Below are positions 1 through 59,571 of a DNA stretch of 59,571 nt, one piece after another. Numbering within the stretch: the first letter of the stretch is position 1; the number at the start of each line of letters is the position of its first letter. The translations under genes were made by a program, and so were the position numbers. The notes under the pieces are model-generated. The model did no database searches and had not been told where the DNA came from. It saw nothing but the letters and a program-made list of their open reading frames with translations. Location: NCBI GenBank assembly GCA_963733195.1, contig CAVTCR010000011.1:1-59571 (forward strand), written 5' to 3'. This stretch comes from an uncultured delta proteobacterium. GTDB lineage: Bacteria; Desulfobacterota; Binatia; Bin18.

Positions 1-276
1 GCAGGAACAAGGAGTGAAGATTCCCGATTCCTACAAATTTGCGGTGGGGCTTTGCAAGGAGAGCGGACTGGGAAGTCCGTCGACGATCTCATCGACGGTG
101 GCATGTTCTGTATGGGCAATCCAGACGCCTGCATTAACACCTTAAAGAAGTATCAAGCTGCAGGCATCGATCAGGTCCTGTGTTTCATGCAATTCGGTGG
201 TCTTCCGCACCAGGACATCATGGATTCAATTCGCCTCTTCGGCAAACACGTCATTCCGTATTTTCGCCACGCTTGA
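1..276 (+). CDS. LLM-class flavin-dependent oxidoreductase, C-terminal part (runs off left edge)
   Basis: C-terminus GNPDACINTLKKYQAAGIDQVLCFMQFGGLPHQDIMDSIRLFGKHVIPYF is typical of luciferase-like monooxygenases; probable indel near 50. Confidence 0.8.
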   Translation, partial: AGTRSEDSRFLQICGGALQGERTGKSVDDLIDGGMFCMGNPDACINTLKKYQAAGIDQVLCFMQFGGLPHQDIMDSIRLFGKHVIPYFRHA

Positions 277-559
277 TGATCAAGTCACGCACCAAAGACG
301 ACTGTCAACATGCCGATCGACCCGTGCTCAATACCATTGACAGCAAAGGCGGTCGGCTCGTTGTCGTTCTGGAGACGTGCCACATAAAGCAGTGGCAAGT
401 AATGATCAGGCGTGGGTACTGAAAGGTGGGCTACGGACCTACCCCCTCATCATTTACCAACGCTCTGTGATTTTTCTTTTGCAATGCTTCGAGGACGCGT
501 TCGTTGTACTGTACAAATGACATCCAGACTTCCACATTTTTCCCCTTCCTCTCTCGTCC

Positions 560-1546
560 TCACCCCAACATCGACTCCAGCACTTCTGCATTCACTGGTG
601 TAGGCGGACGGTGGCCGGAAAGAAAAGCGGCAATATTCTTCGCCGCAAGGGTAGCCATACGGGTGCGTGTGGCGACACTGGCACTACCAACGTGCGGAAC
701 GATGAGACAGTTGTCTAATGACAGCAAAGGATCATCCAATGGAATCGGCTCTGGATCTGTCACATCAAGTGCGGCACCAGCAATCACTCCGTCCCTCAAG
801 GCTTCATACAAAGCCCGTTGATCAACGATCGGTCCGCGCGCCGCGTTAATGAGAAACGCCGTCCGTTTCATCAACTGAAACTGAGACGTTGATAGCAGGT
901 GACGAGTCTCTGGTGAGAGGGGAACGAGGACCACAACAAAATCTGATTCATGCAATAGTGTTGGCAGGTCAACCCACGTACAACCGAATCGCTCTTCTGT
1001 TTCAGGGTTCCGACCACGATTGGTATAGAGGACCCGCATGTCGAAACCTTGCGCACGTTTGGCCACTTCGGTGCCGATGCGTCCTAAGCCGATAATCCCA
1101 AGGGTAGCGTGGTGAACGTCGGTACCAAGGAAAACAAACGGGCTCCACGTCGGCCAACTTCCTGAGCGGACAAGGCGTTCTCCTTCGCCAATTCGTCGAG
1201 CGATAGCAAGAAGCAAGGCAAATGCGAGATCTGCCGTAGTCTCGGTCAGCACCCCTGGAGTATTGGTAAAAACAATTCCATGACGCGTCAGTGCTGGGAC
1301 ATCGACATTGTCATAACCGACAGCCATATTGGCGACAATCCGCAGCCGAGGTGCATGCGATAAGAGGTCTTGATCAATACGTTCGGTTACCATGCAGAGG
1401 AGTGCATCAGTGTCGTGCACTTCTTGAAGTAGAACGTCTCGCGAGATGGCTTGGTCGCGTTCCCACACCTTGAGATCACCATACGGACGCAGTAAAGCAA
1501 GGGCCGTCTCTGGAATTTGGCGTGTGACATAGATTTTCGTGGGCAT
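560..1546 (-). CDS. D-2-hydroxyacid dehydrogenase (glyoxylate/hydroxypyruvate reductase, GyaR-like)
   Basis: MAVGYDNVD, TPGVLTETTADLAF, GIIGLGRIG Rossmann motif, INAARG, LDVTDPEP, PHVGSA; ATG at 1546 with GGAGG RBS. Confidence 0.9.
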   Translation of the reverse strand: MPTKIYVTRQIPETALALLRPYGDLKVWERDQAISRDVLLQEVHDTDALLCMVTERIDQDLLSHAPRLRIVANMAVGYDNVDVPALTRHGIVFTNTPGVLTETTADLAFALLLAIARRIGEGERLVRSGSWPTWSPFVFLGTDVHHATLGIIGLGRIGTEVAKRAQGFDMRVLYTNRGRNPETEERFGCTWVDLPTLLHESDFVVVLVPLSPETRHLLSTSQFQLMKRTAFLINAARGPIVDQRALYEALRDGVIAGAALDVTDPEPIPLDDPLLSLDNCLIVPHVGSASVATRTRMATLAAKNIAAFLSGHRPPTPVNAEVLESMLG

Positions 1547-1634
1547 GTTCCGCCTCCCGGAGAAAAATGGCATAAGGGTGAACGTCATCATTAAGAAGGG
1601 TCGGCCGGAAAGCAACCCGCACGGGAGGATCGTT

Positions 1635-2042
1635 ATGAAAGAGCCGCCATCAGAGAAAAGCATGCAGCGTATGCGTGTATACGTACAGAAATACTGGGAA
1701 AAAAGTGGCACGTTTCCCCATCCTGACAAAGAAGTGACCGAAGCCGTCGTCCTCGGACTCGCTGGAAACATCGATGAAGTTGGACGACCGTTGTGTCCGT
1801 GTAATTTCTACCCAGACAAAAAGGCCGAGCTCGACCGCAGTCGCGAATGGGTCTGTGCCTGCGATGAAATGAAACAATGGAAGTATTGCCATTGTTTACT
1901 GTTTGTGACACCAGAGGGGATGCCAATCACCGAACACCTCCCTGAAGATCACGAAGGCCGGCAAATTTACGGCTTGGTGAAAGACCCCACGCCGGGTAAA
2001 GGGCGAGAGGCGTTCAAAGCAGCCAACGAAACAGAAGAATGA
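1635..2042 (+). CDS. Ferredoxin-thioredoxin reductase catalytic subunit family protein
   Basis: CPC...CAC...CHC motif triad (LCPC, VCACDE, YCHCLLF); GGAGG RBS before ATG 1635. Confidence 0.85.
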   Translation: MKEPPSEKSMQRMRVYVQKYWEKSGTFPHPDKEVTEAVVLGLAGNIDEVGRPLCPCNFYPDKKAELDRSREWVCACDEMKQWKYCHCLLFVTPEGMPITEHLPEDHEGRQIYGLVKDPTPGKGREAFKAANETEE

Positions 2043-2075
2043 CAGGCGTTCGCTACAATAGAAGGAGGGAAGGTT

Positions 2076-2960
2076 ATGAAAATCGGATTTTTTGCTGTTG
2101 GTATCGGCCCTGCGGCTGACCCTGAAATCCTCGCAACGACGGCCCAGACTGCCGAGACGTGCGGGTTTCACTCGTTGTGGGCTCCAGAGCATGTCGTGCT
2201 GATTGACCAGTACGTTTCCAAATATCCCTACTCAGCAGACGGCAGATTGCCGATGCCAACGACCAAGATTGACATTCTGGACCCCTATGTCGCCCTGACC
2301 TACGCGGCGGCGCTGACCAAAAAGATTCGTCTTGGGACGGGTATCAGTTTGATCCCAGAGCGCAGTCCTGTTGTCACGGCAAAAGAAGTTGCCAGTCTGG
2401 ATAAATTGTCCGGTGGTCGTTTTGATCTAGGCGTGGGTATTGGCTGGCTCGCAGAAGAATTCACTGCGGTTAACGTGCCGTGGGAACGGCGAGCCGAACG
2501 GACGCGCGAGTATCTCAAAGCGATGAAGCTCCTGTGGACCAACGAAGAGCCCGAGTTCAAGGGCGAATTTCTCAGTTTTCCTAAAGTGCGCATGTATCCC
2601 AAGCCAGTGCAGAAGCCATATCCACCGATCATCTTCGGTGGCGAGAGCACCCCAGCCCTCAAGCGTGTAGGGGAAGTGGGAGATGGTTGGTTTGGTGTGA
2701 ATGTGACTCCGGAAGCTGCGCCGACCTTGCTTGCACGCATGAAGCAATACGCGCAGGCGGCAGGACGTGGGAACGTGAAACTCTCGTTCGCCGTATCGCC
2801 TGGCATCGGCTCACCGGTCGAACTCGACGCGATCAAGCGATACCGCGACGCAGGTGTGGACCAAGTGATTGTCGGCGCGATTCCGAGTGACGCAAAGACA
2901 GTGAAAGGTGCGATCGAGCAGTTGGCGGAAAAGCTAGTCGTCCCGTCAGCGAAGCTATAG
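2076..2960 (+). CDS. LLM-class, probably F420-dependent oxidoreductase (Rv2161c-like)
   Basis: GFHSLWAPEHVV, LGTG, SLDKLSGGRFDLGVGIGW, PKPVQKP..PIIFGG motifs. Confidence 0.85.
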   Translation: MKIGFFAVGIGPAADPEILATTAQTAETCGFHSLWAPEHVVLIDQYVSKYPYSADGRLPMPTTKIDILDPYVALTYAAALTKKIRLGTGISLIPERSPVVTAKEVASLDKLSGGRFDLGVGIGWLAEEFTAVNVPWERRAERTREYLKAMKLLWTNEEPEFKGEFLSFPKVRMYPKPVQKPYPPIIFGGESTPALKRVGEVGDGWFGVNVTPEAAPTLLARMKQYAQAAGRGNVKLSFAVSPGIGSPVELDAIKRYRDAGVDQVIVGAIPSDAKTVKGAIEQLAEKLVVPSAKL

Positions 2961-2980
2961 GCCAAACTTACACCAGGTTC

Positions 2981-3012
2981 GGTGGGCAAAAGCGCAGCGT
3001 TGCCCACCCTAC
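2981..3012. repeat. GTAG-type REP-like hairpin between convergent genes
   Basis: GGTGGGCAA...TTGCCCACC inverted repeat followed by CTAC. Confidence 0.5.
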
Positions 3013-3045
3013 TTCTATCCCTCTCTAAGAACTGGAAACTGGCAA

Positions 3046-3513
3046 CTATTCCAGGAGAACCTCCACCGCTTTCCCATGTCCGATCGACGAACCGACCATC
3101 CCGGCAAGACGTGCGCCAATGTATTTTGCGCTGAACAAACTATGAATGCGTTCTGTCTCTTTTTCATCATCAATAAACTTGGCCTTACCAGGAAACGATA
3201 TCGAGCCAATTTTGAGCGTCATTTGCGGGTTCTTCTTAAGGTTCTGATACCAATCAGACTTTCCCCCTTTTCCAGATTGTAAATACAGGTGACCCTGGTC
3301 GTAGACAAACCAGATTGGTTTGGTGTGCGCCTTGCCACTCTTGCGACCAGTTGTCGTAAGATCAACTGTCGATTCGTTGGCAACTTTCTCCAAGTCTGTT
3401 GTAGTAACCGGCTTTGCTTCTTGAGCAAAAAGAAAAACTGAAGGGCTCACACATAGCGCCATCCCGAAAATCAAAGCAAGAAACCATCGCTCACAGTCAT
3501 ATTTTGCCGTCAT
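3046..3513 (-). CDS. Deazaflavin-dependent nitroreductase-like (FDOR-A/DDN) protein with N-terminal signal peptide
   Basis: LTTTGRKSGK and DWYQNLKKNP motifs; hydrophobic N-terminus ending FLFA-QE. Confidence 0.75.
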   Translation of the reverse strand: MTAKYDCERWFLALIFGMALCVSPSVFLFAQEAKPVTTTDLEKVANESTVDLTTTGRKSGKAHTKPIWFVYDQGHLYLQSGKGGKSDWYQNLKKNPQMTLKIGSISFPGKAKFIDDEKETERIHSLFSAKYIGARLAGMVGSSIGHGKAVEVLLE

Positions 3514-3651
3514 TTGTTCTCCTCATTCATCGTTCAGCGTTCAGCATTTCTTTGCATTCTTCATTCTTCATTGACTTCCCGCAATCCCTTGCTTTGCCGC
3601 TGTCTTGAAGTGTGGTAGATGCTCGGCAACACACCTCAAAGGATAGACACT

Positions 3652-4593
3652 ATGACTACTCCCGCCGTGCGTTTTGGCCTTTCGCTCACGACCGCCCATC
3701 CACAAAGTACTGACCCACAGCAATGTGTTCGCGATCTTTTGGAGCGAGTGCAGACCGCCCGCGAGCTAGGTTTTCATTCTGTATGGGTTGGCGATCATCA
3801 TGTGACTCCGCATCATTATCTACAAAACATTCCGATGATTGCCCGAATCTCCGCGGTCTCCGGTACGATGCAGATTGGTGCGTTATTCATGTTGCCACTT
3901 TTTCACCCGGTGTTACTTGCCGAACAGATTGCGACACTCGACGTGATCTGCGAAGGACGCTTTACGCTCAAAACTGCTGGAGGTGGGCAACAAGATGCCC
4001 ATGCAGCTTTCGGCATCCCGTGGAAGGAGCGGGCTGGTCGCTTTGAGGAATGCCTAGAGATCATGCGGAAGCTCTGGACTAGTGATAACGTGACCCATCA
4101 AGGAAAATACTGGCAGTTCTCTAATGTGACCATCAACCCTAAACCCGTACAGCAGCCACTGCCGGTGTGGCTTGGTGGCGATGCCGATGGTCCAGTGCGC
4201 CGTGCCGCTCGTCTCGTTGACGGTTGGCTCATTGCTCCGTGGATGTCCCTTCGTCAATGCGAAGAACGGATTGGATTCTACCGTAAAGCACTACAAGAAT
4301 ACGGGCGGACAGTCAGTGAACTCCCTATTCGTCGCGACATTTACGTTGCCCCAGATCTCGCCACAGCGAAAAAACATGCCGATCCGGTTATTCAGTCAGG
4401 CTACCGTGGGTTTACTGGTGAGAAACTCGAAGCGTTATTCGTCGGCGGCCCGGACGAGGTCATCGCCGAGATTGAGAAATACCGCCGCCTTGGCTGTAAT
4501 CACTTTCTCTTTCGCCATATCGTCCGTGAGCAGAGTCAGATGTTATCGTCTATCCGTCTTTTGGGAGAGAAAGTCATTCCCCATTTCCAGTGA
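3652..4593 (+). CDS. LLM-class flavin-dependent oxidoreductase
   Basis: GFHSVWVGDHH, HPVLLAEQIATLDVICEGRF, PKPVQQPLPVWLGG. Confidence 0.85.
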   Translation: MTTPAVRFGLSLTTAHPQSTDPQQCVRDLLERVQTARELGFHSVWVGDHHVTPHHYLQNIPMIARISAVSGTMQIGALFMLPLFHPVLLAEQIATLDVICEGRFTLKTAGGGQQDAHAAFGIPWKERAGRFEECLEIMRKLWTSDNVTHQGKYWQFSNVTINPKPVQQPLPVWLGGDADGPVRRAARLVDGWLIAPWMSLRQCEERIGFYRKALQEYGRTVSELPIRRDIYVAPDLATAKKHADPVIQSGYRGFTGEKLEALFVGGPDEVIAEIEKYRRLGCNHFLFRHIVREQSQMLSSIRLLGEKVIPHFQ

Positions 4594-4658
4594 GGACCTT
4601 TTCTCCGCAACAAAGAGTTGGTAGCGTAGAAGAAGTTTACATGCAGAGGAGGAGCCCT

Positions 4659-4991
4659 ATGGCAACCCAGTACCATTTCACAATCGCGAATGAGGCAATC
4701 AATGTATGCGCAGGAAAGTGTGAGAAACCCAGCATCACACTGACTATGAAGGAGAGCGATTACCTCGATATGATCAACGGCAAGCTCAACGGACAGATGG
4801 CGTTTATGACGGGAAAATTGAAGATTGCTGGCGATATGGGACTCGCTCTCAAACTGCAAAGTCTATTCAAGCCCAGTGCAGGTGGTTCCCCAGCCACAAC
4901 CGTACAACAAGTGATGGATGGTATGAAGGATACATTTAATAAAGATGCTGCCAAAGGGATGAATGCCACGTTTCAGTTTGATTTAACCTAA
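4659..4991 (+). CDS. SCP2 sterol/lipid-binding domain protein, circularly permuted (110 aa)
   Basis: SCP2 C-terminal signature GKLNGQMAFMTGKLKIAGDMGLALKLQSLF precedes the usual N-terminal segment TTVQQVMDGMKDTFNKDAAKGMNATFQFDLT; GAGGAGGAG RBS upstream. Confidence 0.85.
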   Translation: MATQYHFTIANEAINVCAGKCEKPSITLTMKESDYLDMINGKLNGQMAFMTGKLKIAGDMGLALKLQSLFKPSAGGSPATTVQQVMDGMKDTFNKDAAKGMNATFQFDLT

Positions 4992-5005
4992 CAGATCGTG
5001 AAAGA

Positions 5006-5029
5006 GGGCGCAGTATGCTGCGCCCCTAC
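5006..5029. terminator. REP-like hairpin / putative terminator between convergent genes
   Basis: GGGCGCAG-TATG-CTGCGCCC stem followed by CTAC. Confidence 0.55.
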
Positions 5030-5108
5030 ATTTCCCCCTTTACCATTTACTTGTTTCCATCTCTATCCGTATTGCAGTTTCGTCGTTTTCCCATTTTCTC
5101 TTCGCGGC

Positions 5109-6314
5109 TCATCGGTACAATAGCACCGACTCGCGTTCATTGCGCCAGGTGGCCTCGTCTGGGTGAGCAAGAGCATCAAGGTCAGCGGGTGTGGCCGCAG
5201 GATCATCGATCCATTGGCGTAACAGCGGACTACCGGTGATCACATCGATAGCCAGCCGGTCGCGTTCGTATTCATAGGGAAAGTCACGCCACAGATCAAA
5301 GTCCGGTCGCAGAGTCCGTAAGGATTTGAACGCCAGCGAGAGTAATCGCCAGGGCCGAAACGTGTCATGATTGTAGCTCGCGTCTTCAACGTGAATCTGT
5401 ATGCCCGCGCATAGCTTGCCAACGTGCTTATGAAACGTCGGCTCGAACCAACATTCCCTTAGTCGACAGCCATGCAGCCAGTGTGGTGCAAGGGATTCCA
5501 TCTTTGCGAGGAGCGAACGAGGGGTAAGATCTGGCGCCCCGAAAAGCTCTAAAGGGTGCGTCGTGCCACGCCCCTCGGAAAGTGTCGAGCCTTCCAGCAT
5601 CACTGTTCCAGCGTAGCAGCGGACCATCCAGAGATTCGAGGCGTTCGGGCTGGGGTTCACCCAGGTGCGCTCGCCGAGCGGCCAGCCATATCCCGGTGCG
5701 CTCGTAGGGTTCCAGCCATTCATGGTTACGACGTTGCATTCGACATCTAAATGCAACGTCTTCACAAACCATCCCGCGAGTTCACCCAGAGTGAGACCAT
5801 GACGCATCGGCAGCGGTCCCGCGCCGACAAAGCTTTCCCAGCCCGGTCGCAGCCGCAGACCTTCCACCGGACGACCTGCCGGATTGGGTCGGTCAAGAAT
5901 CCAGACCGCCTTCCGGTGCTCCGCAGCCGCTTCGAGGACGTATCGTAGTGTTGTGACAAAGGTATAGATGCGACAGCCCACATCCTGCAGATCGACGAGC
6001 AGAACGTCGAAGCTGTCCATCATCGCTGGTGTGGGACGGCGCACTTCGCCATAGAGGCTGAAGATCGGAATCCCGTGGATAGGGTCGTTGAAGTCTGGTG
6101 ACTCGACCATATTATCCTGCTTGTCCCCGCGCAGTCCGTGTTGCGGACCGAAGGCAGCAACGAGCTTGATGTCGTTGAGCGCCGCGAGCGCGTCGAGAGA
6201 GTGAACTAGATCGCGTGTCACCGACGCTGGGTGAGCAAGCAACGCCACGCGGCGACCGGCGAGAGGTTTTCGTAGGGCAGGCTCTTCCAGCAGACGATCG
6301 ATTCCGAACTTCAT
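5109..6314 (-). CDS. namZ: DUF1343 family exo-beta-N-acetylmuramidase (NamZ-like)
   Basis: FGPQHG, DLQDVGCRIYTF, LDRPNP, PMRHGLTLGEL, SEGRGTT motifs. Confidence 0.85.
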   Translation of the reverse strand: MKFGIDRLLEEPALRKPLAGRRVALLAHPASVTRDLVHSLDALAALNDIKLVAAFGPQHGLRGDKQDNMVESPDFNDPIHGIPIFSLYGEVRRPTPAMMDSFDVLLVDLQDVGCRIYTFVTTLRYVLEAAAEHRKAVWILDRPNPAGRPVEGLRLRPGWESFVGAGPLPMRHGLTLGELAGWFVKTLHLDVECNVVTMNGWNPTSAPGYGWPLGERTWVNPSPNASNLWMVRCYAGTVMLEGSTLSEGRGTTHPLELFGAPDLTPRSLLAKMESLAPHWLHGCRLRECWFEPTFHKHVGKLCAGIQIHVEDASYNHDTFRPWRLLSLAFKSLRTLRPDFDLWRDFPYEYERDRLAIDVITGSPLLRQWIDDPAATPADLDALAHPDEATWRNERESVLLYR

Positions 6315-6922
6315 TAGTTTTCCTTTTCTGTGGTTTCTCTCTTCGGTGGTACGATCTCCAACGCAAAGGAGTCAGGATGATGGAAATCAGGCTTGCCGGG
6401 CGGGTGTTTGAGTGCCCAGTAAGACAACTTCCCACTGTCATCTTCGATCACCGCAGATAACGCCAGTCGTAGTGGCTGTGTCGCCAGTAGATGCGGTAGG
6501 CGAGTACGAATGTCAAGTTCGAGACGATCTGCTGCCCTACGCACGAGCATCTGAGGTACGTGCGCTTCCTCTGCAAGTGACGTGCGGTCACGATAGCCAC
6601 GAAATTGATACACTGCCCATTCGCTCGAAGGAGAAAAATTAAACTCCCAGTACGCCGAATCGCCTTTTGCAGAAACGAACGCCTCAAAGCAGGTATGCTG
6701 CCAAAGGCCGTCGACTTTGGCTGGCAGTTGCGTCGGTGGAATCCACAGGCGACTACAGTCACCTGTAAGAGTATAGATCAGTGCAAACACGCCATCTTGC
6801 TGCCAGCCAATACGCACTGCGATCTCATGTACAGCCTGATTGATCGTCGTAGGGTGACACATGAGCACGGTAGTGCACGTCAGAGAGTACTCGATCATGT
6901 TGGTAGACTCAGCCATAAACAT
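6314..6922 (-). CDS. DOMON-like domain protein
   Basis: LWQHTCFEAF, YWEFNFSPS, SYWAL.HP.GKPDFHH motifs; stop overlaps the namZ start; exact start uncertain. Confidence 0.7.
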   Translation of the reverse strand: MFMAESTNMIEYSLTCTTVLMCHPTTINQAVHEIAVRIGWQQDGVFALIYTLTGDCSRLWIPPTQLPAKVDGLWQHTCFEAFVSAKGDSAYWEFNFSPSSEWAVYQFRGYRDRTSLAEEAHVPQMLVRRAADRLELDIRTRLPHLLATQPLRLALSAVIEDDSGKLSYWALKHPPGKPDFHHPDSFALEIVPPKRETTEKEN

Positions 6923-7417
6923 ACCTGATGGTGAAGGTTACCGTGTTGCCAGGTATGAAAGGCGAAAACAAGAATACAATTCCCTAAGCCCAGGCGAAAG
7001 TAGCACTGTCAGCGAGAGTGTTTGGCACTCGTTATACCCACGTGACAATGGGTCCCTTCTCTCCTGGTGGGAAATGGGTCCTAGACTCCTCCCTTTGACT
7101 TTCCGCGACCCCGGGCCTCGGACGCTGGACTTCTTCCCCATTCATTATTCTGCATTCTACATTCATCATTATTTGATGACGCTGGGATTCGGCTTTGCCT
7201 CATCTCAGCCTGCGTTACTGTCAATTCTCATTTCCATGCTGTCTTCAAAATTTTCCACCATAGCTTTGTGACACGTCTGAAAGCCTCCTAGGAACTTCAG
7301 CTACTTTTCGCTTTTCCGCTGTACTTATTCTCTATCTACACCCGAAGAATGACCACCTCGGCGACGGGCCCAATTCTTGCTCATTCCTCCATATTGATGC
7401 TCAGGGCTCATGACATT

Positions 7418-10400
7418 ATGGCGAAGATTATCCCTATCTCCCTATCGCCTTCATGCGACCGTAGAGCAGACGAATCTCCCTCTATTGCTACGTTTCCCTC
7501 CCGTTTTGTCGGCAGGGAACGTGAGCTCGAGGAGTTGCGTCAAGCGTTGAGCGATGCAGCAACAGGTCGAGGACGGTTGGTCTTGTTAGCAGGAGAAGCC
7601 GGCATTGGCAAAACCCGTCTGGCGGAAGAATTCACACTCATTGCGTTGCAACGGAAAGCCGAGGTCGTGTGGGGGCGCTGTTGGGAAGGAGAAGGAGCTC
7701 CTGCCTTCTGGCCGTGGCTCCAGATGCTCCGAACCCTGATCCACGCTCGGGATACTCACCTCTTACGCAAGGAGTTGGGTGCGGGCGCGGCCGATATTGC
7801 ACACGTCGTCTCAGAGCTTCGTTCACAGTTCCCTGAGATACAACCACCAACAGTGCTTGATCTTCAACATGCCCGCTTTCGTTTCTTCGATAGCGTGACG
7901 GTATTTCTGAGAAATGCCGCACGGACCCATCCGCTCGTTCTTATTCTCGATGATCTGCACTGGGCCGATACGCCATCACTCTTGCTGTTACGATTCCTGG
8001 CTCGTGAGCTTGCAGGCACACACCTGTGCCTCATTGGTACCTATCGCGACGGGGAAGTCGACCGTGCGCATCCCCTCGCCGATACCCTCGGCAAACTGAC
8101 CCGGGAGGGAACAATCCTCACGCTGGGTGGACTCGCTAGAAGTGATGTCTCTCGTTTAATTGAGAACACTCTGGGAACCACTACCACGGCCAACGTCGCG
8201 GACGCTGTGTATCAGCGAACAGAAGGAAACCCGTTTTTCGTCACCGAGATCGTCCGGCTTCTGCCGGGCGACGGGGAGAGTGCTGCGGCCCTGACACCCC
8301 TTTCTTCTTCTGATATGGCGGTTCCGCAGCGCGTACGGCAAACGATTCGCCAACGATTAGAGCGCATTTCCCCTGTATGCCAGCATGTGTTGGCAACCGC
8401 CGCAGTAATGGGGCAGGAGTTCAATCTCAAGATCATAGAGAGGGTAGAGGCAGGTTTGCAATCTACTTCTACGAAAGCAACCAGGCTTGCTTCACTTGAC
8501 GAGGCCCTGGACGCGCACCTCATTACGTGCCTGCCCGGGAACCTAGGGACGTATCGTTTTTCGCATGCCCTCATTCGCGAGACGTTATATGAAGATCTGC
8601 CGCTTGGTACACGTCTCGAACTGCACCGGCAGATTGGTGTGGTACTCGAAGCACTGGACAGAACTCACGAACACCACCTTGCTGAATTAGTCTACCATTT
8701 TGAACAAGCAGCTTCTGGGGGAGAGGCGACAAAAGCGTTGACGTACGCGGTTCGTGCGGGAGAGTATGCGACTTCCCGCCTTGCCTATGAAGACGCGGTC
8801 GATCATTATGAGCGGGCGTTGCGCATGCTCGATCTGCTGGAGCCTGATGAAAAACAACGCGGTAAGCTCCTCTTGAGGTTGGGGGATGCTTGCTGGTGGG
8901 CAGGAAAAGATGCCCAGTCTCGGGAGACCTATGAGCAGGCTTTTCATCTCGCGCAACGTATAGGAGATGCAGAACTTCTTGCCCAAGCCGCACTTAGCTT
9001 CGGTCGGGTGCGAGAAGAAACGGGGGTGCTGGATTCTGTCCTCGTTGGTTTTCTCAGGGTAGCATTACAGGCTTTGGGCGATCAGCCAAGAGTTTTACGC
9101 GCCCAAGTTCTCGCCCGCCTTTCTGTTGCACTCTATTTCTCCCCTGCGGCGGACGAACGCGAGAGGCTGAGTGCGGAAGCGCTTGCCATCGCTCGCCAGC
9201 ATGGCGACCGCAGAACCCTTGCCATGGCATTGATTGCACGCCATTTTGCGCTCTGGGGGCCGGACTATACCGAAGAACGATTGAGACTCGCCACGGAAGC
9301 TATCCGCCTGGCAGAAGATCTCAATGATCGCGATCTTATACGCGAGGGACAGGCGTGGAAAATCTTTGACTTGTTTGAAATCGGAGACAGCATTGCGCTG
9401 AATCACGAAGTCCTGAGTTACGCGCAGCGCGGTAGCGATATCCGGATCCCGCGCTACCGGTGGCATCTGCTCCTCATCTCTGCAACCCGTGCGCTTTTGG
9501 CAGGCCGATTCGACGAAGGCGAACGTTTAGCTCAGGAAGCCGTTGCCTGTCGGGATGAAAACGAAGTCAACAACGCGATGCAATTCTTCGGTGTACAAAT
9601 GTTTTGGCTCCGCCGTCAGCAGGGACGGGGTGCTGAACTGGAGCCTGCGGTTGCCGCCCTGGCTGCGCAATTCCCAACCCTACCTGCCTGGCGCTGTGCA
9701 CTCGCACTACTCTACAGTGACAGTGGTGATTACGAAAAAGCCCGCCATGAGTTTCTGTCTCTCGCCGCACGAGACTTTACCGATTTCCCCCGCGATGCCA
9801 ACTGGCTCCCTGGGCTGACGGCGCTCGCTGAAGTCTGCACTTTCCTTGGTGATAGACACCGCGCCAGCCAACTCTACACGCTGCTGCTGCCATATGCGAC
9901 CCACAATATCGTCGTCGCCACCTCCGCCGCTTGTTACGGTTCGGTCGCACGTTATCTGGGACTGCTGGCGACAACCCTCACCCGCTGGGACGAGGCCGAG
10001 GCACATTTTGCCTCCGCGCTCCATTTCAATCGCCAACTGGGTAGCCGTCCGTTTGTTGCCCACACTGAGTGTGATTACGCTTCCATGCGGCTAGCACGTA
10101 ATCAGCCAGGTGACCATGAACAGGCCCAAGTTCTTTTGCAGTCCGCTTTGACGACCACACAAGAACTGGGGATGACACGGCTGAGTGAAAAAATCGAGTC
10201 TCAAATCTCAAGTCTCGCGTTCCAAGATGTGGAAGCACATAACCATCGGCCATCGTCCCCACGCAAACCGTCAGACATCAACCCTTTGACGACTGTTGAC
10301 TCCAAACCCTGCATCTCCAATTTTCCAGCTCCTAATCCCCAAGCCCTAACCCCTACTCTGTTCCGTCGCGAGGGTGAATACTGGACAATCGCTTATCAAG

Positions 10401-10904
10401 GTAGCACCTGCCGTCTCAAACAGATGCGCGGTCTTGTCTATCTTGCCCATTTGTTACGCTACCCTCACCACGAGTTCCACTGCTTTGAATTCATCGCCCT
10501 AACCACTAAGGAAGGCCAGGCTGGCGTGACGAGTGACACCGTAGACTCCTGTGCTTGATACCCAAGCCCGCGCGGCCTATCGCCAGCGGCTGACTGATCT
10601 CCAGGAAGAGTTAGAAGAAGCGCAAGGCTTTCACGACTTAGCACGTATCGAGAAATTGCAGCAGGAGATGGATTTTCTCACCCAAGAACTCAGTGCTGCC
10701 TTAGGGTTAGGCGGGCGGACGCGGCAGGTGGCATCTCAGACAGAACGGGCCCGGGTCAACGTCACTAAAGGAATCAAAGCGGCATTGCAAAAGATCGCCG
10801 TGCTCAATCCGGAACTGACGCAGTATCTGACGCGCACGATCAAGACCGGCACGTTTTGCTCGTACACTCCTGTCTGCCGGTTCCCCGTGCAGTGGGAATT
10901 TTAA
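7418..10904 (+). CDS. STAND-type AAA ATPase/TPR transcriptional regulator (frameshift near 10550)
   Basis: FVGRERE, Walker A GEAGIGKT, LDDLHWAD, GNPFF, FSHALIRE; C-terminal FRREGEYW...ERARVNVTKGI domain continues in ORF 10551..10904. Confidence 0.85.
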
Positions 10905-11100
10905 GCCCCCAGCCGGGTGCACCACGGCCTGATGAATTTTGCTGATCATATTCGGTAATCATCCAGTGATGCCAGTTTCTCTCTGCACAGCCACACTGTA
11001 GTGGAGATCCTGGAACCGTACGGGTTGAGCTTGTCGAAGTTCGCCCAGCGCAAAATTCTCCCTCCCACAAAAATTTCTCTTTTTCCTCGTGTTCTCGCTA

Positions 11101-11119
11101 CGAGTCACACTGTGACTCG
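11101..11119. promoter_or_regulatory. Perfect palindrome, candidate operator
   Basis: CGAGTCACA-C-TGTGACTCG in the intergenic region upstream of the secreted-protein gene. Confidence 0.45.
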
Positions 11120-11331
11120 AAAAGTCACGCCTTAGAGATAAAGACACCGCGGTTCTGTACCGCAGAGGAGGCATACATGACGGATGACAATATCTAACAC
11201 AGCGCTGGTGTAGAGGCTGCTTGCGGCGCGGGCGAAGCGATCACCCTTGGGTTCTTCTGCTTCGCACGGGTGGCAAGGGGTACAGCAGAGTCAATCAACT
11301 AGTGAAGAACCCTGATGAGGAGATCCTGATT

Positions 11332-11757
11332 ATGAGCAAGACCTTTAAGAATCGTTTGGCCATCGCCGCTGGGACTATCAGCTTAGTATGGGGAAGCATA
11401 GCAACCGCTGCACCGCTCCCCAATGTCCTGGGCACCTGGACCATTGTCGGCAATCAGCATGTCGGGTCGTTGAGAATCAGCAGCCAAGCTGGTCCCTTAC
11501 CGTGTCAGGCGATCAACGGTACGATCTATCCAGGCACGTCCGTCAGTCACCCCGTGCGCGGTTATTACTGCCCGGCGACCGGTCGAATTGCCTTTGCCCG
11601 CAAAAATACCGCAGGTGTGGTCATTCAGACCTGGGTGGGGAACGTTTCCGATGTGATCGCGAGCGCACCGCATCGCATGGGTGGGACTTTTCATGCGTTA
11701 GATACCGCTGCGGGTTCTGGGATCCTTGGCGAATATCACTTCCAAGGTCAGAAATAG
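11332..11757 (+). CDS. Small secreted beta-rich hypothetical protein
   Basis: GAGGAG RBS; signal peptide MSKTFKNRLAIAAGTISLVWGSIATA-A; two Cys in the mature part. Confidence 0.7.
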   Translation: MSKTFKNRLAIAAGTISLVWGSIATAAPLPNVLGTWTIVGNQHVGSLRISSQAGPLPCQAINGTIYPGTSVSHPVRGYYCPATGRIAFARKNTAGVVIQTWVGNVSDVIASAPHRMGGTFHALDTAAGSGILGEYHFQGQK

Positions 11758-11928
11758 GGCTCTTCGCAGCCCGTTCAAGTCGGGGTTCTCCTTTCGAGCC
11801 ATGCTTGAACGGGCCTCAGCCGAGGAGAAACGGCTCACCCTCACTACCCGCGGGCGCTTTTGCAGAGAACCTGAGACGGCTCCTGACGCAACGCCCGCGG
11901 GATTCTTTATACAGATCGAGTAGAGGCC

Positions 11929-12948
11929 ATGACAAAAAAGTTCTTGATCTCCGTAATCATTTTAGGTGTGTCACTTGGAGTAGGCGCGATGCTTGTCGGC
12001 ATTCGCAACGACATGATTTCTCACCCTGCGCCACCCCGGGAACGGCATCGAGCGACCGCTACCAGCGACATCACCCCGGCAGGTAAACAGAATACCGAGT
12101 CCAGAGCAAAGAATAACCCGCAGCGTAGCCCAACTCCCAAAGATGTCGCCACGAGTGTAGAGCCATCACACCAACCGCGCCCTCATAGTAGCCTAGACGT
12201 TGAAGTCCAGGGTGGCGATGTGACCCTCCGTGTGGAAAACCAATCACTCAAGAAGGTATTGGGGGTCCTGGCTCAGGAGAGCGGCATCCAGATCAACGCG
12301 CAACTCATCGCGGACCGACCCGTGAGCATTCAACTCATCCGCGTCCCATTTGACCGCGCGCTGCAGACCATGCTCGAATTTGAGGACAGCTTTTTTGCAT
12401 TCGCAAATCAGGGAACAGCTAATGTTGCCCTAAAAGCGGTATGGGTGTTACCGGCTGGTACTGGTGAAGCCTGGCTGCCACAAACCTCCACATGCTCTCA
12501 CGAACTATCCGAACTTGAACAGCAACTTACCTCTGCGCAAGCGAGCCAGCGTGCCGAGGCACTCGAAACTCTGATCGATCTTCAGGGCCCCAACGCCTCA
12601 CAAGTCGTTGTACAGGCTCTGGGAGATCAAGATGATGACGTGCGCTATCGAGTCCTGCGAAAGGTGCATGTTACCGGCCTTGCCCTTCCGCCCGAGGTCC
12701 TATCAGACCTCGTCCAGCATGATAGCGCTGAACTGGTTCGCATGATGGCCGTAGAGGTCATTGGTAACCACCCTGCTATTGATGAGCAAGACAAGATTGC
12801 CTTTGCTCGTTACGCTATCAGCGATGTAAGCCCTGCGGTACAAACGCGGGCGAGTGAGATCTTAAGCCACCTTGAGTCCGCGCCTCTAATTCGTGAACAA
12901 GACCAAATGCTATATGACGAAGCAAACCGGGAAATATTTGACGAGTGA
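11929..12948 (+). CDS. Membrane-anchored protein with an STN/secretin-N-like domain and HEAT repeats
   Basis: N-terminal TM helix; VTLRVENQSLKKVLGVLAQESGIQI segment; repeats ALGDQDDDVR, HDSAELVR, SDVSPAVQ. Confidence 0.65.
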   Translation: MTKKFLISVIILGVSLGVGAMLVGIRNDMISHPAPPRERHRATATSDITPAGKQNTESRAKNNPQRSPTPKDVATSVEPSHQPRPHSSLDVEVQGGDVTLRVENQSLKKVLGVLAQESGIQINAQLIADRPVSIQLIRVPFDRALQTMLEFEDSFFAFANQGTANVALKAVWVLPAGTGEAWLPQTSTCSHELSELEQQLTSAQASQRAEALETLIDLQGPNASQVVVQALGDQDDDVRYRVLRKVHVTGLALPPEVLSDLVQHDSAELVRMMAVEVIGNHPAIDEQDKIAFARYAISDVSPAVQTRASEILSHLESAPLIREQDQMLYDEANREIFDE

Positions 12949-13139
12949 TGAAGCAAATTGGAGGCTGGGTCGTGACCCAGCCTCCAGTACTCTGTCCATC
13001 TGAAACTGTAGAATGTATCACGGACAACAGACCGTCAGGCCGCCCTTCAACTGGCTCAGGACAAGTTCTGGCGGGCATCCAGGAAGATGCAGTCCAAACC
13101 TTCGTCATTTTGTCTGGCTTCCCGCTGAGTCTTTGAGCT

Positions 13140-14543
13140 TTACACCGTCGGCTTGATATTCTGGTTGTGGCAGAACAGATTGGTAGGGTCATACTTATTC
13201 TTTAGCGCCACCAGCCGGTCATAGTTCGGCCCATAGGCTGCTTTGATCCGATCTGCTCCCTCCTCTGCCTCCATCCCCATCTGGTTGATATAGGCACGAC
13301 CGGTGGTAAACGGTTGCATCGCCTCTGCTAACTGGCGCGTCCACTTTGCGTTCACTGCATATGCAGCCGGATCAAGCCACATCGACAACATCATCAACTC
13401 ATACCGTGCCTCTCGGTGGCAGAAGGCCATGTCTTCACTCCCAACACGATTCGCGGTATTGCCTAGTTGCTGAAAACCTATCTGCGATAATGGCGAAGGA
13501 ACAGCCGCACAGTAAGTGATGAGTGTATCAATGGCCTCGTCGCTAATGGACTGCATAAAGCTCGACTTCCAATAGTTCTGGCGCCCCGGTAGCACCATGG
13601 AACCAACCAGGCGTTGGATTTCAGTGTAAGGCATGGGACGGATATGATCTTCCAACGGTTGGCCAAATTTTCTCAGAGGCTTCAGGACCTTTTCTCCTGC
13701 GTCAATGTGTCCATTGTAGCAAACAGCGATTACCACCACCGGGGCGCCGTCAGGCAAGGAGGTGAGCAAACAGGCCGTATTCAGTTCATCAGGAATCGTA
13801 CGAGAGAAATCGCCGTAGAACCTAAGGACTTCTCTTGCTTTGGCGAAGGGATACAGTACTGGACCCGCTAACACTGTACTAACAGGGTGAAGGCGATATT
13901 CGAAAGAGGTAACGACGCCAAAATTCCCACCACCGCCGCGTACGCCCCAGAAAAGATCCGGGTTTTCCGTGGCACTGACCGTCAGAAACCGACCATCAGC
14001 AGTCACGAGATCGACAGACAAGAGATTATCACACGCAAGTCCGTATTTCCCCGCCAACCACCCTAAGCCACCGCCCAAGGTGAGACCGGCGATACCTGTG
14101 GTGGAGTCCGTACCGCCGGTGCCGGCAAGACCAAATGCCTGGGTCTCGTGGTCGAAATCTCCCCAAGTAGCTCCGCCTTCGGCACGAGCCGTACATTGCA
14201 CAAGGTCAACATGTACGCTGCGCATGCGCGAAAGGTTGAGCATCAAACCACCCTCACACACGGCGTTACCGGGAACGTTATGCCCGCCACCACGTACCGA
14301 CAGCAGCAGGTTATGAGTGCGAGCAAATTCCACTGTTCTCCTGACATCGGCTATCCCAGCGCAGCAGACGATCAGAGCTGGTCGTTTATCGATCATGGCA
14401 TTCCAGACCTGTCTAGCTCCGTCGTAGCCAGTGTCGTTGGGACACAGTAGCTCGCCTCGCAGCTTTGTTTTAAAGGTTTCGACTACCGCACTCGTAAGTG
14501 TATGCTCTCCTCCGGTTGTTGTTATGATTCGTACGTCTGCCAT
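13140..14543 (-). CDS. FAD-binding oxidoreductase, berberine-bridge (BBE) family
   Basis: RGGGHN FAD-attachment motif, GGGGNFGVVT, LKNKYDPTNLF. Confidence 0.9.
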   Translation of the reverse strand: MADVRIITTTGGEHTLTSAVVETFKTKLRGELLCPNDTGYDGARQVWNAMIDKRPALIVCCAGIADVRRTVEFARTHNLLLSVRGGGHNVPGNAVCEGGLMLNLSRMRSVHVDLVQCTARAEGGATWGDFDHETQAFGLAGTGGTDSTTGIAGLTLGGGLGWLAGKYGLACDNLLSVDLVTADGRFLTVSATENPDLFWGVRGGGGNFGVVTSFEYRLHPVSTVLAGPVLYPFAKAREVLRFYGDFSRTIPDELNTACLLTSLPDGAPVVVIAVCYNGHIDAGEKVLKPLRKFGQPLEDHIRPMPYTEIQRLVGSMVLPGRQNYWKSSFMQSISDEAIDTLITYCAAVPSPLSQIGFQQLGNTANRVGSEDMAFCHREARYELMMLSMWLDPAAYAVNAKWTRQLAEAMQPFTTGRAYINQMGMEAEEGADRIKAAYGPNYDRLVALKNKYDPTNLFCHNQNIKPTV

Positions 14544-14612
14544 GCTGACCTCCTCAGTCTTATCGGGATGAATTGTGTGGTGCGGAGCATAGCCCCGGAT
14601 GGTGACGAAGTC

Positions 14613-14645
14613 TTTTAATTTCCTTGTAATTTCCTTTTAATTTGT
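14613..14645. promoter_or_regulatory. Three 11-bp-period direct repeats, candidate winged-helix regulator binding site
   Basis: TTTTAATTTCC TTGTAATTTCC TTTTAATTTGT between the divergent BBE gene and the wHTH gene fragment. Confidence 0.5.
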
Positions 14646-14672
14646 TTGTGGCTCTGCTAAGAGCGGACCTGT

Positions 14673-14783
14673 ATGTCATCCGTGCAGCAGGTAAACTTTG
14701 CTCATTTTCGCGTAGACCTCGCCAATGAGCAGCTCTGGCGTGAGGGCACCCCCATCCCATTGCGCCGTCAAACCTTTGCCGTG
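14673..14783 (+). pseudogene. N-terminal 37 codons of an OmpR-like winged-helix regulator, cut by IS256
   Basis: MSSVQQVNFAHFRVDLANEQLWREGTPIPLRRQTFAV ends exactly at the IS end. Confidence 0.7.
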
Positions 14784-14949
14784 GGTCAAGTCCCTCGGTT
14801 CCTGTAAACCGAGTTAGGCAGCAGACGCGGCACTTCGGCGGGATGGGGTATGAATTGCTAGTTCGTCCATACTCACTTCCTGTTCGTCCAGCTTGAGGCG
14901 TTCACGTAAGCTACGAATCTGTTGTTGCTCAAACTCACTAAAACACTTC

Positions 14950-15927
14950 GGCTCATGTAACTGATCTGTGCTGGGTAACAAGCCGAGCGATAAATGCGGG
15001 ACTGATGCGTTTGAGATTGATTTTATGTTCACACATGGCCAGATAGCCGTGCAGATATTTTTTGTGGACGCCCCGAAACGGGCGCAGGAAATTGCGTGCG
15101 CTCGTCCACAAGCCTTCAATAGTGTTGGTATGGACCTCCCGGATGCCATCGCCATCATCATCCCGTGCCCATTCTTTCTGGCCGTGACACACCGTGTGGT
15201 GGATCCCGCTTGATGCTGTTGTAGCCTTGCCACTCATCCGTATAACAGGTGGTGTCTTTCTGGGTGTAGCCGTGCACGTGTTTCTGCAACGTCTTCCCAT
15301 CGGTATGCTGGCACACGCGCAACCGGCACTGGCCACTTTCTCGACCGACGGTCCCCACCACGGGCGGGCGATCATTCTCATAGGTGCCGTGCCCTCGTCG
15401 CTTGTTCGCGCGGCGGCGCGGCGGATCGCCGGGTCGCAGTGTTTGTCGCCTTTTTTCCCCCGCGTTCTGAAACATCTCATCGGTTTCTGTCTCGGCGTCC
15501 GGCAACGCCCGGGAGCTTAACATTGTATACCCGTTGGCTTGGAGCCGTTTGCGCCACCGATGCACACATTGGCGCGAGAGCGAGAGTTCTTCAGCTAACA
15601 CCGTCGCCGGTTCGCCTTTGCAAATCCCGCGGACTAACAACACCACACGGCGCGGCGTCTAGATTGCTGCCCGCAAAGAGCGTGCCCGTATAGAGGTTAT
15701 AGGTCCGTTGACAGTGGTGACAGCGGTAATCGACAAAGCCGCGCTTGTGCTGACGAAACTCACGCGCTTCTTCGCGTGTGACGCTCCACAGCCTGGGCAG
15801 CGCAGTCCTTTGGGGTGAAAGTGTTTCTCGACCCACAGCCAGACTTTCCTGCTCATCGAGTAGCTCGGTTATAGGAAAAATCATTGTCCTCTTTTACCAT
15901 AGAACGCACAGATTGATTACATGAGCC
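14950..15927 (-). mobile_element. IS1595-family insertion sequence
   Basis: IRs GGCTCATGTAAnnnATCTGTGC at both ends; direct repeat AAACACTTC at 14941-14949 and 15928-15936. Confidence 0.9.
14953..15884 (-). CDS. IS1595-family transposase (several frameshifts)
   Basis: Zn ribbon CPGC...CHHC, ETDE, YTDEWQGY, HTNTIEGLW, FRGVHKKYL spread over frames. Confidence 0.8.
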
Positions 15928-17217
15928 AAACACTTCTTGCCCCAGCGGTCGCTGACGCGGATCAACACCCCAAAGACCAAGTGCACTAAACTGCCCTCCG
16001 TCCACAGGTGCGGGATGACTTTGGTCCGGCGGCGTTCTTCCACAAAGGCCCGTTCCACCAAATTGGACGTGCGGACATATTGTTGATGGCGTTGCGGGAT
16101 TTCAAGATGATTGAGACTGGCGGGGGCATCATCGAGCAGACAGCGACACAATTCGGGAAACTCCCGTTGGTAGCGCTCAACAATCGCTTCTCGTCGCTGC
16201 TCGGCCTTCTCTCGACTCGGCGCATCGCGCATATCCACGAGTAACGCTTTCACCTCCGGCCAGGCTTGAGCCGGGACTTTTTGTTGGAAGTTTTGCATTT
16301 TGTGGAACCAACAGCGAATCCGTAGCGATTTCGGCCAGACGGCATCAATGGCTTGGGTGAGTCCGAGAGCCCCATCGGTCGTGATCGTGGCCGGTGGCCG
16401 CAGCCCCCGCTTCACGAGTGCGCGTAAGACTTCCCGGCAACTCTCAAAACTCTCACTATTAGTGGTCGAGAGACTCAGCAACACTTTGCGCCCATCCTCA
16501 CAGATCGCCCACACACAGAGCACCCCGGTTTTCTGGCCCCAGCGCCGCAACGGCTCATAGACCGTATCAATGAAGAGGTAGGCGATGGGCTCATTCCTGA
16601 GATCCCGGGTCCGAAACGCTTCGTATTCCTCAGCTAAGCTCTCGGCAATGTCACTGACCGTACGTTTAGAGAGGACAAACTGCCCAACGGCTTGCTCCAA
16701 CCCATACTCAATATCGCGTTGCGACATCCCGCCCACGTACATCTCCACGATGAGCTTCTTGAGTACGTCACTGGTATTCCCCACGGTCTGCCACAACTGC
16801 GAGCGATACGGTTCCGCTCGTCCGCGAATCTGCGGTACTTTCATATGCAATACGCCTTCGCCCGTCTTCAGCGTTCCATTTTCATACCCATTGCGGTAAC
16901 CGACCTTCTCCCCACGCATTTCATACCGCCCGCGCCCTAAGGCGACGGCTTGTTCCTGCTCTAAGGCTTCCTGCAAAATCCGTTCGGTCGATAAGCGCAC
17001 TAAGGCACTCAAGAGTTCGTCTCCACTCTGCCCTTCGGCCTGCCCCTGCAACAAGGTCCGCAGCGCCTGGGCCTTTTGTTCACTCGGTGCTATCTTCTTC
17101 TCCATACGGGAGTCCTCCTTCTCGGTTAAGGTTAATCGTTCTCACAATCCGATTACCTATCCCAGAAATGTCTCCCGTCTACTCCCTCTTCGTTTACAGG
17201 AACCGTACCTCATAACC

Positions 17218-18233
17218 CTTCGGGAAAGCGGATACCGGGCAGCGCCTGCACAGCGAAGATCTCCTGCACCCCGGCCTCAAAGCGCAGAAAGCCCACGGTT
17301 TGTCCGGTCTCAATATGCACCACCCACACCCCACAGGTGCGCTCCTTGTTAGCCGCTCCACCAGCGGAATGCCGCTGAACACCGCGGTCTCACGGACCTG
17401 GGAGAGCCCAATGAAGGCCAGCGGCCCGACAAAATCCAACCCCCGCGTGAACCCCGGCACCTGGGCCACCGTCCGCCAGGTGCCCTGCTGGAGATCAGCA
17501 ATGGCTAGACTGCCGTGGCCGGATTCTAAGAACCACAGCTTGCCCTGATACCAGCGCGGAGAGTGCGGCATGGACAGACCCCGCAGGACAATCTCGTTGG
17601 TCTCGATATCCATCAAGATGCCCCCACTGGCCTTATTGGCGCGCCACCCTCCAGGTGTGTCGGTCTCTCCTAAGGCGGTGACATACTTGGGTCTGCCCTC
17701 GACCAGGCACAGGCCATTGAGATGACAGCGGTCTTCAGGCGCCAGCGCGCTGACAAAGGGGGGCCGCCAGCGGGGGGAGAAGCTGTGGTCGGCATCCAGC
17801 GTACACAGGCAGCAGAAGCGGGTGTTGACCACCCACAATTCGTTGTTCCGGTCATAGGCCATTTCATGAATGTCGATATCGCCCGTGACATGAATACGGC
17901 GGGGGAGATAGCAGGCGTCATGTGTACCCGGCGGGTCCAGTTTCGGGGCCACCGCCGGCATGTTGCGGTAGTCCCACACGGTGTTGGCGCCGCCGATGGT
18001 CAAGCGGGCGCGGTCAGCCGCAATGCCCATGGGTTTGGCAAAGGTGCGGAAGTGGGTGTTGAGGGCGCCGCCGTCGTTGCGCACCACAATGACTTTGCCC
18101 GCTTGGTAGGTAGAGACCACGAGACTGATGTGCAGGCGGTCAAAGAGGGCCGGCAGGTTCGAGTGTGGACGCTGCGCAGGGAAGCGTCTGGAGGGGAAGG
18201 AGGAAAGGGAAGAGAGTCACCGCTGTTACTCAT
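17218..18233 (-). CDS. TIGR03032 (DUF4915) family protein, C-terminus clipped by IS256
   Basis: STYQAGK, TGDIDIHE, EDRCHLNG, GLSMPHSPRW, GFTRGL, IGLSQVRE motifs; frameshifts. Confidence 0.8.
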
Positions 18234-18506
18234 GGCGACACGCACCGCCGCTCAAGGGTGAGCAGCACGGCCCACACGTAGCGCCCGTGATGCGTGGACG
18301 GTGTTCGCCGTGGCGGGAACTGGGCGAGGTGTAGACCCAAATTTCCCATAGAAGCATCACTTCGTCCTCAATAGAGACAGGTGTCTATCGCGAACGCGAC
18401 TCTACAGCTAACTCGACAATATTGTCAACGAAATTGCGGGAGCGCGAATTCGACGCTGACCATGTGTTCAAGAGGTCGTGGTTGCACTCTCGGTGAGCCC
18501 TGATGT

Positions 18507-19254
18507 TTGTTCAGCAGTTCCTTCCCTGCCACACGGGCCCGCAGCAAGCGTCGTCAGACGCATGCGCGCCCGTTAGGAGCGACGCTGGCGGCTGAAGGAA
18601 CAGGAGAAGCTGAGGAGGGCGAAGAGAGGAGGACAACAACACGACGGGTTCCCTTAGCTCGCCTGTACTATGTCTTCAACGTTCAACAATGCGAACTGCC
18701 TGAGCGCTTACTCCCCTTCTTGCAAGTGAACAATGCTCTTGGCAGTGATACTCACCAGCAGATTGCTGCCTGTGAGCAGATCCTTGTCCACATGCCCAAC
18801 CGTCCGCCGATCGAACATAGCGAAGCACGTGCATATTACACGCCGGTCCAGGACACCGTCAATATGCCCGCCCGTGGGCACTTCCCCAAAATAGAGCATT
18901 ACTACTCCGTGCTGTTACATCAACTGACGCATAGCACGGGCCACTGGCATCGGTTGCACCGGCAGACCCTCACGGATCTCTGCCCCTTTGGACACGAACT
19001 ACAGCAAGGAAGAACTGGTTGCTGAGATGGGCGCGGCCTTCCTCTGTGGCGTTGCCGGGATTGCCAATGAGACAGTAGATAACAGTGCGGCCTACATTCA
19101 GAGCTGGCTGACAAAACTCAAGAACGATACCCGGCTGATCATCCTGGCCGCAGCCCAAGCGCAAAAGGCCGCGGATTATATCTTGGGGAAAGAGCGCGAA
19201 GAGACGAAACTAGGCTTGACTAAGACTGTTACCAATGGTAACGTACCCTTATGA
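18507..19254 (+). pseudogene. ArdC-like antirestriction protein, zincin-like (MPTase) domain remnant
   Basis: YYVFNVQQC, AYY.P..D.VNMP, YYSVLLHQLTHSTGH (HExxH degenerate), YSKEELVAEMGAAFLC, SAAYIQSWL; N-terminus missing. Confidence 0.75.
19216..19250 (+). promoter_or_regulatory. Sigma70-like promoter with overlapping palindromic operator; leaderless start of the XRE gene
   Basis: TTGACT-17 nt-TAACGT, ATG 6 nt later; GTTACC-AAT-GGTAAC at 19228-19242. Confidence 0.6.
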
Positions 19255-19453
19255 CTGGTGATGAACTCAAATAACTTCGTACGAGGCTAGGGAATGACAC
19301 AGGATGAACTCGGGCAACGGTTGGGAGTCGCACGGGTGAACCGTTGCCCGCTGGGAGATCGGCTTACGCCGTGTTCCAGAATTGGCAGCCAGACTCGTGC
19401 AATACGTGGCAAAGGAGGTGAGAGCAGAACAGAAGAAACGAAAGAAAACGTAG
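19251..19453 (+). pseudogene. XRE-family helix-turn-helix regulator (stop/frameshifts)
   Basis: Reconstructs to MTGDELK*LRTRLGMTQDELGQRLGVARVTVARWEIGLRRVP... Confidence 0.7.
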
Positions 19454-19566
19454 GCCGAAGCGGCCACCCACGGTGTTACCAACACCATGACCGGCCTAGC
19501 GACTCTCAGCACAGCGGGTACTGATAGCCGTTACGGTATTACTAACGCGCCGGAAGGAATCCGGCA

Positions 19567-20039
19567 ATGACACAGTCTAATTCACATTCGTCTCTGGTGT
19601 TACAATCTTGCAGCAGGTCTCCGCTGACCGCCTCCAGCGAGCCGTCTGCGCGCTTGCCGATGGCAGCCTAACTGTGACCCTCACTCGCCAATCGGAGGCT
19701 GAGATTCGCGCCCTGGTGAAGAATGGCGAAGGGAAAGAGTACGGCGTCACGCTCACCGAGGCTAGAGTGTTCTATGCAAAGATGCGCTTTATCGCGGTGG
19801 CATCTGTAAACACGCGCTACGTTGGCGCTGGCAGTCCTGCGCGGAGAGATGAAAGAGGCACAGAGCACGCTCACGATTCACTTGATGTGGCGCGATGGGA
19901 TTGTGCTCTGTGGTGTGAGCTCCTCACACGAGTGGATCTGGCCCTGGACCGAGTACATGCTGACCTGGCCGGAAGTCTGCCCAGCCTGTGTAGCGGACTT
20001 ACAAACAGCCGCAAGACGGCAATGGCAAAAGCAGCGTAA
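19567..20039 (+). CDS. SWIM zinc-finger-like protein (frameshifted)
   Basis: EYGVTLT followed, across an indel, by C-KD...GICKH. Confidence 0.5.
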
Positions 20040-20052
20040 GGGAGGGGCGGCG

Positions 20053-20235
20053 ATGTATCAACCAGCACTGCGGCCCGACCAGATCACACGGCTCTACTAC
20101 CTCAAGCTGCAACGAAGGAAACCGATGACCCGACTCCTTCGTGAGGCAGTCGATCAATATCTGCAAGCCCACGCCGAGGAACTTGAACAGCTTGTGAAAG
20201 AGACGGAGGCAAATTTTCCGACGCGGAAACGATAA
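20053..20235 (+). CDS. Small ribbon-helix-helix-like DNA-binding protein
   Basis: GGAGG RBS; LYYLKLQRRKPMTRLLREAVDQYL. Confidence 0.6.
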   Translation: MYQPALRPDQITRLYYLKLQRRKPMTRLLREAVDQYLQAHAEELEQLVKETEANFPTRKR

Positions 20236-20245
20236 CAGCAACGCG

Positions 20246-20274
20246 GCTGGAGGGAGCGAAACCCTCCAGCTTTT
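20246..20274 (+). terminator. Intrinsic terminator upstream of the integrase
   Basis: GCTGGAGGG-7 nt-CCCTCCAGC followed by TTTT. Confidence 0.6.
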
Positions 20275-20368
20275 ACCGAAAGGAGGCACCCCGAATGGCC
20301 GTCAAAGTCAAACAACACAAAGGCAAGTGGTGGTCGATGAAGATCCACTACGGAAAGGAGAAGTAAGC

Positions 20369-21466
20369 ATGGCAATCTATCAACGCGGCAAGTCCTGGTA
20401 CTACGACTTTGTTCACAAGGGGCAACGCTACACGGGCTGCTTTGGCCACGTGTCACGGACGATAGCCAAGGAAGAATTGGCCCGGAAGAAAACCGAAGTA
20501 ATCGAAGGGAAGCTCAATCCGGCCAAGGCCCGCAAGAGTCCCCGGTTTGAAGCTTTCGCAGAGGATTATCTGGAATGGAGTCAAGGCGAACAAGAAGCCT
20601 CGCTCGCACGAACGGGATATGACTTCTCTTGCTGCCTTACGTCCGTTCTTCTCAGGCAAGACGCTTGCAGATATCACCCCGTGGCTTATCGAGAAGTACA
20701 AGAAGGAACGGAAGGAGAAAGGGAAGAGTAACCAGACAGTCAATCTGGAATTGGCGTGCTTGAAGACCTTGTTCTCTAAAGCAGTGACCTGGAAGAAAGC
20801 GACAGAGAACCCGGTCAAGGAAGTGAAGATGCTACGGGTGAACAATGCTCGTGTTCGTTTCTTAGACGATGAGGAAGAGGACGAGTTGTTAGCAGAGTGT
20901 AAAGGGTATCTCCATGACATCATCGTGACCGCCTTGCATACCGGCTTTCGTCGCAACGAACTCTTGACCCTTCGTCCTGAAGATGTGGACTTTGCCCGTG
21001 GGCTGGTGAGTGTCAGAGCAGGGTACGCCAAGAATGGGGAAGGGCGGTCTGTCCCGATGTCTACCGTGCTGCATGGGATTCTTACTGACGACTGTTCAGA
21101 GAAGCAAAGGCAAGCGGCTCCCCTGTCCTCTTCCGCAATCACCAGGGAGCACCACTTCGGGCATACGCCTTACATGATTCCTTTGAGAACGCCGTCAAGC
21201 GAGCGAAGCTTGAAGACTTCCACTTCCATGACCTCAGGCACACCTTCGCCTCCCGGTTGATTATGGCCGGCGTGGATATCCGCACCGTGCAAGAACTAAT
21301 GGGACACAAGACCATTGCGATGACATTGCGCTACTCCCACCTTTCCCCGGACCATAAGCGCAAGGCGATTCAAGCACTGGAAAGCCGGTTTTCAGAAAAA
21401 AGTCCCGCGAATTTTCACAACACCCCCCATCCTGCCCCCCTTTCGGAAGTGAAAAAAGCTGTGTAA
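20369..21466 (+). CDS. Tyrosine recombinase/phage integrase (frameshifts)
   Basis: Arm domain YQRGKSWYYDF; catalytic TGFRRNEL, AKNG, FHDLRHTFAS, LMGH, TLRYSH. Confidence 0.9.
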
Positions 21467-21478
21467 AGACAGCCCTAT

Positions 21479-21574
21479 GGAGGAGGATGGGGCCCGGTGG
21501 CCCCACCGGTCTTCAAAACCGAGTTGCGTGGCGTAACGTTGCGCGGATGGTTCGACTCCATCCCTTCTCCGCCA
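21479..21574 (+). tRNA. selC: tRNA-Sec (anticodon UCA)
   Basis: 8-bp acceptor stem GGAGGAGG/CCTTCTCC, long D stem, CGGT-CTTCAAA-ACCG anticodon arm, long variable arm, GGTTCGACTCC, GCCA end; next to selA. Confidence 0.95.
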
Positions 21575-21632
21575 ATAAGATTGATCGGGGAGAGAGAACC
21601 TGATGCCTAGCATCAAAGAATTGCTCTTGCCC

Positions 21633-23025
21633 CTACGGCTTCGGAACTAACTCTTCAGCCGTAAAAATTCCGCGCAGATCAAGCAGAAACGCCCCGTCAT
21701 GAATCCGCCCAAGGATCGGCGGGTCAGAGGTGCGGAAACGAGTGGCGATTTTTTCGGCCGAAAGTTGCGGGTGACGAATAACAATCGCTCGGCTCGGTAT
21801 GTCCTCTTCTGGCAGCGTCCCACTGCCAATCTGTGCTTTTGTGTCTTCAACGGTAATCACAAATCCGTCACCGAGTCGCTGCTTGCAAGCAGCGGAACAA
21901 TCTGTGCTGCTATCGTGTCCATTTCTTCTTGCGAACGCGTGAGCCAACGGAGTGTCGGTAACGCAGCCATCAAATCGGGCGCACGACGATACAAGCGTAA
22001 CGTCGCACTCAGTGCCGCAAGCGTCAGCTTTCCGACTCGCAATGCCCGTTTGAAGTGGATTTTTTTTGATGCGGGTAATGAATTCTTTGCGTCCAACAAT
22101 AATTCCTGCTTGTGGTCCGCCTAACAATTTGTCACCACTAAATGTGACTACATCGGCTCCCATTGCTACGCGCTCGGCAACCACGAGCTCTCTAGGTAAG
22201 CCCATAGACTGAGAAGTCAATCAACGCACCTGCTCCGAGATCTTCCATCACCGGAATCTGATGTTGACGACCAAGTGCGACCAATTCTGCAAGCTCAACC
22301 GCACTGCTAAAGCCAATGATGCGATAGTTACTCGGATGTACTTTCAATAAGACCCCAGTTTGAGGGGTGAGGGCTTCGGCATAATCGGCTATCCGAGTGC
22401 GGTTCGTTGTTCCTACCTCGCGCAGCATCACGCCACTCTTGCGCATGACATCAGGAATACGAAAGGAACCGCCAATCTCGATCAGTTCACCACGCGAGAC
22501 GATTCCTTCTTTCCCTTCGGCGAGCGAGTTCAGTGCGAGAAGAACCGCAGCTGCGTTATTGTTCACGACTGTAACTGCTTCGGCTCCAGTCAGAGCGAGC
22601 AAGTCTTCTGTGACCACATCATCGCGATCCCCACGCCCTGCTTCACTCAAGTCGTACTCAAGAGTCACCGGGGAACTGCCGACACGGACTATTTCGTCAA
22701 GCGCCGCTTTCGCCAAGAGCGCACGACCTAAATTAGTGTGCAGTACCGTGCCGGTGGCATTAACGACCGACCGTAACGGCGAACGATCTTCTTGGGCAAT
22801 GGCATTCGCAACGAGACCTGCGATCTCACTTTCATGGATACCTACCGTAGAGGTCTGCGAGTGGATCTCTTGTCGCAAAGAGGCAAGCGTAGAACGGACT
22901 TTCTCGGTCACATAGGAACGGTTGTATCTCTGTAACAGGTGACTTAGAGTAGGCGCAGATAAGAGTTTTTCAACCGATGGGAGTGCACGCAATTGCGCCT
23001 GTATGGCTTCCTGGTTTCGTTCCAT
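21633..23025 (-). CDS. selA: L-seryl-tRNA(Sec) selenium transferase (frameshifts)
   Basis: NATGTVLHTNLGRA, VNNNAAA, SRGELIEIGGSFRIP, EVGTTNRT, FSGDKLLGGPQAG. Confidence 0.95.
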
Positions 23026-23104
23026 GGCGGCAGCAGCTTGGCATAGGGGTTCAGGGCTTGCAACTGCATAAGAGTGAAGGTCCTTTGCGTCCTTAGGAGG
23101 GGAT

Positions 23105-24206
23105 ATGGCGACTTCAACAGAACAATATCGAACATCCATTGAACAGCAGGAGGAGAAAATCGCTCATTTTCTTAGGACCTTTGAGGCGCTGCAAGAAAAG
23201 ATTCACTTTGTCAAAATCCGCCAGAATAAAGAAGAACTCTTCGATGCCGTTGGTGATCTGTTTCCTCCAATAAATGCCGAGTTCGAGAATCTCACGCCAC
23301 CAAGTGGCATGGAATCGTTTCATCAGCAGTGGAAGGAGGCGCTTGAGCAATTGGAAGACGCGTATACGTCGTTCCTGACCGGTTCTGAATCCAACTTCAT
23401 GACAGCATATTTTCAAAGCCGCCGTGCGTTTTCACAAGGGAAATATCAATTGTATGGAATGCGTACCCAACTCCCGACGCTGCATAAGTATTGGGTACTT
23501 CCCGAAGCGGTTGCACGTTTAGCCGACCTTAGAAACGCCGATCAGCGGTAACCAAGCTGCGACTGGGGTCATGCATCGTGCCGCTTCAGATGACCATGGC
23601 GAATACTCTCTATACGTCCCGGAAAACTATGACCCCAGCCGACGCTGGCCGATGATTATCGCCTTGCATGGCGGGCACGGACGTGGAGACGATTATCTCT
23701 TGACGTGGCTTCGACCGGCCAAAAGCAAAGGCTATGTCGTGCTTTCTCCCAAATCACTGGGAAACACGTGGTCCCTGATGCAGCCGAGTATCGACATTCG
23801 CTCTATCCTTACGATGGTCGAAGAACTGCTTGATGAGTATGCGATCGATACTGGGCGACTTTTTGCCTCTGGTCTCTCCGACGGTGGGACGTTTAGTTAC
23901 GCGATTGGGCTTCATTGCCCAAAACTTTTTGCCGGGATTGCTCCCATCGCTGCAGCCGGGGTGTTTCCTCAATGGCTTGAGTCTCCCGACGCGAAACGCT
24001 TACCGATGTACATTGTCCACGGCGGACAAGACTTCATCTTTCCCGTGCCCATGGCTCGGGCAACCCATAACCAGTTGATCGAAAACGATTTTGTCAATGT
24101 CACTTATAAAGAACTTCCCGAGTGGGGACATGCCTACACATATTCGATTAACGAAACGCTGGTCTTACCGTGGTTTGAGAGCCTGCCCTCACGACTACCG
24201 GAATAG
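23105..24206 (+). CDS. Alpha/beta hydrolase (phospholipase/esterase-like) with N-terminal helical domain; frameshift near 23540
   Basis: ALHGGHG, GLSDGG nucleophile elbow, HGGQD, WGH. Confidence 0.75.
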
Positions 24207-24365
24207 ACCAAACGGCTGATTGTCTTGTACGGTTAATTGCCAGGGTGGCAGTCCCTTTCTTCGTTGATATTTAAGACTTTGGCGTTCCTTGCTGATGAGA
24301 TATAGTAGAGACTTCTAAGGAAGTGCAGAAAGTCGCAACACGCTAACGGATAGTGGGCAATGCCT

Positions 24366-25781
24366 ATGAAACAGCTTGGTGCCATTATTCTTGCCGCCGG
24401 CTTGGGCAAGCGTATGCGTTCGACCCAGCCAAAAGTGCTCCATTCACTGGCTGGGAAGCCGCTTCTTGTCTCGTGTCATTACAGCGATCCAGCGCTTACA
24501 TCCTGATCGCTTGGTTGTCGTCGTCGGGCACAAAGCAGAGGAAGTCCAGCGCGTCTGTGGCGGCGATGGTATTGCTTTTGCCGCTGCAACGTGAACAACG
24601 AGGGACGGGAGATGCGGTACGTTCGGCGCAACCGGCACTTCACGATTTTCAGGGTAATATTCTTATCGCTTGCGGCGATACTCCGCTCCTCACAACCGCG
24701 ACGCTGGCGCAATTTATCCACGCACATCATGCGCGCAACGCGACATTATCCGTGTTGACAGTAGAACTCGAAGACCCTGGGCAATTATGGCCGAGTCATT
24801 CGGACCGCTACTGGGCAAATTGTGAAAATTGTCGAGGCTCGTGACGCGTCAGCAGAAGAACGCGCCGTGCGAGAAATCAATTCCGGTATCTATTGTGTCA
24901 AAGCATCCTTTCTCTTTTCTGCGCTGGAACGGTTACAACCAATCAATGCGCAAGGCGAGTATTACTTAACCGATATTATCGCCCAAGCCGTTGCTGCTGG
25001 ACTGCCAACCCAAGCGGTACTGACAGACAATCCCCACGAAGTTGAAGGCATTAATTCTCGAGAGGAACTAGCAGTCATGGAAAAAACCCGACAAGCCCAA
25101 CTGCGTAGTCACTGGATGTCGATGGGCGTAACACTTGAAGACCCAGACACAGTGTATTTCGACGAAGACGTGACCAGTCGGACAAGACACTGTCATCGGC
25201 CCGAACACGCACCTCAAAGGGAAGACCACGATTGGTGCTCGACTGCCGGATCGACGGAAGCGCCTATATCGAGAACTGCACAATCGGTGACGACGTGCAA
25301 CTCTATTTTTCTGTTGTATTTCGTGACAGCGAGCTGGCGAAATCACACCAGTGTCGGGCCGTTTGCACATCTGCGTGGTGGAACGATGCTCGCACCACGA
25401 GTGGAGATTGGCAATTTCGTCGAGGTCAAAAAATCTCTCATTGGTGAACACACGAAAGCCAAGCATCTGGCGTACCTCGGCGATACGGAGATGGGGCGAG
25501 ACTCGAACATCGGCGCGGGGACCATCACCTGCAACTATGACGGATTTACGAAACAGAAAACAAAGATCGGCGACCGAGTCCAGGTCGGGTCAGATACAAC
25601 GCTCGTTGCGCCAATTACGATCTCTGACGACGTGTACATTGCGACAGCGACAACCGTTCGCAAAGACGTTCCTGCTGGCGCGCTCGTCTTCAATACCCGC
25701 GAAGAACAGATGCGCGAAGGTTGGACAGCAGCGAAACGGGCAAAAGAAGCAGCGAAGAAAGCACAGTTAGTTATCAGTTAG
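24366..25781 (+). CDS. glmU: Bifunctional UDP-GlcNAc pyrophosphorylase/glucosamine-1-phosphate acetyltransferase (frameshifts)
   Basis: [55 protein letters not shown]. Confidence 0.95.
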
Positions 25782-25885
25782 TAGTTGTCAGTTAACTAGG
25801 TTATAAGTTATCAGTTGCCAATCAAATAGCAGGAGCGTTTCCCAGATTCTCCTACTGACTACTGAATGCTGACTACTGACTACTT
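25763..25885. repeat. Paired heptamer tandem arrays in inverted orientation
   Basis: (TTATCAG/TTAGTAG)n followed by (CTACTGA)n between glmU and glmS. Confidence 0.7.
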
Positions 25886-25900
25886 TACTATGAGGTTTCT

Positions 25901-27729
25901 ATGTGTGGTATCATTGGTTACATCGGTCATCGTGAAGCGGCCCCGGTCCTTCTCCAAGGATTGAAGCGACTTGAGTATCGTGGGTACGACTCTGCTGGTG
26001 TTGCAGTCTTTAATCGGAAAAATCGAAGTGCGCCGTTCGGTTGGTAAGCTGACTAATCTTGATCAATTATTACGCGAGAGTCCTGTTCACGGTGTCATCG
26101 GTATGGGCCATACGCGATGGGCCACACATGGTCGCCCGTCGGAGGCAAATGCGCATCCGCATCGCGCTGGGAAGATCGTCGTTATTCATAACGGTATCAT
26201 CGAGAACTATTTAGAGTTACGCCACGAACTGACGGCAAAAGGGCGGATCTTCAATTCCGAAACCGATACCGAAGTTATTTCCCATCTGATCGACGAGTAT
26301 ATCACAGAAGGGCTCACGTTTACGCACGCCACTCGTGCGGCTCTACAACGGCTTGAAGGTGCATTTTCTATCGTCACGCTATGTGAAGATGAACCTGGCA
26401 AAATCCTTGCCGCAAAGAATGCCACTCCCATCGTCATCGGTCTCGGGGAGGGAGAGAACTTCGTCGCCTCTGACGTTCCTGCCTGTCCTCGATTACACGC
26501 GCAAAGTGGCGTTTCTCGATGACGGTGAAATGGCGGAAATCACGCGCGATAGTGTCGACATTACCGATTTCCATGGTCGTCCGATCGAGCGCGCACCACG
26601 CCAGATCACCTGGGATACACTGACTGCGCAAAAAGGTGGGTACAAACATTTCCTGCTTAAAGAGATTCATGAACAGCCACAGGCGATTATCGATACCATG
26701 CGTGGTCGGTTGCTCGTGAATGACGGAGAAGTCTCTCTTGGTGAGTTAGAAGAACATACTGCGCTGCTCGACTCGGTCAAGCGTATTATGCTCGTGGCGT
26801 GTGGTACCGCGTGGCATGCGTGTCTGGTTGGAAAGTTTTTCCTGGAAGAACTGGCACGTATTCCGGCAGAGGTCGATTACGGAAGTGAGTTTCGTTATCG
26901 CCGCTCGCCGCTGGATGCAGGAACGTTAGTCCTCGCCGTATCCCAGTCAGGTGAGACAGCCGATACCCTTGCTGCACTTGAGGGCGGGAGAGCCTGCGGA
27001 GCAAAGACACTGGCGATTTGTAACGTTGTTGATGCGTCGATTCCGCGCAAGGCTGATATGACGATTTACACACATGCTGGGCCTGAGATCAGTGTTGCCT
27101 CAACCAAAGCATTCACTACCCAGGTCACTGCGCTGTATTTGCTTGCGATCTATTTAGGACGTCGGCGCGGAGTGCTCGATCAGCAAACCAGCAGCAAATT
27201 GATCGAAGACCTTGTTAACCTTCCGCATCAAGTGCAAGAAGTACTGAAGAGAGAGAAACAGATAGAGAAAATCGCTAAAAAATACGGGCAAGCTAAAGAT
27301 TTTCTCTTTCTTGGTCGTGGCGTGAATTATCCTATCGCCCTCGAAGGGGCACTCAAGCTGAAAGAAATCTCCTACATTCATGCCGAGGGGTATCCGGCTG
27401 GAGAGATGAAGCACGGTCCTATCGCACTCATCGATGAAGAGATGCCAGTGGTTGTCCTGCTGCCGAAAGATCCAGTCTATGCCAAGACTCTGAGTAATAT
27501 GAAGGAAGTTGAGGCCCGTAGTGGACGCATTATCGCCATCACCGATACCCCTTCGCCGGAGTTAGAAGAAATCGCTTGGGAAATCATCCAGACTCCGAGC
27601 ACGAACCATTTGTTAATGCCGATTCTCCTCACGATCCCACAGCAACTCTTGGCCTACCACATTGCGGTTTATCGTGGCACTGATGTCGATCAACCCCGGA
27701 ACCTCGCGAAGAGCGTGACCGTGGAATAA
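25901..27729 (+). CDS. glmS: Glutamine--fructose-6-phosphate transaminase (frameshifts)
   Basis: MCGIIGY start, [25 protein letters not shown]-terminal [11 protein letters not shown]. Confidence 0.95.
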
Positions 27730-27739
27730 CGTCGGAGAG

Positions 27740-28144
27740 ATGCTTCCTTATCTGCAACAGTTACTGAATGACCTCGCTCTGAACTCCAGTCACTTATTCT
27801 GCACCGTCGGTCGTGATACGGCTATCAGTGAGTTGTTCCTTGACGGTTCACCGCGGCGCGTCGATTTTGCCGATTCGTGGGCGACGGTCGAGTTCACCAG
27901 CTGGCACATACATGTTGATCTGAGCACAGTCAGGACCATACGTTTCGCAGAGGCACAGAGTCACGGTGATTCGACTAGTCTTTTTATTTCGTTCGACGAT
28001 ACCGAGGGTGAGGCAGTGATGCGATTCTATTTTCCGCATGCCAGCCATACGCACCGAAAGTATACTGCGGAAGAGTTGGAGCTGTTTGGCAGATTCAAGG
28101 AGCGGTATGAAGGGATCAGGGGTCAGGTGCCAGGGCCCGGATAG
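27740..28144 (+). CDS. Hypothetical protein, possibly ChuX/HutX-like split barrel
   Basis: WATVEFTSWHIHVDL...SLFISFDD.EGEAVMRFYF pattern; GGAG RBS. Confidence 0.5.
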   Translation: MLPYLQQLLNDLALNSSHLFCTVGRDTAISELFLDGSPRRVDFADSWATVEFTSWHIHVDLSTVRTIRFAEAQSHGDSTSLFISFDDTEGEAVMRFYFPHASHTHRKYTAEELELFGRFKERYEGIRGQVPGPG

Positions 28145-28297
28145 AAAGAAATCCCCTGAACAAATTCTTCAGAAGCCCACGAGGTGTCTATCCGAATAAC
28201 TATAACCGTCGAGTGCTATCATTGCTAAGCGAAGCCATGTTGCCGACCTTTATTCAGATAGGCTCTAAACCGACCCCCGACTCCTAATCCCTGACAC

Positions 28298-29741
28298 CTA
28301 CTTAATTCCTGCCAACTCCCGTGCATACGCGGCGGCAGAGTTGAAGTCATACTCGCGGTAGGTTTGTAGCTTCTCGGCTTCGAGTGAACCTTCGGCATGT
28401 ACGGCCAGCACTTCTTGATACCCGCCAAAGTCCCCTGCCGTAAGGTCAGAAATCAGATTCAGCATCCGCAAGCGATGCTCAGTCGGAACCCCTTTTTTTC
28501 CACCCAGGTATTTCTTCACATATGGGCCAGTGGCTTCGCTGCGCCAATCCTCCACACTTGGGCCAGTCACGAGCAACCCACCAGCGATATCTTGCACCAT
28601 TTGCACGGCACCGTGATAGTTCGAGGCAAATTGATACTTGGCGACGTTGGTTAACAGTACATTCGGAACCGCAATGCCCGGCGGCACGACAGCATGCTGA
28701 TGGGCGGCTGCGATAATGAGCCCTTGCACGGTCGCGTGATACGCCGCAAGTTCAGTCATCTTCTCACGAATATGGCCCGCACCATCCACGCCATTATACT
28801 CGGCAATCGCTCGCGCCGAGCCGGCAAACAATTCCAGTAACGGAAGTTTGTACGACACTGCCGTAAAGCGATGGAATTTAACAAAGGTCAGAGCCAAGAA
28901 GCCCGCAGCTTCGGTCTCACCACACATGAAGACGCGTTCCCACGGAACAAACACGTCATCAAACACCGTGAGCGTTTCCATCATTTTGTGACTCGCGCTG
29001 ATCGGAAACTCGAACGGATCTTTCTTGAAACCGCCGTACGAACTGGCGAGTAGCTTCAGACCTTTGGTTGCGGCTGGTAAGGCAAAAGCAACAGCGTAGG
29101 CTTTGTCTTCTGCTTTCATCGCCCGCGTTGGCAGCACGATCACCTCATCGGTATTGGTCAACACTGAAGTATGCACCTTCGCGCCGCGCACGACGATCCC
29201 ATCTTTGCGTTCTTCAACAATACGGAGGTAGTAGTCAGGGTGCTCTTGCCCTTGCGGCCCAAGGCTGCGGTCACCTTTGACATCGCTTTGCGCAACAGCG
29301 ACGCCATAATCACGATCACGACACATTTTGTAATACTTCTCGACTCGTTCTTTGTATTCAGGCTTGCCGCGCTTCGCCATTTCCTCGGCAACAATATGAA
29401 GCGCGAACAGTGCGTCAGTTCCGATTTCTTTGATCAATACAACCAGTGTCGCCCCTTCACGAGTGCTCGCAGCAATCAGTTGGCTGCGCTTGAGCAGATC
29501 CTCAGCATTGCGCGGGAGGTGAAAATAGCGGGAATATGGTTCTTTGGTTTGGGGATCAATGACAGATCGCTAGATCACGATAGCGTGGGTCTTCGGCCAT
29601 CCGATAGTCAATGCATGCATGTTCCACGCCGATCCCGATGATCGGATGGGTCGTGACATCCTTCACTAATTCGCCACGATAATACACTTCACGACCATCT
29701 TTGAGACTTGCCTTGTACTGTTCTGGTGTGCGCAGACCCAT
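28298..29741 (-). CDS. HpaB/4-hydroxybutyryl-CoA-dehydratase superfamily flavoprotein (frameshift near 29556)
   Basis: QYKASLKDGREVYYRGE, AQSDVKGDRS, GIVVRGAKVH, FDDVFVPWERVF, HAEGS. Confidence 0.85.
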
Positions 29742-29969
29742 AACTCAACTCCTCATGAAAAAGTGGGGAGAGTATACTCGCCCAGCCGCGGGTGTGTCCA
29801 CGGCCTCCACTTTGAGTTGAAAGTGCGGAGGACTGAGTCAGTAGCTCCGAGCTGTGAGGGTCGAGGAACGGGAGCAGAGCAGGGCTTGCGGCTGTCCCTT
29901 CTCGAATCTCGAAGCTCGAACCTCGGGGTTACTGCCTCTCAGTCCTCATTGCTCAGTCCTGCTTGTCCT

Positions 29970-31746
29970 CTAAATCACAACTTCCAACTGCACGATAAGA
30001 TTATCCCGATCCCGCAGGAAGCCGATACCGTTAAATTGTCCATCCAGGTAGTTATACTGCACCGTCAGCCGAAACGGATCACGGACAAAGGTGACGCCAG
30101 GCTGGACCAGCCACGACCCTTGCCAATCATAGAGAAAGACTAATGCCGGTGAGATAACACCCGAACGGTACGAAGTAGACACTGAAAGCGTATTGATAAT
30201 CTGATACGGATCAAGGTTGACAAACGCTTGATTGTTGCGATGTGGGTCACGCACAGGCACTGAGAAATGCGCAAAGCCGAAATTCGGTGCAACTTTGGTG
30301 AGCGATTTACCATTGAACGAAAGAATATGCGCCCCAAACACCTGACCGCTAATGATAAACGACTGAGAAGGATTGAGGAAACGAATATAGCGGTTGATGT
30401 CCATGCCGAGCGACCAGCGAATCACGTCTGAGCGATCAATATTGCTCTTATAGCGCAAAAGCGGCTGGCCACTCGCCGGATCAACGCCGACCTGGCGATA
30501 ACCTGGAGTAACATTTCCTGTCAACGCCGGCCCAAGTATCTGGTTTGGTGCTGAATTGAGAAAGAAGGGCTCGGCGTAGAAGTAGGCAAACTCACTACGG
30601 ACAACTGCCGAGAGTTTTGGCACACTGAAGCTGACCGTCGCCCCACTAATTTGCATCTTCGGGAACCATTGGTTCGCGTGAAAATGATCAACCAGGTAAC
30701 GGTTAGTCTGACCAGAGTTCACTGCTGCCTCAAATTCACCGAGATTAATCGGATCTGCTGTCGCACGCGTTTCGCCTTTGGTCAGCGGTGCGGTTGTCGG
30801 GGTAACAACACGCAATGTCGGCGAATCCAGATAGGTGTAGTAATGTGCAATACTAAAAGTGAAGTCGCCAAGAACGCCGATGATCCGACCACCGCCACGA
30901 GCATCAGTGAAATTGCGAGCCGGCTTTTTTACAAAACCACGAATTCCAGGTGGATTGGGTGTCGCCCACGGAGACCCCGCAGGCACTGCCTCAGCCACCT
31001 CGTCGTCCAGGGCAACGTATCCTTCTAAATCAATTTCCGAAAACGGCCCTTGGCTTCCTAAACCATAGACCACACGCAACATATCGAGCGGGACACGTCG
31101 TTCGTCAAGCGCAACCAAAAACCCACCAAAACTATGAATCCAGCGGGTTGATCTGGTCAATCAAACGAAAGACATCGGTTTCCCCCCACGAGAGATTCTG
31201 ACGACCAACACGGATAAAGAACGGTCCTTTGGTGTAATCGATATAGGCCTCAAACAAGCGGTGACGATGGCGCAGGCGTTGGCGCGTATCGAGTCGGTCC
31301 CCCGCCGCGGTCCGCACGTGGCGTTCACTAAATACGTCTGGCCCGTAGTCCCATACACCATCGTACTCACCACGATAAGTGACAAAATAATCCATGTCAT
31401 CCGGATCAAGCAGACGGAGCGGGATAAGCCCGTACTGAAGTGGTGCAAGCAGGCCAGTATAACGTCCAGCAATCAACTCGGTCAGGTTATGCCGCAACTC
31501 CATCTGCACGAAGGTGCGGTTTTGTAGCATGTTCCAGCTATTGTAGGGCGTCCGCAAACGGGTATTGTCTGCAGCATCCTCTGTCGCATATGAAATTCGA
31601 TTATAGACGCGACCATTGAACCGTAGAGTCTCTTCTTTATCTAAGAAAATTGCAGAGGCGTGACTACACAATACGCTCACTGTGAGGCCGACGCTCAGAC
31701 CAACATGCTGCCACCAGCGCTGCCCTCGCCGTGGGTGCCCGTGCAT
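29970..31746 (-). CDS. DUF1302-like outer-membrane protein (frameshift near 31140)
   Basis: Signal peptide; RVGRQNLSWGETD.FRLIDQINPLD; C-terminal LRDRDNLIVQLEVVI beta strand. Confidence 0.7.
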
Positions 31747-31924
31747 GTGTCCTCCTTTTTGTTTAGATGTCGCCGTTTCCTGCACACAAAGTGTCAGGAA
31801 CTAGGGGAGGCTATAGGAGACCTTGAGGTGAGTAAAGGGGAAATGGCAAATACGACAGGCCATCTTCTATGATGCAATTTCCCTAAATAAGGATAAATCC
31901 AGCAAGCGATTTCTTGACGGCCCC

Positions 31925-32344
31925 TTAGTGATGCTCTGCCGGCTCGCCATGAGGTTTGCCGTGTCCCGTTGCAGGCACACTCGGATCTTTCACGTCAGCT
32001 GGTAACGGCGCCCACCCTTGCGGGCCATAGACACTTTTTTGTTGGTCCAAATGTTTTCGTGTTTCTGTATCACTAACAGTGAAAGCGATTAAAATCGAGA
32101 GAAACGCAAATCCTGTCACGGCAAAGATTTTGGTCAGACGGCTCCCGTACTTCACATGCATGAAGAAAAGCACGACCAGGACGGTCTTTACACCAGCAAT
32201 GCCGAGGGCAATGACATTATTCAAAACGCCGAAGTCTTGAAAGGCAACCCATACGGTTACTCCGGTAAAAATGAAGAGCGCCCCAAGAATGAGGCCATAG
32301 AGCCTGGGCGTCGGATGGGCGTGAGCGTCGTGCGTGTGTTCCAT
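31925..32344 (-). CDS. coxD: Cytochrome c oxidase subunit IV
   Basis: ALGIAGVKTVLVVLFFMHVKY; operon position. Confidence 0.85.
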   Translation of the reverse strand: MEHTHDAHAHPTPRLYGLILGALFIFTGVTVWVAFQDFGVLNNVIALGIAGVKTVLVVLFFMHVKYGSRLTKIFAVTGFAFLSILIAFTVSDTETRKHLDQQKSVYGPQGWAPLPADVKDPSVPATGHGKPHGEPAEHH

Positions 32345-32349
32345 AGGTG

Positions 32350-33036
32350 TCATCCAACGTGCGCGTGACGACCGATGAGATATAAGAGCGGGAACAGGAA
32401 GATCCACACGATATCAACGAAATGCCAGTACAGCCCAAACATTTCGATCGGCGCATAGTAATCCTTATGAAAGCGTCCACGCCACGCCATGAAAATCAAA
32501 GGGATAAGAACAGCTGCGCCAATAATCATATGCAGCGCATGCATGCCAGTCATGACAAAGTAAAAACTGTAGAAGATCTCGACCTGCTTGGGGTCACCAA
32601 TCGCTTCATGCCACTGGAAGCCAAGGCCGGGGATGTGATGATGATGATACTTCTCGCTGTACTCGATTACTTTCACGCCGAGAAAAACAAACCCGAGGAA
32701 CAGAGTTAAGAGCAGGTAGGTAATGAGCGATCCCTTTTTACTATTCTGTGCCGACCAGACTGCCATTGCCATAGTGAAGCTACTGGCAATCAGGACCGCC
32801 GTATTGAACCCGCCAAGCTTGATGTCGAGTATATAGCTCCCGGCAATAAAGGAGTCCGGGTAATAGGATCGATACACGGTATACCCAGTGAACAATCCGC
32901 CGAAGAAAAGAATTTCCTGGACCAGAAACGCCCACATGCCGAGCGAGACCGCCTCGGTCTGTTGCGCCCGATCGTCGAATTGATGGGCAACAAAGGGATC
33001 GTGATGCGCCGCGCTAATGTGTGCTTGCTCGGACAA
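32350..33036 (-). CDS. coxC: Cytochrome c oxidase subunit III
   Basis: GMWAFLVQEILFFGGLF, TGMHALH, GLYWHFVDIVWIFLFPLLY. Confidence 0.95.
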   Translation of the reverse strand: MSEQAHISAAHHDPFVAHQFDDRAQQTEAVSLGMWAFLVQEILFFGGLFTGYTVYRSYYPDSFIAGSYILDIKLGGFNTAVLIASSFTMAMAVWSAQNSKKGSLITYLLLTLFLGFVFLGVKVIEYSEKYHHHHIPGLGFQWHEAIGDPKQVEIFYSFYFVMTGMHALHMIIGAAVLIPLIFMAWRGRFHKDYYAPIEMFGLYWHFVDIVWIFLFPLLYLIGRHAHVG

Positions 33037-34684
33037 CGTTCGCCTCCGGAAGATGGGAATATTCGTATGCTTCTTCAGTCACAATTGGTGTAGTCGGTCA
33101 AAATTTTCGGTTGGCGGAGGGGAGGTTGTGTTCTCCCATTCCAACCCTTTTGCACGCCACGGATTCGGACCTGCTACCTTTCCAAACTTGAGCGACCAGA
33201 GGAAATAGATAAATGGGAGCACGTACCCAACTCCCAAAATCGTGGCCCCAGCTGTCGACATGACATTGAAGACCTGAAATTCAGGTGGATAGGTATGATA
33301 GCGCCGAGGCATACCAAGATAGCCGACGAGAAACTGCGGGAAAGAAGGTCAGATTGAAACCAAGGAACACCAGTGAAGCAGAAATCTTACCCCAGACCTC
33401 CGGATAACAGCGACCCGTAATCTTCGGCCACCAGAAGTGAAGACCACCAAGGAACGCCATAATTTCACCACCAACCATAATGTAGTGGAAATGCGCAACG
33501 ACAAAATAGGTGTCGTGCATGTGAATATCGAGTCCAGTGGTTCCCAAGAATAGGCCGGTCACTCCCCCAATCACAAACAGCCCCAAAAATCCGACAGTGA
33601 AGTACATGGGTGATTCGTAGGAAATCGACCCTTTGTAAAATGTTGCCGTCCAGTTGAACGTTTTGATGGCTGAGGGAATCGCCACCAGGAAGGTAATCAA
33701 CGAAAAAACCATCCCGACGTACACCGACTGGCCGCTCACATACATGTGGTGGCCCCAGACGAAGAAGCCGATGATGGCAATGCCAAGGCTGGAGAACGCG
33801 ACAAACGAGTAACCAAATATCCGTCTGCGCGCAACACAGGCGATCATCTCGCTGATGACTCCCATGCCAGGCAGGATCATGATGTACACAGCGGGATGCG
33901 AGTAAAACCAAAATAGATGTTGGAACAGAACAGGGTCGCCGCCAAGGTTGGGATTGAAGATCCCTAGTCCTAAGCCACGTTCAAGCATCAACAACACAAG
34001 CGTAATAGCGATAACTGGCGTCGCAAGGACTTGGATGAGACTCGTGGCATAGAGCGCCCAAATAAACAGCGGCAAGCGAAACCAGGTCATCCCCGGTGCC
34101 CGCATCGTATGAGTAGTGACGATAAAATTGAGTCCGGTCAGGATTGAGGAGAACCCGATAGTAAACGCCCCCATGGCAGTGAGCACGACATTACTATTAG
34201 AGTACACCGAACTGTAGGGAGTGTAGAACGTCCATCCCGTATCGACTCCACCGAAAATTGCTGAGATCACCACAAAGGTTCCGCCGAGCATAAAGACGTA
34301 CCAGCTCATGAGGTTAAGCCGCGGGAATGCGACATCCCGGGCACCGATCATGAGTGGAATGAGAAAGTTGCCTAAGACAGCGGGAATCGACGGGATCAGC
34401 ACAAGGAAGATCATGATGAGCCCGTGCATGGTGAACATCTTGTTATAGGTCTCGGCCTCCATCAGGTCGCCGGCTGGAGTCAGAAGTTCCAGACGAATCA
34501 TGAGCGCAAAAGCTGCCCCCACGATAAAGAAGATAGCAATCGCAACCATGTAGAGGATGGCGATACGTTTGTGGTCCAACGTCAGGAGCCACGACGTCAG
34601 GCTATATCCGTCGTTGAGATAATTCCGACTCGGGATTTCTAATGCTGGCGCTTCTTCATGTTTAGGAACCGCTACTGCGCTCAT
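33014..34684 (-). CDS. coxA: Cytochrome c oxidase subunit I, A2-type (C-terminal frameshifts)
   Basis: [21 protein letters not shown] (YS motif), WGHHM, VAHFHY. Confidence 0.95.
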
Positions 34685-34703
34685 AGTTCACCCTTGTCTT
34701 TGT

Positions 34704-35867
34704 TCACATTGTCTGGTCTTCATTAGGCGAAGAGGTTCCGTCGGCTTGAGGTTCGGTCGGTTGAGCTGCCGGCGCCTCAGTTCCAGCATTTGGCTGCGCT
34801 TCATCCGTTGGCGGCGCTACCGCAGCAGGTGCTTCAGTCGCTGGGCTTACCGCCTGTCCTTCTGTCGGTTGCGGTTCAGTCGGTTCTGCTTCGGTAGGTT
34901 TCGCAGCTGTAACGTGCTCTCCTGGCGCCCCACCTAGAGACTTAATATACGCGATCAGTTGCAGGATTGCATCTTCCGTCACCTGACCTTGGAACGTCGG
35001 CATATTCGGCTGATACCCAGCCACGACCTTAGCAGTGGGGTTGAGGATAGATTCGCGGATATAGGCTTCATCAACAACAGCGGTTTGTCCGCTTACTAAT
35101 TTGACTTCTTTGCCGAACAGTCCTTGTAGCACCGGAGCCATAATACCATTAGTCTGATGGCAGGTGACACAGCGTTGCTCCTGAAAGAGGCGAGCACCAG
35201 CAACTTCTGCTGTTTCTCCGGTATTGACGGATGAGGCTCCGCCAAACTTGAGCCATTGTTCATATTGGGTCGGGTCCATGACCACGACACGGCCAATCAT
35301 CATTGAGTGCTGGGTCCCACAGTATTCAGCGCAAAAAATATGATACTCTCCAGGTTTCGTTGGCTCGAACCAGCTCGTTGTATAACGGCCGGGAACCGCA
35401 TCCATTTTGGTGCGGAACGCTGGAATATAGAAGCTATGCAGAACATCCTCAGAAGTGATCGTCAGTTTTACCGGCTGACCAATTGGCACATGGAGTTCGT
35501 TGATCTCACGTTTCCCTGACGGATGCTGCACTTTCCACATCCACTGTTTGCCGACAACAGAAAAATTTATCGCCTCCGCCGGAGGGGTTGAGAGCTCATA
35601 AAAAAGTACGACTCCCCAGCCAAACATGACCAGGACGATGCCGAGCGGAATAACGGACCAAAGAATTTCAAGGGGGAGGTTTCCTTCAATCTGTTCTGGA
35701 ATTTCGTCGTCCGAGCGCCGTTTGTACTTGACCACAAACGCAACAATAGCGGCGTAGATCCCGAGCGTCACTAAACCAGTGACAAGGGTAATGAAAATGT
35801 AGACTGCATCAACCTTCCAGGCGAAGGAGGATGCGAGATCAGGCCAAAAAGCGAATTTTCCTATCAT
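34704..35867 (-). CDS. coxB: Cytochrome c oxidase subunit II with fused cytochrome c (caa3-type)
   Basis: DVLHSF, CuA motif CAEYCGTQHSMM, heme motif CVTCH, Pro/Glu/Ala-rich tail. Confidence 0.95.
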   Translation of the reverse strand: MIGKFAFWPDLASSFAWKVDAVYIFITLVTGLVTLGIYAAIVAFVVKYKRRSDDEIPEQIEGNLPLEILWSVIPLGIVLVMFGWGVVLFYELSTPPAEAINFSVVGKQWMWKVQHPSGKREINELHVPIGQPVKLTITSEDVLHSFYIPAFRTKMDAVPGRYTTSWFEPTKPGEYHIFCAEYCGTQHSMMIGRVVVMDPTQYEQWLKFGGASSVNTGETAEVAGARLFQEQRCVTCHQTNGIMAPVLQGLFGKEVKLVSGQTAVVDEAYIRESILNPTAKVVAGYQPNMPTFQGQVTEDAILQLIAYIKSLGGAPGEHVTAAKPTEAEPTEPQPTEGQAVSPATEAPAAVAPPTDEAQPNAGTEAPAAQPTEPQADGTSSPNEDQTM

Positions 35868-35889
35868 GGTCGTTCGGTGTACACGCGGC

Positions 35890-36843
35890 TTACGCGTTAC
35901 TTTTCCTTGGTGGCAGCGCCTTTATCTTATCGCCGGTGATTTTGTCACGACGATCGCGACGAGCGGAGATCAACATGAAGCTCCCCAGTGCGAGCACCGT
36001 TACCAAGCCACCAAGTTGTAAGGCTCTCGTAATGATCAGACCATACTTTCCAGTCGTTGGATCATAATGGAAACAGAGTAACAGCACCTGATCAACCGGC
36101 GAACCGATCTTGCCAGCCGATGCCTCAACCAGTCCGAGGCGAACATCGCGTGGGGCATATTCAATGCCGTAGAAATAGCGCGACAGTTTTCCGTCTGGCG
36201 TGAGGATCATAATGCCGCTGGGGTGCGCGTACTGCTGGACTTTCTCATCGTAGGTGTAGCGAAAACCCACCGCTTGGGTCAGTTGCTGTACGGTCGCCTC
36301 ATCTCCAGTTAAGAAATGCCAACCAGCCTCTGCTCCTTTGCGATTATAGCTTTGTAGGGAGGTTTGTCGCTTTGCCGCTGCCATAGCGGGTGTATCTTTC
36401 GGATTAAAACTTACAGTGACGATATTGAATTCTGTCCCGGCAGAAAATGACAGCGTACGCAGGGTGCGAATGAGCCCGTTAATAACCAAGGTACACAGCA
36501 TCGGACAGTCATAATAAGCAAACGAAAGAATCACGGGCTTCTCGCCAAAATAATCGCCTAACTGCACAGTCTTTCCGGTCTCGTCGCGAAACGAGAGTGT
36601 CAGCGGCAGTTGCTCGTTGAGGCGTTGATCCAGACCGATATTCGCAAACGGATTCTCTGATGCTGGCTTACTGTATGAGGGATTTTGATTATACGCGGCG
36701 AGTTGCGCTGTTGCCGCAGATGAAAGCATAGGGATAAGAGCGCACACCGTTAGCAGAAGAATCCATCGAGAGCCTCGTCGCGTCACGAAGTCGGGATGCA
36801 GGGGCATTCTCCGATAGGAACAGTATGTGTTGTTCTCGCCCAT
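35890..36843 (-). CDS. SCO family protein
   Basis: YYDCPMLC motif, WHFLTG, AHPSG; typical position in ACIII-oxidase clusters. Confidence 0.9.
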   Translation of the reverse strand: MGENNTYCSYRRMPLHPDFVTRRGSRWILLLTVCALIPMLSSAATAQLAAYNQNPSYSKPASENPFANIGLDQRLNEQLPLTLSFRDETGKTVQLGDYFGEKPVILSFAYYDCPMLCTLVINGLIRTLRTLSFSAGTEFNIVTVSFNPKDTPAMAAAKRQTSLQSYNRKGAEAGWHFLTGDEATVQQLTQAVGFRYTYDEKVQQYAHPSGIMILTPDGKLSRYFYGIEYAPRDVRLGLVEASAGKIGSPVDQVLLLCFHYDPTTGKYGLIITRALQLGGLVTVLALGSFMLISARRDRRDKITGDKIKALPPRKSNA

Positions 36844-36851
36844 GTTTTTAC

Positions 36852-37271
36852 TTACTGCGCAGGCTTTGTTTCTTCTCTTGCTGGTAAGCCTCGCTGCGCC
36901 AAAAGCTCAATTGCACGTTCGACAGGAATGCCAACAACACCAAGATCTTTGTTCACCCAGTGGTACCCCTGCAAAGTAGCAGCTTCTTTCGCACGCACTT
37001 CCTTCAAATCTTGGCCGGAAGCAACCTGGAGGCGCGGGGTCGGAGGTAACTGTTCAGGGTTTGCGAGAGGCGACAGCGGCTCGTCGGTTCGTGTGTAATT
37101 GAAGTTCATGTAGTCAAGTAAGATCTTCACGGTCGCGAACGTGGCCAATGCAGTAACAGCAAGAATGATCGCAAACAAGACAACCGGTTTGACTTGAACC
37201 GTGCTAGTCTCATGGAGGGTCTCAGGGTGGTGTCCCTCAGATGGATGATGTTTTGCTGCGTGCGAGTCCAT
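36852..37271 (-). CDS. ACIII-associated single-TM protein (ActG-like position)
   Basis: One TM helix, PPTPRLQ, YHWVN...IPVERAI; lies between actF and SCO. Confidence 0.65.
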   Translation of the reverse strand: MDSHAAKHHPSEGHHPETLHETSTVQVKPVVLFAIILAVTALATFATVKILLDYMNFNYTRTDEPLSPLANPEQLPPTPRLQVASGQDLKEVRAKEAATLQGYHWVNKDLGVVGIPVERAIELLAQRGLPAREETKPAQ

Positions 37272-37283
37272 AGATTACAACCT

Positions 37284-38467
37284 TCACGCGTGTTCTAACT
37301 CCCCAGTAACTGCTTCGTAAGAATTGTCCGGCAGTGGTAGAAGGGACCGTCCTTGTAAGAGCCAGAAGAACGCTGCTAACCACGCACCTCCTATAGCAAT
37401 AACCGGGATAAGATAGAACAAGTGAAAATGGAATTCATGAGGAGCAAAAGCAGGAACGATCTGCCAGAAAAGATCAACGAATCGAACGATGAGCATATAT
37501 CCCGCAACCCACACCAATAGGTGCTTCTTTCGCTTCAGCTTTTGCGAGAGCAGGATAAAGAACGGAACGAAGAAATGAAAAATCATGAGTCCGATGCCAA
37601 TGATCTGCCATCCATTACGAATGCGGTGAAGATACCAGGGAATTTCTTCCGGTAAGTTCGCCGACCAGATAATTAAAAACTGTGAGAAGGCTGCGTACGC
37701 CCACAGGACGATGAAGCCGTGCATGAGTTTGCCCAAGTCATGAAAACATTTGGGCGTGGTTAACTCGGTAAAGGGTTCATAATTTGAAAACCATCTGGTC
37801 ATCACAATCGCGAACGCGAGCGTGACCAAACCTTGACATACGACAAACAACGCACCGTAGATGCTGGAATACCAGTGCGGCTCCAGGGACATAACCCAGT
37901 CAAAAGATGCTCCTGTTGTTATCAGAAAGAACAATACGTGCTCCCGGACCGCTAATGTTTTCCAGTTTTTTCACAATCTCCAGATTAGGCGTTTTCTCGA
38001 AATCCTGTGATCGCTTGTGGAGCATCCACATCCACACAAACCAAAACGCAAAGTAGAGTGCCGCACGAAGAAGGAATGCCTGCGGATTCAGATAAAAGGC
38101 TTTTCGCTGGAGAATGTGGTCATGGGCAACATGTTCGGCATTAGCCCATTCGTACAAATACGGAATTCCTGGAATTAGTAGAAGAAAGAGCAACGCCATT
38201 AATGGTAACGTGCGCATTCCAGCTTCGAGAAACCGCCGGCTGGCATGGCCCCAATCGCCACCAACAAGATTGTGCATCATCACTAAACCGAGGCACCCCA
38301 AGGTGAGGTTCATCCAGAACATAAATCCCAGAAGGTAGCCTCGATAGAAAATAGCTGGGTTCGTAACGGCTCCACCAATGCAGGCGAGCGCGCCAACGAC
38401 CGCAATACCTACGGCAGAGTTTCTGATTGCTCGCGATTTTTGCACGTAAGGCTTCAGAAATGTTCAT
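37284..38467 (-). CDS. actF: Alternative complex III subunit F (frameshifts)
   Basis: DWVMSLEPHWYSSIYG, HDLGKL, FSQFLIIWSANLPEEI. Confidence 0.9.
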
Positions 38468-39057
38468 TAGTGCGTTCCGTCTAGTTGCTGTCGTGCATCT
38501 GCTGGGACATCGTCAATCTTGGCGTTCTGACTCAGCTGTAATGCACGAATATAAGAGATAATTGCCCAGCGGTCACGGACAGAAATCCGGTCTGAATAAT
38601 CAAACATCGCACCAAAACCGTTGGTCATCACATTGAAGAAATAGCCAACCGGAGCCTCACGCAAACGGTCAATATGGTATGAAGGCGGGTGCTTCAATCC
38701 CCGTTGAACAATCATTCCCTCACCATCGCCCAACCCGCCATGGCAAGGAGTGCAGTAGATGTTGTAGCGCTCCTGGCCGCGCAAGATCACATCTTGTGTA
38801 ATAGGAAATGGGAACGTGGTCACAAATTCGTCATTCACTCGCCCGGTATACAAATGCGCATCCTCTTGCAGGGTGCCGCGCGCGATTACTCCGGTGACAA
38901 GCGGACGGGCTGCACGGCCATCAGGAAAAAAATCGCTTGCTTCCAGAGGCTCATACCTTGGCTGATCATGCATATCTTGCCGACAGCCGGCAGTTACCAG
39001 CAGACTGCCGAGTACCAGTCCCAAGAATCCGGTCTTGTGTATAATACGTGATACCAT
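38467..39057 (-). CDS. actE: Alternative complex III monoheme lipoprotein subunit E
   Basis: Lipobox TAG-C, RQDMHDQP, heme motif CTPCH. Confidence 0.9.
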   Translation of the reverse strand: MVSRIIHKTGFLGLVLGSLLVTAGCRQDMHDQPRYEPLEASDFFPDGRAARPLVTGVIARGTLQEDAHLYTGRVNDEFVTTFPFPITQDVILRGQERYNIYCTPCHGGLGDGEGMIVQRGLKHPPSYHIDRLREAPVGYFFNVMTNGFGAMFDYSDRISVRDRWAIISYIRALQLSQNAKIDDVPADARQQLDGTH

Positions 39058-39061
39058 AACG

Positions 39062-39616
39062 CTACGATTCGACTTCTGAGATATGCGTTGGATGACACTG
39101 CTCGAGGAAACTTTTAGTTTTCCCAAGGTCAAACTTCGGATCTGCCGCTTCGATACAAAGAAAGAAGCGATCATTCGACGCCATGCTGAATCGGTCAACA
39201 TTAAAAACCGGATGATACGGCATCGGTAAACCGTTCAAAGCAAACATAGAAAGCACAGCCGCGAACGACGCAAATAAGATCATCAGCTCGTAGGTGACTG
39301 GGATGAAAGACGGCCAACTATGATACGGTTTGCCTCCGACCATGACAGGATAGTCAATCACTGACACCCAATACTGGAGGCCATATCCTGCAGCAAGCCC
39401 CGTCAATCCGCCCAAGAGCACGAAGAGTGGGAGCCAGGATTTTTTGAACCCAAGTGCCTCGTCGAGTTCTTCAATCGGAAATGGCGAATAGCCATCCATC
39501 TTCGTGTAACCAGCTTTCCGCGCACTATGAGCGGCAGCCATCAGTGACTCGGGAGAGTCGAATTCGGCCATCACGCCATAGAGTGACGGTTTTTTGTCTG
39601 CGTGTGCTGAACTCAT
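39062..39616 (-). CDS. actD: Alternative complex III subunit D (DUF3341)
   Basis: AEFDSP, YSPFPI, GGKP..SWPSFIPVTYE. Confidence 0.9.
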   Translation of the reverse strand: MSSAHADKKPSLYGVMAEFDSPESLMAAAHSARKAGYTKMDGYSPFPIEELDEALGFKKSWLPLFVLLGGLTGLAAGYGLQYWVSVIDYPVMVGGKPYHSWPSFIPVTYELMILFASFAAVLSMFALNGLPMPYHPVFNVDRFSMASNDRFFLCIEAADPKFDLGKTKSFLEQCHPTHISEVES

Positions 39617-41046
39617 GCAGCCGCCTCCTCTGCGTGAGCTTTCTCGTGCTTCTTGCCGTGATGTTTCCTCTCAAACAACAGGAGTCGCATTTCTGCAATA
39701 GAAATCGCCGGAAGTCCACGAACAAACAGCAGCATCATGGCCAAGAAAAATCCGAGGGTGCCAATGAACATCCCGAAGTCCCAGATCGTCGGATAGTACA
39801 TTCCCCACGATGAAGGCATGAAGTCGCGGTGCAAGCTTGTGACCACAATCACAAACCGTTCGAGCCACATGCCAACATTGATCGACATCGAAATCAGGAA
39901 GAGCATACCGATACTCTGTCGAATTCGACGGAACCACAATAGTTGAGGAATGAGAATATTGGTGAGAACTAATGTCCAATACGACCAGCCATACGGTCCG
40001 AACATACGGTTGGTCATCATGAAGCTTTCATACGTGTTGGCGGCGTAGACCAAGCTAATGAACGCTTCCATCGCATAGCCATAGGCAACGAAGAGACCAG
40101 TCGCCAGCATCACTTTGGCCATGTTGTCCATGTGGCGCATGGTGATGAAATCTTCCAGATTATACACAGATCGCAATGGAATACCCAAGGTAAACACCAT
40201 TGCGAACCCGGCGTAGACGGCACCAGCAACGAAATACGGCGGGAAGATTGTCGTATGCCAACCAGGAATGAGCGACACCGCAAAGTCGAAGCTCACGATT
40301 GAGTGAACCGACACAACCAGTGGCGTTGAAATCCCAGCGAGCAGGAGATAGGCAATCTCGTAGCGCTGCCAGTGCAGAGCTGACCCGCGCCAGCCCATCG
40401 CTAACATCCCATAGATCGTCTGTCCGACTTTGGTCTTTGCCCGGTCACGCATGGCAGCCAAGTCAGGAACTAAACCGACGTACCAGAAAAGCAAAGAGAC
40501 AGTGAGATAGGTAAGGACTGCAAACACGTCCCAAATCAGCGGGCTGCGAAATTGTGGCCATACGCCCATCGTATTCGGATACGGAAACAGCCAGTACGCC
40601 GCGAGCCAGGGACGTCCGGTGTGGAGCAGAGGGAACATGCCCGCGCACAACACCGCAACTAATGTCATTGCCTCAGCAAAACGGTTGATCGAGGTACGCC
40701 ACTGTTGATTCAACAGATGCAGAACAGCCGAAATCAGTGTTCCAGCGTGTCCGATACCGATCCACCAGACGAAATTGATAATCGCAAACCCCCAGCCAAT
40801 CGGAATCGTAATTCCCCAAATTCCAGTACCAACGAACAGTAGTACTACTGCGGAGATGGTTAACGAACCGACTCCCATCAGTGCGATGGCAAGAGCGACG
40901 AACCAGCTTGTCGGAATATGTCCCGACAACACCACATCGCTGAGCTTTTCAGTAATCGATCGGTACGAGAGCCCTGGGCCCATAATGGGCGGGACTTGAT
41001 TCTCTCCCGTGTATTGCTGAGGAACAGACCGTGCCGCACTAGACAT
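39613..41046 (-). CDS. actC: Alternative complex III NrfD-family subunit C
   Basis: [51 protein letters not shown]. Confidence 0.95.
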
Positions 41047-44033
41047 TCTCAATCTCCGGATTTGGGTTCTTGAGTCGCGCTAAGTACGTCGTGCGTGGGC
41101 GAGTGTTCAGGTCCGTCAGCAATCCGTAGTTTAGAGGAGACGCCTTTATCTTCGCCACACGACTATTCGGATCGTTGATATCGCCGAACACAATCGCATC
41201 GGCTGGGCAAGCAGCTTGACATGCAGTGACGACCTCTCCGTCACGAACCTGCCGATCTTCCTTTTCTGCCGTAATACGCGCAGCATTGATACGTTGCACA
41301 CAATACGTACACTTTTCCATAACCCCACGGCTACGAATGCTGACATTGGGATTTCGTTGCATTTTAATCGAGGGGGTATCCCAATCTTGGAAGAGGAAAA
41401 AGTTGAACCGTCGCACTTTGTATGGGCAGTTATTCGAACAATACCGTGTACCCACACAGCGGTTATAGACCATGTCATTCAGCCCCTCTTTGCTATGAAC
41501 CGTTGCTCCCACTGGGCAGACAGGTTCACACGGGGCGTTCTCACACTGCATGCAGGGAACAGGTTGGTGTACAGTTTCTGGGTTATCGAGCTCACCACTG
41601 TAGTAGCGGTCAACACGAATCCAATGCATTACGCGACCGATACCAACTTGCTTCTTTCCGACGACTGGAATGTTGTTCTCTGCCTGGCAGGCGATAGTAC
41701 ACGCATTGCACCCGATACAGGAACTGAGGTCGATAGTCATTCCCCAGGCGCGCCCATCATACTTCACGGGGGGATAGAGCGTCATATCCGGGGCAGGATC
41801 TTCAGCCCATCTCTTTCACGAACTCTGGTTTGTGATGAAACTCGCCTATCGTGCCGACACGGACGAGGTTTCGTCCCTCCATGCTATAGTGGTCTTGGGT
41901 AGCAACAAGTTCATAGGTTTTGCTGGTTTTGCGAATCTCTACGCCCGTACCAACCCATGGCGCATCAGACGTTCGTAACGCATTGGCGTTAAAGCCGATT
42001 CCTCCACCAACCCGACCTGCATGCGTACGACCATAACCTAAATGGACAGTGACCGCGTTGTCTGGATACCCAGGAGCAACCCATACTGGGGCTTCGATGG
42101 CCTGATCTCGATAACTCAACGTCACAACTTCATGATTGGAAAGATTCAGCCGTTCAGCCATCGCTGGACTGATAATGGCTGCGTTGTCCCAGGTCAACTT
42201 GGTTAGCGGCTTGGGTAATTCTTGCAACCATCCGTTATTACTAAAACGACCATCCCACACAGTGGGATCCGGACGGAAGATGATCTCCGAGGTCGCAGCT
42301 CCGTTTGTGTTCCCGGTCGTCGCCCAGTCGATACTCTTAAGCGATACAGATTTTGCTGGCAGTGCACTATTGGCAACAAGTCCGTCATGCAGTGCGTGAC
42401 GCCAGAAGTGCTCAAATTCACCCTCTGCTTTTTGGGTTTTCCAGTAGTTACGAACGATCTCGTAACCAGAAGCGCTCGCCTGCCCGAGCAACGCGGCTAC
42501 GACTTCATGGAACGATTTACCGCCGTACAAAGGAGCGATAAGCGGCTGAATGATTGACACCGTGCCATCATAGGCACGCGCATCGCTCCAGGCTTCGAGC
42601 GAATGAGCTTCAGGAATGTGCCAATGACAATGCTCGGAAGTCTCGTCTGCATGGAGGCTACAATGCGCACGGAAGGGAACTTTCTCTAAGATCTCGGTAA
42701 AGCGAAGATCGACTGGAGCGGAATATGCTGGATTCCCACCGAGAATGATCAACATCTCGACCTTCCCGGCTTCCATATCTTTGACCAACTCACGCAAAGA
42801 GGCCATCGATTCAACAGGTTCACTTTGGAGCGGCGTAGTGTAAACAACGGTCTTCCCAACGTTGCCTAACGCGTCGTTCATCGCGTGTGCGAGTGCATGT
42901 ACAGCCGGGGATTGGTAATCGCCAGCAACAACCAGACTCGAGCCCTTATGTTGCTGAAGATCACGCACTAACGCAGCAATCCACTTCGTATACTTCGCTC
43001 CCTCTGCCCATTGCCCAGACTGAACATTCGCGATACCGAGTTCAGCGGCAACCGCACGAGCAAGAGGCTCCACTTCACTCACACGCAATGACAGTCGATG
43101 ATCAGCCATACCACCAGTCAGCGAAGGGGTACTCTCCACCACGTAGAGGCGGTTCATCGTATTGGTGTGGGGATCTTGCACTTTACGCTTGGCAGAAAAA
43201 TCACGCGCATAGCGCACACTTCCCGGCATCGAGAAGAGTAGATCTGCATCAAGCGAGAGAATCACATCCGCTTTATCAACCTGATACACTGGATCAACGT
43301 CTTCACCGAACGCAAGGCGCGCCCCAGCACGCACGGCATCACGCCCTGCGGGTTCGTATTGATGCCAACGAGCTTGCGGATACTCTTTGAGCAATGATTG
43401 CAACTGCTGTGCGAGGGTCGGCGAGGTGACGGTCTCCGTTAGTATCCGTAACCCAACTCCCCCTTTGACTTTCTGATCGTCGAGCGGCGGTTTGAGGGCG
43501 GCGGTGAAAGCGTCCCAAGAACTGATGCGACGCGCGTTGGTAACGACTTGGCTGCGGTCAGGGTCATAGAGGTCAAGAACCGCAGCTTGCGTGAAGGCAT
43601 CAGTACTACCGAGGCTTCCTGGGTGTTGCGGGTTCCCTTCGATCTTAGTTGGGCGGCCAGTGTGGCTCTCGACCAGTACGCCAGTTGCAACGCCATTCAG
43701 TAACACCGCAGTTGCAAAAAACTGGGGTCGCCCAGGAAGAACTCCTTCCGGTGGTTTGGCATAGGGAACGATTTTTTCGTCTGGCTGCCGGGTGCAAGCA
43801 CTGAGCCCCCCTAGAGCTAGTGACGCTCCCATAAACTGGAGGAATTCTCGACGGCTGACAGAATCAAGCCACGAAGCATGCCGTGGGAATTCACGCTGGA
43901 GGAGTTCTTGAAATTCGTCAGTATTGGCAAGTTCCTCAAGACTACGCCAGTACTGTGGTCCGCGATTCTCAGAGAGACGGTTGCGAATCGTGGCCAAATC
44001 GAGTGGGGTTTTGGGCGGATGTGCTGTCGTCAT
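41039..44033 (-). CDS. actB: Alternative complex III subunit B (molybdopterin-like plus Fe-S domains; frameshift near 41790)
   Basis: YWRSLEEL, Tat motif [16 protein letters not shown]; C-terminal [29 protein letters not shown]. Confidence 0.95.
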
Positions 44034-44686
44034 CGGTGGCAAATCGAACAGTTAAGCATTTTGGCTTTATCGATATGATAGTCGCCGATCAGTTTTTCAC
44101 CCAACGCAAGCTGGTCACCGTCCGGCTTCCATCCCATCTGATATACGGCTTCCCGTGGACGGATAAATTTCTCTGGCTGCTTGTGACACTCAATGCACCA
44201 CTGCATATCCAGCGAGTACTGCTTCATCATCAGCGGCATTTGATCGACTCGCCCATGACACGATTCACAACCCACACCCTTACGGACATGGATGCTGTGG
44301 TTGAAGTAGACAAAGTCAGGAAGATCGTGGACACGAAGCCATTCAATCGCTTGGTCAGTCCGATAACTGGCGCGTATTGGTTCAAGGATCGGAGCCTCTG
44401 TCCAAATCTGGGAGTGGCAGGTCATACAGGTCTTGACCGCAGGAATCCCAGCAAAAGCCACATCCTCTACTGAGATGTGACAATAGCGACAGTCAATCCC
44501 AAGCCCATTAATGTGATGCTTATGGCTAAACGGTACAGGTTGTTCGCGAGAGACACCAACCATATTGACATAGGGTGATCGGGCAAGCCCCAGGACAAGT
44601 GCAAGCCCACCAGCAGCGAGGAGGCCACCAACAATGATACTGACCTTAGATAGAATGTTTGTCTTGGAATGGAAGATTTGAGCCAT
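44030..44686 (-). CDS. actA: Alternative complex III pentaheme cytochrome c subunit A
   Basis: MAQIF start; five CxxCH motifs (CRYCH, CMTCH, CESCH, CIECH, CSICH). Confidence 0.95.
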   Translation of the reverse strand: MAQIFHSKTNILSKVSIIVGGLLAAGGLALVLGLARSPYVNMVGVSREQPVPFSHKHHINGLGIDCRYCHISVEDVAFAGIPAVKTCMTCHSQIWTEAPILEPIRASYRTDQAIEWLRVHDLPDFVYFNHSIHVRKGVGCESCHGRVDQMPLMMKQYSLDMQWCIECHKQPEKFIRPREAVYQMGWKPDGDQLALGEKLIGDYHIDKAKMLNCSICHR

Positions 44687-45094
44687 CGAAGCGCCTTCTC
44701 TAAACTCCCTCTATGAGAAAAGCATTTGCTGCGATTGCAGACTATCCATGAGCGAAACTACACGAACTGTTATCTAGTGCTAGGGTGGCCTCGGACTGTC
44801 ACGGAATGATTCACAAAGCTATTTTTCTTTCATCGCGACACATGCGAATCAAGAGCATGTGTTTTCTTAGCGAAATCAGTAGCTTATCTTTTCCCTCTTC
44901 CGTATTTGCAACTTCACGCATCGCTTTTTCATTAGCGAGACTAACAATTGCGACGGAGGAAAAATCATACTCAAGCCCGCCCAGTTTCCCTGCCGGGCGG
45001 AAATATAAAGGAGGAGAAAAAATATGCAATGGCCCCTCACCATAACACGGATATTTTTCTCTCCCTGACGAAGGCCACGCTATCACTTCCCGTC

Positions 45095-45541
45095 CTACGC
45101 TTGTCCAGTTTGCTGGAGCCATAGCGCCTGTGCTTGCTCCCAACCAACCACAGCGAGCGTATTGCCCTCAGTATCAATGAACTGCAACGGGCCAAGAAAC
45201 GTCATGTAGAACTCGCTATCCTCAGGAAAATACGTCTGATCATGCCGCGCATTACAGGCTTCATAGCCATAGCCTACAGCATGGGCCGTCGCTCCGCCTT
45301 TTTCACTCCCCCCTCGGACTTCCATTTTTCCTTTTGTCAGTAAGTATTCTCCTGGTCCGATATGAACATGGCTCGCAAACGACGACCCTTTCGGGCAGTC
45401 GTAGATAGCCGTCCATGCTCCTACTTCTGGTGAGACATGCAACAACTTCCAACGGATCCCACCGGTAGAAAACTCCGCCGGAAACGGCTGCCACCGCACT
45501 GAACTTACATGGGTGTATTCATCAACTGGACGTTGTTTCAT
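45095..45541 (-). CDS. dke1: Acetylacetone-cleaving beta-diketone dioxygenase (Dke1-like cupin)
   Basis: CPKGSSFASHVHIGPGEYLLTKGKMEVRGG and FYMTFLGPL closely match Acinetobacter Dke1 as recalled; 3-His set (SHVH, ARH) present. Confidence 0.85.
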   Translation of the reverse strand: MKQRPVDEYTHVSSVRWQPFPAEFSTGGIRWKLLHVSPEVGAWTAIYDCPKGSSFASHVHIGPGEYLLTKGKMEVRGGSEKGGATAHAVGYGYEACNARHDQTYFPEDSEFYMTFLGPLQFIDTEGNTLAVVGWEQAQALWLQQTGQA

Positions 45542-45773
45542 TGTTACCTCTCCTCTTATCTAATGATTACAATTGAGGTCCCTCGCTCGCCTGTGCCGAC
45601 ATAGAACGCCTTTGGCCACTATGCAAGACCGTACGCAGCAGCCCAGCCAGCGCTTTCGTGTGCGGGTCAGGAAAAACGCAATCTCTGGCCAGGTATAACT
45701 TTCTCTATCTCTTTATATACGTTTCCTATGCTATGGTGGGGACGTAATTTTCCCCTGAACAAAGAGATCCGGA

Positions 45774-46547
45774 GTGGAGAAAACTTCACCACAGAAGCCT
45801 GACACTATTTTATTTCCCCGCAACAGAGAACAGGTGTTTTTTCTCGGGCTGATTTTTCTTCTTCTCCTGGCCATCGGGGTCAGTGTTATTCGACAATCGT
45901 CTTTTCTTTCCCTGGTTGGATTCTCTTCCCCGCCACAAAAGAAAGAGAGTGAAGCAGACGAAGAAGACAGCACTCATGTAGACTTCCTAACTGTCGCTGC
46001 GCTTTCTACAGAAGAAACGGACATCGGAAAGTTTCGTTCGGGAGGGTTAGGTCTTACACGGACGAGCTGGGAAGTGCTGCATGGCAAGCCAGAGGCGGTA
46101 GGCCCTGTCACAGTTGTGTATCAGGAAAAAATGTACACCGTTATGTATCAGCAAGACTTGGTGTGGCAAATTGAAAAATCGTGGGGCACGACGAGCCCTA
46201 CATCGAAAGAGGCACGCACGCGCATTCGTCGATACCTTCCTCTTGATAGCCATCTTGTGCAGACGATCACAAAATCTGATGACACCCTTGTTGACGTCTA
46301 TCGTAGCCACATGCTGGCACAGCTGCTCTCGCCGCAACCCACAGCACCGCCCTCAAAGAAGAAGGTTAAGCGGAAACGGAAGGATTTGCCAACTGAGGAT
46401 TGCGTCGTTGTTCATCGCCTCGACAAACAGAAAGTGACTTCCACTTTATTATACATCGGTGCCCCAAAACCAGAAGGCTATCTCCCACCACAGAGCCAGG
46501 CTATACCGGAAAAAACGACCGCCAAGAAAAGAATCCGCGCAGCATGA
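45774..46547 (+). CDS. Hypothetical membrane-anchored protein
   Basis: 257-aa ORF with N-terminal TM helix and basic patches; no recognised family. Confidence 0.55.
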   Translation: MEKTSPQKPDTILFPRNREQVFFLGLIFLLLLAIGVSVIRQSSFLSLVGFSSPPQKKESEADEEDSTHVDFLTVAALSTEETDIGKFRSGGLGLTRTSWEVLHGKPEAVGPVTVVYQEKMYTVMYQQDLVWQIEKSWGTTSPTSKEARTRIRRYLPLDSHLVQTITKSDDTLVDVYRSHMLAQLLSPQPTAPPSKKKVKRKRKDLPTEDCVVVHRLDKQKVTSTLLYIGAPKPEGYLPPQSQAIPEKTTAKKRIRAA

Positions 46548-46907
46548 ATCCCGGAAAACTATCGCCCCCAATGGTAAGGGTCGGACACAAGGAAGGTCGT
46601 AACTCGTACGCGTCAGGGTATCGTTTTCCCTGGAGAATATACAGGAATCGGGGGATTTGACCCTTACGCTTCACTTTCAGTTGGCGCAATTTCTTCGGCG
46701 CCACCGACTATCCCTCTACTTCTTACTTCGGTTGAATAAGCTTGAAGTACATCCCACCTTTGGGACGTAGGTGCATAGCATGATCCAGGCAGGTTGGTGC
46801 AGTAGCAGGTCGTCAAGCGTCGCCCTCTTTCGCATCTCTGGCCTATGAGCCCTGCCCTGTGCTAGAGTCCGCTCCAATCACACCTATCGCAAAAGGAGGA
46901 CTGCCGT

Positions 46908-48126
46908 ATGCCCATGCCGTTAGAAGGAATTCGCGTGCTCGATTGGACAATCTGGCAACAAGGGCCAGTCTCCACCATGATGCTCGGCGACCTTGGTGCT
47001 GAGGTGATCAAAATCGAAGAACGCGTCGGCGGTGACCCTGGCCGAGGCATCATGAGTATCGGTGGAACTATGACCGGCGTTTCTGGCCAACGCAATTATT
47101 ATTTCGAGGTCAACAACCGCCATAAGAAAAGCATCACGCTGAATCTCAAAAATCCCGAAGCCAAAGAGATTGTGTATAAACTCGTAGAGAAATCTGACGT
47201 TTTCGTGCAGAACTTCCGCAAAGGAGTTGCCGGAAAACTCGGCCTCGATTATCAAACCCTGTCGAAATACAATCCAAAGCTGATTTACGCGAGCGCTACC
47301 GGATACGGTCCAGAAGGGCCAGACTCTGGTGAACCTTCTTTCGATTATATGGGGCTGGCACGATCCGGCATTATGAATGCCGTTGGAGAACCAGATATGG
47401 CTCCATTGAGTATCACTGGCGGTATCGCCGATCAGATGGGTGCGATTATGTTGGCCTATGGCATCATTACTGCTCTGTACACACGTGAACGTTTCGGAGT
47501 CGGGCAAGAAGTTGATTCGTCTCACTTAGGGAGCATGATGGCCCTGCAAGGGTTGAACCTGGCGAGTCGCTTGACCCTAGGCAAAGAGTTTCGCCGTGCG
47601 TATCGCACCAAAGCGCCGAATCCACTGTGGAATCACTATAAGTGTGGTGACGATAAATGGATTTGTCTGGCGATGATCCAGGCCGATCGTTACTGGCCAG
47701 ACCTCTGCAAAGCCCTCAGCATTCAACACCTAGAGAAAGACCCCAAGTTCGCCACCATGACGATCCGCGGTAAAAACAGCGAGGAATTGATTGCTGTTCT
47801 CGATAAAACCTTTGCCTACAAAGCCACGTGACGAATGGATGACAATCCTCAAAAACGGTGGCGATTTCATTTATACCATCGTCAATTCGATTAGCGATCT
47901 TCCTGATGATCCACAGATGTTGGCCAACGATTATGTGGTTCCGTACGACCACCCCGCCTGGGGACCGGTGAAGATTGTCGGCGTTCCCGTTCGGTTTAGT
48001 AAAACTCCTGGTGATCCACGCGGCGTCGCACCGGAATTTGGCGAACACACCGAGCAGATTCTGGTTGATATGCTCGGCTATTCGTGGGAAGACATTGGGC
48101 GACTCAAGGAACAGGAGATCATCTAG
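46908..48126 (+). CDS. Family III (CaiB/BaiF) CoA transferase (frameshift near 47820)
   Basis: PLEGIRVLD, LGAEVIKIE, NRHKKSITL, DVFVQNFR, SFDY, APEFGEHT. Confidence 0.9.
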
Positions 48127-48220
48127 GGGTTGAGGGCTAGGGATTGGGGCTGGCAAAAACAGAAGAAGGCAACTCAGTCCTCAGCGCTCATCACTCATTA
48201 CTGTGTAAAGGAGGAACACC

Positions 48221-49438
48221 ATGCCACGACCACTTGATGGAGTACGGGTAATAGATTGGACAATCTGGCAGCAGGGACCAGTATCGACCATGATGCTTGC
48301 TGACCTTGGCGCTGAAGTGATCAAGCTGGAAGAACGGGTTGGGGGAGACCCAGGGCGCGGCGTCTTGAGTATTGCTGGGGCCATGGTTGGCGCTACCAGC
48401 GGTCCTAATTTCTACTTTGAGGCTAACAACCGCCATAAAAAAAGCCTGACGCTCGATCTCAAGAAACCTGAAGCCCTAGAGATCGTTTACAAGCTGGTCG
48501 AAAAATCCGATGTGTTTGTCCAGAACTTCCGCAAAGGTGTAGCTGACAGACTCGGGCTTGGGTACGAGAAGTTCAAGCACCGTAATCCGAAGATCATTTA
48601 TGCCAGCGCAACCGGCTATGGACCGTTTGGACCAGACTCCGCCGAGCCCTCGTTCGACTATATGGGTTTAGCGCGATCGGGGATTATGACAGCCGCTGGA
48701 GAACCTGACATGCCGCCGTTAGCGATTACTGGTGGAATTGCCGATCAGATGGGTGCCATCATGCTCTCCTACGGTATCCTCGCGGCGTTGATCTCTCGTG
48801 ACAAATATGGTGTCGGTCAACAAGTCGATAGTTCCCATCTTGGGAGTATGACCGCGTTACAAGGACTCAACGTCTCGTGCAAAGCCATTCTCGGGAAAGA
48901 ATTCAAACGCCTGCCGCGCGCCGCGGCCCCAAGTCCGTTGTGGAATCACTACAAGTGTGGAGATGATAAGTGGATTTGCCTCGCCATGGCGCAACAAGAC
49001 CGATATTGGAAGGACTTCTGCAAGGTCCTGGGCATCTCCGAGATCGCGACTGACTCGCGGTTCGATACGATGGCGAAACGTGCAGAAAATGCCAAAGACT
49101 TGATCCCGATCCTCGATAAAGTCTTCATCACCAAGCCGCGTGATTACTGGATGAAAGCCTTCAAGGAAGGAGGCGACTTCATTTATACCTTGGTCAACTC
49201 AATTGATGATCTTTTGCATGATGAACAGATGCTCGCCAATGACTACATTGTCGATTACGATCATCCTCGGATTGGGAAGACGAAAGTCGTTGGTTTTCCC
49301 CTCCGTTTGAGTGAAACTCCCGCAGACCCCCGTGGAGCTGCACCGGAATTCGGCGAGCACACCGAGATGATTCTCACCGAACTGCTCGGTTACTCATGGG
49401 AGGATGTGGGACGGTTTCGGGAAACTGAAGTCATCTAG
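48221..49438 (+). CDS. Family III (CaiB/BaiF) CoA transferase, tandem paralogue
   Basis: Same motifs as the upstream gene; intact 405-aa ORF with AGGAGG RBS. Confidence 0.9.
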   Translation: MPRPLDGVRVIDWTIWQQGPVSTMMLADLGAEVIKLEERVGGDPGRGVLSIAGAMVGATSGPNFYFEANNRHKKSLTLDLKKPEALEIVYKLVEKSDVFVQNFRKGVADRLGLGYEKFKHRNPKIIYASATGYGPFGPDSAEPSFDYMGLARSGIMTAAGEPDMPPLAITGGIADQMGAIMLSYGILAALISRDKYGVGQQVDSSHLGSMTALQGLNVSCKAILGKEFKRLPRAAAPSPLWNHYKCGDDKWICLAMAQQDRYWKDFCKVLGISEIATDSRFDTMAKRAENAKDLIPILDKVFITKPRDYWMKAFKEGGDFIYTLVNSIDDLLHDEQMLANDYIVDYDHPRIGKTKVVGFPLRLSETPADPRGAAPEFGEHTEMILTELLGYSWEDVGRFRETEVI

Positions 49439-49545
49439 GAGCTAGGAGTTGGGATATAGGAGTTAGATAAAAGAACGAGGGATCTAAAGATTGACGCATT
49501 TAACGCTCCTCCTAATTCCCAACTCCTAACTCTCAACTCCTAAAG
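49436..49545. repeat. Paired heptamer tandem arrays in inverted orientation
   Basis: (CTAGGAG/TTGGGAT)n ... (CTCCTAA/TTCCCAA)n. Confidence 0.7.
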
Positions 49546-49548
49546 CCT

Positions 49549-50472
49549 ATGCCAACTCGCACCCTTATTCTCACCCCTACCCCACCGTATTCCTTTGATC
49601 TCACCGTACACCGCTTTGTCCGTTTCAAAGATGAAATCGTTGATCGCGTCACACCTCATCAGTATCAACGCCTTTTATCTGTCGACGGCAAACTTGCGTT
49701 GGCAACAGTGACAGACGAAGGGACTCCAGCAAAGCCATATCTACGAGTGGAGCTACAAAGCAAAGGAAAAGTCGATCTCGACCGACCGGAGTTCGCGATC
49801 CAACTCCGCCATATCCTTTGCACTGACCTCGATCTCAGACCATTCTACCGATCGGCCAAGAACGACGAGATCCTTACGACAATTGCGCCTCGCTTCCGTG
49901 GACTGAAACTTGTCCAAAGTCCCACCGTATTTGAAGCGTTGGTCATGGCCGTACTCTCACAGCAGGTGAATTTAACCTTTGCCTACTCCATCAAGAAAGA
50001 ATTGGTCGAAACATTCGGAGAGAAATGGCAAACGAATGGTGAGACACAGCGTGCGTTCCCTGCCCCTGAACGCTTTGCCGAGCAGAAAGAAGAAGACCTG
50101 CTCCGCTTCCGTTTAAGTCGCGCCAAAGCGGGGACGTTGGTTCGTCTCGGACAAGCATTTTCTTCTGGCGCAGTGCAGGAACGAGCCCTCACCCAACTTG
50201 CGGACGAAAGCGTCATCGAGCAATTAACCCAGATCAAAGGGATTGGTCGTTGGAGTGCCGATATTGCCTTGATGCGCGGCTTAGCCCGAGTAGATGCGTT
50301 TCCTGGTGGAGATTTAGGCGTAGTGAAATACCTCGCACAAGGGTTACTTGGCAAAGCCGAGAAAGCCACCGAAACCGAGATGCGTGCCTTTGCTGAACGT
50401 TGGAAGCCCTATCGTGGCTTAGCACTCATTTATTGCTATGCGGAGTTGATGCGCCGGAGCCAGAACGAATAG
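49549..50472 (+). CDS. alkA: DNA-3-methyladenine glycosylase II (AlkA family)
   Basis: FEALVMAVLSQQV, FPAPE, HhH motif LTQIKGIGRWSA, FPGGDLG, WKPYR. Confidence 0.85.
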   Translation: MPTRTLILTPTPPYSFDLTVHRFVRFKDEIVDRVTPHQYQRLLSVDGKLALATVTDEGTPAKPYLRVELQSKGKVDLDRPEFAIQLRHILCTDLDLRPFYRSAKNDEILTTIAPRFRGLKLVQSPTVFEALVMAVLSQQVNLTFAYSIKKELVETFGEKWQTNGETQRAFPAPERFAEQKEEDLLRFRLSRAKAGTLVRLGQAFSSGAVQERALTQLADESVIEQLTQIKGIGRWSADIALMRGLARVDAFPGGDLGVVKYLAQGLLGKAEKATETEMRAFAERWKPYRGLALIYCYAELMRRSQNE

Positions 50473-50512
50473 GAACACGGCTCAGAATACGTTTGCCAAA
50501 GGAGGATGCCCT

Positions 50513-51274
50513 ATGGCTAGATTTTCCGATTACGCTACTAAATATCAAACTATCCGTATGGAACGACGCGACGGCATTTTACAGATAACGTTCCATACGG
50601 ACGGCGGCTCCTTGCGTTGGGGACTTCTTCCTCATCGTGAGTTTCCGCATGCATTCACGGATATTGGCAGTGATCCGGAGAATAAGGTTATTATCATGAC
50701 CGGCATCGGTGATGAGTTCTCTGGCCCACGACCAGCAGGGAATTATCGCCCCGGTGGCAATCCGCGCGCCTGGGACACCATCTACTGGGAAGGAAAGCAT
50801 CTCCTGCAGAATCTCCTCGACATCGAAGTGCCGATGATCGCCGCCGTCAATGGTCCGGCATTACGTCACTCTGAGTTACCATTACTCTGTGATATCGTGC
50901 TGGCATCAGAAACTGCCGAGTTTCAGGACTCAGCGCATTTTCCGACTGGACTCGTCCCAGGTGATGGTATGCATATTGTCTATCCGTTGCTGCTCGGAGC
51001 GAACCGGGGGCGCTATTTTCTCCTTACTGGCCAGATTATCCCTGCCCGTCAAGCGCAGGAACTCGGGTTAGTCGGTGAAGTCTTACCGAAAGATCGCGTA
51101 CTCGCACGAGCATGGGAATTAGCCGAGCAACTGGCGAAGCAACCATTACTCACGCTTCGCTACGCGCGGGTAGCGTTAACCATGGACTTGAAACGGCGCT
51201 TGCAAGATTTGCTCGGTTATGGTTTGGCACTGGAAGGGTTGGCGTCGTTAGACACCGAAACTGAAACCAAATAA
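50513..51274 (+). CDS. Crotonase-superfamily protein, 6-oxocamphor (beta-diketone) hydrolase-like
   Basis: WDTIYWEGK.LL.NLL.IEVPMIAAVNGP, FQDSAHF.TGLVPGDG (His/Asp pair), NRGRYFLLTGQ. Confidence 0.8.
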   Translation: MARFSDYATKYQTIRMERRDGILQITFHTDGGSLRWGLLPHREFPHAFTDIGSDPENKVIIMTGIGDEFSGPRPAGNYRPGGNPRAWDTIYWEGKHLLQNLLDIEVPMIAAVNGPALRHSELPLLCDIVLASETAEFQDSAHFPTGLVPGDGMHIVYPLLLGANRGRYFLLTGQIIPARQAQELGLVGEVLPKDRVLARAWELAEQLAKQPLLTLRYARVALTMDLKRRLQDLLGYGLALEGLASLDTETETK

Positions 51275-51291
51275 TCGAAGGAGGAAGGTCA

Positions 51292-53192
51292 ATGTCCGTG
51301 CATACAACAGTCAGGGTAGGTATCACCCTTGCTTTGGGGCTTGCCTTGTCAGGAGTCACATCACAGGCGTGGGCTGCTGCACCGGTAGTCGGAGCTGACG
51401 GCGCCAAAGTCTATGAGCAACGCTGTGCGCAGTTGCCATAATGGCCAGGTTGCTCGCGCGCCGAAATTTGAATTCCTTAAAGTGCGGAACACCAGAGTCT
51501 ATCGTCGATTCGCTCGAAAACGGGGTGATGAAATTCATCGGCTTGGCAATGTCAGACCCAGACCGAAAAGCTGTCGCTGAATTCATTGCTGGAAAACCCA
51601 TCGCTGGGGAAGACGTCTTAAAAGACACTACTGCTAATCTCTGCCCACAAGCACCGGGGGAGTTTACTCCTTCCGACAAAGACCCGCAGTGGAACGGTTG
51701 GGGAGTCACACTCGACAATGCCCGCTTTCAACCCGCCGAACATGCCGGACTTGAAAGCCGAGCAGGTTCCCAATCTCAAACTCAAATGGGCGTTTGGTTT
51801 TGCGCCCAATTCCGTTGCCTCGCAGCCAACCGTCGTTGGTGGGCGCATTTTTATCGGCACGATGCGCGGGCAAATCTATTCGCTCGATGCCACAACTGGC
51901 TGCGTGTATTGGGCAAAAAAAATCCGCGCGGGTATGCGCAGTACCATCACCATCGCGCGCACTCCCCAAGACGAACCCACCAAAGTATGTCGCGTACTTT
52001 GGTGACCTCGCTGCCAATGTCCATGCCCTTGATGCGCAGACGGGTAAAACATTATGGACGGTCAAAGTCGACAAACATCCGCTCGCACGTGTCACTGGTG
52101 CTCCCAAGTTTCATGAGAATCGCTTGTACGTGCCCGTCACCTCGCTCGAAGAAGCTGGCGGCGGCGAGGCCACCTATCAGTGCTGTACCTTCCGCGGCAA
52201 CGTCGTCGCGTTAAATGCCACCACTGGCAAACAAATCTGGAAGACGTACACGATTCAGAAGAAACTGAGACCGACCTGGAAAAATGCCAAAGGCGTCCAG
52301 CAATACGGACCGGCAGGTGCAGGCGTGTGGGCGTCACCGACATTGGACCCAGAACGTGGAGTACTGTATGTCACTACAGGTGACGACTACGCGGACCCCC
52401 CCTCAAACGCCAGTGACGCGATCATCGCGATGAGCATGAAAACCGGCAAAATCCAATGGATTACGCAGTGCCTGAAGGGGGATGCCTTCAATATCGCGTG
52501 TACGGCAGCCGATAAAACCAACTGTCCGAAAGCCAATGGTCCGGATTTAGATTTCGGCTCTTCGCCGATTCTTCGGATTATTGACGGGAAGCGCGTCGTG
52601 TTGGCCGGACAAAAATCCGGCATGCTGCACGCTGTTGATGCCGACAATAAGGGCAAATTCCTCTGGCAGAAGCGTGTTGGTAAAGGCGGGCTGATCGGTG
52701 GCATTCAGTGGGGACCAGCCGCCGACAGTAATCAGATCTATGTTGCCTTGTCTGATATTGGCGTAAAGCTCGTCGAAGACCCCGACGTCGGCTCGAAGTC
52801 TGAACTCGACAGTACGGTCGGTGGTGGCATGTTTGCTTACAGCATCGCCAACGGCGAGAAGACATGGGAAACCCCACCGCCAGGTTGCGGCGATCGCAAA
52901 AATTGCAGCCCTGCGCAGTCTGCCGCAGTGTCGGTCATTCCCGGTGCGGTGTTCTCCGGCTCAGTTGACGGGCATATGCGTGCCTATGGAACCGAAGATG
53001 GAAAGATCATCTGGGACTTTGATGCAGCTCAAAGAGTTCAAAACGGTGAACGGTGTTCCAGCCAACGGCGGCTCATTTGACGGCGCTGGACCAACCGTCG
53101 TGAACGGCGTTCTTTACACCTACTCTGGATACGGCATGTGGGGCGGCCAGCCAGGGAACGTGTTGTTAGCGTTTTCGGTGGATGGGAAATAA
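51292..53192 (+). CDS. Secreted quinohemoprotein, polyvinyl-alcohol-dehydrogenase-like (cytochrome c plus PQQ propeller; several frameshifts)
   Basis: Signal peptide; CxxCH across an indel near 51430; LKLKWAFGF, YQCCTFRG, GPDLDFGSSP, GQKSG, GGIQWG. Confidence 0.85.
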
Positions 53193-53282
53193 CGAAGAGA
53201 TCCGAGAACGCGGAATGCTGAGTGATGAGATTGTAGGTATTGCTCGTTCCGCTTCTTCGCTCAAGCATCTTAGCATTCATAT

Positions 53283-53906
53283 TTAAGGTAGATGCTTCAC
53301 CCCCTCTTCCAGCCGCTCTTCGAGTTTCTCCACCTTACTCGGGTCCAGCTTTGTTCGTTGCGCAAGAATTTTTCCCCACGAGTCACCCTCATAGCGCTGG
53401 AACCGCTCTGGATTCCACAGTTCGGCACGCTTGAATGAACGCGGGCAGTGGAAGTAACACTCTTCCACTTTGATTTCGATCGCCATCTGCGCCGGGCGAC
53501 CACGAGCACTCAGCTTATCCAAAAGCACAGGATCATCGACGATTTTCGCCCAACCATTGATGCGCATGGTCCATTCTTCGCCAGGGATCAGACAGAGCAA
53601 GCCGACGTGGGGGTTCTCAAGGATGTTGTTGACTCCCTGGAACATCTTGTTACCTGGACGATCGGGGAGATACACCGTTCGTTCGTCAGCAATATAGATG
53701 AATCCTGGTGGGTCTCCCTTGGGCGAAGCATCACACCGTCCCTGTGCATCCGCCGTCGCAACGATGACAAATGGACACTGCGCAAGAAATCGCGCTGCGG
53801 CTTCATCTATGTAGGGGAGCTTATGCTTGACTGTTAAATCATCAGGCGCACCAAAGCGTTCACAAAGATCTGCCGTGGTTCGTGGAGTCTCGTGTTCTGT
53901 ACTCAT
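53283..53906 (-). CDS. Pyridoxamine-5'-phosphate-oxidase-like FMN-binding protein (MSMEG_1061-like)
   Basis: DASPKGDPPGF, PDRPGN, NPHVGLL, ECYFHCPRSFKRAELW. Confidence 0.85.
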   Translation of the reverse strand: MSTEHETPRTTADLCERFGAPDDLTVKHKLPYIDEAAARFLAQCPFVIVATADAQGRCDASPKGDPPGFIYIADERTVYLPDRPGNKMFQGVNNILENPHVGLLCLIPGEEWTMRINGWAKIVDDPVLLDKLSARGRPAQMAIEIKVEECYFHCPRSFKRAELWNPERFQRYEGDSWGKILAQRTKLDPSKVEKLEERLEEGVKHLP

Positions 53907-53976
53907 TTTTCAGCCCTCGATACTTATTTGGACTACTTTCGTATTTACTCTGAGTGCAGTAAGAATTGCCCCAACT

Positions 53977-54426
53977 ATGCGGTTTCTCATCCTCCACGTC
54001 AACAGCTTCTGCTGCACGATCACCGAAAAGGGGCGGTCGAAGGTGTATGAACCGTATGACAATCCGGTAACCCGAGTTGAAGACGCGCTCGTTGTGCTCT
54101 CTAGTATCGAGAAGGGTGACGAGAACAATCCTATGTTAGTGGCTCAACGCGCAGGCGCAGAAATCAGCAAGTTAGCAACGCAGCTCAAAGTCACGACTGT
54201 TGTCCTCCACCCGTTTGCGCATCTCTTCGCTGAGCTGGGCCCACCAGAATTCGCGATTGATATATTGAGCCGTACCCAACAAGCACTGATGGCTACCGGC
54301 TTACTGACCCTTCGGACTCCGTTTGGTTGGTTTAATACATTGCAAATTGATGCGAAGGGGCATCCGTTGTCGCGCGTGGCGCGAATCGTGACGGCAGACA
54401 GAGAAAGCGTGAAACGTAGAGTATAG
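53977..54426 (+). CDS. Stand-alone archaeal-type threonyl-tRNA synthetase editing domain protein
   Basis: MRFLILH, IEKGDE, HPFAHL, PFGW, KGHPLS motifs. Confidence 0.85.
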   Translation: MRFLILHVNSFCCTITEKGRSKVYEPYDNPVTRVEDALVVLSSIEKGDENNPMLVAQRAGAEISKLATQLKVTTVVLHPFAHLFAELGPPEFAIDILSRTQQALMATGLLTLRTPFGWFNTLQIDAKGHPLSRVARIVTADRESVKRRV

Positions 54427-54559
54427 GAGGTTACCTGAAAAGCTACGTCTCGACACGTGACACGTAGCGACGTAATCTGTGCTGAAACCAGGATTACTTG
54501 GTCGCTCTGCTATTCGCATGACACCATTCCCACGTTAGATAGAGAAGAAGGCGCTGACG

Positions 54560-55429
54560 ATGAACGAAAAACTCTCAAGCCTCTGGAACAAGCAGCATCC
54601 ATTGTGAAAACGGTATCTCCTCGGCCTAACCACGTCAACAACCGACAATGCTCCAATGGCGTTTCTGCGTGAAGTGATTCGGCGTGGTACGAAACAGCTT
54701 CGGCTCGTGACGCTGACGGGAGGCGGACTGAACGCTGACCTGATGATTGGCGCAGGTGTTGTCGCCGAATACGAAACCTGTTCGTGTGTCCTCGGTCCGT
54801 ATGGTCCCGCGCCAAACTTCCAATATGCGTTACGTGCGGGGCTGATGAAGATGAAAGATACCACTTGAGGGGTGCTGTATAGCATGATCCAGGCTGGATC
54901 TATGGGCATTCCGTTTCTCGGGGTACGTGGTCTCCTCTACAGTGACATCCTCAAACATCGTCCTGATCTCTTAGTACAAGACAACCCGTTTCATCCAGGC
55001 GAACCAGTTGTTGTCGCCCAATCGATTCGTCCGGATGTTGCTGTCTTTCATGCGCTGAAAGCTGATCGCTGGGGGAATGCAGTGACCCCGGGACGCCGCG
55101 ACGATCTGATGATGGCTCGCGCTGCGCGACGGGTCGTGGTAACCGCCGAAGAAATTATCGATGGTGAACTCACACGCAAAGATGCTGTCGACGACACGTT
55201 TCTTCCGGCAATAGATGTTGATGCTGTCGCCCACGTCCCCCTTGGAGCCCATCCGTGCGGCTTCGGGGCACTGTACGAGCGAGACGAAGATCACTGGCGC
55301 GAATATCTCGAAGCAGCGAAGAGCGAGACAACTTTCCGTACCTACCTTGAACGGTATGTGTATGGCGTGCGAAGTCATGCAGAATATTTGGAACGAGTGG
55401 ACCACTTGCGAACGTGGAATGCAGAATGA
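54560..55429 (+). CDS. Family I CoA-transferase alpha subunit (GctA-like), probable selenoprotein (TGA at 54866-54868); 5' indels
   Basis: PMAFLREVIRRG, DLMIGAG, MKDTT-TGA-GVLYSMIQAGSMGIPF in one frame, PDVAVFHA..ADRWGN, VVVTAEEI. Confidence 0.8.
54883..54904 (+). promoter_or_regulatory. Candidate bacterial SECIS element
   Basis: CAT-GATCCA-GGC-TGGATC-T-ATG hairpin; G-initiated apical loop starts 23 nt after the in-frame UGA. Confidence 0.6.
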
Positions 55430-55565
55430 TGAACGCTGAATGGAAAATAGTAGCCAGCACAAGAACCAATGAAGAATTAAGAGTTAAGAATAGGTTAAAA
55501 GAGAGCACCTTGTTTAGTGTATTGTCTTTTTTAGTTCTTCACTCTTCATTTTTAATTCTTCATTG
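55417..55565. repeat. Paired heptamer tandem arrays in inverted orientation
   Basis: (AATGCAG/AATGATG/AATGAAG)n ... (TTCTTCA/CTCTTCA)n between the CoA-transferase subunits. Confidence 0.65.
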
Positions 55566-55588
55566 AGTTCTCCTCTGACTTCTTTGTT

Positions 55589-56329
55589 ATGGACCAGTCG
55601 ATTCTTTACACTCCCGAAGAACTCATGGCGGTAACCATCGCCCGCGAAGTGTGCGACTTCGAGACGGTCGGTGTCGGCGCGGTATCCCCGATTCCTGCTG
55701 CTGGCTGCATTCTCGCAGAACAACTGCATGCTCCACATATCACGCTCATCATTCTTGATAGTGAGGAGTATTACCCCTTCCCTGCTGGCAGTAGCGAACT
55801 CCATTTCATGGCTCAGCGTGGCGAGCTAGATTTGTTTTTCTTGAGCGGTATTCAAATCGACCGTCGCGGAAATTTCAATCTGCATGTGATCGGTGATTAC
55901 AACGCACCGACTGTGAGAATGGCAGGAGCATACGGTTCAGCGATGCTTTACTACATGGCACATCGAGTCATCCTCTTTCGTGATCAGCACACGAAACGCG
56001 TTTTTGTAGAGAAAGTCGATTTCGTCACTGGAGCCGGGGTAACACCAGAGAATGTCTATCGTGAAGGCGGACCAGCATTGGTTATTACGCCGAAAGCTGT
56101 GCTCGGTTGGGACAAAACCGTCGGGGAGTGGACGCTCGATAGATTCCAACCGGGGTCGTCGGTGGAAGACGTGCAAGATAATACCGGCTTTGAGCTGCGA
56201 GTATCACCGTCGGTTCACCTGAACCCAGCGCCAACAGCAGAAGAGCTGCGAATGCTGCGAACAGTAGTGAAAGAGAAAATGATGCGGAGTTATCCGGAGT
56301 TTGTGAAGGAAAAGATCGTGAACATGTAA
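55589..56329 (+). CDS. Family I CoA-transferase beta subunit (GctB-like)
   Basis: YTPEELMAVTIARE, FFLSGIQIDRRGNFN, GAYGS, RVFVEKVDFVT, VQDNTGF, PTAEELRMLR. Confidence 0.85.
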   Translation: MDQSILYTPEELMAVTIAREVCDFETVGVGAVSPIPAAGCILAEQLHAPHITLIILDSEEYYPFPAGSSELHFMAQRGELDLFFLSGIQIDRRGNFNLHVIGDYNAPTVRMAGAYGSAMLYYMAHRVILFRDQHTKRVFVEKVDFVTGAGVTPENVYREGGPALVITPKAVLGWDKTVGEWTLDRFQPGSSVEDVQDNTGFELRVSPSVHLNPAPTAEELRMLRTVVKEKMMRSYPEFVKEKIVNM

Positions 56330-56486
56330 CACGCAGCACACAATACGTAAAACGTGAAACGTGTTGCGTAACCGCCCATCATTCCCTTACGTTTTACGCA
56401 TTACGATTTAAGTATTCCGTCCGAGGTCTTCCCAAATGGTGTGGAAATAGCATCAGACACGATGCTCTTGGATGATGGTTTTTGCT

Positions 56487-56646
56487 TCAGTGTAATTCCT
56501 CCAACAGCGCTTTCGCCTCTTGCAAGTCCTTCGTATCAAACCCTTCAGTGAACCAGCCATAGATCTCGGCCAACATCTTGTGAGCCTGTTTCTTCTTGCC
56601 CTGGTGCTGCCAGAGGCGGCTTAAACTCATTGCTGCCCGCAGCTCT
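56487..56646 (-). pseudogene. Orphan C-terminal fragment of a STAND/TPR protein
   Basis: [52 protein letters not shown], paralogous to the end of the 58119 gene. Confidence 0.8.
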
Positions 56647-56649
56647 CCT

Positions 56650-57372
56650 TTAACATCCTTCAGGGTAATACTGCTCCTTCATCCGATGACAATAAGCCAC
56701 CAGATTCGGCAAGGACACGGCGTATTCCTTGACTGGTCCCTGAAAGGGAACCCACAGGATATGCGCTAACCAGGCATAGGCCGTGGCATCGAGAGAGGTC
56801 GGTTCCTCCCCCATGAAGTAGGACCTCTCCCCCAGGTAGTCTGAGAGCGCAGTCAGATCGGCTCTCGCTAGCGCGTAGTTTTCTTCCGCGGTGTGCCGTC
56901 CCATTCCCTGTCCGTGGAACTCCTGCAGTATGCCCTCCCGGAACTGATTCACGGCGCCGTCCCTTTGGTCCGGCGGTAGATCAACTACTTTATAGAGAGC
57001 GGGCCGGTAGAGCGCGAAATTGGCCTCCTCTTTCCAGCGCATTTGAATTATGGCCGACCAGTAGAGCCCTTCTTCCATCATGCGGCGCAGGGCTAAGACC
57101 ACAGCCCGCTCACGAGGAGTGAGGGACGTGTCCAGCGTGTCGCCATAGGTCGCCTTGAGATACTCCACAATGAAATCCGAGTCGGCGATCTTCCTTCCGC
57201 GGTCCTCAATGATTGGCAGCTTGCCTTTCGGTGTCTTCGCCAGCTCCACCGCCGGAAGATTAATTTGCTCATAAGGCAACTTCACCATGCGGAGATAGCA
57301 ATCGACCTTCGTAACAAAAGGGCTAATATCCGGGAGCCCCCAGGCCGCCGTGTACTGATAAAGCTTAATCAT
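56650..57372 (-). CDS. Glutathione S-transferase family protein (metaxin/FAX-like)
   Basis: [35 protein letters not shown]. Confidence 0.85.
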
Positions 57373-57411
57373 GACCCTTCCCCCTTTTGGGTGTTTGCCA
57401 GCGCGCTCCGA

Positions 57412-58080
57412 CTACCATGGGAGGAAGTCACCGTTGGCGTGGCGAAAGGAGCCGGTGGTCTCAAGGGTGAGTTCATCGATACGGGTTAGCAGTCCGCGAG
57501 CGGCTTCCTCTGGTTCGATAAATTCTCCTGCCATGCCCTTGGTCAGCTCCGTACGCACCATCCCTGGATGGAGCAGGATGACAGCAATCCCTCGCTCCTT
57601 AAGATCGTGCGCCAAGGAGACGCCCGCCATGTTCGCTGCCGCCTTGGACATCCGATAGCCATAGAGGCCCCCAGAGCTATTGTCGGTCAGCGAGCCAACC
57701 CGGCTCGTGATAATCGCGACCTTCGAGCCTGGCCTGAGACACGGCAGCAACGCCTCCGTCACCCGCAGAGGTCCCAAGGCATTGATCTCAAACTGGCGGC
57801 GGAGATCCACAAAGTCTAACTCCCCTAAGCCGCCATCCCGTAACACGCCCGCATTGCTGAGAAGCACATCGAGCGGTGTTCCCTGCAACCGAGTCGCTAG
57901 CCCTTTGACGGCGGCGTCCGAGGTCACATCGATATTCCGCTCCACCTGTACCCCGAGCCTCTCCAGAAAGGGAGAATCCCCGAGACAAGCCGCAATCACA
58001 CGCTCGCCGCGACTTTGGAGTTGCACGCACAATGCCTGCCCAATGCCGCGGTCCGCACCCGTGACCAGAAATGTACCCAT
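57412..58080 (-). CDS. SDR oxidoreductase (CsgA-like)
   Basis: LVTGADRGIG, SNAG, YRMSK, HPGMVRT. Confidence 0.9.
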   Translation of the reverse strand: MGTFLVTGADRGIGQALCVQLQSRGERVIAACLGDSPFLERLGVQVERNIDVTSDAAVKGLATRLQGTPLDVLLSNAGVLRDGGLGELDFVDLRRQFEINALGPLRVTEALLPCLRPGSKVAIITSRVGSLTDNSSGGLYGYRMSKAAANMAGVSLAHDLKERGIAVILLHPGMVRTELTKGMAGEFIEPEEAARGLLTRIDELTLETTGSFRHANGDFLPW

Positions 58081-58118
58081 GTTCGTCTCCCTGAAACAAT
58101 TTGTATGAGAGCGCCCTC

Positions 58119-59571
58119 TCAGACCAACTCGTGCAACAATGCTTTCGCCTCTTGCAAGTCTTTGGTATCAAATCCCTCTGTGAACCAGTTATAGATGTCG
58201 GCTAACATCTGGTGCGCTTCTGTCTTTTTCCCCTGCTGCTGCCACAAACGGCTCAGGCTCATCGCTGCCCGTAGCTCCAGTGACTTCGCTTGTTGCTGGC
58301 GGGCAATCTCAATCGCCTGCTGGAAACACTCTTCTGCTTCCTTTTGGACACGGGACTCTCGACGCTGGACACTAGACTGTGTGAGCATCAGCTCCCCTTT
58401 CAGTCGATCGAGTTCTGCCTCCCACATACGCTCGCCTTTATGCTTCACCATAGCCAGTGCCTCGGTCAGTACAGCCAATGCTTCCTCTCCTTGCCCCACT
58501 TTCCTGTACGCTTCGGCCAACACCGCAAGAAAATACGGCCGCGCTAGCTTGACTCCCGTGTCCCGGTGGGCGGCTACGCCTTGGCGTATTTGCCCAACTC
58601 CCTCTTCGTACTTTCCTTGTTCAACCAATACCCATCCTTGCAGAATCGTTCCCTCCGCCAACCAGAATGGGAATCCATGCTCATGACAGAGTCTCATCAT
58701 CTCCTCTACTCGTCGTTGGACTGCGTACTCCTCTCTCCGATATTGATGCACCCAAGCAGCAATGAACAGAGCAAACGCCAGGCTATAAGGATGAGAGATC
58801 TCTTGGGCGAGAGTGAGGGCTTCGTTGATTCTCTTTAGGGCTTGGTCCGGATAGCCAAGATGCCAGAGGGCGAAGGCCGCATACACCCGGCATAACACTC
58901 CAGGGTCTTGCCCATAGAGGAAGACATGGGAGCCGTGCTGCTGAGGATCATAGAGGGTAATACCCTGCTCAAAATGCGCTCGGGCTGATGTGAGTTCGCC
59001 CAACCAAAACAAAGGCAGTCCCAGTGCTCCGTGCGCCTCTAGCAGGAGCGATGAGTCTTGTGCGTTTTGGGCTAGGCTCAGAAGTTGCTCCCCGAGCTTA
59101 CGGGCGGTTTGCAACTCCGCCTGCACAAGATAAAACCTTCGCAATCCAAGGATCACAGGGAAGAGTTGGGGAGTTTCGCCGAGCTGCTGGCAAAGCTCGC
59201 GCGCTCGGGTGTAGACCTTTGCTACGTCCGGAGCTGCCTGGCCCTTAGTGGCGATAAGAGCCGGCCCCAGAGCGGTTTGCAGAAGTAGCTCTTTCTGGAG
59301 GTGCTCGGGGGTGTCTGGTAGAGCCTTGAGTAAATCTAATCCCTTCGTCAGGTGGCTGATCGCCTCGGCATGGGCCGAGCGTTCAATGGCTCTCTGCCCT
59401 GCCTGCTGCCAATAGGGAATGGCTTGTTCGAGCAGGCTCGCTTCCGTGTAATGGTGCGCCAAGAGTTCAGGTTGGGTTTCTTTGGTCTCAGCCAATTGTT
59501 CCTCCATCACTTTGGCTATCTGACTGTGATAGTGCTGCCGGGTACTCTTGAGCAGCGATTGATAGGCGACA
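58119..59571 (-). CDS. STAND ATPase/TPR protein (adenylate-cyclase-associated type), C-terminal part; runs off right edge
   Basis: [28 protein letters not shown]...[18 protein letters not shown]. Confidence 0.85.
   Translation of the reverse strand, partial: VAYQSLLKSTRQHYHSQIAKVMEEQLAETKETQPELLAHHYTEASLLEQAIPYWQQAGQRAIERSAHAEAISHLTKGLDLLKALPDTPEHLQKELLLQTALGPALIATKGQAAPDVAKVYTRARELCQQLGETPQLFPVILGLRRFYLVQAELQTARKLGEQLLSLAQNAQDSSLLLEAHGALGLPLFWLGELTSARAHFEQGITLYDPQQHGSHVFLYGQDPGVLCRVYAAFALWHLGYPDQALKRINEALTLAQEISHPYSLAFALFIAAWVHQYRREEYAVQRRVEEMMRLCHEHGFPFWLAEGTILQGWVLVEQGKYEEGVGQIRQGVAAHRDTGVKLARPYFLAVLAEAYRKVGQGEEALAVLTEALAMVKHKGERMWEAELDRLKGELMLTQSSVQRRESRVQKEAEECFQQAIEIARQQQAKSLELRAAMSLSRLWQQQGKKTEAHQMLADIYNWFTEGFDTKDLQEAKALLHELV

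Follow-up and report, generated by a model that had tools for sequence, protein, structure and literature searches.

Does a short gene that carries every part of an SCP2 domain in the wrong order encode a rotated but whole protein, or is it the debris of a longer gene, a truncated gene with a foreign tail or a product of the assembly? This question is raised by a 110-codon gene (pSCP2) in a contig of an uncultured delta proteobacterium (GCA_963733195.1, CAVTCR010000011.1, positions 1-59571), whose whole 59,571-nucleotide stretch we refer to as the window. Canonical bacterial SCP2 domains run helixA-(helixB)-beta1-Gly turn-beta2-beta3-beta4-helix-helix-beta5-last helix, whereas pSCP2 opens with beta2, proceeds as far as the last helix and then, across the joined former termini, adds helixA and finally beta1. 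A reading made from the sequence alone had taken this for a circular permutant and not a fragment. The swapped alignments, the full-length match of the doubled sequence, the rotated elements of the structure model and the occurrence of the gene in many assemblies all bear this out, and pSCP2 very probably is an SCP2 fold with a rotated chain order that arose once in one family-level clade.

The permuted gene and its signals

The features of the locus are collected in Table 1. The translation of the frame is the protein that the sequence-only reading had quoted, and the strong ribosome-binding site, clean TAA and downstream hairpin described with it were all found, the hairpin having no T-run. 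The Shine-Dalgarno-like motif GAGGAGGAG is the same in front of a second copy of the gene on contig C46. A longer frame is available from a GTG at 4590. As 31 aligned homologues share the start MAT/MAA/MAI/MST/MPT (including MATQ), we take the ATG at 4659, rather than the GTG, as the conserved start. The hairpin consists of 8 bp (arms 5006-5013 and 5018-5025, loop TATG) and has a folding energy of -18.6 kcal/mol (z = -4.08), with none of 200 shuffled sequences as stable. A simple terminator scan of 3400-5200 returned no terminator-like site, leaving this hairpin uncalled, and a promoter scan of the same interval returned no promoter-like site on the plus strand.

Table 1. Coordinates of pSCP2, its segments, flanking signals and neighboring genes in the window.
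Feature	Position	Strand	Description
LLM oxidoreductase	2076..2960	+	TIGR03619, 252.7 bits, above cut-off
Deazaflavin-dependent, F420H2 quinone-reductase-like (DDN-like) oxidoreductase	3046..3513	-	TIGR00026, 53.1 bits vs 46.35; PF04075, 4e-14
Second LLM oxidoreductase, F420-type	3619..4593	+	Pfam Bac_luciferase, 1e-53; 65 nt upstream of pSCP2
Shine-Dalgarno-like GAGGAGGAG	4646..4654	+	4 nt 5' of ATG; read from sequence
Permuted SCP2 gene (pSCP2)	4659..4991	+	110 codons plus TAA; product ~12 kDa, single domain
Segment A, residues 2-71	4662..4871	+	Canonical C-terminal two thirds, beta2 to last helix
Junction, residues 72-78 (PSAGGSP)	4872..4892	+	Former C-terminal tail joined to former N-terminal head
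Segment B, residues 79-110	4893..4988	+	Canonical N-terminal third: helix A, strand beta1, QFDLT end
G+C hairpin	5006..5025	+	Possible terminator without T-run; 15 nt after pSCP2 stop codon
NamZ gene	5109..6314	-	Convergent, after pSCP2

Two segments in swapped order

The Pfam SCP2 model (PF02036) matches pSCP2 well above its gathering cut-off (72.1 versus 21.3 bits, E = 5.2e-20), with residues 3-71 aligned to profile positions 33-101 of 101. Two Pfam hits in swapped order had been predicted, but just this one stretch is reported, and the last 36 residues searched alone gave no SCP2 match at E ≤ 10. With a profile made from 86 canonical SCP2 relatives collected in the present analysis, both segments are recovered: profile positions 40-109 fall on residues 2-71 (113 bits, 7e-37) and positions 5-36 on residues 79-110 (33 bits, 4.8e-12). 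Doubling the pSCP2 sequence turns these into a single match, of profile positions 5-109 on residues 79-181 (151 bits, 1e-48). Swapped segments that become one full-length alignment in the doubled sequence are the pattern by which a circular permutant is recognized, and pSCP2 shows it.

The same picture comes from BLASTP against P0128, a canonical protein of 109 aa, in which query residues 4-70 align to subject residues 42-108 (73% identity, 2e-35) and query residues 79-110 to subject residues 5-36 (56% identity, E = 1e-11). P0136, also canonical (112 aa), gives swapped segments too, and the identity of the tail to P0136 and P0128 ranges from 47 to 56% (E from 2e-8 to 1e-11). BLASTP and profile agree with the segment order of the sequence-only reading, which had the C-terminal two thirds first and the N-terminal third last. 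Among 1.84 billion cluster representatives, a scan recovered numerous canonical SCP2 proteins (107-112 aa) that match in two stretches each. When the permuted alignment was compared with the canonical one by hhalign, which reports a single hit, only the core was matched (3-74 to 40-111). The motif QFDL in segment B is invariant across the 31 pSCP2 homologues.

Each of the SCP2 elements (helixA, beta1 to beta5 and the C-terminal helix) occurs once in pSCP2, in a noncanonical N-to-C order. That every element is present exactly once had been claimed before, and it holds both for the profile, in which positions 5-36 and 40-109 each find a single match, and for the structure models, whose elements correspond one to one. 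P0128 and P0136 likewise contain all elements once, at the same length and, in the case of P0128, with the high identity given above, but their order is unrotated, their termini are unfused, and P0128 keeps a GDGGG turn.

Junction and new termini

Against P0136, query residues 5-74 reach the last residue of the subject, and query residues 79-110 begin at subject residue 5. Residues 75-78 (GGSP) therefore stand in place of P0136 residues 1-4 (MAGT), with no indel. The old termini had been described as joined by a flexible Gly/Ser linker. They are indeed joined, but no linker has been added: the stretch is the old tail followed by the old head, free of indels relative to P0136. Residues 72-78 are the least conserved stretch among the 31 homologues, and the junction also holds the block of lowest pLDDT (72) in the model and the highest pN (0.109, residues 71-81).

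The only P0128 residues absent from pSCP2 are 37-41, the GDGGG of the beta1-beta2 turn (profile positions 37-39). The new termini thus lie at this turn with its Gly-rich loop missing, just as had been read from the sequence.

Structure models

Structure prediction had been proposed along with the sequence-only reading, and it returned the same elements as in a canonical relative, in rotated order. The AlphaFold model of the permutant (31 homologues) has a pLDDT of 88.4 and a pTM of 0.77, and that of P0128 (30 canonical sequences) has a pLDDT of 88.1 and a pTM of 0.77. In the permutant the order is E3-10, E13-18, E26-30, H32-39, H45-50, E55-58, H60-69, H82-92 and E102-109, and in P0128 it is H8-18, H21-24, E29-36, E41-48, E51-56, E64-69, H70-77, H83-88, E93-96 and H98-108. 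With an offset of +38, elements one to seven of the permutant coincide with the final seven of P0128, and an offset of -74 brings its last two onto H8-18 and E29-36. The helix at 82-92 and the strand at 102-109 are modeled with a pLDDT of 89-93, the C-terminal strand reaching about 93.

Comparison with solved structures by a sequential aligner placed residues 1-75 of the permutant model on residues 44-120 of 1ikt (75 aligned, rmsd 2.2, Z 7.5), whereas the canonical control, the P0128 model, aligned over 104 residues with the same SCP2 entries (Z 15.0). Coverage of residues 1-75 only is what is expected of sequential aligners because of the permutation. The best structural matches are the SCP-2-like domain of human multifunctional enzyme 2 (1ikt) and mammalian SCP2 (1c44, 2c0l), all aligned to model residues 1-75 through chain residues 44-120 with an rmsd of 2.1-2.2 and a core identity of 40-44%. 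These proteins are eukaryotic and of canonical order, and residues 78-110 of the pSCP2 model are unmatched sequentially. The UbiJ structures (PDB 6h6n-6h6p), also of canonical order, reach a Z of 5.2-5.4. In a Foldseek search of the PDB, SCP2 entries came top, with 56-67 columns at low rmsd and none at E ≤ 0.001. A VIA search of 48,161 solved-chain representatives found none collinear with the whole permutant model, its best rows being SCP2-superfamily entries over model residues 1-77, and phmmer matched 13 PDB sequences, all of which fall short of covering pSCP2 collinearly. On the basis of sequence homology and element order, rather than of coordinates, residues 79-110 probably occupy the canonical helixA and beta1 sites.

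Distribution, phylogeny and selection

A word-indexed protein search gave 1768 matches to pSCP2 at E ≤ 1e-3. The best 120 of these 1768 homologues are 103-174 aa long and share 65-93% identity with pSCP2, and a single local alignment of each spans 93-100% of the query. Since such collinear cover can be achieved by permuted proteins alone, these homologues must be permuted, and the topology is common to at least 120 protein clusters. Orthologues with the pSCP2 topology and tandem SCP2-SCP2 proteins had both been put forward as things to look for, and both exist. In the databases, the homologues go by the names "SCP2 sterol-binding domain-containing protein," "putative sterol carrier protein," "predicted lipid carrier protein YhbT" and "hypothetical protein," and some are unnamed. 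Clustering at 50% identity reduces the permuted forms to about four representatives (P0079, P0122, P0126 and P0129).

Among the best 80 loci on contigs from one genome per species, 8 are permuted (L001-L008), and 43 of the other 72 have the two swapped segments of canonical genes. A set of 80 metagenome loci comprised 38 complete permuted genes (including L097, which is on the same contig as L002), 8 permuted-type pieces cut by a contig end or internally interrupted, 31 canonical genes with both segments, 1 tandem (L154) and 2 unclear cases. In our class sample, all 19 genomes of the window's family, which belong to three genera and include several single-contig genomes, have a full-length collinear match (62-91% identity), while the other 18 families have the permuted form in none of their 132 genomes and a canonical match in one. 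The phylum sample has the permuted form in 2 of 401 genomes, namely, the window's genome and another member of its family. Record titles assign the permuted loci to Candidatus Binatia, Thermodesulfobacteriota or "Deltaproteobacteria" MAGs, and Candidatus Binatota is the commonest label of the ESM Atlas clusters of the permuted form.

For phylogeny, the permuted rows were re-ordered and aligned with their canonical relatives (128 rows, 110 columns), and a tree was built with FastTree. The 50 distinct permuted rows all group together in a single clade, with one state change and an SH-like support of 96, a value that comes from a fast method and a short alignment. We compared pSCP2 by region with eight close relatives using pN and pS and give no dN/dS, with synonymous sites saturated (pS 0.7-0.86). 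Residues 1-70 had a pN of 0.062 and a pS of 0.706, residues 71-81 had 0.109 and 0.486, and residues 82-110 had 0.039 and 0.787. Purifying selection is strong on both halves of pSCP2 and weaker at the junction.

Assembly check and alternative readings

Positions 1-13020 of the window match the final 13 kb of contig C46, at 31970-44986, with 98.1% identity, and positions 6770-13020 are 98.3% identical to the start of contig C10, so the first 13 kb of the window is either a strain variant or a repeat where the assembly broke. In the C46 copy of pSCP2 a 1-nt insertion after codon 5 shifts the frame, and this variant is either broken or mis-sequenced. Four public runs (two DNA and two metatranscriptome libraries) provided contigs collinear with pSCP2 at 90-99% likeness, one of them spanning 4571-5001 and another 4487-4694, with no joints or indels in pSCP2 and no indel over the site of the C46 insertion. 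The runs contained only 0.12-0.25 of the sampled words; the evidence consists of contigs, and RNA libraries may contain DNA, so it speaks for collinearity and not for transcription, transcript ends or cotranscription. The contig covering 4571-5001 comes from an RNA library and reaches just 23 letters into the LLM gene.

An assembly artefact, or a longer tandem-SCP2 gene that has been broken, might be suspected in a region that is an assembly break point, with a 98.1% twin at the end of C46 whose own copy is frameshifted. However, the same gene, at 109-112 aa, recurs on 38 metagenome contigs and in another 18 genomes of the family, some of which consist of a single contig, and the contigs of all four public runs are collinear without joints. 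A six-frame profile scan of 4300-5400 detected no SCP2 piece besides pSCP2, which is therefore not part of a longer broken tandem gene, and we consider an artefact extremely improbable. It is just as improbable that an N-terminally truncated SCP2 has acquired an unrelated C-terminal tail resembling the SCP2 N terminus by chance. The lack of a Pfam match in the last 36 residues would suit such a tail, but the tail aligns to canonical residues 5-36 in P0128 and P0136 and is found by the canonical profile at the E values given above, is modeled as the expected helix and strand, and is constrained like the core, with QFDL invariant. A third reading accepts the permutation and has pSCP2 form a domain-swapped dimer, in which two chains would exchange strand beta1 because a single chain does not close the fold. 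Its sole hint is topological, the new termini lying at a sheet-internal hairpin, and against it stand the confident monomer model and the high pLDDT of the C-terminal strand, so we regard it as unlikely. A permuted SCP2 domain is the reading that we carry forward.

Genomic context

The gene lies among genes for F420-type enzymes (Table 1). For the second LLM gene, the best NCBIfam model is TIGR03619, at 143.9 bits and under the cut-off of 166.9. Of 45 distinct permuted loci, 19 have a same-strand orthologue of the second LLM gene as their direct upstream neighbor, 11 a divergent DDN-like gene and 10 something else, and in 5 the neighbor is off the contig. Seven of the 19 loci with the LLM gene have the DDN-like gene immediately beyond it. 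The gap between LLM gene and pSCP2 measures 64-163 nt in 19 relatives, the two genes never overlap, and of the 40 loci with a visible upstream gene, 21 have something other than the LLM gene directly before pSCP2. Cotranscription of the LLM gene and pSCP2 is plausible.

Directly downstream, an isocitrate/isopropylmalate-type dehydrogenase (IsoDH) gene is found in 19 of 41 permuted loci and AnmK in 13, and RpoD is usually convergent after IsoDH. The conserved block reads IspD, CarD and the DDN-like gene on the minus strand, then pSCP2 and IsoDH on the plus strand, with the LLM gene before pSCP2 and AnmK after it where they occur, and then RpoD on the minus strand. In the window's own genus the IsoDH/RpoD synteny is gone, and the F420-type genes still adjoin pSCP2. 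In the window's genome, cofE, cofD and cofH are clustered on contig C73, each scoring above its cut-off, so this genome is able to make F420.

Canonical relatives occupy a different locus. In sister families of the class they adjoin a gene of ~500 aa, and in related MAGs with the same arrangement this gene carries a BON domain, with MacB/FtsX genes near the canonical SCP2. Neighboring ORFs of 133-158 aa in six loci (L087, L088, L091, L092, L093 and L098) matched no Pfam family. Four pSCP2 homologues (P0107, P0110, P0116 and P0126) are extended at the C terminus, and the extension ends hydrophobic.

Origin of the permutation

Natural circular permutants such as saposin/swaposin and concanavalin A versus favin are classically explained by duplication followed by trimming. 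They share a rotated chain order with pSCP2 and have other folds. Duplication and trimming is also the most likely origin of pSCP2. A canonical SCP2 gene would have been duplicated head-to-tail and its copies fused, after which copy 1 would have lost its first third and copy 2 its last two thirds, all of this once, in the ancestor of one family-level clade labeled Candidatus Binatia/Binatota in public record titles.

The tandem SCP2-SCP2 protein P0125 (221 aa) has two complete domains, unlike pSCP2, in the arrangement expected of a duplication intermediate. Query residues 4-110 are collinear with its residues 42-147 (33% identity, 1e-21), in an alignment that runs through its domain junction. 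Long stretches are also matched in other multi-SCP2 proteins (P0123, P0124, P0142 and the 286-aa protein of L154). Natural tandems and an indel-free junction fit the classical route of duplication and fusion followed by loss. The tree places the domains of P0125 among canonical sequences and not next to the permuted clade as its sister group, so this protein serves as an example of the route and not as the ancestor. No close canonical SCP2 copy was found in the window's genome, where the other matches to pSCP2 are the near-identical copy and a weak match (41% identity) within a longer frame on contig C83.

Possible function

A precedent among bacterial SCP2 domains is set by UbiJ and UbiT, accessory factors of ubiquinone biosynthesis that serve enzymes acting on a hydrophobic isoprenoid quinone. 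UbiT (NCBIfam NF047962) is the best NCBIfam model for pSCP2, at 20.7 bits versus a cut-off of 46.9, and we reject this assignment. We likewise reject the alkyl sulfatase C-terminal domain (PF14864, 25.4 bits versus 27), as pSCP2 stands alone at 110 aa.

Tentatively, pSCP2 may do what other SCP2 proteins do and shield a hydrophobic molecule, be it a lipid, an alkyl chain or an isoprenoid quinone, on behalf of the neighboring F420-dependent enzymes, a possibility suggested by the gene neighborhood. The ligand would pass to or from the DDN-like and LLM oxidoreductases encoded beside it. The permuted SCP2 could instead be a general or housekeeping carrier of lipids such as isoprenoid quinones or envelope lipids, unrelated to F420 enzymes and with a neighborhood kept by vertical inheritance, and we give this not quite an even chance. 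The conserved block includes the housekeeping genes RpoD, IspD, CarD and IsoDH, with IsoDH and AnmK as the frequent direct downstream genes (19/41 and 13/41 loci), and the LLM gene is directly upstream in just 19 of 40 loci with an upstream gene, at gaps of 64-163 nt. Moreover, the permuted loci all come from one family-level clade, which means that the neighborhood may reflect common descent rather than function. Against a general carrier, a DDN-like or LLM gene is the direct upstream neighbor in 30 of 40 loci with upstream sequence, and the window's genus has lost IsoDH/RpoD with the F420-type genes still adjacent.

In canonical SCP2, the two terminal helices flank the ligand entrance. It is conceivable, if rather doubtful, that the permutation has been kept for an altered carrier mechanism, with a closed lid, an anchorable C terminus and a dedicated substrate chaperone in Binatia. 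The fused old terminal helices would form a covalently closed lid on the ligand entrance. With the termini at the far sheet edge, the free C terminus could take a membrane anchor, as in homologues with a TM extension, and pSCP2 would deliver a lipid or quinone from the membrane to the F420-dependent reductases beside it.

Novelty and meaning

In the full-text literature, with subscription journals mostly outside the search, we found no description of a permuted SCP2. In the same full texts, none linked SCP2 with F420 and luciferase-like proteins, and none among the matches listed concerned SCP2 or sterol carriers in Binatota or Binatia. No NCBIfam model fits the pSCP2 family. If the permutation is true, pSCP2 would be the first case of natural circular permutation to be reported in the SCP2 fold. 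Natural circular permutations change topology without loss of fold, and here the canonical, tandem and permuted forms are all extant, leaving the route open to direct study. There is also a blind spot in annotation, as databases say "SCP2 domain-containing" and Pfam detects two thirds of the domain. The interest of pSCP2 is real but moderate and lies mainly with specialists in protein evolution and structure.

For the lineage itself, the permuted SCP2 is fixed in each searched genome of one bacterial family, which makes the duplication-and-trimming route testable. It also provides a functional lead, in the form of a small putative lipid carrier encoded beside F420-dependent oxidoreductases in an uncultured lineage that makes F420.

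Permuted and tandem SCP2 forms

A single-contig genome of the window's family, G513, has two permuted copies (see the table below for coordinates), one of them inside the conserved block that runs from IspD to RpoD and the other a longer form of 181 aa in an unrelated context. A metagenomic protein of 286 aa (L154) contains tandem SCP2 units; its residues 87 to 211 match residues 5 to 110 of the window protein collinearly across one SCP2 junction, and the window protein aligns a second time, to the last core.

Coordinates of the features discussed
Feature	Location	Strand	Remark
Cys-rich-motif ORF, 167 aa	window 1539-2042	+	weak match, FtrB family double-selenoprotein model
DDN-like oxidoreductase	window 3046-3513	-	hydrophobic stretch at start
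Family III CoA-transferase	L084 4411-5778; L086 4410-5618; L085 1756-2217		convergent, downstream of permuted SCP2
F420 biosynthesis cluster	G000:C73:131973-136342	-	cofE, cofD, cofH each above NCBIfam cut-off
Second permuted SCP2 copy, contig C46	L082 1492-1530		frameshifted
Twin of window 1-13020	G000:C46:31970-44986		98.1% identical; end of contig
Twin of window 6770-13020	G000:C10:1-6257		98.3% identical; start of contig
Permuted SCP2 copies, G513	L175, G513:C1:1676582-1676914; L176, G513:C1:5186611-5186943
Tandem SCP2 protein	L154 768-1625

Twin regions in the source assembly

Window 1-13020 recurs almost unchanged at the end of contig C46, and part of it (6770-13020) does so at the start of C10. 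These twins reflect either strain heterogeneity in the bin, whose contamination is 4.49%, or a true repeat that broke the assembly. The permuted gene on C46 carries a 1-nt insertion after codon 5 that leads to an early TGA, and from residue 28 on its protein is 100% identical to that of the window. The insertion points to a sequencing error or to one variant in which the gene has become a pseudogene.

Neighboring genes and F420 biosynthesis

The closest relatives (87 to 91% identity) have a family III CoA-transferase as the convergent downstream gene and not NamZ, which occupies this position in the window and in L088. The DDN-like oxidoreductase begins with the hydrophobic stretch WFLALIFGMALCVSPSVFLFA, a putative signal peptide or membrane anchor. 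In the F420 cluster of this genome, a second frame, cofH/cofG-like, lies beside the three identified genes. The match of the Cys-rich-motif ORF (E value of 2.9e-9, 36.8 bits) is far under the model's cut-off of 160, and ORFs of 165 to 167 aa occupy the same relative position in three other loci (L002, L084, and L086).

Possible membrane anchoring

Four permuted SCP2 homologs of 168 to 174 aa (P0107, P0110, P0116, and P0126) are extended at the C-terminus by about 60 residues, the last of which form a hydrophobic, transmembrane-like stretch. These four could be variants anchored in a membrane.

Follow-up and report, generated by a model that had tools for sequence, protein, structure and literature searches.

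A predicted selenocysteine codon in the alpha subunit gene of a CoA-transferase-fold enzyme family of uncultured Binatia-like and Syntrophales-like bacteria

The window analyzed in this study is a stretch of 59,571 nucleotides from an uncultured delta proteobacterium, and it carries on the forward strand a pair of genes for the two subunits of a CoA-transferase-fold enzyme. The alpha subunit gene, with a GctA-like fold, occupies 54560..55429 with one UGA read through; its true start is the ATG at 54560 and its own terminator is a TGA. The beta subunit gene lies at 55589..56329 and has the sequence LIILDSEE at the site of the catalytic Glu of GctB. Within the alpha gene, the open reading frames 54656..54868 and 54872..55429 share a common frame and are separated solely by the TGA at 54866..54868 on the same strand, the predicted UGA selenocysteine codon, which is TGA in all orthologous loci and TGT in one metagenome locus (L056). 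The alpha subunit is readable across this codon as ...KMKDTT-U-GVLYSMIQAG, the read-through sequence being ...KMKDTT-U-GVLYSMIQAGSMGIPF... When the two halves were joined, they matched the Pfam family CoA_trans (PF01144) with an E value of 3.3e-14 over profile positions 33-214 of 217, and the beta open reading frame matched the same family with an E value of 1e-16, so that both subunits have the PF01144 fold of the family I CoA transferases. The first-pass annotation had read the two alpha frames as one continuous subunit over the TGA, which is borne out by the common frame and the joint match. A search of the alpha subunit against NCBIfam gave only weak, sub-threshold matches to 3-oxoacid CoA-transferase subunit A.

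The genes for selenocysteine insertion are all present in this genome. The tRNA-Sec (anticodon TCA) at 21479..21574 on the forward strand and selA at 21633..23139 on the reverse strand, both already expected in the window from the earlier reading, were located there, selA falling into two or more frames in the assembly. Moreover, selB and an adjoining selD are found on contig C81 of the same genome, and this selD contains a TGA of its own. SelA was detected in 16 of the 16 TGA-bearing genomes among 41 relatives (own genome included), a co-occurrence which discriminates little because 39 of the 41 relatives pass the cut-off overall.

The present copy of the alpha gene is disturbed at its 5' end. 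In comparison to four orthologues, it has two additional nucleotides near 54572-54576 and two losses of one nucleotide each near 54607-54616, and these indels bring a second, spurious TGA (54605-54607) into frame; the assembly therefore gives the N-terminus as MNEKLSSLWNKQHPL-TGA, against the conserved M..KL.PLEQAASIVK.G.LLGLTTS of the orthologues. The selA gene likewise exceeds two orthologues of the same genus by about four bases. The first-pass annotation mentions neither the alpha 5' indels nor those of selA. It may be argued from these observations that the selenoprotein family is genuine, whereas the copy in this genome, and maybe its Sec system also, is decaying, the alpha 5' indels and the selA frameshifts being real mutations. 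Three indels within 45 nt and a selA that is broken here yet intact in 38 of 40 relatives speak for such a pseudogene, and still we consider it unlikely. In glmS (25971-27729) the GATase part is likewise separated from the SIS part, and a PQQ-repeat gene is split as well. This pattern is more in keeping with indel errors spread throughout the assembly than with decay of particular genes. Beyond the 5' end, some 270 alpha codons remain open, as does the entire beta gene, with 84-87% identity to orthologues of the same genus, and contigs of relatives insert 2 nt at 54607-54616 and thereby restore the alpha frame. The indels of the window are thus, as judged from these comparisons, very probably assembly errors.

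The TGA itself is conserved at this column in every orthologue examined, amounting to 41 distinct Sec-form sequences after removal of duplicates (the 37 of the synonymous-site set described below together with L045-L048), and the carriers are Binatia-like, Syntrophales-like and other metagenome-assembled genomes. The codon among orthologues is TGA, never TAA or TAG, it is always in frame, and no conserved restart follows it. In the GTDB family of the window, 17 matches at E<=1e-40 were obtained from the 41 genomes searched (own genome included); 16 of 16 family loci, with 71-100% identity, have exactly one TGA each at the same column, and the 17th match, with 38% identity, is without TGA. Contigs taken from one genome per species gave TGA in 15 of 15 loci with identity down to 61%, and these are labelled as Candidatus Binatia, Deltaproteobacteria, Methylomirabilota, Thermodesulfobacteriota and Syntrophaceae genomes. 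Evenly sampled across the phylum, 401 genomes were searched with a Cys form (P0025) at a cut-off of E<=1e-60, and all 13 matching genomes have the TGA; one of them (L038) has an extra TAA within the match, and four of the 13 constitute a divergent clade with the motif [DE]HS-U-P. Among metagenome loci matching P0025, TGA was found in 14 of 15 and TGT in the remaining one, L056. At the read level, the best public run covers 0.26 of the words of the window, the one RNA run (X23) yielded no coverage, and the overlay was made with contigs of close relatives; such contigs from two public runs span 54866-54868, with no difference among those listed. Since public gene calls split these genes at the TGA, the alpha family is systematically mis-annotated, and fragments of 168-193 aa starting after the TGA form the majority of its top 120 database homologues.

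A bSECIS-like hairpin is present at 54883..54904 on the forward strand with the sequence CAUGAUCCA-GGC-UGGAUC-U-AUG. It was derived as a consensus structure from 34 distinct sequences and has a lower stem of 3 bp (54883-85/54902-04), a bulged U at 54901, an upper stem of 6 bp (54886-91/54895-900) and a GGC loop (54892-94) beginning 23 nt past the UGA, in agreement with the bulged U, the G-initiated loop and the distance given in the first-pass annotation. The coding sequence is constrained here beyond the needs of the protein. In a set of 37 distinct sequences, the codons at +7 to +10 were GTC in 27 of 27, CAG in 37 of 37, GCT in 36 of 36 and GGA in 36 of 37 cases; elsewhere in the 240-nt stretch, Val, Gln, Ala and Gly are each encoded by 2-4 codons, and flanking 4-fold sites show 3-4. 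The Cys form L056 encodes MVQAG by GTA CAA GCA GGA for these residues, and no hairpin is formed. In case of the divergent clade, a hairpin of 6-8 bp with loop GGC stands at the identical distance from the UGA with different stem letters, and compensatory changes are seen at two of the six pairs. Pair 22-34 is found in five forms (GU, AU, CG, UA, UG) and pair 26-30 in two (AU, GC), and 99.1% of the cells of the alignment are paired. The covariation score of 0.162, to be read as the contribution of four sequences from one divergent clade with the hairpin mostly invariant elsewhere, compares to a shuffled mean of 0.075 and is reached by 0 of 500 shuffles, and all slid controls gave <=0.071. The folding energy of the window hairpin is not significant (z -1.37; 13 of 200 shuffles fold equally well or better), and an Rfam search over 54700-55100 gave no matching family, with two snoRNA matches at chance level.

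The Sec column is occupied by Cys in the full-length homologues P0018, P0025 and P0114, which are 51-59% identical. A set of 153 more distant representatives was compiled from these three and the top 150 of the 50%-identity representatives retrieved with P0025, and in this set Cys (48) and Glu (44) were the most frequent residues, followed by Asn (15), Gly (12), His (7), Gln (3) and others (14), while 10 fragments begin past the column. The D-x-T-C-P type motif, which the first-pass annotation had given for related alpha subunits, is present in the distant homologues, for example as 'DATCPAI' and 'DSTCPAL', and tabulation of the column has yielded the TGA/Cys pairs predicted by a Sec reading. 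A FastTree tree was built from 130 of the 153 representatives (240-345 aa) and 36 Sec forms, the alpha subunit of the window being omitted on account of the break at its 5' end. The 36 Sec forms and 27 Cys forms, and nothing else, make up a group of 63 rows that has a local SH-like support of 99, and at least three switches between Sec and Cys are indicated on this tree. The Cys-type members carry the source name 'CoA transferase subunit A' only. A genetic code with TGA reassigned to Trp or Gly was also considered and rejected, because homologues carry Cys at the column and the alpha gene itself terminates with TGA.

From these findings, TGA 54866-54868 is read as the selenocysteine codon of a CoA-transferase-fold alpha subunit with a probability of roughly 0.85. 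The decoding of this UGA as Sec, which was the central claim of the earlier reading, is supported by the TGA/Cys pairing, by the constraint on a SECIS hairpin that is conserved and covaries, and by the Sec machinery of the genome; the insertion of selenocysteine itself we infer from the conservation, the SECIS element and the machinery.

The structural context of the Sec column was obtained from an ungapped alignment to solved relatives anchored on x-G-x8-A-x4-[LIV]-P-F, which places Gln in 1poi_A, Glu in 6co6_A and 6con_A, Ala in the variant 6coj_A and Gly in 5mzw_A at this position. Gln99 of SCOT presumably corresponds to the alpha Sec column. This Gln99 is among the residues around CoA (PMC12817287). 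The Gln or Asn lining the thioester is not found at the alpha column of the family, Sec standing there instead; the paralogues L003 and L004 have Asn. The Glu of IpdA at the same column is presumably the proposed catalytic base Glu105 of IpdAB, and its replacement by Ala in 6COJ lends support to Sec/Cys as a possible alternative catalytic residue, an idea that the earlier reading had put forward speculatively.

In the beta subunit, LIILDSEE aligns with the catalytic stretch IIVESG of GctB (1poi_B). An alignment of 32 rows, three of them paralogues, has shown IIL-[D/G]-[S/C]-x at the Glu site of the 29 orthologous betas, and the catalytic Glu (GctB Glu54, E-x-G) is absent from all 29, which agrees with the initial observation of a beta subunit without a GctB-type Glu. 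Two canonical family I features are therefore missing, and the family resembles the repurposed members of the fold, Sec/Cys being the presumed new functional residue. Asp in IILD[S/C] is found in the window beta and in a large number of the Binatia-like orthologues, and this Asp, at or adjoining the Glu site, could still be a carboxylate of the predicted active site. On the other hand, Gly replaces Asp in 13 of the 29 orthologous betas, namely in the Syntrophales-like and divergent clades, so the beta carboxylate is not conserved.

These alignments also bear on a canonical family I CoA transferase, in which Sec/Cys would merely replace the pocket Gln/Asn and another carboxylate (beta Asp57) would carry the CoA. 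It would account for PF01144 in both subunits, for GctA as the best solved relative (E 6e-30) and for the Asp of the window and of many Binatia-like betas, but we regard it as improbable: the Asp gives way to Gly as noted above, and a costly Sec is seldom retained at a merely structural site. Among the readable pairs, moreover, beta TEDG accompanies alpha Asn in L003 and beta Gly accompanies alpha Glu in L002 and L020, L003 and L002 being paralogues of this genome and L020 coming from another genome. A true stop at the TGA, with alpha made as two polypeptides or broken by a nonsense or sequencing error, would explain why gene callers split alpha and why post-TGA fragments prevail among its best homologues, but it is hardly credible against 41 distinct sequences with always a TGA, in frame and without conserved restart, Cys at the column in homologues, frozen synonymous sites downstream of the codon and contigs of relatives from two runs that bridge it with no difference among those listed. 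Hence the alpha subunit is best regarded as a predicted selenoprotein whose Sec is likely a catalytic residue, and the enzyme is probably not a canonical CoA transferase.

The gene neighborhoods vary by lineage, with no consistent operon and no clue to the substrate. The window and L023 have a gene for a stand-alone tRNA-Thr_ED protein upstream, a divergent MFS transporter is found at L024, L025, L030 and L031, and a PLP-dependent (PALP) gene lies immediately 3' of beta in L016 and L017. In 10 distinct Syntrophales-like loci, a CoA-disulfide-reductase/NADH-oxidase-like (CoADR-like) gene is convergent downstream and has its own in-frame TGA (VSYSA-U-AVPYY); this family is a listed selenoprotein in the table of a 2026 review. 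A close orthologue of the CoADR-like Sec gene was not found in the genome of the window, where the best match has 29% identity, and the gene is thus not an obligate partner.

As the most likely mechanism, SelB and tRNA-Sec would decode the UGA under the direction of the hairpin, which lies 17-38 nt downstream, so that a single alpha chain of ~290 residues would be made and would pair with the product of the neighboring beta gene; such pairing of alpha and beta subunits is textbook knowledge for the CoA-transferase fold. The Sec, or Cys in relatives, would then be placed at the alpha position facing the acyl-CoA thioester, where true transferases have Gln/Asn and IpdAB has the Glu that was mutated, and it would act, as nucleophile or as acid/base, in a reaction other than transfer that takes place on a CoA thioester or CoA thiol. 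Further, it can be speculated, tentatively and with considerable doubt, that in the heterodimer the lone alpha Sec, and not a Glu, attacks a CoA thioester or a CoA disulfide/persulfide to form an acyl-selenoester or Se-S-CoA intermediate, and that in Syntrophales-like members the CoADR-like Sec gene cooperates. If this were true, selenium chemistry would operate in acyl-CoA/CoA-thiol metabolism, outside the classic redox enzymes, and the enzyme would represent a new selenoenzyme class.

To our knowledge, almost all of the bacterial selenoenzymes described so far are oxidoreductases. A literature search combining selenocysteine or selenoprotein with CoA transferase found no report, and the main text and family table of the 2026 review contain no CoA transferase, PF01144 or IpdA, in accordance with the earlier statement that CoA transferases are outside the classic selenoprotein families. 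No CoA transferase is named in the main-text portions of the BSepDB, deep-Sep and Olavius symbiont papers that entered this comparison. A widespread Sec/Cys clade within the CoA-transferase fold, in which Sec holds the putative catalytic column and the beta Glu is missing, points to an uncharacterized CoA-ester reaction in soil and sediment bacteria (Binatia-like and Syntrophales-like), and the occurrence of Cys/Sec, Glu and Gln/Asn at one column offers a natural experiment on the switching of chemistry in a single fold.

Among solved enzymes, the best relative is GctAB of Acidaminococcus fermentans (PDB 1POI), with E values of 6e-30 for alpha and 3e-26 for beta. The alpha-beta gene order is identical, whereas GctA has Gln at the Sec column and GctB has its Glu54 in IIVESG in place of IIL-[D/G]-[S/C]. 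IpdAB (PDB 6CO6, 6CO9, 6COJ and 6CON), the COCHEA-CoA ring-cleaving hydrolase of steroid catabolism, has the same two-subunit family I fold and is matched with E values of 2e-18 (alpha) and 1e-13 (beta) at only ~25-30% identity. Both families lack a conserved beta Glu (Gly57 in IpdB, G or D in the Sec family), and both have a functional side chain at the alpha column, in IpdAB the E of 6co6_A that is A in 6coj_A. They differ in that this side chain is Glu in IpdAB and Sec/Cys in the Sec family, and the lineages are different. Gly57 of IpdB replaces Glu54 of GctB, and IpdAB is without CoA-transfer activity, as given in the relevant parts of PMC5380842. Steroid-catabolic neighbors were found at none of the examined loci, where the neighbors are MFS transporters, tRNA-Thr_ED, CoADR-like, PALP and other genes.

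AibA/AibB, the 3-methylglutaconyl-CoA decarboxylase of Myxococcus xanthus (PDB 5MZW-5N03), is another case of a CoA-transferase fold with a non-transfer reaction, and its alpha subunit is matched with an E value of 2e-20. In the relevant parts of PMC7756340, Cys56B is described to replace the catalytic Glu and is proposed as a general acid. This Cys lies in the beta subunit with Gly at the AibA column, whereas the Sec family has its Cys/Sec in alpha; the beta Glu position holds Asp or Gly here, and some orthologues have a Cys one residue later. With SelB-type selenoprotein genes, the family has in common the in-frame UGA, the Cys homologues and the selA, selB, selD and tRNA-Sec genes, and its hairpin, which we take to be similar to that of E. 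coli fdhF, has a bulged U, a G-rich apical loop and a fixed distance downstream of the UGA; the difference is that the host protein here is a CoA-transferase-fold enzyme. The Sec CoA-transferase-fold family is hence a variant in both respects, as a selenoprotein and as a repurposed fold.

The window contains several genes that are distributed over more than one reading frame. The selA gene on the minus strand (21633-23139) occupies at least two frames and carries about four surplus bases in comparison to two same-genus orthologues, and selA was found to be unbroken in 38 of 40 relatives. The glmS gene (25971-27729, plus strand) is apparently split by a frameshift, its GATase part (25971-26522) and SIS part (26335-27729) lying in overlapping open reading frames. 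A PQQ-repeat beta-propeller gene on the plus strand (51794-53192) carries on in a second, overlapping frame at 52821-53192, which is probably another frameshift. Taken together, these three genes suggest numerous indel errors in the assembly. Fragments of an IS1595-family transposase were also observed on the minus strand at 14814-15646, scattered across three overlapping frames.

Immediately upstream of the alpha gene, a tRNA-Thr_ED protein, the stand-alone archaeal-type editing domain of threonyl-tRNA synthetase, is encoded on the plus strand (53827-54426); the same gene precedes the alpha gene at the related locus L023, and at another, L061, a YbaK-type tRNA_edit gene lies close by. The alpha-beta unit has one copy of a 14-nt direct repeat, AAA[G/A]CGTGAAACGT, on each side (54404-54417 and 56349-56362). 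The signal is weak: across the window the core motif is present four times, where 1.08 copies would be expected. Downstream of the beta gene there is also a 14-nt inverted repeat (56342-56402). The two genes are separated by an AT-rich spacer of 159 nt (55430-55588) containing an imperfect inverted repeat. In several other lineages the alpha and beta genes overlap or almost touch. The contig of one relative has 5 additional bases at 55491-55493.

Two close orthologues, L025 and L034, belong to MAG records entitled 'uncultured Enterobacteriaceae bacterium'. These titles look like mislabels, because one of the two matches G003, a genome of the window's own GTDB family, identically around the TGA.

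Elsewhere in the window's own genome, selB is followed directly by selD on a second contig (C81:169448-172166); this selD has one in-frame TGA and is a selenocysteine-containing SelD. The stop of the beta gene coincides with, or directly adjoins, the start of a PLP-dependent gene of the PALP family in two genomes that share a genus (L016:3102-3752 and L017:3007-3750), and the arrangement looks operonic. At 10 distinct Syntrophales-like loci, a convergent CoA-disulfide-reductase/NADH-oxidase-like gene lies just 3' of the alpha-beta pair; the loci are L033 (5636-6988, minus strand), L029 (5834-7204, minus strand) and eight others. No close orthologue of this selenocysteine gene was found in the window's genome. 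It has an in-frame TGA of its own (VSYSA-U-AVPYY), and its family is a catalogued selenoprotein family.
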